From Eledone cirrhosa (Eukaryota), in contig OZ024744.1 in NCBI GenBank assembly GCA_964016885.1, forward strand, positions 12,834,001 through 12,898,000: a stretch of DNA of 64,000 nt, read 5' to 3'. Of the stretch, positions 1-64,000 are shown one piece after another. A program made the position numbers and the translations under genes. Positions within the stretch are counted from its first letter, which is position 1. Every line of letters begins with the position of its first letter. Below the pieces are notes generated by a model, which worked only from the letters and a program-made list of their open reading frames with translations, made no database searches and was not told the DNA's origin.

Positions 1-185
1 ACGCAGTTTTTCACTTAATGTGGGCCCTATGGGATCGAAAAGTCGAATTGTTAATGTGCATAACACTCCCTGAAACACAATTAATACACATGTAAAGTTA
101 AAAAAAAGTCAGTTAGGTACTTCGAGTTTTAGGGATTCAAACTCACAGACACACAGACAGACATCCTCAGTTTTATATATATAGA
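1..185 (-). mobile_element. 5' part of a non-autonomous Helitron-like (Lep1-type) repeat
   Basis: Minus strand reads TCTATATATATAAAACTGAGGATGTCTGTCTG...CCCTAAAACTCG: TC start, AT-rich leader, then a TGTC microsatellite. This is the usual layout of such elements. Confidence 0.4.
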
Positions 186-690
186 CTATCAGAAAACCAC
201 CCGGTGGGCGGTTTTCTGCTAGCAAATCTAGTGTATATACTGATATTGTTGAGATTTGGATGAGAAATGTTTTCGGCACCACATGTTCACCGTCTCTCGG
301 TGTGTCTTTTATGCATGTATAAATATATATGTTATCTATACGGTGAAATCTTTGAAATAAATATATGTTAAAACGAAAAAGGAGAAAAAGAGATTAGTGA
401 CGGAAATATAAACGTTATGATACATAAACGTTATGATATAACGATGGAAATATATCTTCAAATGGTCCTTGGCATGGTGTCAAGTCAGAACCGCCTCGAA
501 CTGGTTACTTCTGGCTTGTGCAAGGTGTCTCTATAGCAACCAGCGATTCCCTCGGCCTCAGTGACCAAAGTCAGTGGAGAGGGGAAGGTAATGTTTCTAT
601 AGCGACAGTGTTTCTCATGGTAGTACCAAAGTGGAGAAAGGAAGGGGAAGGTAATATTTCTGTAGCACCTACATTTGAGTTTTAGGGAAG

Positions 691-744
<54 letters not shown>

Positions 745-760
745 GAAATGCCCATATATT
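186..760 (-). mobile_element. Second Helitron-like non-autonomous repeat, in tandem with the first
   Basis: Has the same (TGTC)n-CCCTAAAACTC head as the element at 1-185 and ends in a hairpin at 186-222 (CTATCAGAAAACC...GGTTTTCTGCTAG). Confidence 0.4.
691..743 (+). repeat. (GACA)n microsatellite
   Basis: Perfect tetranucleotide run read directly. Confidence 0.97.
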
Positions 761-815
761 TCTGTGTGTGTATATATATATATATATTACACACACAGAA
801 ATGTATATATATTTC

Positions 816-847
<32 letters not shown>
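744..847. repeat. Palindromic minisatellite ACACACACAGAAAT-GTATATAT-ATTTCTGTGTGTGT with (TA)n spacers, left part
   Basis: The unit is self-complementary and recurs at 9980-10160. Confidence 0.85.
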
Positions 848-848
<1 letters not shown>

Positions 849-1384
849 GTAGCGACGCTGGTTGGTCAGTCTAGTCACTACTTCTGATCAGATCCGAGAA
901 TAGTCCTTAGAAGGACTGTTATCGCATACGGTCTGATCAGATCTGAAGATAGCCCTTTAAAGGACAGTTGTCGCATATAGCCCTTAAAAGAACTGTTGAG
1001 GATGGACAGACGAAAGCACAGGTTGAAAGGACGAAGCAAGGCGAGATGTAAATTCGATCAGTTATTTATTTTCACATGAAGCAACGATACGGGGTACAAG
1101 TCAATGCGTGTGTGAGTGACAAAGCGTGGCAGAGTAAAGGAACAACGATGCGCTAGCTGACTCTGCCAAAAGTCGACTAGCGAAAGTGTTAGGAACCACT
1201 CTATTTATACAGGAACAATCCTTTGTTGTTTAGTCAATGTGTAGGCGTTTATTCTGGTAGGTTCTAATTCTAGTAGGTTCTAATTCTGGTAGGTTCTAAG
1301 GGTTCTTTTGTTTCACGTTGAGTAGCTAGCTAACAGGTAGATGGCGCTGTATATTTCACAGCTGGTATTTACGGTGGCTGTACA
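848..1384 (-). repeat. 3' LTR (537 bp)
   Basis: TGTAGCGACG...GGCTGTACA; matches 6331-6867 with 3 substitutions seen. On the minus strand, TATAAATAG lies at 1201-1209 and AATAAA at 1065-1070. Confidence 0.96.
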
Positions 1385-1406
1385 TTAGCCCCCTGCCAGT
1401 TCTTTT
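1385..1406 (-). promoter_or_regulatory. Polypurine tract (PPT)
   Basis: Minus strand AAAAGAACTGGCAGGGGGCTAA immediately precedes the 3' LTR. Confidence 0.7.
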
Positions 1407-2307
1407 GTACAACAAAAGAGCGAAATATCGTATAGGAATGGGCCAGTGGTGCATTTGTCATGACAATAGCCCCAGGATTGTCCAGCACGTTGTGAAATTT
1501 TGTGATCTTCGAGTACAGGACAGAATCGATGTAGAGATGATATGGCAAGATGTGTGTGTCAGGAAGAGAAAAAAGAAATAAACTATAAAATGACTTTGAC
1601 CAGATTTATGCAGGCGTGATGAATGAGCCTGTTGCAATTTCGGTTGAGCTGCCTGTGAATTGCGTGACAAAAAGTCTAACTGGGCAGTGAAGATGTGTGA
1701 ACTGAATGGCCGTAAGCATGCTGCCTAAAGGTAACAGCTTGCTCCACAGCATATGACTTGAGCGAATGCATGTGGTAAAAAAATAGCGAGGCATTCTCGA
1801 GCTATTGAGTGAATGTGTACGTGAAAACAGAAGGCCAGTGTTTTGAGGTTGTGATTTGTGAAATGCGTGATCAAAGAGAAAACATTTTGTAATGTAAGAG
1901 TTAGAGGGACACAAATATCTATTGCTCAGTGTATGAACCAAAAGGTGAAATAAATGTGGTTTTGTAGTGTGCATGAAAAACAGAATATGTACACGCCTTG
2001 TATGTATATAAAAATTATGGCAATTACACAATCAATGTTACAGAACAAGAAAAATACAAATTTTCAAAACAAGAGAGAGAAGAAAAAAAAAATGTTATAC
2101 ACAATGATATACACAATGTTTGTTCTTAAATAGTGTTTGTAATAAATAATGTTCATAATAAATAATGTTCTTCGTGACATGAGCACATGGTCACTAAAAA
2201 TTACAATTGTTCAAGCAGAAAGTTCATTGTATTTGAAACTGGAAATAGTAAACACAAGAAAAATGGAAATGTTTTGCACGAAGAGTGATTAAGAAACTCA
2301 CTTGAGG

Positions 2308-3546
2308 TTAATGGTAATTCACATATTGTGCCAACTTGGCGGGCCAATGGACGCGTCGTCCGCTTCTCGTGACTGGAGATGAAACAGGTGGCTCGCTGGG
2401 ACAGCAATCTGTCGGAGTTTCTGGTGTAGAGACTGTAACAGTATCCATGATGGCTTTTTTTAATCTGTCCACGCTGACAGAATTCTGTTTACCATCTAGA
2501 TCGAGAATAAAATATTTCGGATATTTTTTTAGAACACGATACGGGCCAGAATATGGAGGTCGAAGATGAGCTGAGATGGTGTCGTTTCGAACGAAAACGT
2601 GTGTCCAATCATCAATGTCTGAAGGTACGTGTGTGGCCGTGTTCTGTTGACGGGTGCTTGCAGGAGCAAGGTGAGACATATATTGTCGAAGACGGTGTAC
2701 GTATGATCCTGGGTCTGGAACATCCTGAGGAGAGATGGGAGCAACCATCTGACCAGGTAGAACCAGGGTGGTGCCGTACACTAATTCTGCAGGTGTGTGT
2801 CCGAATTCCTCCTTAACGGTGGATCGAATGCCCAGAAGGATGAGTGGTAGGTATTCAAACCGGTGTGTCTTGTCTGGATATGCTTTTATTGCAGCTTTCA
2901 ATTGGCGATGGAATCTTTCCACGAGACCATTAGCTTGCGGGTGATAAGCTGTCGTGCGGATGTGTTTACATCCTAACAAGCGAGTCAGTTCTCTGAAGAG
3001 GTGAGAGTCAAATTGGCGTCCTCTGTCCGTTGTTATCTTCGCTGGGGCGCCATAACGTGATACCCAGTGTAAAACCAAAGTTTTAGCGACTGTTTCTGCT
3101 GAGGTATCATTTATGGGAAAAGCCTCAGGCCAACGAGAAAATCGATCTATGCAGGTGAGCAAGTGTGTGTAGTTCTGTGATGGTGGTAGAGGTCCGACGA
3201 TGTCGATATGCACATGATGAAAACGTGCATCAGGTTGCGCGAATGTGCCGAGTGGAGTTTTGATGTGTCTGTGGACTTTGGCTTTCTGGCAGGCAATGCA
3301 GCTCCTGGACGAGTCGCGCACGTCCTTGTTAATGTTAGTCCACACAAAACGAGCAGAGATGAGTTTCTGTGTAGCCCGGATTCCCGGGTGAGACAAGCAG
3401 TGTAAAGCAGAAAAAACTTGTCGACGATGCATCTGTGGTACGTACGGTCGTTCATGACCGGTAGAAAGGTCGCACCAAATTTGTCCCGGAGAAGAAGGAA
3501 TGGGAACTTGCTGAAACTTGAGAGATGGCGAATCTCGGAGTTTCAT
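2308..3546 (-). pseudogene. pol: Integrase portion of pol, cut off from upstream pol by an insertion
   Basis: HHCC motif (LHCLSHPG...CIAC), catalytic core HIDIVGP / TDRGRQF / VERFHR, GPY motif (YSGPYRV). The first residues of the listed ORF 2308-3585 come from the insertion. Confidence 0.93.
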
Positions 3547-3551
3547 AAACT

Positions 3552-4103
3552 TGTAGTGACCTACATTCCGCGGGCTCACATACATTCTCTGTGCGTAATT
3601 TGGCTCAGTTCAGCCAATCAGCGCCAGTAGAAGGGGATGTATCCCTACGCGCCCTGAGGAAGAAATTCACCGCGAAGATTTGAAGAATCTCGCTCTTGTA
3701 CCGGAAACTTCAAACCAGCAACACGCATAATGTAACAGTGAGATATTGCACCCCTAGCCTCGCCGGCTTAACGGCGCAATGGCACATTCCCTAATGTAAC
3801 CTCTTTTTATCTGTAACTTCAACCATATAAATAAACAAACATTGCATCTCTAATTACTGCGGTTGAAGTCGTTATTATGTTTCTCTTGTCTCAATGACAT
3901 CTTTAATCCATGCTGCTGGAATTGGCGCCCTGACGAAAGGAATATTGTAAATAGATGGTAAATAGATCGAGGGACCTTCCCTCACGTCTATGTCAACAAG
4001 ATAATCCAACGAGGATACTATCACTTACCACACTGGCAACTAACGACCACTGATTCTGCCACCCTGCTAATGTGGCGATAACATCTACAACCAATACTGC
4101 TAA
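3552..4103. mobile_element. ~552-bp insertion in pol, probably a solo LTR of another family
   Basis: Flanked by AAACT direct repeats (3547-3551 and 4104-4108). Starts TGTAG and contains TATAAATAAA. Removing it restores [19 protein letters not shown] in frame. The 3' end is not CA. Confidence 0.75.
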
Positions 4104-5993
4104 AAACTCTTCGTCAGTCTCTTGGTCAGCTGCGATTTGTTGAAGGTCGATGCCTGAATGCACATGTATTGCGTTCAGCTGGATTCGGGACAGGGCGTCG
4201 GCTGCTACGTTGTCTGATCCCTTGATATGCCGAATATCAGTTGAATATTGGGAGACAAAATCCAGGCGTCGGAGTTCTCTCGGTGAATGTCGATCAGGTT
4301 TGGCACGGAACGCATAAACTAGTGGTTTATGGTCCGTGTAGATCACGAAATCTGATCCTTCCAGCATGTGCCGAAAATGCTTAACCGAAAGATAGGTTGC
4401 CAAGAGTTCGCGGCCAAAGGTACTGCATTTCGTTTCTGCCGGTTGCAACCGCTTAGAAAAGAAGGATAAGGGTTGCCACACGCCGTCGACATGTTGTAGA
4501 ACGCCTCCAACCCCCGTGTCTGATGTATCCACTAGCAGCGAAAGAGGAGCGCCAGACCTGGGGAAAACGAGCATGGAAGCGTTTGCTAACATTTCCTTCA
4601 GGCGGTTAAAAGATGTTAATTCTTCCTCGTTTAGAGTGATCTCTTCGTTTTTGCGAGTCCGGTTACGAAGAAGGTCCGTGAGGAGTCTGGCTGCGTCGGA
4701 ACAATGAGGGATGAACCGCCTATAAAAATTCACCAGACCGAGGAATTCACGCAGTTTCCGAAGTGATGTAGGTACGGGAAAACTGCGGATAGCTTCTACT
4801 TTCTCGGGAAGTGGACGAATGCCGTCTTTATCGATGATGTGCCCGAGAAAGGACAGTGAAGGAACGCCGAGAAGGCATTTGCTGGGGTTGATGATGATAC
4901 CGTACTCAGCCAAACGTCGGAAAAGGAGATCTAAGTGCTTCTCGTGTTCATTCTCGGAAGCACTTGCTACCAGTACGTCGTCAATATACGCGTATACGAA
5001 GGGTAGATCGCGTAACACGGTGTCAATGAACCGCTGAAAAGTTTGTGCAGTGTTGCGCAGAGCGAACGGCATTCGCAGGAATTCGAATAAACCGAACGGT
5101 GTTGTGATTGCGGTCTTCGGAATGTCTGCAGGCTCCATAGGTATCTGGTTATATGCACGCACCAGATCTACCTTGGAAAAGATAAGTGCGCCCTGCAGAG
5201 AGGCAGAAAAATCGTGCAGGTGAGGTACAGGGTAATTATCGGGCACTGTAGAATTGTTAAGTGCACGATAATCCCCACATGGTCGCCAATCATTCTCGGT
5301 TTTTTTTGGAACAAGGTGTAGGGGTGCAGACCAGTTGCTGGAGGAAGGGCGAATGATTCCGAGGTCCAGCATGTGTTGGAACTCCTGCTTGGCGATTCTC
5401 AATCGGTCTGGAGACAGTCTCCTTGGTCGGGCAGCTGTGGGTGGTCCCTTTGTCTCGATGTGGTGCGTGACACTATGCTTAATGGGACTATCCTTAAATA
5501 CCGGGCGAGTGATGTCTGGGTATTTCTGGAGAATGCCGTTGTACCGTGAAGGCTCTGACTGGCAAATTACAGGGCTCACTGTGGATTGCGTCGTAAATAT
5601 ACCTCTCACAGTGAGGTTTGTGGTGGTGTCAATAAGCCTCCGGTTCTTCATATCCACCAGAAGGTTGAAGTGGTGGAGAAAATCGGCTCCTAGGATCGGG
5701 GTCGGCAGGTCTGCCACGACGAACACCCATTGAAAACGCCGCCTCAGGCCTAAATTGAGGGTCAGAGACTTCTCCCCGAAAGTCGGAATTGACGATTGGT
5801 TCACTGCCTGCAGAAAGGACGGGGTTGGGTGTCTTTTGCCCGAGATCAGTGAAACCGGAATAACACTAACCTCGGCTCCTGTATCCACGAGATATCGGAT
5901 GCTTGTCGCCTGGTCGTTAATAAAAAATAGACGACTTTTCTTTTCAGTACCAGGGGTGAATGTCGTCGCTAGGCCCTGGTCTGCCCGTTTCCC
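4104..5993 (-). pseudogene. pol: pol: aspartic protease, reverse transcriptase, RNase H
   Basis: [10 protein letters not shown] (PR); [29 protein letters not shown] (RT); [20 protein letters not shown] (RH). Confidence 0.95.
5930..5993 (-). promoter_or_regulatory. Putative -1 ribosomal frameshift signal (G GGA AAC plus pseudoknot)
   Basis: Heptamer at 5987-5993 is in the correct gag phase and pol is in the -1 frame. Downstream stems ACCAGGG/CCCTGGT and GACGAC/GTCGTC. Confidence 0.8.
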
Positions 5994-6271
5994 TGGGTGG
6001 TATTCTGGAAAGAGCACGGGGCCCTACACTTAGATGCCCGAGCGCCGAATTCCTCGTGATACCAGCAGAGGTTGCCAGACACACGATTTTGACTGGGGCT
6101 TCTCGATCTTTGACGGTGAAAGGGTCTGGACCGACTGTTGCTGCGCCGCCGGTGTGTTTGCAAGGTCAAGTTCTCTACTTGATTCGAGAGGGCTTTAATT
6201 TGACCAGCCCGCTCTCTGATCATAGCCCGCAGCTCTGAAATCTCAGCCTCTGTCGTTTGTGACACGTCCAT
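5969..6271 (-). CDS. gag: Truncated Gag: coiled coil, RS-rich tract and C-terminal Cys/His knuckle only
   Basis: [18 protein letters not shown] motif typical of Gypsy gag C-termini. Only 100 aa, with no capsid domain. Confidence 0.8.
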
Positions 6272-6296
6272 GTTGATATTTTCTTAGGTGCTGTCG

Positions 6297-6328
6297 GGTT
6301 GCGCGTTCGACTCACGTTCGGGTCACCA
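6297..6328 (-). promoter_or_regulatory. Primer-binding site complementary to the tRNA-Trp 3' end
   Basis: Minus strand TGGTGACCCGAACGTGAG... starts 2 nt after the 5' LTR. The plus strand resembles the animal tRNA-Trp end ...TCACGTCGGGGTCACCA (recalled). Confidence 0.85.
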
Positions 6329-6330
6329 AT

Positions 6331-6867
6331 TGTAGCGACGCTGGTTGGTCAGTCTAGTCACTACTTCTGATCAGATCCGAGAATAGTCCTTAGAAGGACT
6401 GTTATCGCATACGGTCTGATCAGATCTGAAGATAGCCCTTTAAAGGACAGTTGTCGCATATAGCCCTTAAAAGAACTGTTGAGGATGGACAGACGAAAGC
6501 ACAGGTTGAAAGGACGAAGCAAGGCGAGATGTAAATTCGATCAGCTATTTATTTTCACATGAAGCAACGATACGGGGTACAAGTCAATGCGTGTGTGAGT
6601 GACAAAGCGTGGCAGAGTAAAGGAACAACGATGCGCTAGCTGACTCTGCCAAAAGTCGACTGGCGAAAGTGTTAGGGACCACTCTATTTATACAGGAACA
6701 ATCCTTTGTTGTTTAGTCAATGTGTAGGCGTTTATTCTGGTAGGTTCTAATTCTAGTAGGTTCTAATTCTGGTAGGTTCTAAGGGTTCTTTTGTTTCACG
6801 TTGAGTAGCTAGCTAACAGGTAGATGGCGCTGTATATTTCACAGCTGGTATTTACGGTGGCTGTACA
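6331..6867 (-). repeat. 5' LTR (537 bp)
   Basis: Direct repeat of 848-1384; adjacent to the PBS. Confidence 0.96.
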
Positions 6868-6880
6868 TATATATATATAT

Positions 6881-7586
<706 letters not shown>

Positions 7587-7806
7587 CGTTTCTGAATTTG
7601 TTTAGCAAGATTCTTTATCTGAAATCGTGTGTTGAAACCGATATTGTTATACTTTGGGAGGGTCATGTTGCCAATAAGAAACACACGCACCAGTTGCTTT
7701 CATTTCAATTTATTATATATTTATAAATTTATAAATTTACAAATCTACAAACTTATAAATTTCTGGTTGGTTGGTTGGTTCCACAACCAGATAGTTGTTT
7801 ATATAT

Positions 7807-7851
7807 AGTCATAGTCCTTTCGTCACACACCCTGTGACCTCTTCAGTGACT
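7807..7851 (-). ncRNA. Minimal type I hammerhead ribozyme, copy 1
   Basis: AGTCA-CTGAAGA-G-GTCACA(GGGTG)TGTGAC-GAAA-GGAC-TA-TGACT: core boxes, 6-bp stem II, 5-bp stem I and CUA cleavage triplet. Confidence 0.8.
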
Positions 7852-8071
7852 GGGGATTCCTTTCTTTGTTTCTGTGCCTTTCCTTTCTTCTGTCCTGCGC
7901 CATTTTGTTTCTGTGTGTGTGTTGTGTGCTCAGTTTGCGCATGCGCCACATCCGGGTGTCTGTGTGTGTTTGTGTTCATTTATCTATTTGTTTATTTATT
8001 TATTTATTTATTTATTTACATGTTGTTGGTTGGTTGTTTGTTCTATGTGTGTGTGTGTTTTCATTTTGTCC

Positions 8072-9153
8072 TTAATTGTAAGTTGTGATGTTGCTGTTCC
8101 ACTCATATTTTCTATTTAATTTTGGTTGTAATTCTTTTATGCTTACTGCCTCTGTAATTTGCCTAAACATTGCATCTTTTCTGTGTGTGGATTCTATTTT
8201 TATTTCTATGTTCTCTAATTTACCCTTGTGTTCTATCTTAGCATGTTGGTAGAGCACAGATGATTCTTTATTATCTTGAAGGTCTCGCCAGTGTTCATTT
8301 ATTCGTTCCCCTATACTACGAGCTGTCTCACCTATGTACACTATATTTTTGTTTCTACATTGTCCTTCAGTACATCTTATGCTATACACTACATTTCTAG
8401 TTTTACAGTTAATATGGGGGCTTATTTTACAGGTTATACATTTCTTATCTATACATGAGGATCTTTGGAACGGGTATGTCTTGCTAATAAGTGTTTTTAC
8501 GGAGGTACCTGGTCTTTCTACTATCTTAATATTGAGTTTATGTTTATTTAGGGCCCTTCTAAATTTGTAGGCTAGTTCGCCTCTAGGGGTTGTATTGATG
8601 AACATTACACTCTGGTATTTATTGCTATCATACCATGAGTTTATTCTATTGGCCTTGTTCCTAGTTCTTTCTATTCTATTCCAAAATTTGCTCCTATACA
8701 AGGGGCAGGTCCCATTTATGTCATTATTTACCATTTTTTCCCATTTGGTTCTGGCTCCTCTATACACTCTGATTCTATCTCTCTGATTGTAGCCAGAGAA
8801 CTGCATACGGCGGATGAAGTGTTGTATGTGTCTCTCTAGTTCTTCGGGGTTGCACATGCGGGACACATTTCTCATCACCCGTACCAAATCCGCAATCAGT
8901 ATGTTGATTTTGGTATGGTCCGAAATGGCCGAGTTTCGGTGGATCAGATGTTTGGAAGTCATGGGTTTGGCATAATGGGAATGGAGGATTTGTTTTTGGT
9001 TGTTAATGGTATCTAACCAGAGCTCTGTGTCTAGTACAGGTAATCGATGGTTGGGGTGTCTACTTGGGTAGTCTATAGTAACTCTAATGCTCTGGTGGAT
9101 GGAGTTTGCTATTTGCTGGATGCTTTCCATTGTGTTTTTCTCTAGTTCCTGAC
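8072..9153 (-). pseudogene. C-terminal part of PLE ORF: RT end/thumb, Cys-rich linker, GIY-YIG endonuclease
   Basis: LPVLDTEL, HYAKPMTS, MQFSGY, CIDKKCITC, NVVYSIRC...YIGETARSIGERINEH, RQITEA...PKLN. The frame is open but lacks the RT catalytic core. Confidence 0.92.
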
Positions 9154-9343
9154 TGTACACTATATTTTTTGTTTCTACATTGTCTTTCAGTACATCTTAT
9201 GCTATACACTACATTTTTAGTTTTACAGTTAATATGGGGGCTTATTTTACAGGTTATACATTTCTTATTTTACAGGTTATACATTTCTTATCTATACATG
9301 AGGGTCTTTGGAACGGGTATGTCTTGCTAATAAGTGTTTTTAC
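9154..9343 (-). repeat. Direct duplicate of PLE segment 8335-8500 at the truncation junction
   Basis: Same sequence with a few substitutions and an extra tandem copy of TTATTTTACAGGTTATACATTTC. Confidence 0.9.
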
Positions 9344-9349
9344 AGAGAG

Positions 9350-9910
9350 ATAGAAATAAAAATAGAATCCACACACAGAAAAGATGCAATGTTTAGGCAA
9401 ATTACAGAGGCAGTAAGCATAAAAGAATTACAACCAAAATTAAATAGAAAATATGAGTGGAACAGCAACATCACAACTTACAATTAAGGACAAAATGAAA
9501 ACACACACACACATAGAACAAACAACCAACCAACAACATGTAAATAAATAAATAAATAAATAAATAAACAAATAGATAAATGAACACAAACACACACAGA
9601 CACCCGGATGTGGCGCATGCGCAAACTGAGCACACAACACACACACAGAAACAAAATGGCGCAGGACAGAAGAAAGGAAAGGCACAGAAACAAAGAAAGG
9701 AATCCCCAGTCACTGAAGAGGTCACAGAGTGTGTGACGAAAGGACTATGACTATATATAAACAACTATCTGGTTGTGGAACCAACCAACCAACCAGAAAT
9801 TTATAAGTTTGTAGATTTGTAAATTTATAAATTTATAAATATATAATAAATTGAAGTGAAAGCAACTGGTGCGTGTGTTTCTTATTGGCAACATGACCCT
9901 CCCAAAGTAT

Positions 9911-9918
<8 letters not shown>
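9350..9918 (+). repeat. Inverted pseudo-LTR arm of the PLE
   Basis: Reverse complement of 7641-8209; paired coordinates sum to 17559 at both ends and at the ribozyme. Confidence 0.95.
9708..9752 (+). ncRNA. Minimal type I hammerhead ribozyme, copy 2
   Basis: AGTCA CTGAAGA G GTCACA GAGTG TGTGAC GAAA GGAC TA TGACT; differs from copy 1 only in loop 2. Confidence 0.8.
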
Positions 9919-9982
<64 letters not shown>

Positions 9983-10160
9983 CACACACAGAAATGTATA
10001 TATATTTCTGTGTGTATATATATATATATATTACACACACAGAAATGTATATATATTTCTGTGTGTATATATATATATTACACACACAGAAATGTATATA
10101 TATTTCTGTGTGTGTATATATATATATATATTACACACACAGAAATGTATATATATTTCT
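9919..10160. repeat. (TA)n followed by the palindromic minisatellite, right part (~4 units)
   Basis: TTACACACACAGAAATGTATATATATTTCTGTGTGT units, as at 744-847. Confidence 0.9.
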
Positions 10161-10316
10161 TAGAACAAAATTATTATTAATGTTTTGCTGTTCATAACAA
10201 TTGGAATTGAAAAATTACTTTTGAAATTATTAGTTATTTTACTAATGCTTAGATATGTAAAAATGAAGCAATGTTTCTAATAATTGTTTCTACTTTTGGC
10301 AGAAGGCCAGCAATTA

Positions 10317-10470
10317 CCCAGTACATTACTGGTACTTCATTTATCGACCCCGTGAGGATGAAAGGCAAAGTTAACCTCGGCGGTATTTGAACTCAGACCG
10401 TAAAGAGACGTAACTCCATGCTATGAAGCATGGTGTCCGACTCTCTACAGATTCTGCCAATCCACCGCCC
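10317..10470 (-). mobile_element. tRNA-derived SINE with a Meta-like central domain
   Basis: Minus strand has A-box-like TGGCAGAATC, B-box GTTCAAATACC, then GCCTTTCATCC...GGGTCGATAAATGAAGTACCAG. Confidence 0.75.
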
Positions 10471-10758
10471 TAATGTCTGTACGTAATGAGGGAGTGAGAG
10501 GGGAGAGAAAGAAAGGCAGAGGTGAAGTGACGAAGTGACTCTCTCCTCCTCCATCTCCTCATTCGTCACAGCGATAGAGGGGAGGAATGTTAGTGTTACA
10601 AAGAGAAAGAGTGAGAGTGACAGAAATAGACAAACTAAAAGAGATGGATAGCTGGAGAGAGAGAGAGATAGCAACCACGCGCGCACGTGTTTCCACTGTC
10701 GGTCAGACAGACAGAGAAATCGCTGGTTATATATTATAAGGAGATAAAAGAAAGTTTA

Positions 10759-10995
10759 TTGGCTGGTTGGGTGGTTGGGTGGGTGGTTGGTTGGTTGGCT
10801 AATTGGTTGGTTGGTTGTTTGGTTGGTTGGTTTGCTGGTTGGCTGGTTGGGTGGGTGGTTGGTTGGGTGGTTGGTTTGCTGGTTGGTTGGTTAGTTGGTT
10901 GGATGGTTGGTTGGTTGGTTAGTTGGTTAGTTGGTTGGTTGGCTGGTTGGGTGGGTGGTTGGATGAGTGGTTGGTTGGGTGGTTGGTTGGTTGGC

Positions 10996-11029
<34 letters not shown>

Positions 11030-12670
11030 GTTGGTTGGGTGTTTGGGTGGGTGGTTGGTTGGTTGGTTGGTTGGCTGGTGGGTTGGTTAGTTGGTTGGTT
11101 GGCTGGTTGGGTGGTTGGTTGGTTGGTTGGCTAATTGGTTGGTTGGTTGGTTGTTTGGTTGGTTGGTTGGCTGGTTGGCTGATGGGTGGCTGGTTGGTTG
11201 GTTTGCTGGTTGGTTAGCTGGTTGGCTGGTTGGCTGGTTGGTTTGCTGGTTGGGTGGTTGGTTGGTTGGTTGGCTGGTTGTTTGGGTGGGTGGTTGGATG
11301 GGTGGTTGATTGGTTGGTTGGTTGGTTAGTTGGTTGGTTGGTTGGTTGGTTGGTTGGATAGTTGGGCGGGTGGTTGGTTGGGTGGTTGGGATGGTGGGTG
11401 GTTGGTTGCGTGGTTGGGTAGGTGGGTGGTTGGTTGGGTGGTTGTTTGGTTAGTTGGTTGGTTGGCTGGTTGGGTGGGTGGTTGGTTGGGTGGTTGGGTG
11501 GTTGGATTGCTGGTTGGTTGGTTGGCTGGTTGTTTGGTTGGTTGGTTGGCTGGTTGGTTGGCTGGTTGGGTGGGTGGGTGGTTGTTTGGTTGTTTGGTTG
11601 GTTGGCTGGTTGGGCGGGTGGTTGGTTGGGTGATTGGTTTGCTGGTTCGTTGGTTGGTTGGCTGGTTGGCTGGTTGGTTGGCTGGTTGGTGGGTGGTTGG
11701 TTGGGTGGTTGGTTGGCTGGTTGGTTGGTTGTCTGGTTGGCTGGTTGGTGGGCTGGTTGGGTGGTTGGTTGGGTGGTTGGCTGGTTGTTTGGGTGGTTGG
11801 TTGGCTGGTTGGCTGGTTGGGTGGTTGGTTGGGTGGTTGGTTGGTTGGCTGGTTGGGTGGGTGGTTGGTTGCGTGGTTGGTTGGTTGGGTGGTTGGTTGG
11901 TTTGCTTGTTGGTTGTTTGGTTGGTTGGCTGGTTGGCTGGTTGGTTGTCTGGTTGGCTGGTCGGGTGGGTGGGTGGTTGGTTGGTTGGTTGGCTGGTTGG
12001 TTCTTTGGTTGGTTAGCTGGTTGGTTGGTTGGTTGGCTGGGTGGGTGGGTAGGTGGTTGGCTGGTTGGGTGGGTGGTTGGTTGGGTGGTTGGTTGGTTCG
12101 TTGGCTGGTTGGCTGGTTGGTTGTTTGGTTGGCTGGGTGGTTGGTTGGCTGGTTGGTTGGTTGGCCTGGTTGTTTGGCTGGTTGGCTGGTTGGTTGGTTG
12201 GTTGGCTGGTTGGATGGGTGGGTGGTTGTGTGGTTGAGTGGGTGGTTGGTTGGGTGGTTGGCTGGTTGTGTGGTTGGTTGGGTGGTTGGTTGGTTGGCTG
12301 GTTGGTTGGTTGGGTGGTTGGTTGGGTGGTTGGTTGGCTGATTCGCTGGTTGGTTGTTTGGTTGGTTGGTTGGTTGGTTGTTTGGTTGGCTGGTTGGTTG
12401 GTTGGGTGGTTGGTTGGTTGGCTGGTTGGCTGGTTGGTTGGTTGGTTGTTTGGTTGGTTGGTTGGCTGGTTGGTTAGTTGGTTGGTTGGTTGGCTGGTTG
12501 GGTGGTTGGTTGGCTGGTTGGGTGGTTGTTTGTTTGTTTGGGTGGTTGGGTGGTTGGTTTGCTGGTTGGTTGGTTAGTTGGTTGGATGGTTGGTTGGTTG
12601 GTTAGTTGGTTGGTTGGCTGGTTGGGTGGGTGGTTGGATGAGTGGTTGGTTGGGTGGTTGGTTGGTTGGC

Positions 12671-12704
<34 letters not shown>

Positions 12705-15700
12705 GTTGGTTGGGTGTTTGGGTGGGTGGTTGGTTGGTTGGTTGGTTGGCTGGTGGGTTGGTTAGTTGGTTGGTTGGCTGGTTGGGTGGTTGGTTGGTTG
12801 GTTGGCTAATTGGTTGGTTGGTTGGTTGTTTGGTTGGTTGGTTGGCTGGTTGGCTGATGGGTGGCTGGTTGGTTGGTTTGCTGGTTGGTTGGCTGGTTGG
12901 CTGGTTGGTTTGCTGGTTGGGTGGTTGGTTGGTTGGTTGGCTGGTTGTTTGGTTGGGTGGTTGGATGGGTGGTTGATTGGTTGGTTGGTTGGTTAGTTGG
13001 TTGGTTGGTTGGGTGGTTGGGCGGGTGGTTGGTTGGGTGGTTGGGATGGTGGGTGGTTGGTTGGGTGGTTGGGTGGGTGGGTGGTTGGTTGGGTGGTTGT
13101 TTGGTTAGTTGGTTGGTTGGCTGGTTGGTTGGGTGGTTGGGTGGTTGGATTGCTGGTTGGTTGGTTGGCTGGTTGTTTGGTTGGTTGGTTGGCTGGTTGG
13201 TTGGCTGGTTGGGTGCGTGGTTGTTTGGTTGGTTGGCTGGTTGGCTGGTTGGTTGGCTGGTTGGTGGTTGGTTGGTTGGGTGGTTGGTTGGCTGGTTGGT
13301 TGGTTGTCTGGTTGGCTGGTTGGTTGGCTGGTTGGGTGGTTGGTTGGTTGGTTGGCTGGTTGTTTGGGTGGTTGGTTGGCTGGTTGGCTGGTTGGGTGGT
13401 TGGTTGGGTGGTTGGTTGGTTGGCTGGTTGGGTGGGTGGTTGGTTGCGTGGTTGGTTGGTTGTGTGGTTGGTTGGTTTGCTTGTTGGTTGTTTGGTTGGT
13501 TGGCTGGTTGGCTGGTTGGTTGTCTGGTTGGCTGGTCGGGTGGGTAGGTGGTTGGTTGGTTGGTTGGCTGGTTGGTTCTTTGGTTGGTTAGCTGGTTGGT
13601 TGGTTGGTTGGTTGGCTGGGTGGGTGGGTAGGTGGTTGGCTGGTTGGGTGGGTGGTTGGTTGGGTGGTTGGTTGGTTCGTTGGCTGGTTGGCTGGTTGGT
13701 TGTTTGGTTGGCTGGGTGGTTGGTTGGCTGGTTGGTTGGTTGGCCTGGTTGGTTGGTTGGCTGGTTGGTTGGTTGGTTGGCTGGTTGGATGGGTGGGTGG
13801 TTGTGTAGTTGAGTGGGTGGTTGGTTGGGTGGTTGGCTGGTTGTGTGGTTGGGTGGGTGGTTGGTTGGTTGGCTGGTTGGTTGGTTGGGTGGTTGGTTGG
13901 CTGGTTGGTTGGCTGATTCGCTGGTTGGTTGTTTGGTTGGTTGGTTGGTTGGTTGTTTGGTTGGCTGGTTGGTTGGTTGGCTGGTTGGTTGGTTGGCTGG
14001 TTGGCTGGTTGGTTGGTTGGTTGTTTGGTTTGTTGGTTGGCTGGTTGGTTAGTTGGTTGGTTGGTTGGCTGGTTGGGTGGTTGGTTGGCTCTTTGGGTGG
14101 TTGTTTGTTTGTTTGGGTGGTTGGGTGGTTGGTTGGGTGGTTGGTTGGTTGGGTGGTTGTTTGGTTAGTTGGTTGGTTGGCTGGTTGGGTGGGTGGTTGG
14201 TTGGGTGGTTGGGTGGTTGGGTGGTTGGTTGGTTGGGTGGGTGGTTGGTTGGTTGTTTGGGTGGGTAGTTGGTTGGTTGGTTGGTTTGTTGGTTGGGTGG
14301 TTGGTTGGGTGTGTGGTTGGTTGGTTGGGTGGTTGGTTTGTTGGTTGGGTGGTTGGTTGGGCGGGTGGTTGGTTGGGTGGTTGGCTGGTTGTTTGGGTGG
14401 TTGGTTGGTTGGTTGGCTGGTTGGGTGGTTGGTTGGGTGGTTGGTTGGTTGGCTGGTTGGGTGGGTGGTTGGTTGCGTGGTTGGTTGGTTGTGTGGTTGG
14501 TTGGTTTGCTTGTTGGTTGTTTGGTTGGTTGGCTGCTTGGCTGGTTTGGTGGGTGGGTGGTTGGTTGGTTGTGTGTCTGGTTGGTTGGCTGGTTGGCTGG
14601 TTGGTTGGTTGGTTGTTTGGTTAGTTCGTTGGTTGTGTGGTTGTTTGTTTGGCTGCTTGGTTGGTTGGGTGGTTGGTTGTTTGGTTGGTTGGTTGGTTGG
14701 TTGGGTGGTTGGTTGTTTGGTTGTTTGGTTGGTTGTTTGGTTTGTTGGTTGGCTGGTTGGCTGGTTGGCTGGTTGGTTGGTTTGCTGCTTGGCTGGTTGG
14801 TTGGTTGGCTGGTTGGTTGGGTGGTTGGTTGGTTGGTTGGGTGGTTGGTTGGTTGGGTGGTTGGTTGGGTGGTTTGGTGGTTGGTTGGGTGGTTGTTTGG
14901 GTGGTTGGCTGGTTGTTTGGGTGGTTGGTTGGCTGGTTGGCTGGTTGGGTGGTTGGTTGGGTGGTTGGTTGGCTGGTTGGGTGGGTGGTTGGTTGCGTGG
15001 TTGGTTGGTTGGGTGGTTGGTTGGTTTGCTTGTTGGTTGTTTGGTTGGTTGGCTGGTTGGCTGGTTGGTTGTCTGGTTGGCTGGTCGGGTGGGTGGGTGG
15101 TTGGTTGGTTGGTTGGCTGGTTGGTTCTTTGGTTGGTTAGCTGGTTGGTTGGTTGGTTGGCTGGGTGGGTGGGTAGGTGGTTGGCTGGTTGGGTGGGTGG
15201 TTGGTTGGGTGGTTGGTTGGTTCGTTGGCTGGTTGGCTGGTTGGTTGTTTGGTTGGCTGGGTGGTTGGTTGGCTGGTTGGTTGGTTGGCCTGGTTGGTTG
15301 GTTGGTTGGCTGGTTGGTTGGTTGGTTGGTTGGATGGGTGGGTGGTTGTGTAGTTGAGTGGGTGGTTGGTTGGGTGGTTGGCTGGTTGTGTGGTTGGGTG
15401 GGTGGTTGGTTGGTTGGCTGGTTGGTTGGTTGGGTGGTTGGTTGGTTGGTTGGTTGGCTGATTCGCTGGTTGGTTGTTTGGTTGGTTGGTTGGTTGGTTG
15501 TTTGGTTGGCTGGTTGGTTGGTTGGGTGGTTGGTTGGTTGGCTGGTTGGCTGGTTGGTTGGTTGGTTGTTTGGTTGGTTGGTTGGCTGGTTGGTTAGTTG
15601 GTTGGTTGGTTGGCTGGTTGGGTGGTTGGTTGGCTGGTTGGGTGGTTGTTTGTTTGTTTGGTTGGTTGGTTGGTTGGTTGGGTGGTTGGCTGGTTGGTTG

Positions 15701-18105
15701 GTTGGGTGGTTGGTTGGGTGGTTGGTTGGTTGGCTGGTTAGCTGGTTGGTTGGTTGGTTGTTTGGTTGGTTGGTTGGCTGGTTGGGTGGTTGGTTGGCTG
15801 GTTGGGTGGTTGGGTGGTTGGCTGGTTGGCTGGTTGGGTGGTTGTTTGTTTGTTTGGGTGGTTGGGTGGTTGGTTGGTTGGCTGGTTGGGTGGTTGTATT
15901 GTTGAGTGGGTGGTTGGTTGGGTGGTTGGCTGGTTGTGTGGTTGGTTGGGTGGTTGGTTGGTTGGCTGGTTGGTTGGTTGGGTGGTTGGTTGGGTGGTTG
16001 GTTGGTTGGCTGATTCGCTGGTTGGTTATTTGGTTGGTTGGTTGGTTGTTTGGTTGGCTGGTTGGTTGGTTGGGTGGTTGGCTGGTTGGTTGGTTGGGTG
16101 GTTGGTTGGGTGGTTGGTTGGTTGGCTGGTTAGCTGGTTGGTTGGTTGGTTGTTTGGTTGGTTGGTTGGCTGGTTGGGTGGTTGGTTGGCTGGTTGGTTG
16201 GTTGGGTGGTTGATTGGTTGGCTGGTTGGGTGGTTGTTTGTTTGTTTGGGTGGTTGGGTGGTTGGTTGGTTGGCTGGTTGGGTGGTTGTTTGTTTGTTTG
16301 GGTGGTTGGGTGGTTGGTTGGTTGGGTGTGTGGTTGGGTTTGTTGTTTGGGTGGTTGGTTGTGTGTGTGGTTGTTTGGTTAGTTGGTTGGGTGGGTGGTT
16401 GGTTGGTTGGTTGGGTGGGTAGTTGGTTGGTTGGTTTGTTGGTTGGGTGGTTGGTTGGGTGTGTGGTTGGTTGGGTGGGTGGTTGGTTTGTCGATTGGGT
16501 GGTTGGTTGGGTGTGTGTTTGGTCGGGTGGTTGGTTGGGTGGTTGTTTGTTTGTTTGGGTGGTTGGTTGGTTGGTTGGTTGGCTGGGTGGGTGGTTGGTT
16601 GGTTGGTTGGGTGGTTGGTTGGTTGGTTGGTTGGGTGGTTGGCTGGTTGGTTGGTTGGCTGGTTGGTTGGTTGGTTGGTTGGCTGGTTGGTTGTCTGGTT
16701 GGCTGGTTGGTTGGCTGGTTGGGTGGTTGGTTGGTTGGCTGGTTGTTTGGGTGGTTGGTTGGCTGGTTGGGTGCTTGGTTGGATGGTTGGTTGGTTGGCT
16801 GGTTGGGTGGGTGGTTGGTTGCGTGGTTGGTTGGTTGGGTGGTTGGTTGGTTGGTTTGCTTGTTGGTTGTTTGGTTGGTTGGCTGGTTGGCTGGTTTGGT
16901 GGGTGGGTGGTTGGTTGGTTGTGTGGTTGGTTGGTTGGCTGGTTGGCTGGTTGGTTGGTTGGTTGGTTGTTTGGTTGGTTGGTTGGTTGTGTGGTTGTTT
17001 ATTTGGCTGCTTGGTTGCTTGGGTGGTTGGTTGTTTGGTTGGTTGGTTGGGTGGCTGGTTGTTTGGTTGGTTGTTTGGTTTGTTGGCTGGCTGGTTGGCT
17101 GGTTGGTTGGTTGGTTTGCTGCTTGGCTGGTTGGTTGGTTTGCTGGTTGGGTGGTTGGTTGGTTGGTTGGGTGGTTGGTTGGTTGGGTGGTTGGTTGGTT
17201 GCTTTGCTGGTTGGGTGGTTGGTTGGTTGGTTGGTTGGTTGGTTGGTTGGTTGGGTGGTTGGTTGGGTGGTTTGGTGGTTGGTTGGGTGGTTGGTTTGTT
17301 GGGTGGTTGGTTGTTTGGTAGGTTGGGTGGTTGGTTGGGTGATTGGTTGTTCGTTTGTTTGGGTGGTTGGTTGGTTGGTTGGGTGGGTGGTCCGGTGGTT
17401 GGTTGGTTGGTTGGATGGTTGGTTGGTTGGGTGGTTGGTTTGTTGGGTGGTTGGTTGGTTGGATGGTTGGTTGGTTGTGTGGTTTGTTGGTTGTTTGGGT
17501 GGTTGGTTGGTTGGTTAGGTGGTTGGTTGGTTGGGTGGGTGGTTGGGTGGATGGGTGGGTGGTTGGGTGGTTTAGTGGGTGGTTGGGATGTTGGTTGGTT
17601 GGTTGTGTTGTTGGATGGTTGGTTGGTTGGCTGGTTGGTTTGTTGTTTGGATGGGTGGTTGGGTGGTTTGGTGGTTGGGTGGTTGGGTGGGTGGTTGGGT
17701 GGTTGGTTGTTTGTTTGTTAGGGTGGTTGGTTGTTTGTTTGTTTGGGTGGTTGGGTGGTTGGTTGGTTGGTTGGTTGGGTGTGTGGTTGCGTGGTTGGTT
17801 GGTTGGGTGGTTGGTTGGTTGGTTGGGTGGTTGGGTTTGTTGGTTGGGTGGTTGGTTGTGTGTGTGGTTGGTTGGTTATTTGGTTGGGTGCGTGGTTGGT
17901 TGGTTGGGTGGGTAGTTGGTTGGTTGGTTTGTTGGTTGGGTGGTTGGTTTGGTGTGTGGTTGGTTGTTGGGTGGTTGGTTTGTTGGTTGGGTGGTTGCTT
18001 GGGTGTCTGTTTGGTTGGTTGGTTGGGTGGTTGGTTTGTTGGTTGGGTGGTTGGTTGGGTGTGTGGTTGGTTGGTTGGTTGGTTGGTTGGATGGTTGGAT
18101 GGTTG
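10759..18105 (+). repeat. 7.3-kb degenerate (GGTT/GGGT/GGCT)n tetranucleotide array
   Basis: Read directly; explains all the W/L/V/G-rich ORFs in the track. Confidence 0.98.
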
Positions 18106-18136
18106 TATCAAACGAAAACTCGACACACACACATCT

Positions 18137-18145
18137 AGAGAGAGA

Positions 18146-18197
<52 letters not shown>

Positions 18198-18240
18198 CAG
18201 AGGGAGATGGAGAGGCTGAAAGAGAGAGATAGGCCATTAT
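18137..18240 (+). repeat. (GA)n microsatellite
   Basis: Read directly. Confidence 0.93.
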
Positions 18241-18742
18241 ACAGAGAGAGATACTAAAGTATTAGATATTCAGAGAGAGAGTTACGTACCACAAAAGTAT
18301 AGAAATAACTTAAACTATAGATCCTTTGAACTATAGGAAGGTTTAACAATATTTCGTTAGCTTTTATAAAGTAGTTTTACAGTCTTTGATTTTCCAGAAC
18401 AAAGAAAAACTGATACTATTTGAAATTAATCTCCCCTCCAGCTTTTATCCATATACTGCTTACAGTCCGTACTAATGAAGCTAAACACTTCAGAAGCAAT
18501 GTTATGTGGTATATTGCTGTGTTTCAGATGACGTCCTTTGGAGCTGAATAAGATCGTACTGACTATGGTTATTTCACAACATTTAAAATCCAAGGCCAAT
18601 GCTACCATTTAATCAGCAGTTTACTCCCCTAGCCTAATAAAGAAGTTTTATGATTGTTTTTTTTTATGTTTCTCACATACACACACCCACATTATGGTCT
18701 CACCTTATACAATCCATCCAATACAGTCGTTTTCTCTGTTCT

Positions 18743-18771
18743 CCCGGGCGAAGCCGGGTACCTCAGGTAGT
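18743..18771 (+). mobile_element. Helitron-like 3' terminus (GC hairpin plus degenerate CTAGT)
   Basis: CCCGGGCGAAGCCGGG-TACCTCAG-GTAGT. Confidence 0.55.
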
Positions 18772-19032
18772 ATAATATAAAGGAAGGGGTGGACAACCGA
18801 ACCACTACCAGAGCAAAAGATAACAGTATCGCAAGGAACTCCGGGAAACCTCTCTAATGACTCTTTTAGGCAAGCCGCAGAAATGTTGAGCGATCGGACA
18901 TTTTGAATTTGGAAGTTAGTAGCTACAACAATTTTTTACGATGAAAAATAAGTTGGGATCCACTGTACAAATTGGTTCCGTCTCCTATAATGCCCAACTC
19001 AACTATTTTTCATAGTCAACTTTCAAATTCAA

Positions 19033-19034
19033 AT

Positions 19035-19069
<35 letters not shown>

Positions 19070-19078
19070 TATATTTAT
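19033..19078 (+). repeat. (ATTT)n microsatellite
   Basis: Read directly. Confidence 0.9.
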
Positions 19079-19260
19079 CTGCATTCCTGCCAAGGAGCTG
19101 AGGTCAGGCTGGGCACCGCCGGCAATATAAATATTCTATATATAGTTGTATAAATAACATTACAAATTGATTATAATTCTTACAGAATGAAAATATAAAC
19201 GCAAATAATATTTACAATATATTATTGCTGAGAACCTTGTAAATTTAATACACAAAAATA

Positions 19261-19610
19261 TTGGTGGCGGAACTCTGGAGAAAGTCGGACATTAACAAGA
19301 CCCTTGGGTGCACTGAATATGAGGTCGTTGAAGGCGTTGCAGAGACGACAAGAATCTATAAAAGAGACCAACTGAGGAAATACAACAACTTAGGAATCGA
19401 CAATTTCGAAACCTAGATAAAACATTGGTGAGGCTCAATAGCCTCAACGTTTTTTAAAAGTTGCTCGAGGCTAGCCAATTTAGATCTGAATATTGAGTTG
19501 AAGGCTTGGACAGTAGATCAAAGAGTCACTCCAGATAAAGCCACTTATTCTCTAAATTGAGAGATCACAGCAGCGATGCTATGGTTATGAGGTTAGAATG
19601 TCACAGGATA
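19261..19610 (-). pseudogene. Decayed fragment of a CRE-like non-LTR retrotransposon RT (post-catalytic/thumb region)
   Basis: Manual translation: ...AAVISQFRE*VALSGVTL*STVQAFNSIFRSKLASLEQLLKNVEAIEPHQCFI*VSKLSIPKLLYFLS, then after a frameshift LCNAFNDLIFSAPKGLVNVRLSPEFRHQ. This resembles the recalled HQA..LL...L.IPKL.Y.LR...FD..I...L..I.NV.L....W.Q pattern of CRE-type RTs. Confidence 0.55.
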
Positions 19611-22600
19611 TCAGAGAGTCACTCCAGTTAAAGCTACTAATTCTCTAAATTGAGAGATCACAACTCCCATACTATGGACATGTGGTTAGAATGTCTCAGT
19701 AGATCAGAGTGTCACTCCAGTTAAAGCTACTCTCTAAATTGAGAGATCACAACTCCCATACTATGGACATGTGGTTGGAATGTCTCAGTAGATCAGAGTG
19801 TCACTCCAGTTAAAGCTACTAATTCTCTAAATTGAGAGATCACAACTCCAATACTATGGACATGTGGTTAGAATGTCTCAGTAGATCAGAGAGTCACTCC
19901 AGTTAAAGCTACTCTGTAAATTGAAACATCACAACTCCAATACTATGGACATGTGGTTTGAATGTCTCAGTAGATCAGAGAGTCACTCCAGTTAAAGCTA
20001 CTAATTCACTAAATTGAGAGATCACAACTCCCATACTATGGACATGTGGTTAGAATGTCTCAGTAGATCAGAGAGTCACTCCAGTTAAAGCCACTCTCTA
20101 AATTGAGAGATCACAACTCCCATACTATGGACATGTGGTTAGAATGTCTCAGTAGATCATAGTGTCACTCCAGTTAAAGCTACTCTCTAAATTGAGAGAT
20201 CTAAACTCCCATACTACAGACATGTGGTTAGAATGTCTCAGTAGATCAGAGAGTCACTCCACTTAAAGCCACTAATTCTCTAAATTGAGAGATCACAACT
20301 CCAATACTACGGACATGTGGTTAGAATGTCTCAGTAGAACAGAGAGTCACTCCAGTTAAAGCCACTAATTCTCTAAATTGAGAGATCACAACTCCCATAC
20401 TATGGACATGTGGTTAGAATGTCTCAGTAGATCAGAGTGTCACTCCAGTTAAAGCTACTCTCTAAATTGAGAGATCACAACTCCAATACAATGGACATGT
20501 GGTTAGAATGTCTCAGTAGATCAGAGAGTCACTCCAGTTAAAGCTACTCTGTAAATTGAGAGATCACAACTCCCAAATAATGTACATGGGGTTAGAACGT
20601 CTCAGTAGATCCGAGAGTCACTCCAGTTAAAGCCACTCTCTAAATTGAGAGATCGCAACTCCCATACTATGGACATGTGGTTAGAATGTCTCAGTAGATC
20701 AGAGTGTCAGTCCAGTTAAAGTTACTCTCTAAATTGAGAGATCACAACTCCCATACTATGGTCATGTGGTTAGAATGTCTCAGTAGATCCGAGTGTCACT
20801 CCAGTTAAAGCCACTCTCTAAATTGAGAGATCACAACTCCCATACTATGGACATGTGGTTAGAATGTCTCAGTAGATCAGAGAGTCACTCCAGTTAAAGC
20901 CACTCACTAAATTGAGAGATCACAACTCCCATACTATGGACATGTGGGTAGAATGTCTCAGTAGATCAGAGAGTCACTCCAGTTAAAGCTACTCTCTAAA
21001 TTGAGAGATCACAACTCCCATACTACGGACATGTAGTTAGAATGTCTCAGTAGATCAGAGTGTGACTCCAGTTAAAGCTACTAGTTCTCTAAATTGAGAG
21101 ATCACAACTCCCATACTATGGACATGTGGTTAGAATGTCTCAGGAGTTCAGAGAGTCACTCCAGTTAAAGCTACTCTCTAAATTGAGAGATCACAACTCC
21201 CATACTATGGACATGTAGTTAGAATGTCTCAGTAGATCAGAGTGTCACTCCAGTTAATGTCACTAATTCTCTAAATTGAGAGATCAAAACTCCAATACTA
21301 CAGACATGTGGTTAGAATGTCTCAGCAGATCAGAGAGTCACTCCAGTTAAAGCAACTCTCTAAATTGAGAGATCACAACTCCCATACTATGGACATGTGG
21401 TTAGAATGTCTCAGGAGATCAGAAAGTCACTCCAGTTCAAGCTACTCTCTAAATTGAGAGATCACTACTCCCATACTATGGTCATGTGGTTAGAATGTCT
21501 CAGTAGATCAGAGTGTCACTCCAGTTAAAGCTACTAATTCTCTAAATTGAGAGATCACATCTCCAATACTATGGACATGGGGTTAGAATGTCTCAGTAGA
21601 TCAGAGAGTCACTCCCTTTAAAGCTACTAGTTCTCTAAATTGAGAGATCACAACTCCCATACTATGGACATGTGGTTAGAATGTCTCAGTAGATCAGAGT
21701 GTCACTCCAGTTAAAGCTACTCTCTAAATTGAGAGATCACAACTCCCATACTATGGTCATGTGGTTAGAATGTCTCAGTAGATCAGAGTGTCACTCCAGT
21801 TAAAGCTACTAATTCTCTAAATTGAGAGATCACATCTCCAATACTATGGACATGGGGTTAGAATGTCTCAGTAGATCAGAGAGTCACTCCCTTTAAAGCT
21901 ACTAGTTCTCTAAATTGAGAGATCACAACTCCCATACTATGGACATGTGGTTAGAATGTCTCAGTAGATCAGAGTGTCACTCCAGTTAAAGCTACTCTCT
22001 AAATTGAGAGATCACAACTCCCATACTATGGTCATGTGGTTAGAATGTCTCAGTAGATCAGAGTGTCACTCCAGTTAAAGCTACTAATTCTCTAAATTGA
22101 GAGATCACAACTCCAATACTATGGACATGGGGTTAGACTGTCTCAGGAGATCAGAAAGTCACTCCAGTTCAAGCTACTCTCTGAATTGAGAGATCACTAC
22201 TCCCATACTATGGTCATGGGGTTAGAATGTCTCAGTAGATGAGAGTGTCACTCCAGTTAAAGCTACTAATACTGTAAATTGAGAGATCACAACTCCAATA
22301 CTATGGACATAGGGGTAAGAATGTCTCAGTAGATCAGAGAGTCACTCCAGTTAAAGCCACTAATTCTCTAAATTGAGAGATCACAACTCTGTTACTATGG
22401 ACATGGGGTTAGAATGTCTCAGTAGATGAGAGTGTCACTCCAGTTAAAGCTACTCTCTAAATTGAGAGATCACAACTCCCAAATAATGTACATGGGGTTA
22501 GAACGTCTCAGTAGATCAGAGAGTCACTCCAGTTAAAGCCACTCTCTAAATTGAGAGATCACAACTCCCATACTATGGTCATGGGGTTAGAATGTCTTAG

Positions 22601-25600
22601 TAGATCCGAGTGTCACTCCAGTTAAAGCCACTCTCTAAATTGAGAGATCACAACTCCCATACTATGGACATGTGGTTAGAATGTCTCAGTAGATCAGAGA
22701 GTCACTCCAGTTAAAGCTACTCTGTAAATTGAGAGATCACAACTCCCAAATAATGAACATGGGGTTAGAACGTCTCAGTAGATCAGAGAGTCACTCCAGT
22801 TAAAGCCACTCTCTAAATTGAGAGATCACAACTCCCATACTATGGTCATGTGGTTAGAATGTCTCAGTAGATCAGAGTGTGACTCCAATTAAAGCTACTA
22901 GTTCTCTAAATTAGGAGATCACAACTCCCATACTATGGACATGTGGTTAGAATGTCTCAGTCGATCAGAGAGTCACTCCAGTTAAAACTACTAATTCTCT
23001 AAATTGAGAGATCACAACTCCGATACTATGGACATGTGGTTAGAATGTCTCAGTAGATCCGAGTGTCACTCCAGTTAAAGCCACTCTCTAAATTGAGAGA
23101 TCACAACTCCCATACTATGGACATGTGGTTAGAATGTCTCAGTAGATCAGAGAGTCACTCCAGTTAAAGCCACTCTCTAAATTGAGAGATCACAACTCCC
23201 ATACTATGGACATGTGGTTAGAATGTCTCAGTAGATCAGAGAGTCACTCCAGTTAAAGCTACTCTTTAAATTGAGAGATCACAACTCCCATACTATGGAC
23301 ATGTAGTTAGAATGTCTCAGTAGATCAGAGTGTGACTCCAATTAAAGCTACTAGTTCTCTAAATTGAGAGATCACAACTCCCATACTATGGACATGTGGT
23401 TAGAATGTCTCAGGAGTTCAGAGAGTCACTCCAGTTAAAGCTACTCTCTAAATTGAGAGATCACAACTCCCATACTATGGACATGTAGTTAGAATGTCTC
23501 AGTAGATCAGAGTGTCACTCCAGTTAATGTCACTAATTCTCTAAATTGAGAGATCAAACTTCCAATACTACAGACATGTGGTTAGAATGTCTCAGCAGAT
23601 CAGAGAGTCAGTCCAGTTAAAGCAACTCTCTAAATTGAGAGATCACAACTCCCATACGATGGACATGTGGTTAGAATGTCTCAGGAGATCAGAAAGTCAC
23701 TCCAGTTCAAGCTACTCTCTAAATTGAGAGATCACTACTCCCATACTATGGTCATGTGGTTAGAATGTCTCAGTAGATCAGAGTGTCACTCCAGTTAAAG
23801 CTACTAATTCTCTAAATTGAGAGATCACATCTCCAATACTATGGACATGGGGTTAGAATGTCTCAGTAGATCAGAGAGTCACTCCCTTTAAAGCTACTAG
23901 TTCTCTAAATTGAGAGATCACAACTCCCATACTATGGACATGTGTTTAGAATGTCTCAGTAGATCAGAGTGTCACTCCAGTTAAAGCTACTCTCTAAATT
24001 GAGAGATCACAAGTCCCATACTATGGACATGTGGTTAGAATGTCTCAGTAGATCAGAGTGTGACTCCAGTTAAAGCTACTAGTTCTCTAAATTGAGAGAT
24101 CACAACTCCAATACTATGGACATGGGGTTAGAATGTCTCAGTAGATCAGAGAGTCACTCCAGTTAAAGCTACTAATTCTCTAAATTGAGAGTTCACAACT
24201 CCCATACTATGGACATGTGGTTAGAATGTCTCAGTAGATCAGAGTGTCACTCCAGTTAAAGCTACTCTCTAAATTGAGAGATCACAACTCCCATACTATG
24301 GACATGTGGTTGGAATGTCTCAGTAGATCAGAGTGTCACTCCAGTTAAAGCTACTAATTCTCTAAATTGAGAGATCACAACTCCAATACTATGGACATGT
24401 GGTTAGAATGTCTCAGTAGATCAGAGAGTCACTCCAGTTAAAGCTACTCTGTAAATTGAAACATCACAACTCCAATACTATGGACATGTGGTTTGAATGT
24501 CTCAGTAGATCAGAGAGTCACTCCAGTTAAAGCTACTAATTCACTAAATTGAGAGATCACAACTCCCATACTATGGACATGTGGTTAGAATGTCTCAGTA
24601 GATCAGAGAGTCACTCCAGTTAAAGCCACTCTCTAAATTGAGAGATCACAACTCCCATACTATGAACATGTGGTTACAATGTCTCAGTAGATCATAGTGT
24701 CACTCCAGTTAAAGCTACTCTCTAAATTGAGAGATCTAAACTCCCATACTATGGTCATGTAGTTAGAATGTCTCAGTAGATCAGAGAGTCACTCCACTTA
24801 AAGCCACTAATTCTCTAAATTGAGAGATCACAACTCCAATACTACGGACATGTGGTTAGAATGTCTCAGTAGATCAGAGAGTCACTCCAGTTAAAGCCAC
24901 TAATTCTCTAAATTGAGAGATCACAACTCCCATACTATGGACATGTGGTTAGAATGTCTCAGTAGATCAGAGTGTCACTCCAGTTAAAGCTACTCTCTAA
25001 ATTGAGAGATCACAACTCCAATACTATGGACATGTGGTTAGAATGTCTCAGTAGATCAGAGAGTCACTCCAGTTAAAGCTACTCTGTAAATTGAGAGATC
25101 ACAACTCCCAAATAATGTACATGGGGTTAGAACGTCTCAGTAGATCAGAGAGTCACTCCAGTTAAAGCCACTCTCTAAATTGAAAGATCACAACTCCCAT
25201 ACTATGGTCATGTGGTTAGAATGTCTTAGTAGATCCGAGTGTCACTCCAGTTAAAGCCACTCTCTAAATTGAGAGATCACAACTCCCATACTATGGACAT
25301 GTGGTTAGAATGTCTCAGTAGATCAGAGAGTCACTCCAGTTAAAGCCACTCTCTAAATTGAGAGATCACAACTCCCATACTATGGACATGTGGTTAGAAT
25401 GTCTCAGTAGATCAGAGAGTCACTCCAGTTAAAGCCACTCTCTAAATTGAGAGATCACAACTCCCATACTATGGCCATGTGGTTAGAATGTCTCAGTAGA
25501 TCAGAGAGTCACTCCAGTTAAAGCTACTCTCTAAATTGAGAGATCACAACTCCCATACTATGGACATGTAGTTAGAATGTCTCAGTAGATCAGAGTGTGA

Positions 25601-28600
25601 CTCCAATTAAAGCTACTAGTTCTCTAAATTAGGAGATCACAACTCCCATACTATGGACATGTGGTTAGAATGTCTCAGTCGATCAGAGAGTCACTCCAGT
25701 TAAAACTACTAATTCTCTAAATTGAGAGATCACAACTCCGATACTATGGACATGTGGTTAGAATGTCTCAGTAGATCCGAGTGTCACTCCAGTTAAAGCC
25801 ACTCTCTAAATTGAGAGATCACAACTCCCATACTATGGACATGTGGTTAGAATGTCTCAGTAGATCAGAGAGTCACTCCAGTTAAAGCCACTCTCTAAAT
25901 TGAGAGATCACAACTCCCATACTATGGACATGTGGTTAGAATGTCTCAGTAGATAAGAGAGTCACTCCAGTTAAAGCTACTCTCTAAATTGAGAGATCAC
26001 AACTCCCATACTATGGACATGTAGTTAGAATGTCTCAGTAGATCAGAGTGTGACTCCAATTAAAGCTACTAGTTCTCTAAATTGAGAGATCACAACTCCC
26101 ATACTATGGACATGTGGTTAGAATGTCTCAGGAGTTCAGAGAGTCACTCCAGTTAAAGCTACTCTCTAAATTGAGAGATCACAACTCCCATACTATGGAC
26201 ATGTAGTTAGAATGTCTCAGTAGATCAGAGTGTCACTCCAGTTAATGTCACTAATTCTCTAAATTGAGAGATCAAACTTCCAATACTACAGACATGTGGT
26301 TAGAATGTCTCAGCAGATCAGAGAGTCAGTCCAGTTAAAGCAACTCTCTAAATTGAGAGATCACAACTCCCATACGATGGACATGTGGTTAGAATGTCTC
26401 AGGAGATCAGAAAGTCACTCCAGTTCAAGCTACTCTCTAAATTGAGAGATCACTACTCCCATACTATGGTCATGTGGTTAGAATGTCTCAGTAGATCAGA
26501 GTGTCACTCCAGTTAAAGCTACTAATTCTCTAAATTGAGAGATCACATCTCCAATACTATGGACATGGGGTTAGAATGTCTCAGTAGATCAGAGAGTCAC
26601 TCCCTTTAAAGCTACTAGTTCTCTAAATTGAGAGATCACAACTCCCATACTATGGACATGTGGTTAGAATGTCTCAGTAGATCAGAGTGTCACTCCAGTT
26701 AAAGCTACTCTCTAAATTGAGAGATCACAAGTCCCATACTATGGACATGTGGTTAGAATGTCTCAGTAGATCAGAGTGTGACTCCAGTTAAAGCTACTAG
26801 TTCTCTAAATTGAGAGATCACAACTCCAATACTATGGACATGGGGTTAGAATGTCTCAGTAGATCAGAGAGTCACTCCAGTTAAAGCTACTAATTCTCTA
26901 AATTGAGAGTTCACACCTCCCATACTATGGACATGTGGTTAGAATGTCTCAGTAGATCAGAGTGTCACTCCAGTTAAAGCTACTCTCTAAATTGAGAGAT
27001 CACAACTCCCATACTATGGACATGTGGTTGGAATGTCTCAGTAGATCAGAGTGTCACTCCAGTTAAAGCTACTAATTCTCTAAATTGAGAGATCACAACT
27101 CCAATACTATGGACATGTGGTTAGAATGTCTCAGTAGATCAGAGAGTCACTCCAGTTAAAGCTACTCTGTAAATTGAGAGATCACAACTCCCAAATAATG
27201 TACATGGGGTTAGAACGTCTCAGTAGATCAGAGAGTCACTCCAGTTAAAGCCACTCTCTAAATTGAGAGATCACAACTCCCATACTATGGTCATGTGGTT
27301 AGAATGTCTTAGTAGATCCGAGTGTCACTCCAGTTAAAGCCACTCTCTAAATTGAGAGATCACAACTCCCATACTATGGACATGTGGTTAGAATGTCTCA
27401 GTAGATCAGAGAGTCACCCCAGTTAAAGCCACTCTCTAAATTGAGAGATCACAACTCCCATACTATGGACATGTGGTTAGAATGTCTCAGTAGATCAGAG
27501 AGTCACTCCAGTTAAAGCCACTCTCTAAATTGAGAGATCACAACTCCCATACTATGGACATGTGGTTAGAATGTCTCAGTAGATCAGAGAGTCACTCCAG
27601 TTAAAGCTACTCTCTAAATTGAGAGATCACAACTCCCATACTATGGACATGTAGTTAGAATGTCTCAGTAGATCAGAGTGTGACTCCAATTAAAGCTACT
27701 AGTTCTCTAAATTAGGAGATCACAACTCCCATACTATGGACATGTGGTTAGAATGTCTCAGTCGATCAGAGAGTCACTCCAGTTAAAACTACTAATTCTC
27801 TAAATTGAGAGATCACAACTCCGATACTATGGACATGTGGTTAGAATGTCTCAGTAGATCCGAGTGTCACTCCAGTTAAAGCCACTCTCTAAATTGAGAG
27901 ATCACAACTCCCATACTATGGACATGTGGTTAGAATGTCTCAGTAGATCAGAGAGTCACTCCAGTTAAAGCCACTCTCTAAATTGAGAGATCACAACTCC
28001 CATACTATGGACATGTGGTTAGAATGTCTCAGTAGATCAGAGAGTCACTCCAGTTAAAGCTACTCTCTAAATTGAGAGATCACAACTCCCATACTATGGA
28101 CATGTAGTTAGAATGTCTCAGTAGATCAGAGTGTGACTCCAATTAAAGCTACTAGTTCTCTAAATTGAGAGATCACAACTCCCATACTATGGACATGTGG
28201 TTAGAATGTCTCAGGAGTTCAGAGAGTCACTCCAGTTAAAGCTACTCTCTAAATTGAGAGATCACAACTCCCATACTATGGACATGTAGTTAGAATGTCT
28301 CAGTAGATCAGAGTGTCACTCCAGTTAATGTCACTAATTCTCTAAATTGAGAGATCAAACTTCCAATACTACAGACATGTGGTTAGAATGTCTCAGCAGA
28401 TCAGAGAGTCAGTCCAGTTAAAGCAACTCTCTAAATTGAGAGATCACAACTCCCATACGATGGACATGTGGTTAGAATGTCTCAGGAGATCAGAAAGTCA
28501 CTCCAGTTCAAGCTACTCTCTAAATTGAGAGATCACTACTCCCATACTATGGTCATGTGGTTAGAATGTCTCAGTAGATCAGAGTGTCACTCCAGTTAAA

Positions 28601-31600
28601 GCTACTAATTCTCTAAATTGAGAGATCACATCTCCAATACTATGGACATGGGGTTAGAATGTCTCAGTAGATCAGAGAGTCACTCCCTTTAAAGCTACTA
28701 GTTCTCTAAATTGAGAGATCACAACTCCCATACTATGGACATGTGGTTAGAATGTCTCAGTAGATCAGAGTGTCACTCCAGTTAAAGCTACTCTCTAAAT
28801 TGAGAGATCACAAGTCCCATACTATGGACATGTGGTTAGAATGTCTCAGTAGATCAGAGTGTGACTCCAGTTAAAGCTACTAGTTCTCTAAATTGAGAGA
28901 TCACAACTCCAATACTATGGACATGGGGTTAGAATGTCTCAGGAGATCAGAGAGTCACTCCAGTTAAAGCTACTAATTCTCTAAATTGAGAGTTCACAAC
29001 TCCCATACTATGGACATGTGGTTAGAATGTCTCAGTAGATCAGAGTGTCACTCCAGTTAAAGCTACTCTCTAAATTGAGAGATCACAACTCCCATACTAT
29101 GGACATGTGGTTGGAATGTCTCAGTAGATCAGAGTGTCACTCCAGTTAAAGCTACTAATTCTCTAAATTGAGAGATCACAACTCCAATACTATGGACATG
29201 TGGTTAGAATGTCTCAGTAGATCAGAGAGTCACTCCAGTTAAAGCTACTCTGTAAATTGAAACATCACAACTCCAATACTATGGACATGTGGTTTGAATG
29301 TCTCAGTAGATCAGAGAGTCACTCCAGTTAAAGCTACTAATTCACTAAATTGAGAGATCACAACTCCCATACTATGGACATGTGGTTAGAATGTCTCAGT
29401 AGATCAGAGAGTCACTCCAGTTAAAGCCACTCTCTAAATTGAGAGATCACAACTCCCATACTATGAACATGTGGTTACAATGTCTCAGTAGATCATAGTG
29501 TCACTCCAGTTAAAGCTACTCTCTAAATTGAGAGATCTAAACTCCCATACTATGGTCATGTAGTTAGAATGTCTCAGTAGATCAGAGAGTCACTCCACTT
29601 AAAGCCACTAATTCTCTAAATTGAGAGATCACAACTCCAATACTACGGACATGTGGTTAGAATGTCTCAGTAGATCAGAGAGTCACTCCAGTTAAAGCCA
29701 CTAATTCTCTAAATTGAGAGATCACAACTCCCATACTATGGACATGTGGTTAGAATGTCTCAGTAGATCAGAGTGTCACTCCAGTTAAAGCTACTCTCTA
29801 AATTGAGAGATCACAACTCCAATACTATGGACATGTGGTTAGAATGTCTCAGTAGATCAGAGAGTCACTCCAGTTAAAGCTACTCTGTAAATTGAGAGAT
29901 CACAACTCCCAAATAATGTACATGGGGTTAGAACGTCTCAGTAGATCAGAGAGTCACTCCAGTTAAAGCCACTCTCTAAATTGAGAGATCACAACTCCCA
30001 TACTATGGTCATGTGGTTAGAATGTCTTAGTAGATCCGAGTGTCACTCCAGTTAAAGCCACTCTCTAAATTGAGAGATCACAACTCCCATACTATGGACA
30101 TGTGGTTAGAATGTCTCAGTAGATCAGAGAGTCACTCCAGTTAAAGCCACTCTCTAAATTGAGAGATCACAACTCCCATACTATGGACATGTGGTTAGAA
30201 TGTCTCAGTAGATCAGAGAGTCACTCCAGTTAAAGCCACTCTCTAAATTGAGAGATCACAACTCCCATACTATGGCCATGTGGTTAGAATGTCTCAGTAG
30301 ATCAGAGAGTCACTCCAGTTAAAGCTACTCTCTAAATTGAGAGATCACAACTCCCATACTATGGACATGTAGTTAGAATGTCTCAGTAGATCAGAGTGTG
30401 ACTCCAATTAAAGCTACTAGTTCTCTAAATTAGGAGATCACAACTCCCATACTATGGACATGTGGTTAGAATGTCTCAGTCGATCAGAGAGTCACTCCAG
30501 TTAAAACTACTAATTCTCTAAATTGAGAGATCACAACTCCGATACTATGGACATGTGGTTAGAATGTCTCAGTAGATCCGAGTGTCACTCCAGTTAAAGC
30601 CACTCTCTAAATTGAGAGATCACAACTCCCATACTATGGACATGTGGTTAGAATGTCTCAGTAGATCAGAGAGTCACTCCAGTTAAAGCCACTCTCTAAA
30701 TTGAGAGATCACAACTCCCATACTATGGACATGTGGTTAGAATGTCTCAGTAGATAAGAGAGTCACTCCAGTTAAAGCTACTCTCTAAATTGAGAGATCA
30801 CAACTCCCATACTATGGACATGTAGTTAGAATGTCTCAGTAGATCAGAGTGTGACTCCAATTAAAGCTACTAGTTCTCTAAATTGAGAGATCACAACTCC
30901 CATACTATGGACATGTGGTTAGAATGTCTCAGGAGTTCAGAGAGTCACTCCAGTTAAAGCTACTCTCTAAATTGAGAGATCACAACTCCCATACTATGGA
31001 CATGTAGTTAGAATGTCTCAGTAGATCAGAGTGTCACTCCAGTTAATGTCACTAATTCTCTAAATTGAGAGATCAAACTTCCAATACTACAGACATGTGG
31101 TTAGAATGTCTCAGCAGATCAGAGAGTCAGTCCAGTTAAAGCAACTCTCTAAATTGAGAGATCACAACTCCCATACGATGGACATGTGGTTAGAATGTCT
31201 CAGGAGATCAGAAAGTCACTCCAGTTCAAGCTACTCTCTAAATTGAGAGATCACTACTCCCATACTATGGTCATGTGGTTAGAATGTCTCAGTAGATCAG
31301 AGTGTCACTCCAGTTAAAGCTACTAATTCTCTAAATTGAGAGATCACATCTCCAATACTATGGACATGGGGTTAGAATGTCTCAGTAGATCAGAGAGTCA
31401 CTCCCTTTAAAGCTACTAGTTCTCTAAATTGAGAGATCACAACTCCCATACTATGGACATGTGGTTAGAATGTCTCAGTAGATCAGAGTGTCACTCCAGT
31501 TAAAGCTACTCTCTAAATTGAGAGATCACAAGTCCCATACTATGGACATGTGGTTAGAATGTCTCAGTAGATCAGAGTGTGACTCCAGTTAAAGCTACTA

Positions 31601-34600
31601 GTTCTCTAAATTGAGAGATCACAACTCCAATACTATGGACATGGGGTTAGAATGTCTCAGTAGATCAGAGAGTCACTCCAGTTAAAGCTACTAATTCTCT
31701 AAATTGAGAGTTCACACCTCCCATACTATGGACATGTGGTTAGAATGTCTCAGTAGATCAGAGTGTCACTCCAGTTAAAGCTACTCTCTAAATTGAGAGA
31801 TCACAAATCCCATACTATGGACATGTGGTTGGAATGTCTCAGTAGATCAGAGTGTCACTCCAGTTAAAGCTACTAATTCTCTAAATTGAGAGATCACAAC
31901 TCCAATACTATGGACATGTGGTTAGAATGTCTCAGTAGATCAGAGAGTCACTCCAGTTAAAGCTACTCTGTAAATTGAGAGATCACAACTCCCAAATAAT
32001 GTACATGGGGTTAGAACGTCTCAGTAGATCAGAGAGTCACTCCAGTTAAAGCCACTCTCTAAATTGAGAGATCACAACTCCCATACTATGGTCATGTGGT
32101 TAGAATGTCTTAGTAGATCCGAGTGTCACTCCAGTTAAAGCCACTCTCTAAATTGAGAGATCACAACTCCCATACTATGGACATGTGGTTAGAATGTCTC
32201 AGTAGATCAGAGAGTCACCCCAGTTAAAGCCACTCTCTAAATTGAGAGATCACAACTCCCATACTATGGACATGTGGTTAGAATGTCTCAGTAGATCAGA
32301 GAGTCACTCCAGTTAAAGCCACTCTCTAAATTGAGAGATCACAACTCCCATACTATGGACATGTGGTTAGAATGTCTCAGTAGATCAGAGAGTCACTCCA
32401 GTTAAAGCTACTCTCTAAATTGAGAGATCACAACTCCCATACTATGGACATGTAGTTAGAATGTCTCAGTAGATCAGAGTGTGACTCCAATTAAAGCTAC
32501 TAGTTCTCTAAATTAGGAGATCACAACTCCCATACTATGGACATGTGGTTAGAATGTCTCAGTCGATCAGAGAGTCACTCCAGTTAAAACTACTAATTCT
32601 CTAAATTGAGAGATCACAACTCCGATACTATGGACATGTGGTTAGAATGTCTCAGTAGATCCGAGTGTCACTCCAGTTAAAGCCACTCTCTAAATTGAGA
32701 GATCACAACTCCCATACTATGGACATGTGGTTAGAATGTCTCAGTAGATCAGAGAGTCACTCCAGTTAAAGCCACTCTCTAAATTGAGAGATCACAACTC
32801 CCATACTATGGACATGTGGTTAGAATGTCTCAGTAGATCAGAGAGTCACTCCAGTTAAAGCTACTCTCTAAATTGAGAGATCACAACTCCCATACTATGG
32901 ACATGTAGTTAGAATGTCTCAGTAGATCAGAGTGTGACTCCAATTAAAGCTACTAGTTCTCTAAATTGAGAGATCACAACTCCCATACTATGGACATGTG
33001 GTTAGAATGTCTCAGGAGTTCAGAGAGTCACTCCAGTTAAAGCTACTCTCTAAATTGAGAGATCACAACTCCCATACTATGGACATGTAGTTAGAATGTC
33101 TCAGTAGATCAGAGTGTCACTCCAGTTAATGTCACTAATTCTCTAAATTGAGAGATCAAACTTCCAATACTACAGACATGTGGTTAGAATGTCTCAGCAG
33201 ATCAGAGAGTCAGTCCAGTTAAAGCAACTCTCTAAATTGAGAGATCACAACTCCCATACGATGGACATGTGGTTAGAATGTCTCAGGAGATCAGAAAGTC
33301 ACTCCAGTTCAAGCTACTCTCTAAATTGAGAGATCACTACTCCCATACTATGGTCATGTGGTTAGAATGTCTCAGTAGATCAGAGTGTCACTCCAGTTAA
33401 AGCTACTAATTCTCTAAATTGAGAGATCACATCTCCAATACTATGGACATGGGGTTAGAATGTCTCAGTAGATCAGAGAGTCACTCCCTTTAAAGCTACT
33501 AGTTCTCTAAATTGAGAGATCACAACTCCCATACTATGGACATGTGGTTAGAATGTCTCAGTAGATCAGAGTGTCACTCCAGTTAAAGCTACTCTCTAAA
33601 TTGAGAGATCACAAGTCCCATACTATGGACATGTGGTTAGAATGTCTCAGTAGATCAGAGTGTGACTCCAGTTAAAGCTACTAGTTCTCTAAATTGAGAG
33701 ATCACAACTCCAATACTATGGACATGGGGTTAGAATGTCTCAGGAGATCAGAGAGTCACTCCAGTTAAAGCTACTAATTCTCTAAATTGAGAGTTCACAA
33801 CTCCCATACTATGGACATGTGGTTAGAATGTCTCAGTAGATCAGAGTGTCACTCCAGTTAAAGCTACTCTCTAAATTGAGAGATCACAACTCCCATACTA
33901 TGGACATGTGGTTGGAATGTCTCAGTAGATCAGAGTGTCACTCCAGTTAAAGCTACTAATTCTCTAAATTGAGAGATCACAACTCCAATACTATGGACAT
34001 GTGGTTAGAATGTCTCAGTAGATCAGAGAGTCACTCCAGTTAAAGCTACTCTGTAAATTGAAACATCACAACTCCAATACTATGGACATGTGGTTTGAAT
34101 GTCTCAGTAGATCAGAGAGTCACTCCAGTTAAAGCTACTAATTCACTAAATTGAGAGATCACAACTCCCATACTATGGACATGTGGTTAGAATGTCTCAG
34201 TAGATCAGAGAGTCACTCCAGTTAAAGCCACTCTCTAAATTGAGAGATCACAACTCCCATACTATGAACATGTGGTTACAATGTCTCAGTAGATCATAGT
34301 GTCACTCCAGTTAAAGCTACTCTCTAAATTGAGAGATCTAAACTCCCATACTATGGTCATGTGGTTAGAATGTCTCAGTAGATCAGAGAGTCACTCCACT
34401 TAAAGCCACTAATTCTCTAAATTGAGAGATCACAACTCCAATACTACGGACATGTGGTTAGAATGTCTCAGTAGATCAGAGAGTCACTCCAGTTAAAGCC
34501 ACTAATTCTCTAAATTGAGAGATCACAACTCCCATACTATGGACATGTGGTTAGAATGTCTCAGTAGATCAGAGTGTCACTCCAGTTAAAGCTACTCTCT

Positions 34601-37600
34601 AAATTGAGAGATCACAACTCCAATACTATGGACATGTGGTTAGAATGTCTCAGTAGATCAGAGAGTCACTCCAGTTAAAGCTACTCTGTAAATTGAGAGA
34701 TCACAACTCCCAAATAATGTACATGGGGTTAGAACGTCTCAGTAGATCAGAGAGTCACTCCAGTTAAAGCCACTCTCTAAATTGAGAGATCACAACTCCC
34801 ATACTATGGTCATGTGGTTAGAATGTCTTAGTAGATCCGAGTGTCACTCCAGTTAAAGCCACTCTCTAAATTGAGAGATCACAACTCCCATACTATGGAC
34901 ATGTGGTTAGAATGTCTCAGTAGATCAGAGAGTCACTCCAGTTAAAGCCACTCTCTAAATTGAGAGATCACAACTCCCATACTATGGACATGTGGTTAGA
35001 ATGTCTCAGTAGATCAGAGAGTCACTCCAGTTAAAGCCACTCTCTAAATTGAGAGATCACAACTCCCATACTATGGACATGTGGTTAGAATGTCTCAGTA
35101 GATCAGAGAGTCACTCCAGTTAAAGCTACTCTCTAAATTGAGAGATCACAACTCCCATACTATGGACATGTAGTTAGAATGTCTCAGTAGATCAGAGTGT
35201 GACTCCAATTAAAGCTACTAGTTCTCTAAATTGAGAGATCACAACTCCCATACTATGGACATGTGGTTAGAATGTCTCAGGAGTTCAGAGAGTCACTCCA
35301 GTTAAAGCTACTCTCTAAATTGAGAGATCACAACTCCCATACTATGGACATGTAGTTAGAATGTCTCAGTAGATCAGAGTGTCACTCCAGTTAATGTCAC
35401 TAATTCTCTAAATTGAGAGATCAAACTTCCAATACTACAGACATGTGGTTAGAATGTCTCAGCAGATCAGAGAGTCAGTCCAGTTAAAGCAACTCTCTAA
35501 ATTGAGAGATCACAACTCCCATACGATGGACATGTGGTTAGAATGTCTCAGGAGATCAGAAAGTCACTCCAGTTCAAGCTACTCTCTAAATTGAGAGATC
35601 ACTACTCCCATACTATGGTCATGTGGTTAGAATGTCTCAGTAGATCAGAGTGTCACTCCAGTTAAAGCTACTAATTCTCTAAATTGAGAGATCACATCTC
35701 CAATACTATGGACATGGGGTTAGAATGTCTCAGTAGATCAGAGAGTCACTCCCTTTAAAGCTACTAGTTCTCTAAATTGAGAGATCACAACTCCCATACT
35801 ATGGACATGTGGTTAGAATGTCTCAGTAGATCAGAGTGTCACTCCAGTTAAAGCTACTCTCTAAATTGAGAGATCACAAGTCCCATACTATGGACATGTG
35901 GTTAGAATGTCTCAGTAGATCAGAGTGTGACTCCAGTTAAAGCTACTAGTTCTCTAAATTGAGAGATCACAACTCCAATACTATGGACATGTGGTTAGAA
36001 TGTCTCAGTCGATCAGAGAGTCACTCCAGTTAAAACTACTAATTCTCTAAATTGAGAGATCACAACTCCGATACTATGGACATGTGGTTAGAATGTCTCA
36101 GTAGATCCGAGTGTCACTCCAGTTAAAGCCACTCTCTAAATTGAGAGATCACAACTCCCATACTATGGACATGTGGTTAGAATGTCTCAGTAGATCAGAG
36201 AGTCACTCCAGTTAAAGCCACTCTCTAAATTGAGAGATCACAACTCCCATACTATGGACATGTGGTTAGAATGTCTCAGTAGATCAGAGAGTCACTCCAG
36301 TTAAAGCTACTCTCTAAATTGAGAGATCACAACTCCCATACTATGGACATGTAGTTAGAATGTCTCAGTAGATCAGAGTGTGACTCCAATTAAAGCTACT
36401 AGTTCTCTAAATTGAGAGATCACAACTCCCATACTATGGACATGTGGTTAGAATGTCTCAGGAGTTCAGAGAGTCACTCCAGTTAAAGCTACTCTCTAAA
36501 TTGAGAGATCACAACTCCCATACTATGGACATGTAGTTAGAATGTCTCAGTAGATCAGAGTGTCACTCCAGTTAATGTCACTAATTCTCTAAATTGAGAG
36601 ATCAAACTTCCAATACTACAGACATGTGGTTAGAATGTCTCAGCAGATCAGAGAGTCAGTCCAGTTAAAGCAACTCTCTAAATTGAGAGATCACAACTCC
36701 CATACGATGGACATGTGGTTAGAATGTCTCAGGAGATCAGAAAGTCACTCCAGTTCAAGCTACTCTCTAAATTGAGAGATCACTACTCCCATACTATGGT
36801 CATGTGGTTAGAATGTCTCAGTAGATCAGAGTGTCACTCCAGTTAAAGCTACTAATTCTCTAAATTGAGAGATCACATCTCCAATACTATGGACATGGGG
36901 TTAGAATGTCTCAGTAGATCAGAGAGTCACTCCCTTTAAAGCTACTAGTTCTCTAAATTGAGAGATCACAACTCCCATACTATGGACATGTGGTTAGAAT
37001 GTCTCAGTAGATCAGAGTGTCACTCCAGTTAAAGCTACTCTCTAAATTGAGAGATCACAAGTCCCATACTATGGACATGTGGTTAGAATGTCTCAGTAGA
37101 TCAGAGTGTGACTCCAGTTAAAGCTACTAGTTCTCTAAATTGAGAGATCACAACTCCAATACTATGGACATGGGGTTAGAATGTCTCAGGAGATCAGAGA
37201 GTCACTCCAGTTAAAGCTACTAATTCTCTAAATTGAGAGTTCACAACTCCCATACTATGGACATGTGGTTAGAATGTCTCAGTAGATCAGAGTGTCACTC
37301 CAGTTAAAGCTACTCTCTAAATTGAGAGATCACAACTCCCATACTATGGACATGTGGTTGGAATGTCTCAGTAGATCAGAGTGTCACTCCAGTTAAAGCT
37401 ACTAATTCTCTAAATTGAGAGATCACAACTCCAATACTATGGACATGTGGTTAGAATGTCTCAGTAGATCAGAGAGTCACTCCAGTTAAAGCTACTCTGT
37501 AAATTGAAACATCACAACTCCAATACTATGGACATGTGGTTTGAATGTCTCAGTAGATCAGAGAGTCACTCCAGTTAAAGCTACTAATTCACTAAATTGA

Positions 37601-40600
37601 GAGATCACAACTCCCATACTATGGACATGTGGTTAGAATGTCTCAGTAGATCAGAGAGTCACTCCAGTTAAAGCCACTCTCTAAATTGAGAGATCACAAC
37701 TCCCATACTATGAACATGTGGTTACAATGTCTCAGTAGATCATAGTGTCACTCCAGTTAAAGCTACTCTCTAAATTGAGAGATCTAAACTCCCATACTAT
37801 GGTCATGTGGTTAGAATGTCTCAGTAGATCAGAGAGTCACTCCACTTAAAGCCACTAATTCTCTAAATTGAGAGATCACAACTCCAATACTACGGACATG
37901 TGGTTAGAATGTCTCAGTAGATCAGAGAGTCACTCCAGTTAAAGCCACTAATTCTCTAAATTGAGAGATCACAACTCCCATACTATGGACATGTGGTTAG
38001 AATGTCTCAGTAGATCAGAGTGTCACTCCAGTTAAAGCTACTCTCTAAATTGAGAGATCACAACTCCAATACTATGGACATGTGGTTAGAATGTCTCAGT
38101 AGATCAGAGAGTCACTCCAGTTAAAGCTACTCTGTAAATTGAGAGATCACAACTCCCAAATAATGTACATGGGGTTAGAACGTCTCAGTAGATCAGAGAG
38201 TCACTCCAGTTAAAGCCACTCTCTAAATTGAGAGATCACAACTCCCATACTATGGTCATGTGGTTAGAATGTCTTAGTAGATCCGAGTGTCACTCCAGTT
38301 AAAGCCACTCTCTAAATTGAGAGATCACAACTCCCATACTATGGACATGTGGTTAGAATGTCTCAGTAGATCAGAGAGTCACTCCAGTTAAAGCCACTCT
38401 CTAAATTGAGAGATCACAACTCCCATACTATGGACATGTGGTTAGAATGTCTCAGTAGATCAGAGAGTCACTCCAGTTAAAGCCACTCTCTAAATTGAGA
38501 GATCACAACTCCCATACTATGGACATGTGGTTAGAATGTCTCAGTAGATCAGAGAGTCACTCCAGTTAAAGCTACTCTCTAAATTGAGAGATCACAACTC
38601 CCATACTATGGACATGTAGTTAGAATGTCTCAGTAGATCAGAGTGTGACTCCAATTAAAGCTACTAGTTCTCTAAATTGAGAGATCACAACTCCCATACT
38701 ATGGACATGTGGTTAGAATGTCTCAGGAGTTCAGAGAGTCACTCCAGTTAAAGCTACTCTCTAAATTGAGAGATCACAACTCCCATACTATGGACATGTA
38801 GTTAGAATGTCTCAGTAGATCAGAGTGTCACTCCAGTTAATGTCACTAATTCTCTAAATTGAGAGATCAAACTTCCAATACTACAGACATGTGGTTAGAA
38901 TGTCTCAGCAGATCAGAGAGTCAGTCCAGTTAAAGCAACTCTCTAAATTGAGAGATCACAACTCCCATACGATGGACATGTGGTTAGAATGTCTCAGGAG
39001 ATCAGAAAGTCACTCCAGTTCAAGCTACTCTCTAAATTGAGAGATCACTACTCCCATACTATGGTCATGTGGTTAGAATGTCTCAGTAGATCAGAGTGTC
39101 ACTCCAGTTAAAGCTACTAATTCTCTAAATTGAGAGATCACATCTCCAATACTATGGACATGGGGTTAGAATGTCTCAGTAGATCAGAGAGTCACTCCCT
39201 TTAAAGCTACTAGTTCTCTAAATTGAGAGATCACAACTCCCATACTATGGACATGTGGTTAGAATGTCTCAGTAGATCAGAGTGTCACTCCAGTTAAAGC
39301 TACTCTCTAAATTGAGAGATCACAAGTCCCATACTATGGACATGTGGTTAGAATGTCTCAGTAGATCAGAGTGTGACTCCAGTTAAAGCTACTAGTTCTC
39401 TAAATTGAGAGATCACAACTCCAATACTATGGACATGGGGTTAGAATGTCTCAGTAGATCAGAGAGTCACTCCAGTTAAAGCTACTAATTCTCTAAATTG
39501 AGAGTTCACAACTCCCATACTATGGACATGTGGTTAGAATGTCTCAGTAGATCAGAGTGTCACTCCAGTTAAAGCTACTAGTTCTCTAAATTAGGAGATC
39601 ACAACTCCCATACTATGGACATGTGGTTGGAATGTCTCAGTAGATCAGAGTGTGACTCCAGTTAAAGCTACTAGTTCTCTAAATTGAGAGATCACAACTC
39701 CAATACTATGGACATGGGGTTAGAATGTCTCAGTAGATCAGAGAGTCACTCCAGTTAAAGCTACTCTCTAAATTGAGAGATCACAACTCCCATACTATGG
39801 ACATGTAGTTAGAATGTCTCAGTAGATCAGAGTGTGACTCCAATTAAAGCTACTAGTTCTCTAAATTAGGAGATCACAACTCCCATACTATGGACATGTG
39901 GTTAGAATGTCTCAGTCGATCAGAGAGTCACTCCAGTTAAAACTACTAATTCTCTAAATTGAGAGATCACAACTCCGATACTATGGACATGTGGTTAGAA
40001 TGTCTCAGTAGATCCGAGTGTCACTCCAGTTAAAGCCACTCTCTAAATTGAGAGATCACAACTCCCATACTATGGACATGTGGTTAGAATGTCTCAGTAG
40101 ATCAGAGTGTCACTCCAGTTAAAGCTACTCTCTAAATTGAGAGATCACAAGTCCCATACTATGGACATGTGGTTAGAATGTCTCAGTAGATCAGAGTGTG
40201 ACTCCAGTTAAAGCTACTAGTTCTCTAAATTGAGAGATCACAACTCCAATACTATGGACATGGGGTTAGAATGTCTCAGTAGATCAGAGAGTCACTCCAG
40301 TTAAAGCTACTAATTCTCTAAATTGAGAGTTCACAACTCCCATACTATGGACATGTGGTTAGAATGTCTCAGTAGATCAGAGTGTCACTCCAGTTAAAGC
40401 TACTAGTTCTCTAAATTAGGAGATCACAACTCCCATACTATGGACATGTGGTTGGAATGTCTCAGTAGATCAGAGTGTGACTCCAGTTAAAGCTACTAGT
40501 TCTCTAAATTGAGAGATCACAACTCCAATACTATGGACATGGGGTTAGAATGTCTCAGTAGATCAGAGAGTCACTCCAGTTAAAGCTACTCTCTAAATTG

Positions 40601-43600
40601 AGAGATCACAACTCCCATACTATGGACATGTAGTTAGAATGTCTCAGTAGATCAGAGTGTGACTCCAATTAAAGCTACTAGTTCTCTAAATTAGGAGATC
40701 ACAACTCCCATACTATGGACATGTGGTTAGAATGTCTCAGTCGATCAGAGAGTCACTCCAGTTAAAACTACTAATTCTCTAAATTGAGAGATCACAACTC
40801 CGATACTATGGACATGTGGTTAGAATGTCTCAGTAGATCCGAGTGTCACTCCAGTTAAAGCCACTCTCTAAATTGAGAGATCACAACTCCCATACTATGG
40901 ACATGTGGTTAGAATGTCTCAGTAGATCAGAGAGTCACTCCAGTTAAAGCCACTCTCTAAATTGAGAGATCACAACTCCCATACTATGGACATGTGGTTA
41001 GAATGTCTCAGTAGATCAGAGAGTCACTCCAGTTAAAGCTACTCTCTAAATTGAGAGATCACAACTCCCATACTATGGACATGTAGTTAGAATGTCTCAG
41101 GAGTTCAGAGAGTCACTCCAGTTAAAGCTACTCTCTAAATTGAGAGATCACAACTCCCATACTATGGACATGTAGTTAGAATGTCTCAGTAGATCAGAGT
41201 GTCACTCCAGTTAATGTCACTAATTCTCTAAATTGAGAGATCAAACTTCCAATACTACAGACATGTGGTTAGAATGTCTCAGCAGATCAGAGAGTCAGTC
41301 CAGTTAAAGCAACTCTCTAAATTGAGAGATCACAACTCCCATACGATGGACATGTGGTTAGAATGTCTCAGGAGATCAGAAAGTCACTCCAGTTCAAGCT
41401 ACTCTCTAAATTGAGAGATCACTACTCCCATACTATGGTCATGTGGTTAGAATGTCTCAGTAGATCAGAGTGTGACTCCAGTTAAAGCTACTAGTTCTCT
41501 AAATTGAGAGATCACAACTCCAATACTATGGACATGGGGTTAGAATGTCTCAGTAGATCAGAGAGTCACTCCAGTTAAAGCTACTAATTCTCTAAATTGA
41601 GAGTTCACAACTCCCATACTATGGACATGTGGTTAGAATGTCTCAGTAGATCAGAGTGTCACTCCAGTTAAAGCTACTCTCTAAATTGAGAGATCACAAC
41701 TCCCATACTATGGACATGTGGTTGGAATGTCTCAGTAGATCAGAGTGTCACTCCAGTTAAAGCTACTAATTCTCTAAATTGAGAGATCACAACTCCAATA
41801 CTATGGACATGTGGTTAGAATGTCTCAGTAGATCAGAGAGTCACTCCAGTTAAAGCTACTCTGTAAATTGAAACATCACAACTCCAATACTATGGACATG
41901 TGGTTTGAATGTCTCAGTAGATCAGAGAGTCACTCCAGTTAAAGCTACTAATTCACTAAATTGAGAGATCACAACTCCCATACTATGGACATGTGGTTAG
42001 AATGTCTCAGTAGATCAGAGAGTCACTCCAGTTAAAGCCACTCTCTAAATTGAGAGATCACAACTCCCATACTATGAACATGTGGTTACAATGTCTCAGT
42101 AGATCATAGTGTCACTCCAGTTAAAGCTACTCTCTAAATTGAGAGATCTAAACTCCCATACTATGGTCATGTAGTTAGAATGTCTCAGTAGATCAGAGAG
42201 TCACTCCACTTAAAGCCACTAATTCTCTAAATTGAGAGATCACAACTCCAATACTACGGACATGTGGTTAGAATGTCTCAGTAGATCAGAGAGTCACTCC
42301 AGTTAAAGCCACTAATTCTCTAAATTGAGAGATCACAACTCCCATACTATGGACATGTGGTTAGAATGTCTCAGTAGATCAGAGTGTCACTCCAGTTAAA
42401 GCTACTCTCTAAATTGAGAGATCACAACTCCAATACTATGGACATGTGGTTAGAATGTCTCAGTAGATCAGAGAGTCACTCCAGTTAAAGCTACTCTGTA
42501 AATTGAGAGATCACAACTCCCAAATAATGTACATGGGGTTAGAACGTCTCAGTAGATCAGAGAGTCACTCCAGTTAAAGCCACTCTCTAAATTGAGAGAT
42601 CACAACTCCCATACTATGGTCATGTGGTTAGAATGTCTTAGTAGATCCGAGTGTCACTCCAGTTAAAGCCACTCTCTAAATTGAGAGATCACAACTCCCA
42701 TACTATGGACATGTGGTTAGAATGTCTCAGTAGATCAGAGAGTCACTCCAGTTAAAGCCACTCTCTAAATTGAGAGATCACAACTCCCATACTATGGACA
42801 TGTGGTTAGAATGTCTCAGTAGATCAGAGAGTCACTCCAGTTAAAGCCACTCTCTAAATTGAGAGATCACAACTCCCATACTATGGACATGTGGTTAGAA
42901 TGTCTCAGTAGATCAGAGAGTCACTCCAGTTAAAGCTACTCTCTAAATTGAGAGATCACAACTCCCATACTATGGACATGTAGTTAGAATGTCTCAGTAG
43001 ATCAGAGTGTGACTCCAATTAAAGCTACTAGTTCTCTAAATTAGGAGATCACAACTCCCATACTATGGACATGTGGTTAGAATGTCTCAGTCGATCAGAG
43101 AGTCACTCCAGTTAAAACTACTAATTCTCTAAATTGAGAGATCACAACTCCGATACTATGGACATGTGGTTAGAATGTCTCAGTAGATCCGAGTGTCACT
43201 CCAGTTAAAGCCACTCTCTAAATTGAGAGATCACAACTCCCATACTATGGACATGTGGTTAGAATGTCTCAGTAGATCAGAGTGTCACTCCAGTTAAAGC
43301 TACTAGTTCTCTAAATTAGGAGATCACAACTCCCATACTATGGACATGTGGTTGGAATGTCTCAGTAGATCAGAGTGTGACTCCAGTTAAAGCTACTAGT
43401 TCTCTAAATTGAGAGATCACAACTCCAATAATATGGACATGGGGTTAGAATGTCTCAGTAGATCAGAGAGTCACTCCAGTTAAAGCTACTCTCTAAATTG
43501 AGAGATCACAACTCCCATACTATGGACATGTAGTTAGAATGTCTCAGTAGATCAGAGTGTGACTCCAATTAAAGCTACTAGTTCTCTAAATTAGGAGATC

Positions 43601-46600
43601 ACAACTCCCATACTATGGACATGTGGTTAGAATGTCTCAGTCGATCAGAGAGTCACTCCAGTTAAAACTACTAATTCTCTAAATTGAGAGATCACAACTC
43701 CGATACTATGGACATGTGGTTAGAATGTCTCAGTAGATCCGAGTGTCACTCCAGTTAAAGCCACTCTCTAAATTGAGAGATCACAACTCCCATACTATGG
43801 ACATGTGGTTAGAATGTCTCAGTAGATCAGAGAGTCACTCCAGTTAAAGCCACTCTCTAAATTGAGAGATCACAACTCCCATACTATGGACATGTGGTTA
43901 GAATGTCTCAGTAGATCAGAGAGTCACTCCAGTTAAAGCTACTCTCTAAATTGAGAGATCACAACTCCCATACTATGGACATGTAGTTAGAATGTCTCAG
44001 GAGTTCAGAGAGTCACTCCAGTTAAAGCTACTCTCTAAATTGAGAGATCACAACTCCCATACTATGGACATGTAGTTAGAATGTCTCAGTAGATCAGAGT
44101 GTCACTCCAGTTAATGTCACTAATTCTCTAAATTGAGAGATCAAACTTCCAATACTACAGACATGTGGTTAGAATGTCTCAGCAGATCAGAGAGTCAGTC
44201 CAGTTAAAGCAACTCTCTAAATTGAGAGATCACAACTCCCATACGATGGACATGTGGTTAGAATGTCTCAGGAGATCAGAAAGTCACTCCAGTTCAAGCT
44301 ACTCTCTAAATTGAGAGATCACTACTCCCATACTATGGTCATGTGGTTAGAATGTCTCAGTAGATCAGAGTGTCACTCCAGTTAAAGCTACTAATTCTCT
44401 AAATTGAGAGATCACATCTCCAATACTATGGACATGGGGTTAGAATGTCTCAGTAGATCAGAGAGTCACTCCCTTTAAAGCTACTAGTTCTCTAAATTGA
44501 GAGATCACAACTCCCATACTATGGACATGTGGTTAGAATGTCTCAGTAGATCAGAGTGTCACTCCAGTTAAAGCTACTCTCTAAATTGAGAGATCACAAG
44601 TCCCATACTATGGACATGTGGTTAGAATGTCTCAGTAGATCAGAGTGTGACTCCAGTTAAAGCTACTAGTTCTCTAAATTGAGAGATCACAACTCCAATA
44701 CTATGGACATGGGGTTAGAATGTCTCAGTAGATCAGAGAGTCACTCCAGTTAAAGCTACTAATTCTCTAAATTGAGAGTTCACAACTCCCATACTATGGA
44801 CATGTGGTTAGAATGTCTCAGTAGATCAGAGTGTCACTCCAGTTAAAGCTACTCTCTAAATTGAGAGATCACAACTCCCATACTATGGACATGTGGTTGG
44901 AATGTCTCAGTAGATCAGAGTGTCACTCCAGTTAAAGCTACTAATTCTCTAAATTGAGAGATCACAACTCCAATACTATGGACATGTGGTTAGAATGTCT
45001 CAGTAGATCAGAGAGTCACTCCAGTTAAAGCTACTCTGTAAATTGAAACATCACAACTCCAATACTATGGACATGTGGTTTGAATGTCTCAGTAGATCAG
45101 AGAGTCACTCCAGTTAAAGCTACTAATTCACTAAATTGAGAGATCACAACTCCCATACTATGGACATGTGGTTAGAATGTCTCAGTAGATCAGAGAGTCA
45201 CTCCAGTTAAAGCCACTCTCTAAATTGAGAGATCACAACTCCCATACTATGAACATGTGGTTACAATGTCTCAGTAGATCATAGTGTCACTCCAGTTAAA
45301 GCTACTCTCTAAATTGAGAGATCTAAACTCCCATACTATGGTCATGTAGTTAGAATGTCTCAGTAGATCAGAGAGTCACTCCACTTAAAGCCACTAATTC
45401 TCTAAATTGAGAGATCACAACTCCAATACTACGGACATGTGGTTAGAATGTCTCAGTAGATCAGAGAGTCACTCCAGTTAAAGCCACTAATTCTCTAAAT
45501 TGAGAGATCACAACTCCCATACTATGGACATGTGGTTAGAATGTCTCAGTAGATCAGAGTGTCACTCCAGTTAAAGCTACTCTCTAAATTGAGAGATCAC
45601 AACTCCAATACTACGGACATGTGGTTAGAATGTCTCAGTAGATCAGAGTGTCACTCCAGTTAAAGCTACTCTCTAAATTGAGAGATCACAACTCCCATAC
45701 TATGGACATGTGGTTGGAATGTCTCAGTAGATCAGAGTGTCACTCCAGTTAAAGCTACTAATTCTCTAAATTGAGAGATCACAACTCCAATACTATGGAC
45801 ATGTGGTTAGAATGTCTCAGTAGATCAGAGAGCCACTCCAGTTAAAGCTACTCTGTAAATTGAAAGATCACAACTCCCAAATAATGTACATGGGGTTAGA
45901 ACGTCTCAGTAGATCAGAGAGTCACTCCAGTTAAAGCCACTCTCTAAATTGAGAGATCACAACTCCCATACTATGGTCATGTGGTTAGAATGTCTTAGTA
46001 GATCCGAGTGTCACTCCAGTTAAAGCCACTCTCTAAATTGAGAGATCACAACTCCCATACTATGGACATGTGGTTAGAATGTCTCAGTAGATCAGAGAGT
46101 CACTCCAGTTAAAGCCACTCTCTAAATTGAGAGATCACAACTCCCATACTATGGACATGTGGTTAGAATGTCTCAGTAGATCAGAGAGTCACTCCAGTTA
46201 AAGCCACTCTCTAAATTGAGAGATCACAACTCCCATACTATGGACATGTGGTTAGAATGTCTCAGTAGATCAGAGAGTCACTCCAGTTAAAGCTACTCTC
46301 TAAATTGAGAGATCACAACTCCCATACTATGGACATGTAGTTAGAATGTCTCAGTAGATCAGAGTGTGACTCCAATTAAAGCTACTAGTTCTCTAAATTA
46401 GGAGATCACAACTCCCATACTATGGACATGTGGTTAGAATGTCTCAGTCGATCAGAGAGTCACTCCAGTTAAAACTACTAATTCTCTAAATTGAGAGATC
46501 ACAACTCCGATACTATGGACATGTGGTTAGAATGTCTCAGTAGATCCGAGTGTCACTCCAGTTAAAGCCACTCTCTAAATTGAGAGATCACAACTCCCAT

Positions 46601-49600
46601 ACTATGGACATGTGGTTAGAATGTCTCAGTAGATCAGAGAGTCACTCCAGTTAAAGCCACTCTCTAAATTGAGAGATCACAACTCCCATACTATGGACAT
46701 GTGGTTAGAATGTCTCAGTAGATCAGAGAGTCACTCCAGTTAAAGCTACTCTCTAAATTGAGAGATCACAACTCCCATACTATGGACATGTAGTTAGAAT
46801 GTCTCAGTAGATCAGAGTGTGACTCCAATTAAAGCTACTAGTTCTCTAAATTGAGAGATCACAACTCCCATACTATGGACATGTGGTTAGAATGTCTCAG
46901 GAGTTCAGAGAGTCACTCCAGTTAAAGCTACTCTCTAAATTGAGAGATCACAACTCCCATACTATGGACATGTAGTTAGAATGTCTCAGTAGATCAGAGT
47001 GTCACTCCAGTTAATGTCACTAATTCTCTAAATTGAGAGATCAAACTTCCAATACTACAGACATGTGGTTAGAATGTCTCAGCAGATCAGAGAGTCAGTC
47101 CAGTTAAAGCAACTCTCTAAATTGAGAGATCACAACTCCCATACGATGGACATGTGGTTAGAATGTCTCAGGAGATCAGAAAGTCACTCCAGTTCAAGCT
47201 ACTCTCTAAATTGAGAGATCACTACTCCCATACTATGGTCATGTGGTTAGAATGTCTCAGTAGATCAGAGTGTCACTCCAGTTAAAGCTACTAATTCTCT
47301 AAATTGAGAGATCACATCTCCAATACTATGGACATGGGGTTAGAATGTCTCAGTAGATCAGAGAGTCACTCCCTTTAAAGCTACTAGTTCTCTAAATTGA
47401 GAGATCACAACTCCCATACTATGGACATGTGGTTAGAATGTCTCAGTAGATCAGAGTGTCACTCCAGTTAAAGCTACTCTCTAAATTGAGAGATCACAAG
47501 TCCCATACTATGGACATGTGGTTAGAATGTCTCAGTAGATCAGAGTGTGACTCCAGTTAAAGCTACTAGTTCTCTAAATTGAGAGATCACAACTCCAATA
47601 CTATGGACATGGGGTTAGAATATCTCAGTAGATCAGAGAGTCACTCCAGTTAAAGCTACTAATTCTCTAAATTGAGAGTTCACAACTCCCATACTATGGA
47701 CATGTGGTTAGAATGTCTCAGTAGATCAGAGTGTCACTCCAGTTAAAGCTACTCTCTAAATTGAGAGATCACAACTCCCATACTATGGACATGTGGTTGG
47801 AATGTCTCAGTAGATCAGAGTGTCACTCCAGTTAAAGCTACTAATTCTCTAAATTGAGAGATCACAACTCCAATACTATGGACATGTGGTTAGAATGTCT
47901 CAGTAGATCAGAGAGTCACTCCAGTTAAAGCTACTCTGTAAATTGAAACATCACAACTCCAATACTATGGACATGTGGTTTGAATGTCTCAGTAGATCAG
48001 AGAGTCACTCCAGTTAAAGCTACTAATTCACTAAATTGAGAGATCACAACTCCCATACTATGGACATGTGGTTAGAATGTCTCAGTAGATCAGAGAGTCA
48101 CTCCAGTTAAAGCCACTCTCTAAATTGAGAGATCACAACTCCCATACTATGAACATGTGGTTACAATGTCTCAGTAGATCATAGTGTCACACCAGTTAAA
48201 GCTACTCTCTAAATTGAGAGATCTAAACTCCCATACTATGGTCATGTGGTTAGAATGTCTCAGTAGATCAGAGAGTCACTCCACTTAAAGCCACTAATTC
48301 TCTAAATTGAGAGATCACAACTCCAATACTACGGACATGTGGTTAGAATGTCTCAGTAGATCAGAGAGTCACTCCAGTTAAAGCCACTAATTCTCTAAAT
48401 TGAGAGATCACAACTCCCATACTATGGACATGTGGTTAGAATGTCTCAGTAGATCAGAGTGTCACTCCAGTTAAAGCTACTCTCTAAATTGAGAGATCAC
48501 AACTCCAATACTATGGACATGTGGTTAGAATGTCTCAGTAGATCAGAGAGTCACTCCAGTTAAAGCTACTCTGTAAATTGAGAGATCACAACTCCCAAAT
48601 AATGTACATGGGGTTAGAACGTCTCAGTAGATCAGAGAGTCACTCCAGTTAAAGCCACTCTCTAAATTGAGAGATCACAACTCCCATACTATGGTCATGT
48701 GGTTAGAATGTCTTAGTAGATCCGAGTGTCACTCCAGTTAAAGCCACTCTCTAAATTGAGAGATCACAACTCCCATACTATGGACATGTGGTTAGAATGT
48801 CTCAGTAGATCAGAGAGTCACTCCAGTTAAAGCCACTCTCTAAATTGAGAGATCACAACTCCCATACTATGGACATGTGGTTAGAATGTCTCAGTAGATC
48901 AGAGAGTCACTCCAGTTAAAGCCACTCTCTAAATTGAGAGATCACAACTCCCATACTATGGACATGTGGTTAGAATGTCTCAGTAGATCAGAGAGTCACT
49001 CCAGTTAAAGCTACTCTCTAAATTGAGAGATCACAACTCCCATACTATGGACATGTAGTTAGAATGTCTCAGTAGATCAGAGTGTGACTCCAATTAAAGC
49101 TACTAGTTCTCTAAATTGAGAGATCACAACTCCCATACTATGGACATGTGGTTAGAATGTCTCAGGAGTTCAGAGAGTCACTCCAGTTAAAGCTACTCTC
49201 TAAATTGAGAGATCACAACTCCCATACTATGGACATGTAGTTAGAATGTCTCAGTAGATCAGAGTGTCACTCCAGTTAATGTCACTAATTCTCTAAATTG
49301 AGAGATCAAACTTCCAATACTACAGACATGTGGTTAGAATGTCTCAGCAGATCAGAGAGTCAGTCCAGTTAAAGCAACTCTCTAAATTGAGAGATCACAA
49401 CTCCCATACGATGGACATGTGGTTAGAATGTCTCAGGAGATCAGAAAGTCACTCCAGTTCAAGCTACTCTCTAAATTGAGAGATCACTACTCCCATACTA
49501 TGGTCATGTGGTTAGAATGTCTCAGTAGATCAGAGTGTCACTCCAGTTAAAGCTACTAATTCTCTAAATTGAGAGATCACATCTCCAATACTATGGACAT

Positions 49601-52600
49601 GGGGTTAGAATGTCTCAGTAGATCAGAGAGTCACTCCCTTTAAAGCTACTAGTTCTCTAAATTGAGAGATCACAACTCCCATACTATGGACATGTGGTTA
49701 GAATGTCTCAGTAGATCAGAGTGTCACTCCAGTTAAAGCTACTCTCTAAATTGAGAGATCACAAGTCCCATACTATGGACATGTGGTTAGAATGTCTCAG
49801 TAGATCAGAGTGTGACTCCAGTTAAAGCTACTAGTTCTCTAAATTGAGAGATCACAACTCCAATACTATGGACATGGGGTTAGAATGTCTCAGTAGATCA
49901 GAGAGTCACTCCAGTTAAAGCTACTAATTCTCTAAATTGAGAGTTCACAACTCCCATACTATGGACATGTGGTTAGAATGTCTCAGTAGATCAGAGTGTC
50001 ACTCCAGTTAAAGCTACTAGTTCTCTAAATTAGGAGATCACAACTCCCATACTATGGACATGTGGTTGGAATGTCTCAGTAGATCAGAGTGTGACTCCAG
50101 TTAAAGCTACTAGTTCTCTAAATTGAGAGATCACAACTCCAATACTATGGACATGGGGTTAGAATGTCTCAGTAGATCAGAGAGTCACTCCAGTTAAAGC
50201 TACTCTCTAAATTGAGAGATCACAACTCCCATACTATGGACATGTAGTTAGAATGTCTCAGTAGATCAGAGTGTGACTCCAATTAAAGCTACTAGTTCTC
50301 TAAATTAGGAGATCACAACTCCCATACTATGGACATGTGGTTAGAATGTCTCAGTCGATCAGAGAGTCACTCCAGTTAAAACTACTAATTCTCTAAATTG
50401 AGAGATCACAACTCCGATACTATGGACATGTGGTTAGAATGTCTCAGTAGATCCGAGTGTCACTCCAGTTAAAGCCACTCTCTAAATTGAGAGATCACAA
50501 CTCCCATACTATGGACATGTGGTTAGAATGTCTCAGTAGATCAGAGAGTCACTCCAGTTAAAGCCACTCTCTAAATTGAGAGATCACAACTCCCATACTA
50601 TGGACATGTGGTTAGAATGTCTCAGTAGATCAGAGAGTCACTCCAGTTAAAGCTACTCTCTAAATTGAGAGATCACAACTCCCATACTATGGACATGTAG
50701 TTAGAATGTCTCAGTAGATCAGAGTGTGACTCCAATTAAAGCTACTAGTTCTCTAAATTGAGAGATCACAACTCCCATACTATGGACATGTGGTTAGAAT
50801 GTCTCAGGAGTTCAGAGAGTCACTCCAGTTAAAGCTACTCTCTAAATTGAGAGATCACAACTCCCATACTATGGACATGTAGTTAGAATGTCTCAGTAGA
50901 TCAGAGTGTCCCTCCAGTTAATGTCACTAATTCTCTAAATTGAGAGATCAAACTTCCAATACTACAGACATGTGGTTAGAATGTCTCAGCAGATCAGAGA
51001 GTCAGTCCAGTTAAAGCAACTCTCTAAATTGAGAGATCACAACTCCCATACGATGGACATGTGGTTAGAATGTCTCAGGAGATCAGAAAGTCACTCCAGT
51101 TCAAGCTACTCTCTAAATTGAGAGATCACTACTCCCATACTATGGTCATGTGGTTAGAATGTCTCAGTAGATCAGAGTGTCACTCCAGTTAAAGCTACTA
51201 ATTCTCTAAATTGAGAGATCACATCTCCAATACTATGGACATGGGGTTAGAATGTCTCAGTAGATCAGAGAGTCACTCCCTTTAAAGCTACTAGTTCTCT
51301 AAATTGAGAGATCACAACTCCCATACTATGGACATGTGGTTAGAATGTCTCAGTAGATCAGAGTGTCACTCCAGTTAAAGCTACTCTCTAAATTGAGAGA
51401 TCACAAGTCCCATACTATGGACATGTGGTTAGAATGTCTCAGTAGATCAGAGTGTGACTCCAGTTAAAGCTACTAGTTCTCTAAATTGAGAGATCACAAC
51501 TCCAATACTATGGACATGGGGTTAGAATGTCTCAGTAGATCAGAGAGTCACTCCAGTTAAAGCTACTAATTCTCTAAATTGAGAGTTCACAACTCCCATA
51601 CTATGGACATGTGGTTAGAATGTCTCAGTAGATCAGAGTGTCACTCCAGTTAAAGCTACTCTCTAAATTGAGAGATCACAACTCCCATACTATGGACATG
51701 TGGTTGGAATGTCTCAGTAGATCAGAGTGTCACTCCAGTTAAAGCTACTAATTCTCTAAATTGAGAGATCACAACTCCAATACTATGGACATGTGGTTAG
51801 AATGTCTCAGTAGATCAGAGAGTCACTCCAGTTAAAGCTACTCTGTAAATTGAAACATCACAACTCCAATACTATGGACATGTGGTTTGAATGTCTCAGT
51901 AGATCAGAGAGTCACTCCAGTTAAAGCTACTAATTCACTAAATTGAGAGATCACAACTCCCATACTATGGACATGTGGTTAGAATGTCTCAGTAGATCAG
52001 AGAGTCACTCCAGTTAAAGCCACTCTCTAAATTGAGAGATCACAACTCCCATACTATGAACATGTGGTTACAATGTCTCAGTAGATCATAGTGTCACTCC
52101 AGTTAAAGCTACTCTCTAAATTGAGAGATCTAAACTCCCATACTATGGTCATGTGGTTAGAATGTCTCAGTAGATCAGAGAGTCACTCCACTTAAAGCCA
52201 CTAATTCTCTAAATTGAGAGATCACAACTCCAATACTACGGACATGTGGTTAGAATGTCTCAGTAGATCAGAGAGTCACTCCAGTTAAAGCCACTAATTC
52301 TCTAAATTGAGAGATCACAACTCCCATACTATGGACATGTGGTTAGAATGTCTCAGTAGATCAGAGTGTCACTCCAGTTAAAGCTACTCTCTAAATTGAG
52401 AGATCACAACTCCAATACTATGGACATGTGGTTAGAATGTCTCAGTAGATCAGAGAGTCACTCCAGTTAAAGCTACTCTGTAAATTGAGAGATCACAACT
52501 ACCAAATAATGTACATGGGGTTAGAACGTCTCAGTAGATCAGAGAGTCACTCCAGTTAAAGCCACTCTCTAAATTGAGAGATCACAACTCCCATACTATG

Positions 52601-55600
52601 GTCATGTGGTTAGAATGTCTTAGTAGATCCGAGTGTCACTCCAGTTAAAGCCACTCTCTAAATTGAGAGATCACAACTCCCATACTATGGACATGTGGTT
52701 AGAATGTCTCAGTAGATCAGAGAGTCACTCCAGTTAAAGCCACTCTCTAAATTGAGAGATCACAACTCCCATACTATGGACATGTGGTTAGAATGTCTCA
52801 GTAGATCAGAGAGTCACTCCAGTTAAAGCCACTCTCTAAATTGAGAGATCACAACTCCCATACTATGGACATGTGGTTAGAATGTCTCAGTAGATCAGAG
52901 AGTCACTCCAGTTAAAGCTACTCTCTAAATTGAGAGATCACAACTCCCATACTATGGACATGTAGTTAGAATGTCTCAGTAGATCAGAGTGTGACTCCAA
53001 TTAAAGCTACTAGTTCTCTAAATTGAGAGATCACAACTCCCATACTATGGACATGTGGTTAGAATGTCTCAGGAGTTCAGAGAGTCACTCCAGTTAAAGC
53101 TACTCTCTAAATTGAGAGATCACAACTCCCATACTATGGACATGTAGTTAGAATGTCTCAGTAGATCAGAGTGTCACTCCAGTTAATGTCACTAATTCTC
53201 TAAATTGAGAGATCAAACTTCCAATACTACAGACATGTGGTTAGAATGTCTCAGCAGATCAGAGAGTCAGTCCAGTTAAAGCAACTCTCTAAATTGAGAG
53301 ATCACAACTCCCATACGATGGACATGTGGTTAGAATGTCTCAGGAGATCAGAAAGTCACTCCAGTTCAAGCTACTCTCTAAATTGAGAGATCACTACTCC
53401 CATACTATGGTCATGTGGTTAGAATGTCTCAGTAGATCAGAGTGTCACTCCAGTTAAAGCTACTAATTCTCTAAATTGAGAGATCACATCTCCAATACTA
53501 TGGACATGGGGTTAGAATGTCTCAGTAGATCAGAGAGTCACTCCCTTTAAAGCTACTAGTTCTCTAAATTGAGAGATCACAACTCCCATACTATGGACAT
53601 GTGGTTAGAATGTCTCAGTAGATCAGAGTGTCACTCCAGTTAAAGCTACTCTCTAAATTGAGAGATCACAAGTCCCATACTATGGACATGTGGTTAGAAT
53701 GTCTCAGTAGATCAGAGTGTGACTCCAGTTAAAGCTACTAGTTCTCTAAATTGAGAGATCACAACTCCAATACTATGGACATGGGGTTAGAATGTCTCAG
53801 TAGATCAGAGAGTCACTCCAGTTAAAGCTACTAATTCTCTAAATTGAGAGTTCACAACTCCCATACTATGGACATGTGGTTAGAATGTCTCAGTAGATCA
53901 GAGTGTCACTCCAGTTAAAGCTACTAGTTCTCTAAATTAGGAGATCACAACTCCCATACTATGGACATGTGGTTGGAATGTCTCAGTAGATCAGAGTGTG
54001 ACTCCAGTTAAAGCTACTAGTTCTCTAAATTGAGAGATCACAACTCCAATACTATGGACATGGGGTTAGAATGTCTCAGTAGATCAGAGAGTCACTCCAG
54101 TTAAAGCTACTCTCTAAATTGAGAGATCACAACTCCCATACTATGGACATGTAGTTAGAATGTCTCAGTAGATCAGAGTGTGACTCCAATTAAAGCTACT
54201 AGTTCTCTAAATTAGGAGATCACAACTCCCATACTATGGACATGTGGTTAGAATGTCTCAGTCGATCAGAGAGTCACTCCAGTTAAAACTACTAATTCTC
54301 TAAATTGAGAGATCACAACTCCGATACTATGGACATGTGGTTAGAATGTCTCAGTAGATCCGAGTGTCACTCCAGTTAAAGCCACTCTCTAAATTGAGAG
54401 ATCACAACTCCCATACTATGGACATGTGGTTAGAATGTCTCAGTAGATCAGAGAGTCACTCCAGTTAAAGCCACTCTCTAAATTGAGAGATCACAACTCC
54501 CATACTATGGACATGTGGTTAGAATGTCTCAGTAGATCAGAGAGTCACTCCAGTTAAAGCTACTCTCTAAATTGAGAGATCACAACTCCCATACTATGGA
54601 CATGTAGTTAGAATGTCTCAGTAGATCAGAGTGTGACTCCAATTAAAGCTACTAGTTCTCTAAATTGAGAGATCACAACTCCCATACTATGGACATGTGG
54701 TTAGAATGTCTCAGGAGTTCAGAGAGTCACTCCAGTTAAAGCTACTCTCTAAATTGAGAGATCACAACTCCCATACTATGGACATGTAGTTAGAATGTCT
54801 CAGTAGATCAGAGTGTCCCTCCAGTTAATGTCACTAATTCTCTAAATTGAGAGATCAAACTTCCAATACTACAGACATGTGGTTAGAATGTCTCAGCAGA
54901 TCAGAGAGTCAGTCCAGTTAAAGCAACTCTCTAAATTGAGAGATCACAACTCCCATACGATGGACATGTGGTTAGAATGTCTCAGGAGATCAGAAAGTCA
55001 CTCCAGTTCAAGCTACTCTCTAAATTGAGAGATCACTACTCCCATACTATGGTCATGTGGTTAGAATGTCTCAGTAGATCAGAGTGTCACTCCAGTTAAA
55101 GCTACTAATTCTCTAAATTGAGAGATCACATCTCCAATACTATGGACATGGGGTTAGAATGTCTCAGTAGATCAGAGAGTCACTCCCTTTAAAGCTACTA
55201 GTTCTCTAAATTGAGAGATCACAACTCCCATACTATGGACATGTGGTTAGAATGTCTCAGTAGATCAGAGTGTCACTCCAGTTAAAGCTACTCTCTAAAT
55301 TGAGAGATCACAAGTCCCATACTATGGACATGTGGTTAGAATGTCTCAGTAGATCAGAGTGTGACTCCAGTTAAAGCTACTAGTTCTCTAAATTGAGAGA
55401 TCACAACTCCAATACTATGGACATGGGGTTAGAATGTCTCAGTAGATCAGAGAGTCACTCCAGTTAAAGCTACTAATTCTCTAAATTGAGAGTTCACAAC
55501 TCCCATACTATGGACATGTGGTTAGAATGTCTCAGTAGATCAGAGTGTCACTCCAGTTAAAGCTACTCTCTAAATTGAGAGATCACAACTCCCATACTAT

Positions 55601-58600
55601 GGACATGTGGTTGGAATGTCTCAGTAGATCAGAGTGTCACTCCAGTTAAAGCTACTAATTCTCTAAATTGAGAGATCACAACTCCAATACTATGGACATG
55701 TGGTTAGAATGTCTCAGTAGATCAGAGAGTCACTCCAGTTAAAGCTACTCTGTAAATTGAAACATCACAACTCCAATACTATGGACATGTGGTTTGAATG
55801 TCTCAGTAGATCAGAGAGTCACTCCAGTTAAAGCTACTAATTCACTAAATTGAGAGATCACAACTCCCATACTATGGACATGTGGTTAGAATGTCTCAGT
55901 AGATCAGAGAGTCACTCCAGTTAAAGCCACTCTCTAAATTGAGAGATCACAACTCCCATACTATGAACATGTGGTTACAATGTCTCAGTAGATCATAGTG
56001 TCACTCCAGTTAAAGCTACTCTCTAAATTGAGAGATCTAAACTCCCATACTATGGTCATGTGGTTAGAATGTCTCAGTAGATCAGAGAGTCACTCCACTT
56101 AAAGCCACTAATTCTCTAAATTGAGAGATCACAACTCCAATACTACGGACATGTGGTTAGAATGTCTCAGTAGATCAGAGAGTCACTCCAGTTAAAGCCA
56201 CTAATTCTCTAAATTGAGAGATCACAACACCCATACTATGGACATGTGGTTAGAATGTCTCAGTAGATCAGAGTGTCTCTCCAGTTAAAGCTACTCTCTA
56301 AATTGAGAGATCACAACTCCAATACTATGGACATGTGGTTAGAATGTCTCAGTAGATCAGAGAGTCACTCCAGTTAAAGCTACTCTGTAAATTGAGAGAT
56401 CACAACTCCCAAATAATGTACATGGGGTTAGAACGTCTCAGTAGATCAGAGAGTCACTCCAGTTAAAGCCACTCTCTAAATTGAGAGATCACAACTCCCA
56501 TACTATGGTCATGTGGTTAGAATGTCTTAGTAGATCCGAGTGTCACTCCAGTTAAAGCCACTCTCTAAATTGAGAGATCACAACTCCCATACTATGGACA
56601 TGTGGTTAGAATGTCTCAGTAGATCAGAGAGTCACTCCAGTTAAAGCCACTCTCTAAATTGAGAGATCACAACTCCCATACTATGGACATGTGGTTAGAA
56701 TGTCTCAGTAGATCAGAGAGTCACTCCAGTTAAAGCCACTCTCTAAATTGAGAGATCACAACTCCCATACTATGGACATGTGGTTAGAATGTCTCAGTAG
56801 ATCAGAGAGTCACTCCAGTTAAAGCTACTCTCTAAATTGAGAGATCACAACTCCCATACTATGGACATGTAGTTAGAATGTCTCAGTAGATCAGAGTGTG
56901 ACTCCAATTAAAGCTACTAGTTCTCTAAATTGAGAGATCACAACTCCCATACTATGGACATGTGGTTAGAATGTCTCAGGAGTTCAGAGAGTCACTCCAG
57001 TTAAAGCTACTCTCTAAATTGAGAGATCACAACTCCCATACTATGGACATGTAGTTAGAATGTCTCAGTAGATCAGAGTGTCACTCCAGTTAATGTCACT
57101 AATTCTCTAAATTGAGAGATCAAACTTCCAATACTACAGACATGTGGTTAGAATGTCTCAGCAGATCAGAGAGTCAGTCCAGTTAAAGCAACTCTCTAAA
57201 TTGAGAGATCACAACTCCCATACGATGGACATGTGGTTAGAATGTCTCAGGAGATCAGAAAGTCACTCCAGTTCAAGCTACTCTCTAAATTGAGAGATCA
57301 CTACTCCCATACTATGGTCATGTGGTTAGAATGTCTCAGTAGATCAGAGTGTCACTCCAGTTAAAGCTACTAATTCTCTAAATTGAGAGATCACATCTCC
57401 AATACTATGGACATGGGGTTAGAATGTCTCAGTAGATCAGAGAGTCACTCCCTTTAAAGCTACTAGTTCTCTAAATTGAGAGATCACAACTCCCATACTA
57501 TGGACATGTGGTTAGAATGTCTCAGTAGATCAGAGTGTCACTCCAGTTAAAGCTACTCTCTAAATTGAGAGATCACAAGTCCCATACTATGGACATGTGG
57601 TTAGAATGTCTCAGTAGATCAGAGTGTGACTCCAGTTAAAGCTACTAGTTCTCTAAATTGAGAGATCACAACTCCAATACTATGGACATGGGGTTAGAAT
57701 GTCTCAGTAGATCAGAGAGTCACTCCAGTTAAAGCTACTAATTCTCTAAATTGAGAGTTCACAACTCCCATACTATGGACATGTGGTTAGAATGTCTCAG
57801 TAGATCAGAGTGTCACTCCAGTTAAAGCTACTCTCTAAATTGAGAGATCACAACTCCCATACTATGGACATGTGGTTGGAATGTCTCAGTAGATCAGAGT
57901 GTCACTCCAGTTAAAGCTACTAATTCTCTAAATTGAGAGATCACAACTCCAATACTATGGACATGTGGTTAGAATGTCTCAGTAGATCAGAGAGTCACTC
58001 CAGTTAAAGCTACTCTGTAAATTGAAACATCACAACTCCAATACTATGGACATGTGGTTTGAATGTCTCAGTAGATCAGAGAGTCACTCCAGTTAAAGCT
58101 ACTAATTCACTAAATTGAGAGATCACAACTCCCATACTATGGACATGTGGTTAGAATGTCTCAGTAGATCAGAGAGTCACTCCACTTAAAGCCACTAATT
58201 CTCTAAATTGAGAGATCACAACTCCAATACTACGGACATGTGGTTAGAATGTCTCAGTAGATCAGAGAGTCACTCCAGTTAAAGCCACTAATTCTCTAAA
58301 TTGAGAGATCACAACTCCCATACTATGGACATGTGGTTAGAATTTCTCAGTAGATCAGAGTGTCACTCCAGTTAAAGCTACTCTCTAAATTGAGAGATCA
58401 CAACTCCAATACTATGGACATGTGGTTAGAATGTCTCAGTAGATCAGAGAGTCACTCCAGTTAAAGCTACTCTGTAAATTGAGAGATCACAACTCCCAAA
58501 TAATGTACATGGGGTTAGAACGTCTCAGTAGATCAGAGAGTCACTCCAGTTAAAGCCACTCTCTAAATTGAGAGATCACAACTCCCATACTATGGTCATG

Positions 58601-61600
58601 TGGTTAGAATGTCTTAGTAGATCCGAGTGTCACTCCAGTTAAAGCCACTCTCTAAATTGAGAGATCACAACTCCCATACTATGGACATGTGGTTAGAATG
58701 TCTCAGTAGATCAGAGAGTCACTCCAGTTAAAGCCACTCTCTAAATTGAGAGATCACAACTCCCATACTATGGACATGTGGTTAGAATGTCTCAGTAGAT
58801 CAGAGAGTCACTCCAGTTAAAGCCACTCTCTAAATTGAGAGATCACAACTCCCATACTATGGACATGTAGTTAGAATGTCTCAGTAGATCAGAGTGTCAC
58901 TCCAGTTCAAGCTACTCTCTAAATTGAGAGATCACTACTCCCATACTAATGTCACTAATTCTCTAAATTGAGAGATTTAACTTTCAATACTACAGACATG
59001 TGGTTAGAATGTCTCAGCAGATCAGAGAGTCAGTCCAGTTAAAGCAACTCTCTAAATTGAGAGATCACAACTCCCATACGATGGACATGTGGTTAGAACG
59101 TCTCAGGAGATCAGAAAGTCACTCCAGTTCAAGCTACTCTCTAAATTGAGAGATCACTACTCCCATACTATGGTCATGTGGTTAGAATGTCTCAGTAGAT
59201 CAGAGTGTCACTCCAGTTAAAGCTACTAATTCTCTAAATTGAGAGATCACATCTCCAATACTATGGACATGGGGTTAGAATGTCTCAGTAGATCAGAGAG
59301 TCACTCCCTTTAAAGCTACTAGTTCTCTAAATTGAGAGATCACAACTCCCATACCATGGACATGTGGTTAGAATGTCTCAGTAGATCAGAGAGTCACTCC
59401 ACTTAAAGCCACTAATTCTCTAAATTGAGAGATCACAACTCCAATACTACGGACATGTGGTTAGAATGTCTCAGTAGATCAGAGAGTCACTCCAGTTAAA
59501 GCCACTAATTCTCTAAATTGAGAGATCACAACTCCCATACTATGGACATGTGGTTAGAATGTCTCAGTAGATCAGAGTGTCACTCCAGTTAAAGCTACTC
59601 TCTAAATTGAGAGATCACAACTCCAATACTATGGACATGTGGTTAGAATGTCTCAGTAGATCAGAGAGTCACTCCAGTTAAAGCTACTCTGTAAATTGAG
59701 AGATCACAACTCCCAAATAATGTACATGGGGTTAGAACGTCTCAGTAGATCAGAGAGTCACTCCAGTTAAAGCCACTCTCTAAATTGAGAGATCACAACT
59801 CCCATACTATGGTCATGTGGTTAGAATGTCTTAGTAGATCCGAGTGTCACTCCAGTTAAAGCCACTCTCTAAATTGAGAGATCACAACTCCCATACTATG
59901 GACATGTGGTTAGAATGTCTCAGTAGATCAGAGAGTCACTCCAGTTAAAGCCACTCTCTAAATTGAGAGATCACAACTCCCATACTATGGACATGTGGTT
60001 AGAATGTCTCAGTAGATCAGAGAGTCACTCCAGTTAAAGCCACTCTCTAAATTGAGAGATCACAACTCCCATACTATGGACATGTAGTTAGAATGTCTCA
60101 GTAGATCAGAGAGTCACTCCAGTTAATGTCACTAATTCTCTAAATTGAGAGATTTAACTTTCAATACTACAGACATGTGGTTAGAATGTCTCAGCAGATC
60201 AGAGAGTCAGTCCAGTTAAAGCAACTCTCTAAATTGAGAGATCACAACTCCCATACGATGGACATGTGGTTAGAACGTCTCAGGAGATCAGAAAGTCACT
60301 CCAGTTCAAGCTACTCTCTAAATTGAGAGATCACTACTCCCATACTATGGTCATGTGGTTAGAATGTCTCAGTAGATCAGTGTCACTCCAGTTAAAGCTA
60401 CTAATTCTCTAAATTGAGAGATCACATCTCCAATACTATGGACATGGGGTTAGAATGTCTCAGTAGATCAGAGAGTCACTCCCTTTAAAGCTACTAGTTC
60501 TCTAAATTGAGAGATCACAACTCCCATACCATGGACATGTGGTTAGAATGTCTCAGTAGATCAGAGTGTCACTCCAGTTAAAGCTACTCTCTAAATTGAG
60601 AGATCACAAGTCCCATACTATGGACATGTGGTTAGAATGTCTCAGTAGATCAGAGTGTCACTCCAGTTAAAGCTACTCTCTAAATTGAGAGATCACAACT
60701 CCCATACTATGGACATGTAGTTAGAATGTCTCAGTAGATCAGAGTGTCACTCCAGTTAATGTCACTAATTCTCTAAATTGAGAGATCAAACTTTCAATAC
60801 TACAGACATGTGGTTAGAATGTCTCAGCAGATCAGAGAGTCAGTCCAGTTAAAGCAACTCTCTAAATTGAGAGATCACAACTCCCATACGATGGACATGT
60901 GGTTAGAATGTCTCAGGAGATCAGAAAGTTACTCCAGTTCAAGCTACTCTCTAAATTGAGAGATCACTACTCCCATACTATGGTCATGTGGTTAGAATGT
61001 CTCAGTAGATCAGAGTGTCACTCCAGTTAAAGCTACTAATTCTCTAAATTGAGAGATCACATCTCCAATACTATGGACATGGGGTTAGAATGTCTCAGTA
61101 GATCAGAGAGTCACTCCCTTTAAAGCTACTAGTTCTCTAAATTGAGAGATCACAACTCCCATACTATGGACATGTGGTTAGAATGTCTCAGTAGATCAGA
61201 GTGTCACTCCAGTTAAAGCTACTCTCTAAATTGAGAGATCACAAGTCCCATACTATGGACATGTGGTTAGAATGTCTCAGTAGATCAGAGTGTCACTCCA
61301 GTTAAAGCTACTCTCTAAATTGAGAGATCACAACTCCCATACTATGGACATGTGGTTAGAATGTCTCAGTAGATCAGAGTGTCACTCCAGTTAAAGCTAC
61401 TCTCTAAATTGAGAGATCACAAGTCCCATACTATGGACATGTGGTTAGAATGTCTCAGTAGATCAGAGAGTCACTCCAGTTAAAGCCACTCTCTAAATTG
61501 AGAGATCACAACTCCCATACTATGGACATGTGGTTAGAATGTCTCAGTAGATCAGAGAGTCACTCCAGTTAAAGCCACTCTCTAAATTGAGAGATCACAA

Positions 61601-64000
61601 CTCCCATACTATGGACATGTAGTTAGAATGTCTCAGTAGATCAGAGTGTCACTCCAGTTCAAGCTACTCTCTAAATTGAGAGATCACTACTCCCATACTA
61701 ATGTCACTAATTCTCTAAATTGAGAGATTTAACTTTCAATACTACAGACATGTGGTTAGAATGTCTCAGCAGATCAGAGAGTCAGTCCAGTTAAAGCAAC
61801 TCTCTAAATTGAGAGATCACAACTCCCATACGATGGACATGTGGTTAGAACGTCTCAGGAGATCAGAAAGTCACTCCAGTTCAAGCTACTCTCTAAATTG
61901 AGAGATCACTACTCCCATACTATGGTCATGTGGTTAGAATGTCTCAGTAGATCAGAGTGTCACTCCAGTTAAAGCTACTAATTCTCTAAATTGAGAGATC
62001 ACATCTCCAATACTATGGACATGGGGTTAGAATGTCTCAGTAGATCAGAGAGTCACTCCCTTTAAAGCTACTAGTTCTCTAAATTGAGAGATCACAACTC
62101 CCATACCATGGACATGTGGTTAGAATGTCTCAGTAGATCAGAGAGTCACTCCACTTAAAGCCACTAATTCTCTAAATTGAGAGATCACAACTCCAATACT
62201 ACGGACATGTGGTTAGAATGTCTCAGTAGATCAGAGAGTCACTCCAGTTAAAGCCACTAATTCTCTAAATTGAGAGATCACAACTCCCATACTATGGACA
62301 TGTGGTTAGAATGTCTCAGTAGATCAGAGTGTCACTCCAGTTAAAGCTACTCTCTAAATTGAGAGATCACAACTCCAATACTATGGACATGTGGTTAGAA
62401 TGTCTCAGTAGATCAGAGAGTCACTCCAGTTAAAGCTACTCTGTAAATTGAGAGATCACAACTCCCAAATAATGTACATGGGGTTAGAACGTCTCAGTAG
62501 ATCAGAGAGTCACTCCAGTTAAAGCCACTCTCTAAATTGAGAGATCACAACTCCCATACTATGGTCATGTGGTTAGAATGTCTTAGTAGATCCGAGTGTC
62601 ACTCCAGTTAAAGCCACTCTCTAAATTGAGAGATCACAACTCCCATACTATGGACATGTGGTTAGAATGTCTCAGTAGATCAGAGAGTCACTCCAGTTAA
62701 AGCCACTCTCTAAATTGAGAGATCACAACTCCCATACTATGGACATGTGGTTAGAATGTCTCAGTAGATCAGAGAGTCACTCCAGTTAAAGCCACTCTCT
62801 AAATTGAGAGATCACAACTCCCATACTATGGACATGTAGTTAGAATGTCTCAGTAGATCAGAGAGTCACTCCAGTTAATGTCACTAATTCTCTAAATTGA
62901 GAGATTTAACTTTCAATACTACAGACATGTGGTTAGAATGTCTCAGCAGATCAGAGAGTCAGTCCAGTTAAAGCAACTCTCTAAATTGAGAGATCACAAC
63001 TCCCATACGATGGACATGTGGTTAGAACGTCTCAGGAGATCAGAAAGTCACTCCAGTTCAAGCTACTCTCTAAATTGAGAGATCACTACTCCCATACTAT
63101 GGTCATGTGGTTAGAATGTCTCAGTAGATCAGTGTCACTCCAGTTAAAGCTACTAATTCTCTAAATTGAGAGATCACATCTCCAATACTATGGACATGGG
63201 GTTAGAATGTCTCAGTAGATCAGAGAGTCACTCCCTTTAAAGCTACTAGTTCTCTAAATTGAGAGATCACAACTCCCATACCATGGACATGTGGTTAGAA
63301 TGTCTCAGTAGATCAGAGTGTCACTCCAGTTAAAGCTACTCTCTAAATTGAGAGATCACAAGTCCCATACTATGGACATGTGGTTAGAATGTCTCAGTAG
63401 ATCAGAGTGTCACTCCAGTTAAAGCTACTCTCTAAATTGAGAGATCACAACTCCCATACTATGGACATGTAGTTAGAATGTCTCAGTAGATCAGAGTGTC
63501 ACTCCAGTTAATGTCACTAATTCTCTAAATTGAGAGATCAAACTTTCAATACTACAGACATGTGGTTAGAATGTCTCAGCAGATCAGAGAGTCAGTCCAG
63601 TTAAAGCAACTCTCTAAATTGAGAGATCACAACTCCCATACGATGGACATGTGGTTAGAATGTCTCAGGAGATCAGAAAGTTACTCCAGTTCAAGCTACT
63701 CTCTAAATTGAGAGATCACTACTCCCATACTATGGTCATGTGGTTAGAATGTCTCAGTAGATCAGAGTGTCACTCCAGTTAAAGCTACTAATTCTCTAAA
63801 TTGAGAGATCACATCTCCAATACTATGGACATGGGGTTAGAATGTCTCAGTAGATCAGAGAGTCACTCCAGTTAAAGCTACTAATTCTCTAAATTGAGAG
63901 TTCACAACTCCCATACTATGGACATGTGGTTAGAATGTCTCAGTAGATCAGAGTGTCACTCCAGTTAAAGCTACTCTCTAAATTGAGAGATCACAACTCC
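19511..64000. repeat. Satellite DNA, 89/93-bp monomer, roughly 490 copies in the window, with higher-order repeats; runs off the window end
   Basis: Consensus GAGAGATCACAACTCCCATACTATGGACATGTGGTTAGAATGTCTCAGTAGATCAGAGWGTCACTCCAGTTAAAGCYAC(TART)TCTCTAAATT. Monomer starts at 19652, 19741 and 19834 give 89 and 93 bp. Confidence 0.98.

What the first reader, a model, noticed from the sequence alone, without database searches (positions are those of the whole stretch)
19261..19740. Satellite array apparently born from a retrotransposon RT coding fragment, with the progenitor junction preserved
Seen: the first, most divergent monomer (19511-19610) has no boundary with the flanking unique DNA. On the minus strand it reads in one frame: HSIAAVISQFRE*VALSGVTL*STVQAFNSIFRSKLASLEQLLKNVEAIEPHQCF..LSIPKLLYFL. 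Just upstream it gives SCDILT, similar to the KCE-I/L motif that follows the RT catalytic region. Known: the IPKL.Y.L and following motifs resemble CRE-clade non-LTR RTs. Inference: a ~90-bp piece of this RT gene was tandemly amplified into the >44-kb array, so this could be the founding locus of the satellite family.
Basis: partly seen in the sequence, partly recalled or inferred. Interest (0 to 1): 0.75.

Follow-up and report, generated by a model that had tools for sequence, protein, structure and literature searches.

The report
Megabase satellite from LINE coding piece
This roughly 1.1-million-base satellite is built from a 93-base piece of a LINE retrotransposon's protein-coding region and ends in that LINE's own tail; it likely grew in place from one inserted copy, while the reverse-transcriptase fragment at its left edge belongs to a different retrotransposon that did not supply the repeat.

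Summary
Right idea, wrong element. 19261-19515 is a decayed fragment of a CRE-like non-LTR element (minus strand). None of 29 other copies matches the window past 19515, and their continuation resembles the monomer no better than shuffled DNA. The monomer reads on the PLUS strand as 31 codons of an RTE-type LINE ORF (65% identical to residues 953-983 of an intact endonuclease+RT protein). The array spans about 1.13 Mb (~12,700 units) and its far end runs in register into an RTE 3' end with a (GAA)n tail. Monomer 1 alone, of 3,196, keeps two RTE-type bases, which fits founding at this end. The CRE/array joint is sharp, at a 5-base microhomology (CAGTA). A 2.5-kb array 357 kb away has the same monomers but a different RTE tail, so units moved between LINE copies. 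The same LINE segment forms arrays with units of 65-123 bp elsewhere, including an independent 170-kb array. LINE-ORF-derived satellites are known; this scan already noted this RTE behaviour at other loci of this genome.

The parts
19033..19078 (-). (ATTT)n run; likely the 3' tail of the CRE-like copy (inferred from its position)
   Evidence: lies just beyond the 3'-end match
19129..19261 (-). 3' end of the CRE-like copy; about 1 kb of the element is missing between this part and the RT piece
   Evidence: L002 369-499 matches 19129-19261 and L002 1501-1757 matches 19262-19515
19261..19515 (-). Decayed fragment of a CRE-like non-LTR element, region just after the RT core, about 75% identical to dispersed copies
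19511..19515 (.). CAGTA shared by the CRE-like element and the satellite monomer joint (microhomology at the junction)
   Evidence: CAGTA at this place in 20 of 29 other copies; the sequence itself; junction bridged without differences by a 460-nt read contig
19514..19606 (+). Monomer 1, 93 bp, divergent boundary unit; reads IKESLQIKPLIL*IERSQQRCYGYEVRMSQ in the RTE frame; keeps RTE-type G at unit positions 57 and 62
19607..19699 (+). Monomer 2, 93 bp; starts with the RTE-type G instead of the array's T
19514..64000 (+). Left end of an 89/93-bp satellite array derived from 31 codons of an RTE-type LINE ORF; continues to G000:C28:13,987,195 and ends in an RTE 3' end with (GAA)n

Best explanation
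The array is a tandem run of a 93-bp coding segment of an RTE-type LINE that ends in that LINE's 3' end, and it likely grew in place from one 5'-truncated LINE copy. Shown: monomer identity and strand, the in-register LINE tail at the far end, the sharp joint with an unrelated CRE-like fragment at the near end, and the same segment duplicated in many other copies of the LINE. Inferred steps: (1) a decayed RTE copy acquired a head-to-tail duplication of the segment at a short imperfect repeat (CTCGGA upstream, CTCAGGA downstream), made on the spot or copied from another RTE copy; (2) unequal exchange or break repair expanded it to about 12,700 units, while new variants (a 4-bp deletion giving 89 bp, T at position 1, stops) swept most of the array and left the left edge least homogenised; (3) a microhomology-guided event (5' joining at insertion or a later deletion) fused it head-to-head to an older CRE-like fragment; (4) ectopic recombination copied about 28 units into a second RTE copy 357 kb away. 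No function is shown; the units are non-coding.
For: Monomers 1 and 2 align to P0024 residues 950-983 at 64-65% (E about 1e-10 to 4e-10 against a 0.4-kb subject); the last monomer reads on into residues up to 1043 (E 4e-14). P0024 has endonuclease and RT domains in one ORF. 7 of 10 long host copies of this LINE hold the segment once, 79-92% identical. The far end runs into the LINE 3' end and (GAA)n. The array-specific joint occurs 4,900 times on + and 13 times on - in the genome; extrapolation from 292 kb read predicts 4,928, and all 13 lie in the small array, so this variant is confined to these two arrays. The LINE-length 93-bp unit makes up 27-48% of units in the first 100 kb and 0-7% beyond. 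Monomer 1 is the only one of 3,196 with both 57G and 62G. Big and small arrays have monomers 92.5-93.8% alike, as within arrays, but tails only 83.5% alike, ranking 28 and 16 of 31. An independent 170-kb array on C2 has LINE sequence in register at both ends and monomers about 80% alike to these.
Against: Monomer 1 is not closer to the LINE overall (82.8% against an array mean of 86.9%) and has the LINE state at only 2 of 8 diagnostic sites. No upstream LINE sequence and no target-site duplication were found at the left end, and no CRE remainder in 12.8 kb beyond the tail, so the original insertion boundary is not seen. The last monomer before the tail is fully satellite-type, so no site links this tail to these monomers; as two tails carry the same monomers, at least one is not the founder. 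G-starting monomers deeper in the array carry few other LINE-type states and give no support for polarity. Only about 26% of the array was read. The 30 comparison tails were chosen by similarity to one copy, which inflates their mutual identity.
Confidence: 0.7

Rival explanations
1. The satellite was born in another RTE copy (the small array 357 kb away, or a lost locus) and was copied into this RTE copy, where it then expanded; the tail here is a landing pad, not the founder.
For: Two different tails carry the same monomers. Both arrays start at the same register, G|TAGATC, without upstream LINE sequence. The small array mixes 89- and 93-bp units like the left end of the big one.
Against: The small array's first unit is fully satellite-type, whereas monomer 1 here keeps LINE-type bases and unit 2 keeps the G start. 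No third locus with this variant was seen.
Confidence: 0.17
2. An active source LINE already carried the 93-bp duplication and inserted it here by retrotransposition; only the later growth was local.
For: The same 93-bp joint occurs at 18 other loci among the first 100 of 157 matches and on C2; the 123-bp joint has 1,426 exact matches. All fully read arrays keep the 3' tail side.
Against: Joint-bearing loci are not spread like the LINE: the first 100 of 2,272 matches to the intact segment are all single copies on C1, while no 123-bp or 93-bp joint is listed on C1; 7 of the 18 loci lie within 3.6 Mb of C19 and 5 within 9 Mb of C6. At least five unit lengths exist.
Confidence: 0.1
3. One reading: the monomer is a piece of the CRE-like RT gene, amplified from the junction at 19511.
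For: The minus-strand reading has no frameshift across the joint; the joint shares CAGTA.
Against: No other copy continues into monomer-like sequence. Three CRE-like proteins give no hit to the monomers at E below 0.2. The monomer matches an RTE-type ORF on the other strand.
Confidence: 0.01
4. The CRE/array joint or the array's length is an assembly artefact.
For: The far-end joint and most of the array were not checked against long reads.
Against: A 460-nt contig from reads spans 19179-19638 with no difference (possibly the assembly's own sample). No N in the 220 kb fetched beside and at the far end. 549 raw reads of another sample of the species lie on the far-end stretch at 97% or better, most on the monomers.
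Confidence: 0.02

Closest known systems
Satellites related to LINE ORF2: PROsat (Phodopus, L1), HinfI repeat (chicken, CR1), Pvc 20 (seal, L1); as listed in PMC9659126 (passages and section 2.2 read)
   Same: Satellite monomer related to the coding region of a non-LTR retrotransposon.
   Different: Here the whole monomer is LINE coding sequence, the donor is RTE-type, the array is still joined in register to the LINE tail, and copies with 1, 2, tens and thousands of units coexist.
Lathyrus sativus satellites grown from short arrays inside LTR retrotransposons (PMC7004042, abstract read)
   Same: Short tandem arrays inside dispersed retrotransposon copies, a few of which expand into long arrays.
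   Different: There the carriers are LTR elements; here a LINE coding segment, with several unit lengths (65, 93, 99, about 106-111, 123 bp) and signs that the duplications arise or spread after insertion.
RTE-clade LINEs (PMC13295347, passages); Rex3 of teleosts (PMC6274825, passages)
   Same: AP-type endonuclease and RT, microsatellite-like 3' tail; nearest database proteins include fish RT proteins at 56-66% over the query's matched part.
   Different: Tail is (GAA)n without the GATG/GATC repeats named as the Rex3 signature; no tree with named references was built. The resemblance to Rex3/Expander is recalled, not tested.
CRE-clade non-LTR elements (for the flanking fragment)
   Same: RT followed by a C-terminal CxC..H..C, RH, KRPDG motif set of a restriction-like endonuclease (motifs recalled; seen in L026 and P0001); no AP endonuclease domain in P0001.
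   Different: Carries an N-terminal PHD finger; clade not tested by phylogeny; the window copy is a broken fragment.

Membership tests
   0 of 29 copies extend past 19515; score 7.4 against 7.1 shuffled
Monomer derived from the RTE-type LINE | Monomer colinear inside the ORF of unduplicated copies | tested here: met
   P0024 953-983, 65%; 7 of 10 long host copies hold it once
Monomer derived from the RTE-type LINE | Array joined in register to the LINE's own flanking sequence | tested here: met
   3' side met; 5' side absent here but present in the C2 array
RTE-clade LINE (donor) | AP endonuclease and RT in one ORF | tested here: met
   P0024, PF03372/PF14529 + PF00078; host copies match it at about 43-70% from the endonuclease to the C-terminus, nearly all with stops
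RTE-clade LINE (donor) | No C-terminal cysteine-histidine motif (feature recalled); short microsatellite-like tail | tested here: met
   no CxxC..H..C match in P0024; (GAA)n tails
RTE-clade LINE (donor) | RT groups with named RTE elements in a tree | not testable with these tools
   no library of named elements on hand
RTE-clade LINE (donor) | Target-site duplication around this copy | tested here: not met
   only chance 6-mers shared between the two flanks; the original 5' end may be lost
Rex3 | (GAA)2 followed by GATG/GATC tandem tail (PMC6274825) | tested here: not met
   tails seen are (GAA)n with GAG or GCA variants
CRE clade (flanking fragment) | RT plus C-terminal restriction-like endonuclease motifs, no AP endonuclease | tested here: met
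   L026 CRCGRSLDSAGLHGLSC, RHTEL, KRPDG; P0001; motif set recalled
CRE clade (flanking fragment) | RT groups with named CRE elements | not testable with these tools
   no named references; database relatives are unnamed or hypothetical proteins
Satellite DNA | Long homogenised head-to-tail array | tested here: met
   about 1.13 Mb; monomers 95% to the majority on average
Centromeric satellite | CENP-A occupancy | not testable with these tools
   no chromatin data

The most novel reading that the evidence does not exclude
A 125-bp window of a dead LINE's coding region is a standing satellite nursery: duplications arise after insertion, travel between neighbouring LINE copies by ectopic recombination, and one copy here grew 12,700-fold to 1.13 Mb and has already seeded a daughter array in another LINE copy. 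The T that now starts about 95% of its monomers may have been captured from the neighbouring CRE element at the CAG microhomology, which would make this junction part of the monomer's origin after all.
Probability: 0.4. Interest if true: 0.68.

Novelty: new variant of a known kind. Interest (0 to 1): 0.52.

Why it matters
How satellites start and how they reach new sites is usually inferred from faint similarity. Here the donor, the unit boundaries, a frozen edge monomer, the attached LINE tail, a daughter array on a different tail and an independent 170-kb replicate can all be read in one genome. This makes birth in place, spread by ectopic recombination and rates of homogenisation testable. 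No function is shown, and the general route from retrotransposon to satellite is established.

Tried and rejected
CRE origin of the monomer: rejected. A CRE remainder or target-site duplication beyond the far end, and upstream RTE sequence in the 19.5 kb left of the array: none found; likewise 9.3 kb upstream of the small array. G-start enrichment near the left end as a sign of age: rejected, since these units are mostly 89-bp, recur with a period of about 2.7 kb and lack other LINE states. A LINE subfamily starting GTAGATC as source of the T: only 33 matches against 2,272 for GGAGATC, in mixed contexts. Coding role: 0 of 201 93-bp units in the window are stop-free in the LINE frame (the count used the wrong frame and is not used). 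Back-splicing as source of the units: the joints lack GT donors (sequence inspection). Arrays only on small chromosomes: too strong, C2-C4 and C7 have some. The far-end joint was not bridged by any listed contig; a hole proves nothing. No RNA holder listed. Pfam finds no family above cut-off in the short decayed RT and RTE fragments. Six paper searches listed no title on an RTE-ORF-derived satellite; only open-access full text was searched and no supplements were opened.

Full report
Setting. The window is G000:C28:12,834,001-12,898,000 of a 3.0-Gb genome. A tandem array with 89- and 93-bp units runs from about 19511 to the window's end. I did not identify the host.

The flank. 19261-19515 is not unique DNA: 39 other places match it at 74-78% among 40 scored candidates. 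I fetched 29. Their ORFs hold a PHD finger, an RT with QQGDPLGP and YLDD, and C-terminal CRCG..H..C, RH and KRPDG motifs (L026; Pfam). Their database relatives are RT proteins, the best with PHD + RT (P0001). This is a CRE-like element; the clade label rests on recalled motifs, not on a tree. The window copy also lacks about 1 kb between 19261 and its 3' end.

The match to the 29 copies ends at 19515 in 25, earlier in 4 and later in none. The copies go on with a sequence that reads ..AWCSFGAPVTDQAF... Their next 93 bases score 7.4 on average against the monomer, shuffled controls 7.1, whereas 8 RTE segments score 36-66. The SCDILT motif lies in another frame, inside the satellite. The joint is sharp and sits on CAGTA, which 20 of 29 CRE-like copies have at this place and which is also the satellite's unit joint. 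A 460-nt read contig spans it without differences (perhaps the assembly's own sample).

The true donor. One CRE locus happened to contain 52 bp of monomer inside another repeat. On the plus strand the monomer reads I(K/R)ESLQ..L.L.IERSQL.YYGHVVRMSQ. It aligns at 63-65% to residues 950-983 of P0024, a 1,047-residue endonuclease + RT protein. Decayed host copies match P0024 over its length (73 matches); 7 of the 10 fetched hold the segment once, 79-92% identical to a 93-bp monomer. So the unit is 31 codons from the C-terminal part of an RTE-type LINE ORF. The 93-bp form is the LINE's length; the 89-bp form has a 4-bp deletion. The tail is (GAA)n, not the Rex3 signature described in PMC6274825 (passages).

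Extent and far end. The array is continuous over the next 120 kb, present in 16 of 16 spot samples from 13.03 to 13.90 Mb and absent from 4 of 4 samples from 14.0 to 14.3 Mb, and ends at C28:13,987,195: about 1.13 Mb, some 12,700 units. The last monomer runs in register into the LINE's 3' end and (GAA)n tail. The array-specific joint with T occurs 4,900 times on the plus strand of the genome and 13 times on the minus strand; the listing starts at this array. The 292 kb I read predict 4,928 for this array alone, and all 13 minus matches lie in a small array at C28:14,344,148-14,346,684. This variant is thus confined to two arrays.

Was it born here? For: 93-bp units are 27-48% of units in the first 100 kb and 0-7% beyond. 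Monomer 1 is the only one of 3,196 with LINE-type G at both positions 57 and 62, and unit 2 starts with the LINE-type G. Against or open: monomer 1 has the LINE state at only 2 of 8 diagnostic sites and is no closer to the LINE overall; G-starts deeper in the array look like back-mutations; no upstream LINE sequence, CRE remainder or target-site duplication was found. I put birth in place at about 0.7.

Spread between LINE copies. The small array 357 kb beyond the far end is inverted, has about 28 units, and also ends in an RTE 3' end with (GAA)n. Its monomers are as alike to the big array's as these are to each other (92.5-93.8%), but its tail is only 83.5% alike over 103 aligned bases and ranks 28 and 16 of 31 (the 30 comparison tails were selected by similarity to one copy). 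Flanks beyond the tails do not match. Monomers therefore moved from one LINE copy to another; ectopic recombination is the inferred route, and the direction is inferred from monomer 1. Why both arrays begin at the same register is unexplained.

A recurrent nursery. Of 16 loci picked because they looked repeated, 15 hold tandem copies of overlapping parts of one 125-bp LINE segment, with units of 65, 93, 99, about 106-111 or 123 bp. The 123-bp joint has 1,426 exact matches. The 93-bp G-type joint marks 18 other loci among the first 100 of 157 matches, clustered on C19 and C6, and an array on C2 of about 170 kb (12,186,294-12,356,483; 9 of 9 inner spot samples positive) with LINE sequence in register on both sides and its own variants, about 80% alike to the C28 units. 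The intact segment is common on C1 (first 100 of 2,272 matches, all single), yet no 123- or 93-bp joint is listed there; C2 has 6 listed 123-bp loci in 416 Mb, C8 and C9 have 13 in 117 Mb (sizes). This favours origin or spread after insertion over retrotransposition of a ready-made array. The lists are cut at 100 rows, so the test is partial.

Mechanism. Shown: donor, strand, register, both ends, the daughter array, the replicate. Inferred: duplication at short imperfect repeats (CTCGGA / CTCAGGA for 93 bp, GAATTG for 65 bp; little for 123 bp), growth by unequal exchange or break repair, microhomology-guided fusion to the older CRE-like fragment, and conversion into a neighbouring LINE copy. 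Open: T at position 1 of about 95% of monomers (3,028 of 3,194) is rare in the LINE (33 against 2,272) and is the base the CRE flank supplies after CAG. It may be a mutation that later guided a deletion, or a base captured from the flank. The units carry stops and are not coding.

What is known. Satellites related to LINE ORF2 are listed in PMC9659126 (passages and section 2.2) and PMC6947457 (passages); that section finds no conclusive evidence that particular parts of elements are preferred, which the pattern here speaks to. Growth of satellites from short arrays inside retrotransposons is shown in PMC7004042 (abstract). Six searches (listings only) gave no title on an RTE-ORF-derived satellite. 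This scan's own unreviewed notes report the same behaviour of RTE LINEs at other loci of this genome; none was listed near this window or for this sequence.

Verdict. Observation partly confirmed; interpretation partly supported: a retrotransposon-born satellite and a likely founding locus, but from another element, on the other strand, with the progenitor joint at the far end. New variant of a known kind; interest 0.52.

Noticed in passing
window 848-6800 (direct repeats starting at 848 and 6331; ORFs 2308-3609 and 3993-6023, minus strand): LTR retrotransposon with protease, RT, RNase H and integrase domains in Ty3/gypsy order and terminal repeats 100% identical over 300 nt, so a recent insertion.
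   Followed up: partly
window 7641-9918: 569-nt perfect inverted repeat (7641-8209 / 9350-9918) around a 374-codon stop-free frame (8072-9196, minus) whose C-terminus looks like a GIY-YIG endonuclease (VYIGET motif, recalled), Penelope-like; no Pfam hit at E 0.001.
   Followed up: partly
window 10759-18105: 7.3-kb degenerate (TTGG)n array with extreme strand skew, 1.4 kb from the satellite's left end.
   Followed up: no
G000:C2:12,186,065-12,356,483 (L143, L144, L163-L165): Independent 170-kb array of the same 93-bp unit with LINE sequence in register at both ends: the cleaner example of a preserved progenitor junction.
   Followed up: partly
G000:C28:32,199,419 onward (at least 29 kb): Another long array bearing the 93-bp G-type joint on the same contig; not fetched.
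   Followed up: no
L159 (G000:C2:397,660,755-397,662,370): 84-bp unit derived from the 123-bp unit by an internal deletion.
   Followed up: partly
window 20000-40000: Higher-order period of about 2.7 kb in the 89/93-bp mosaic, changing further along the array.
   Followed up: partly
runs X4, X5, X6 laid on window 19610-19700 and L131:7016-7134: Short contigs (39-101 nt) from runs labelled as other organisms match the array-specific monomer, some with the 4-bp deletion, with 0-1 differences at low depth; shared satellite or carry-over, not resolved.
   Followed up: no
L058 (G000:C19:23,589,298-23,589,858): All 6 complete 93-bp units of this small array are stop-free in the LINE frame, as expected of a young in-frame duplication.
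   Followed up: partly
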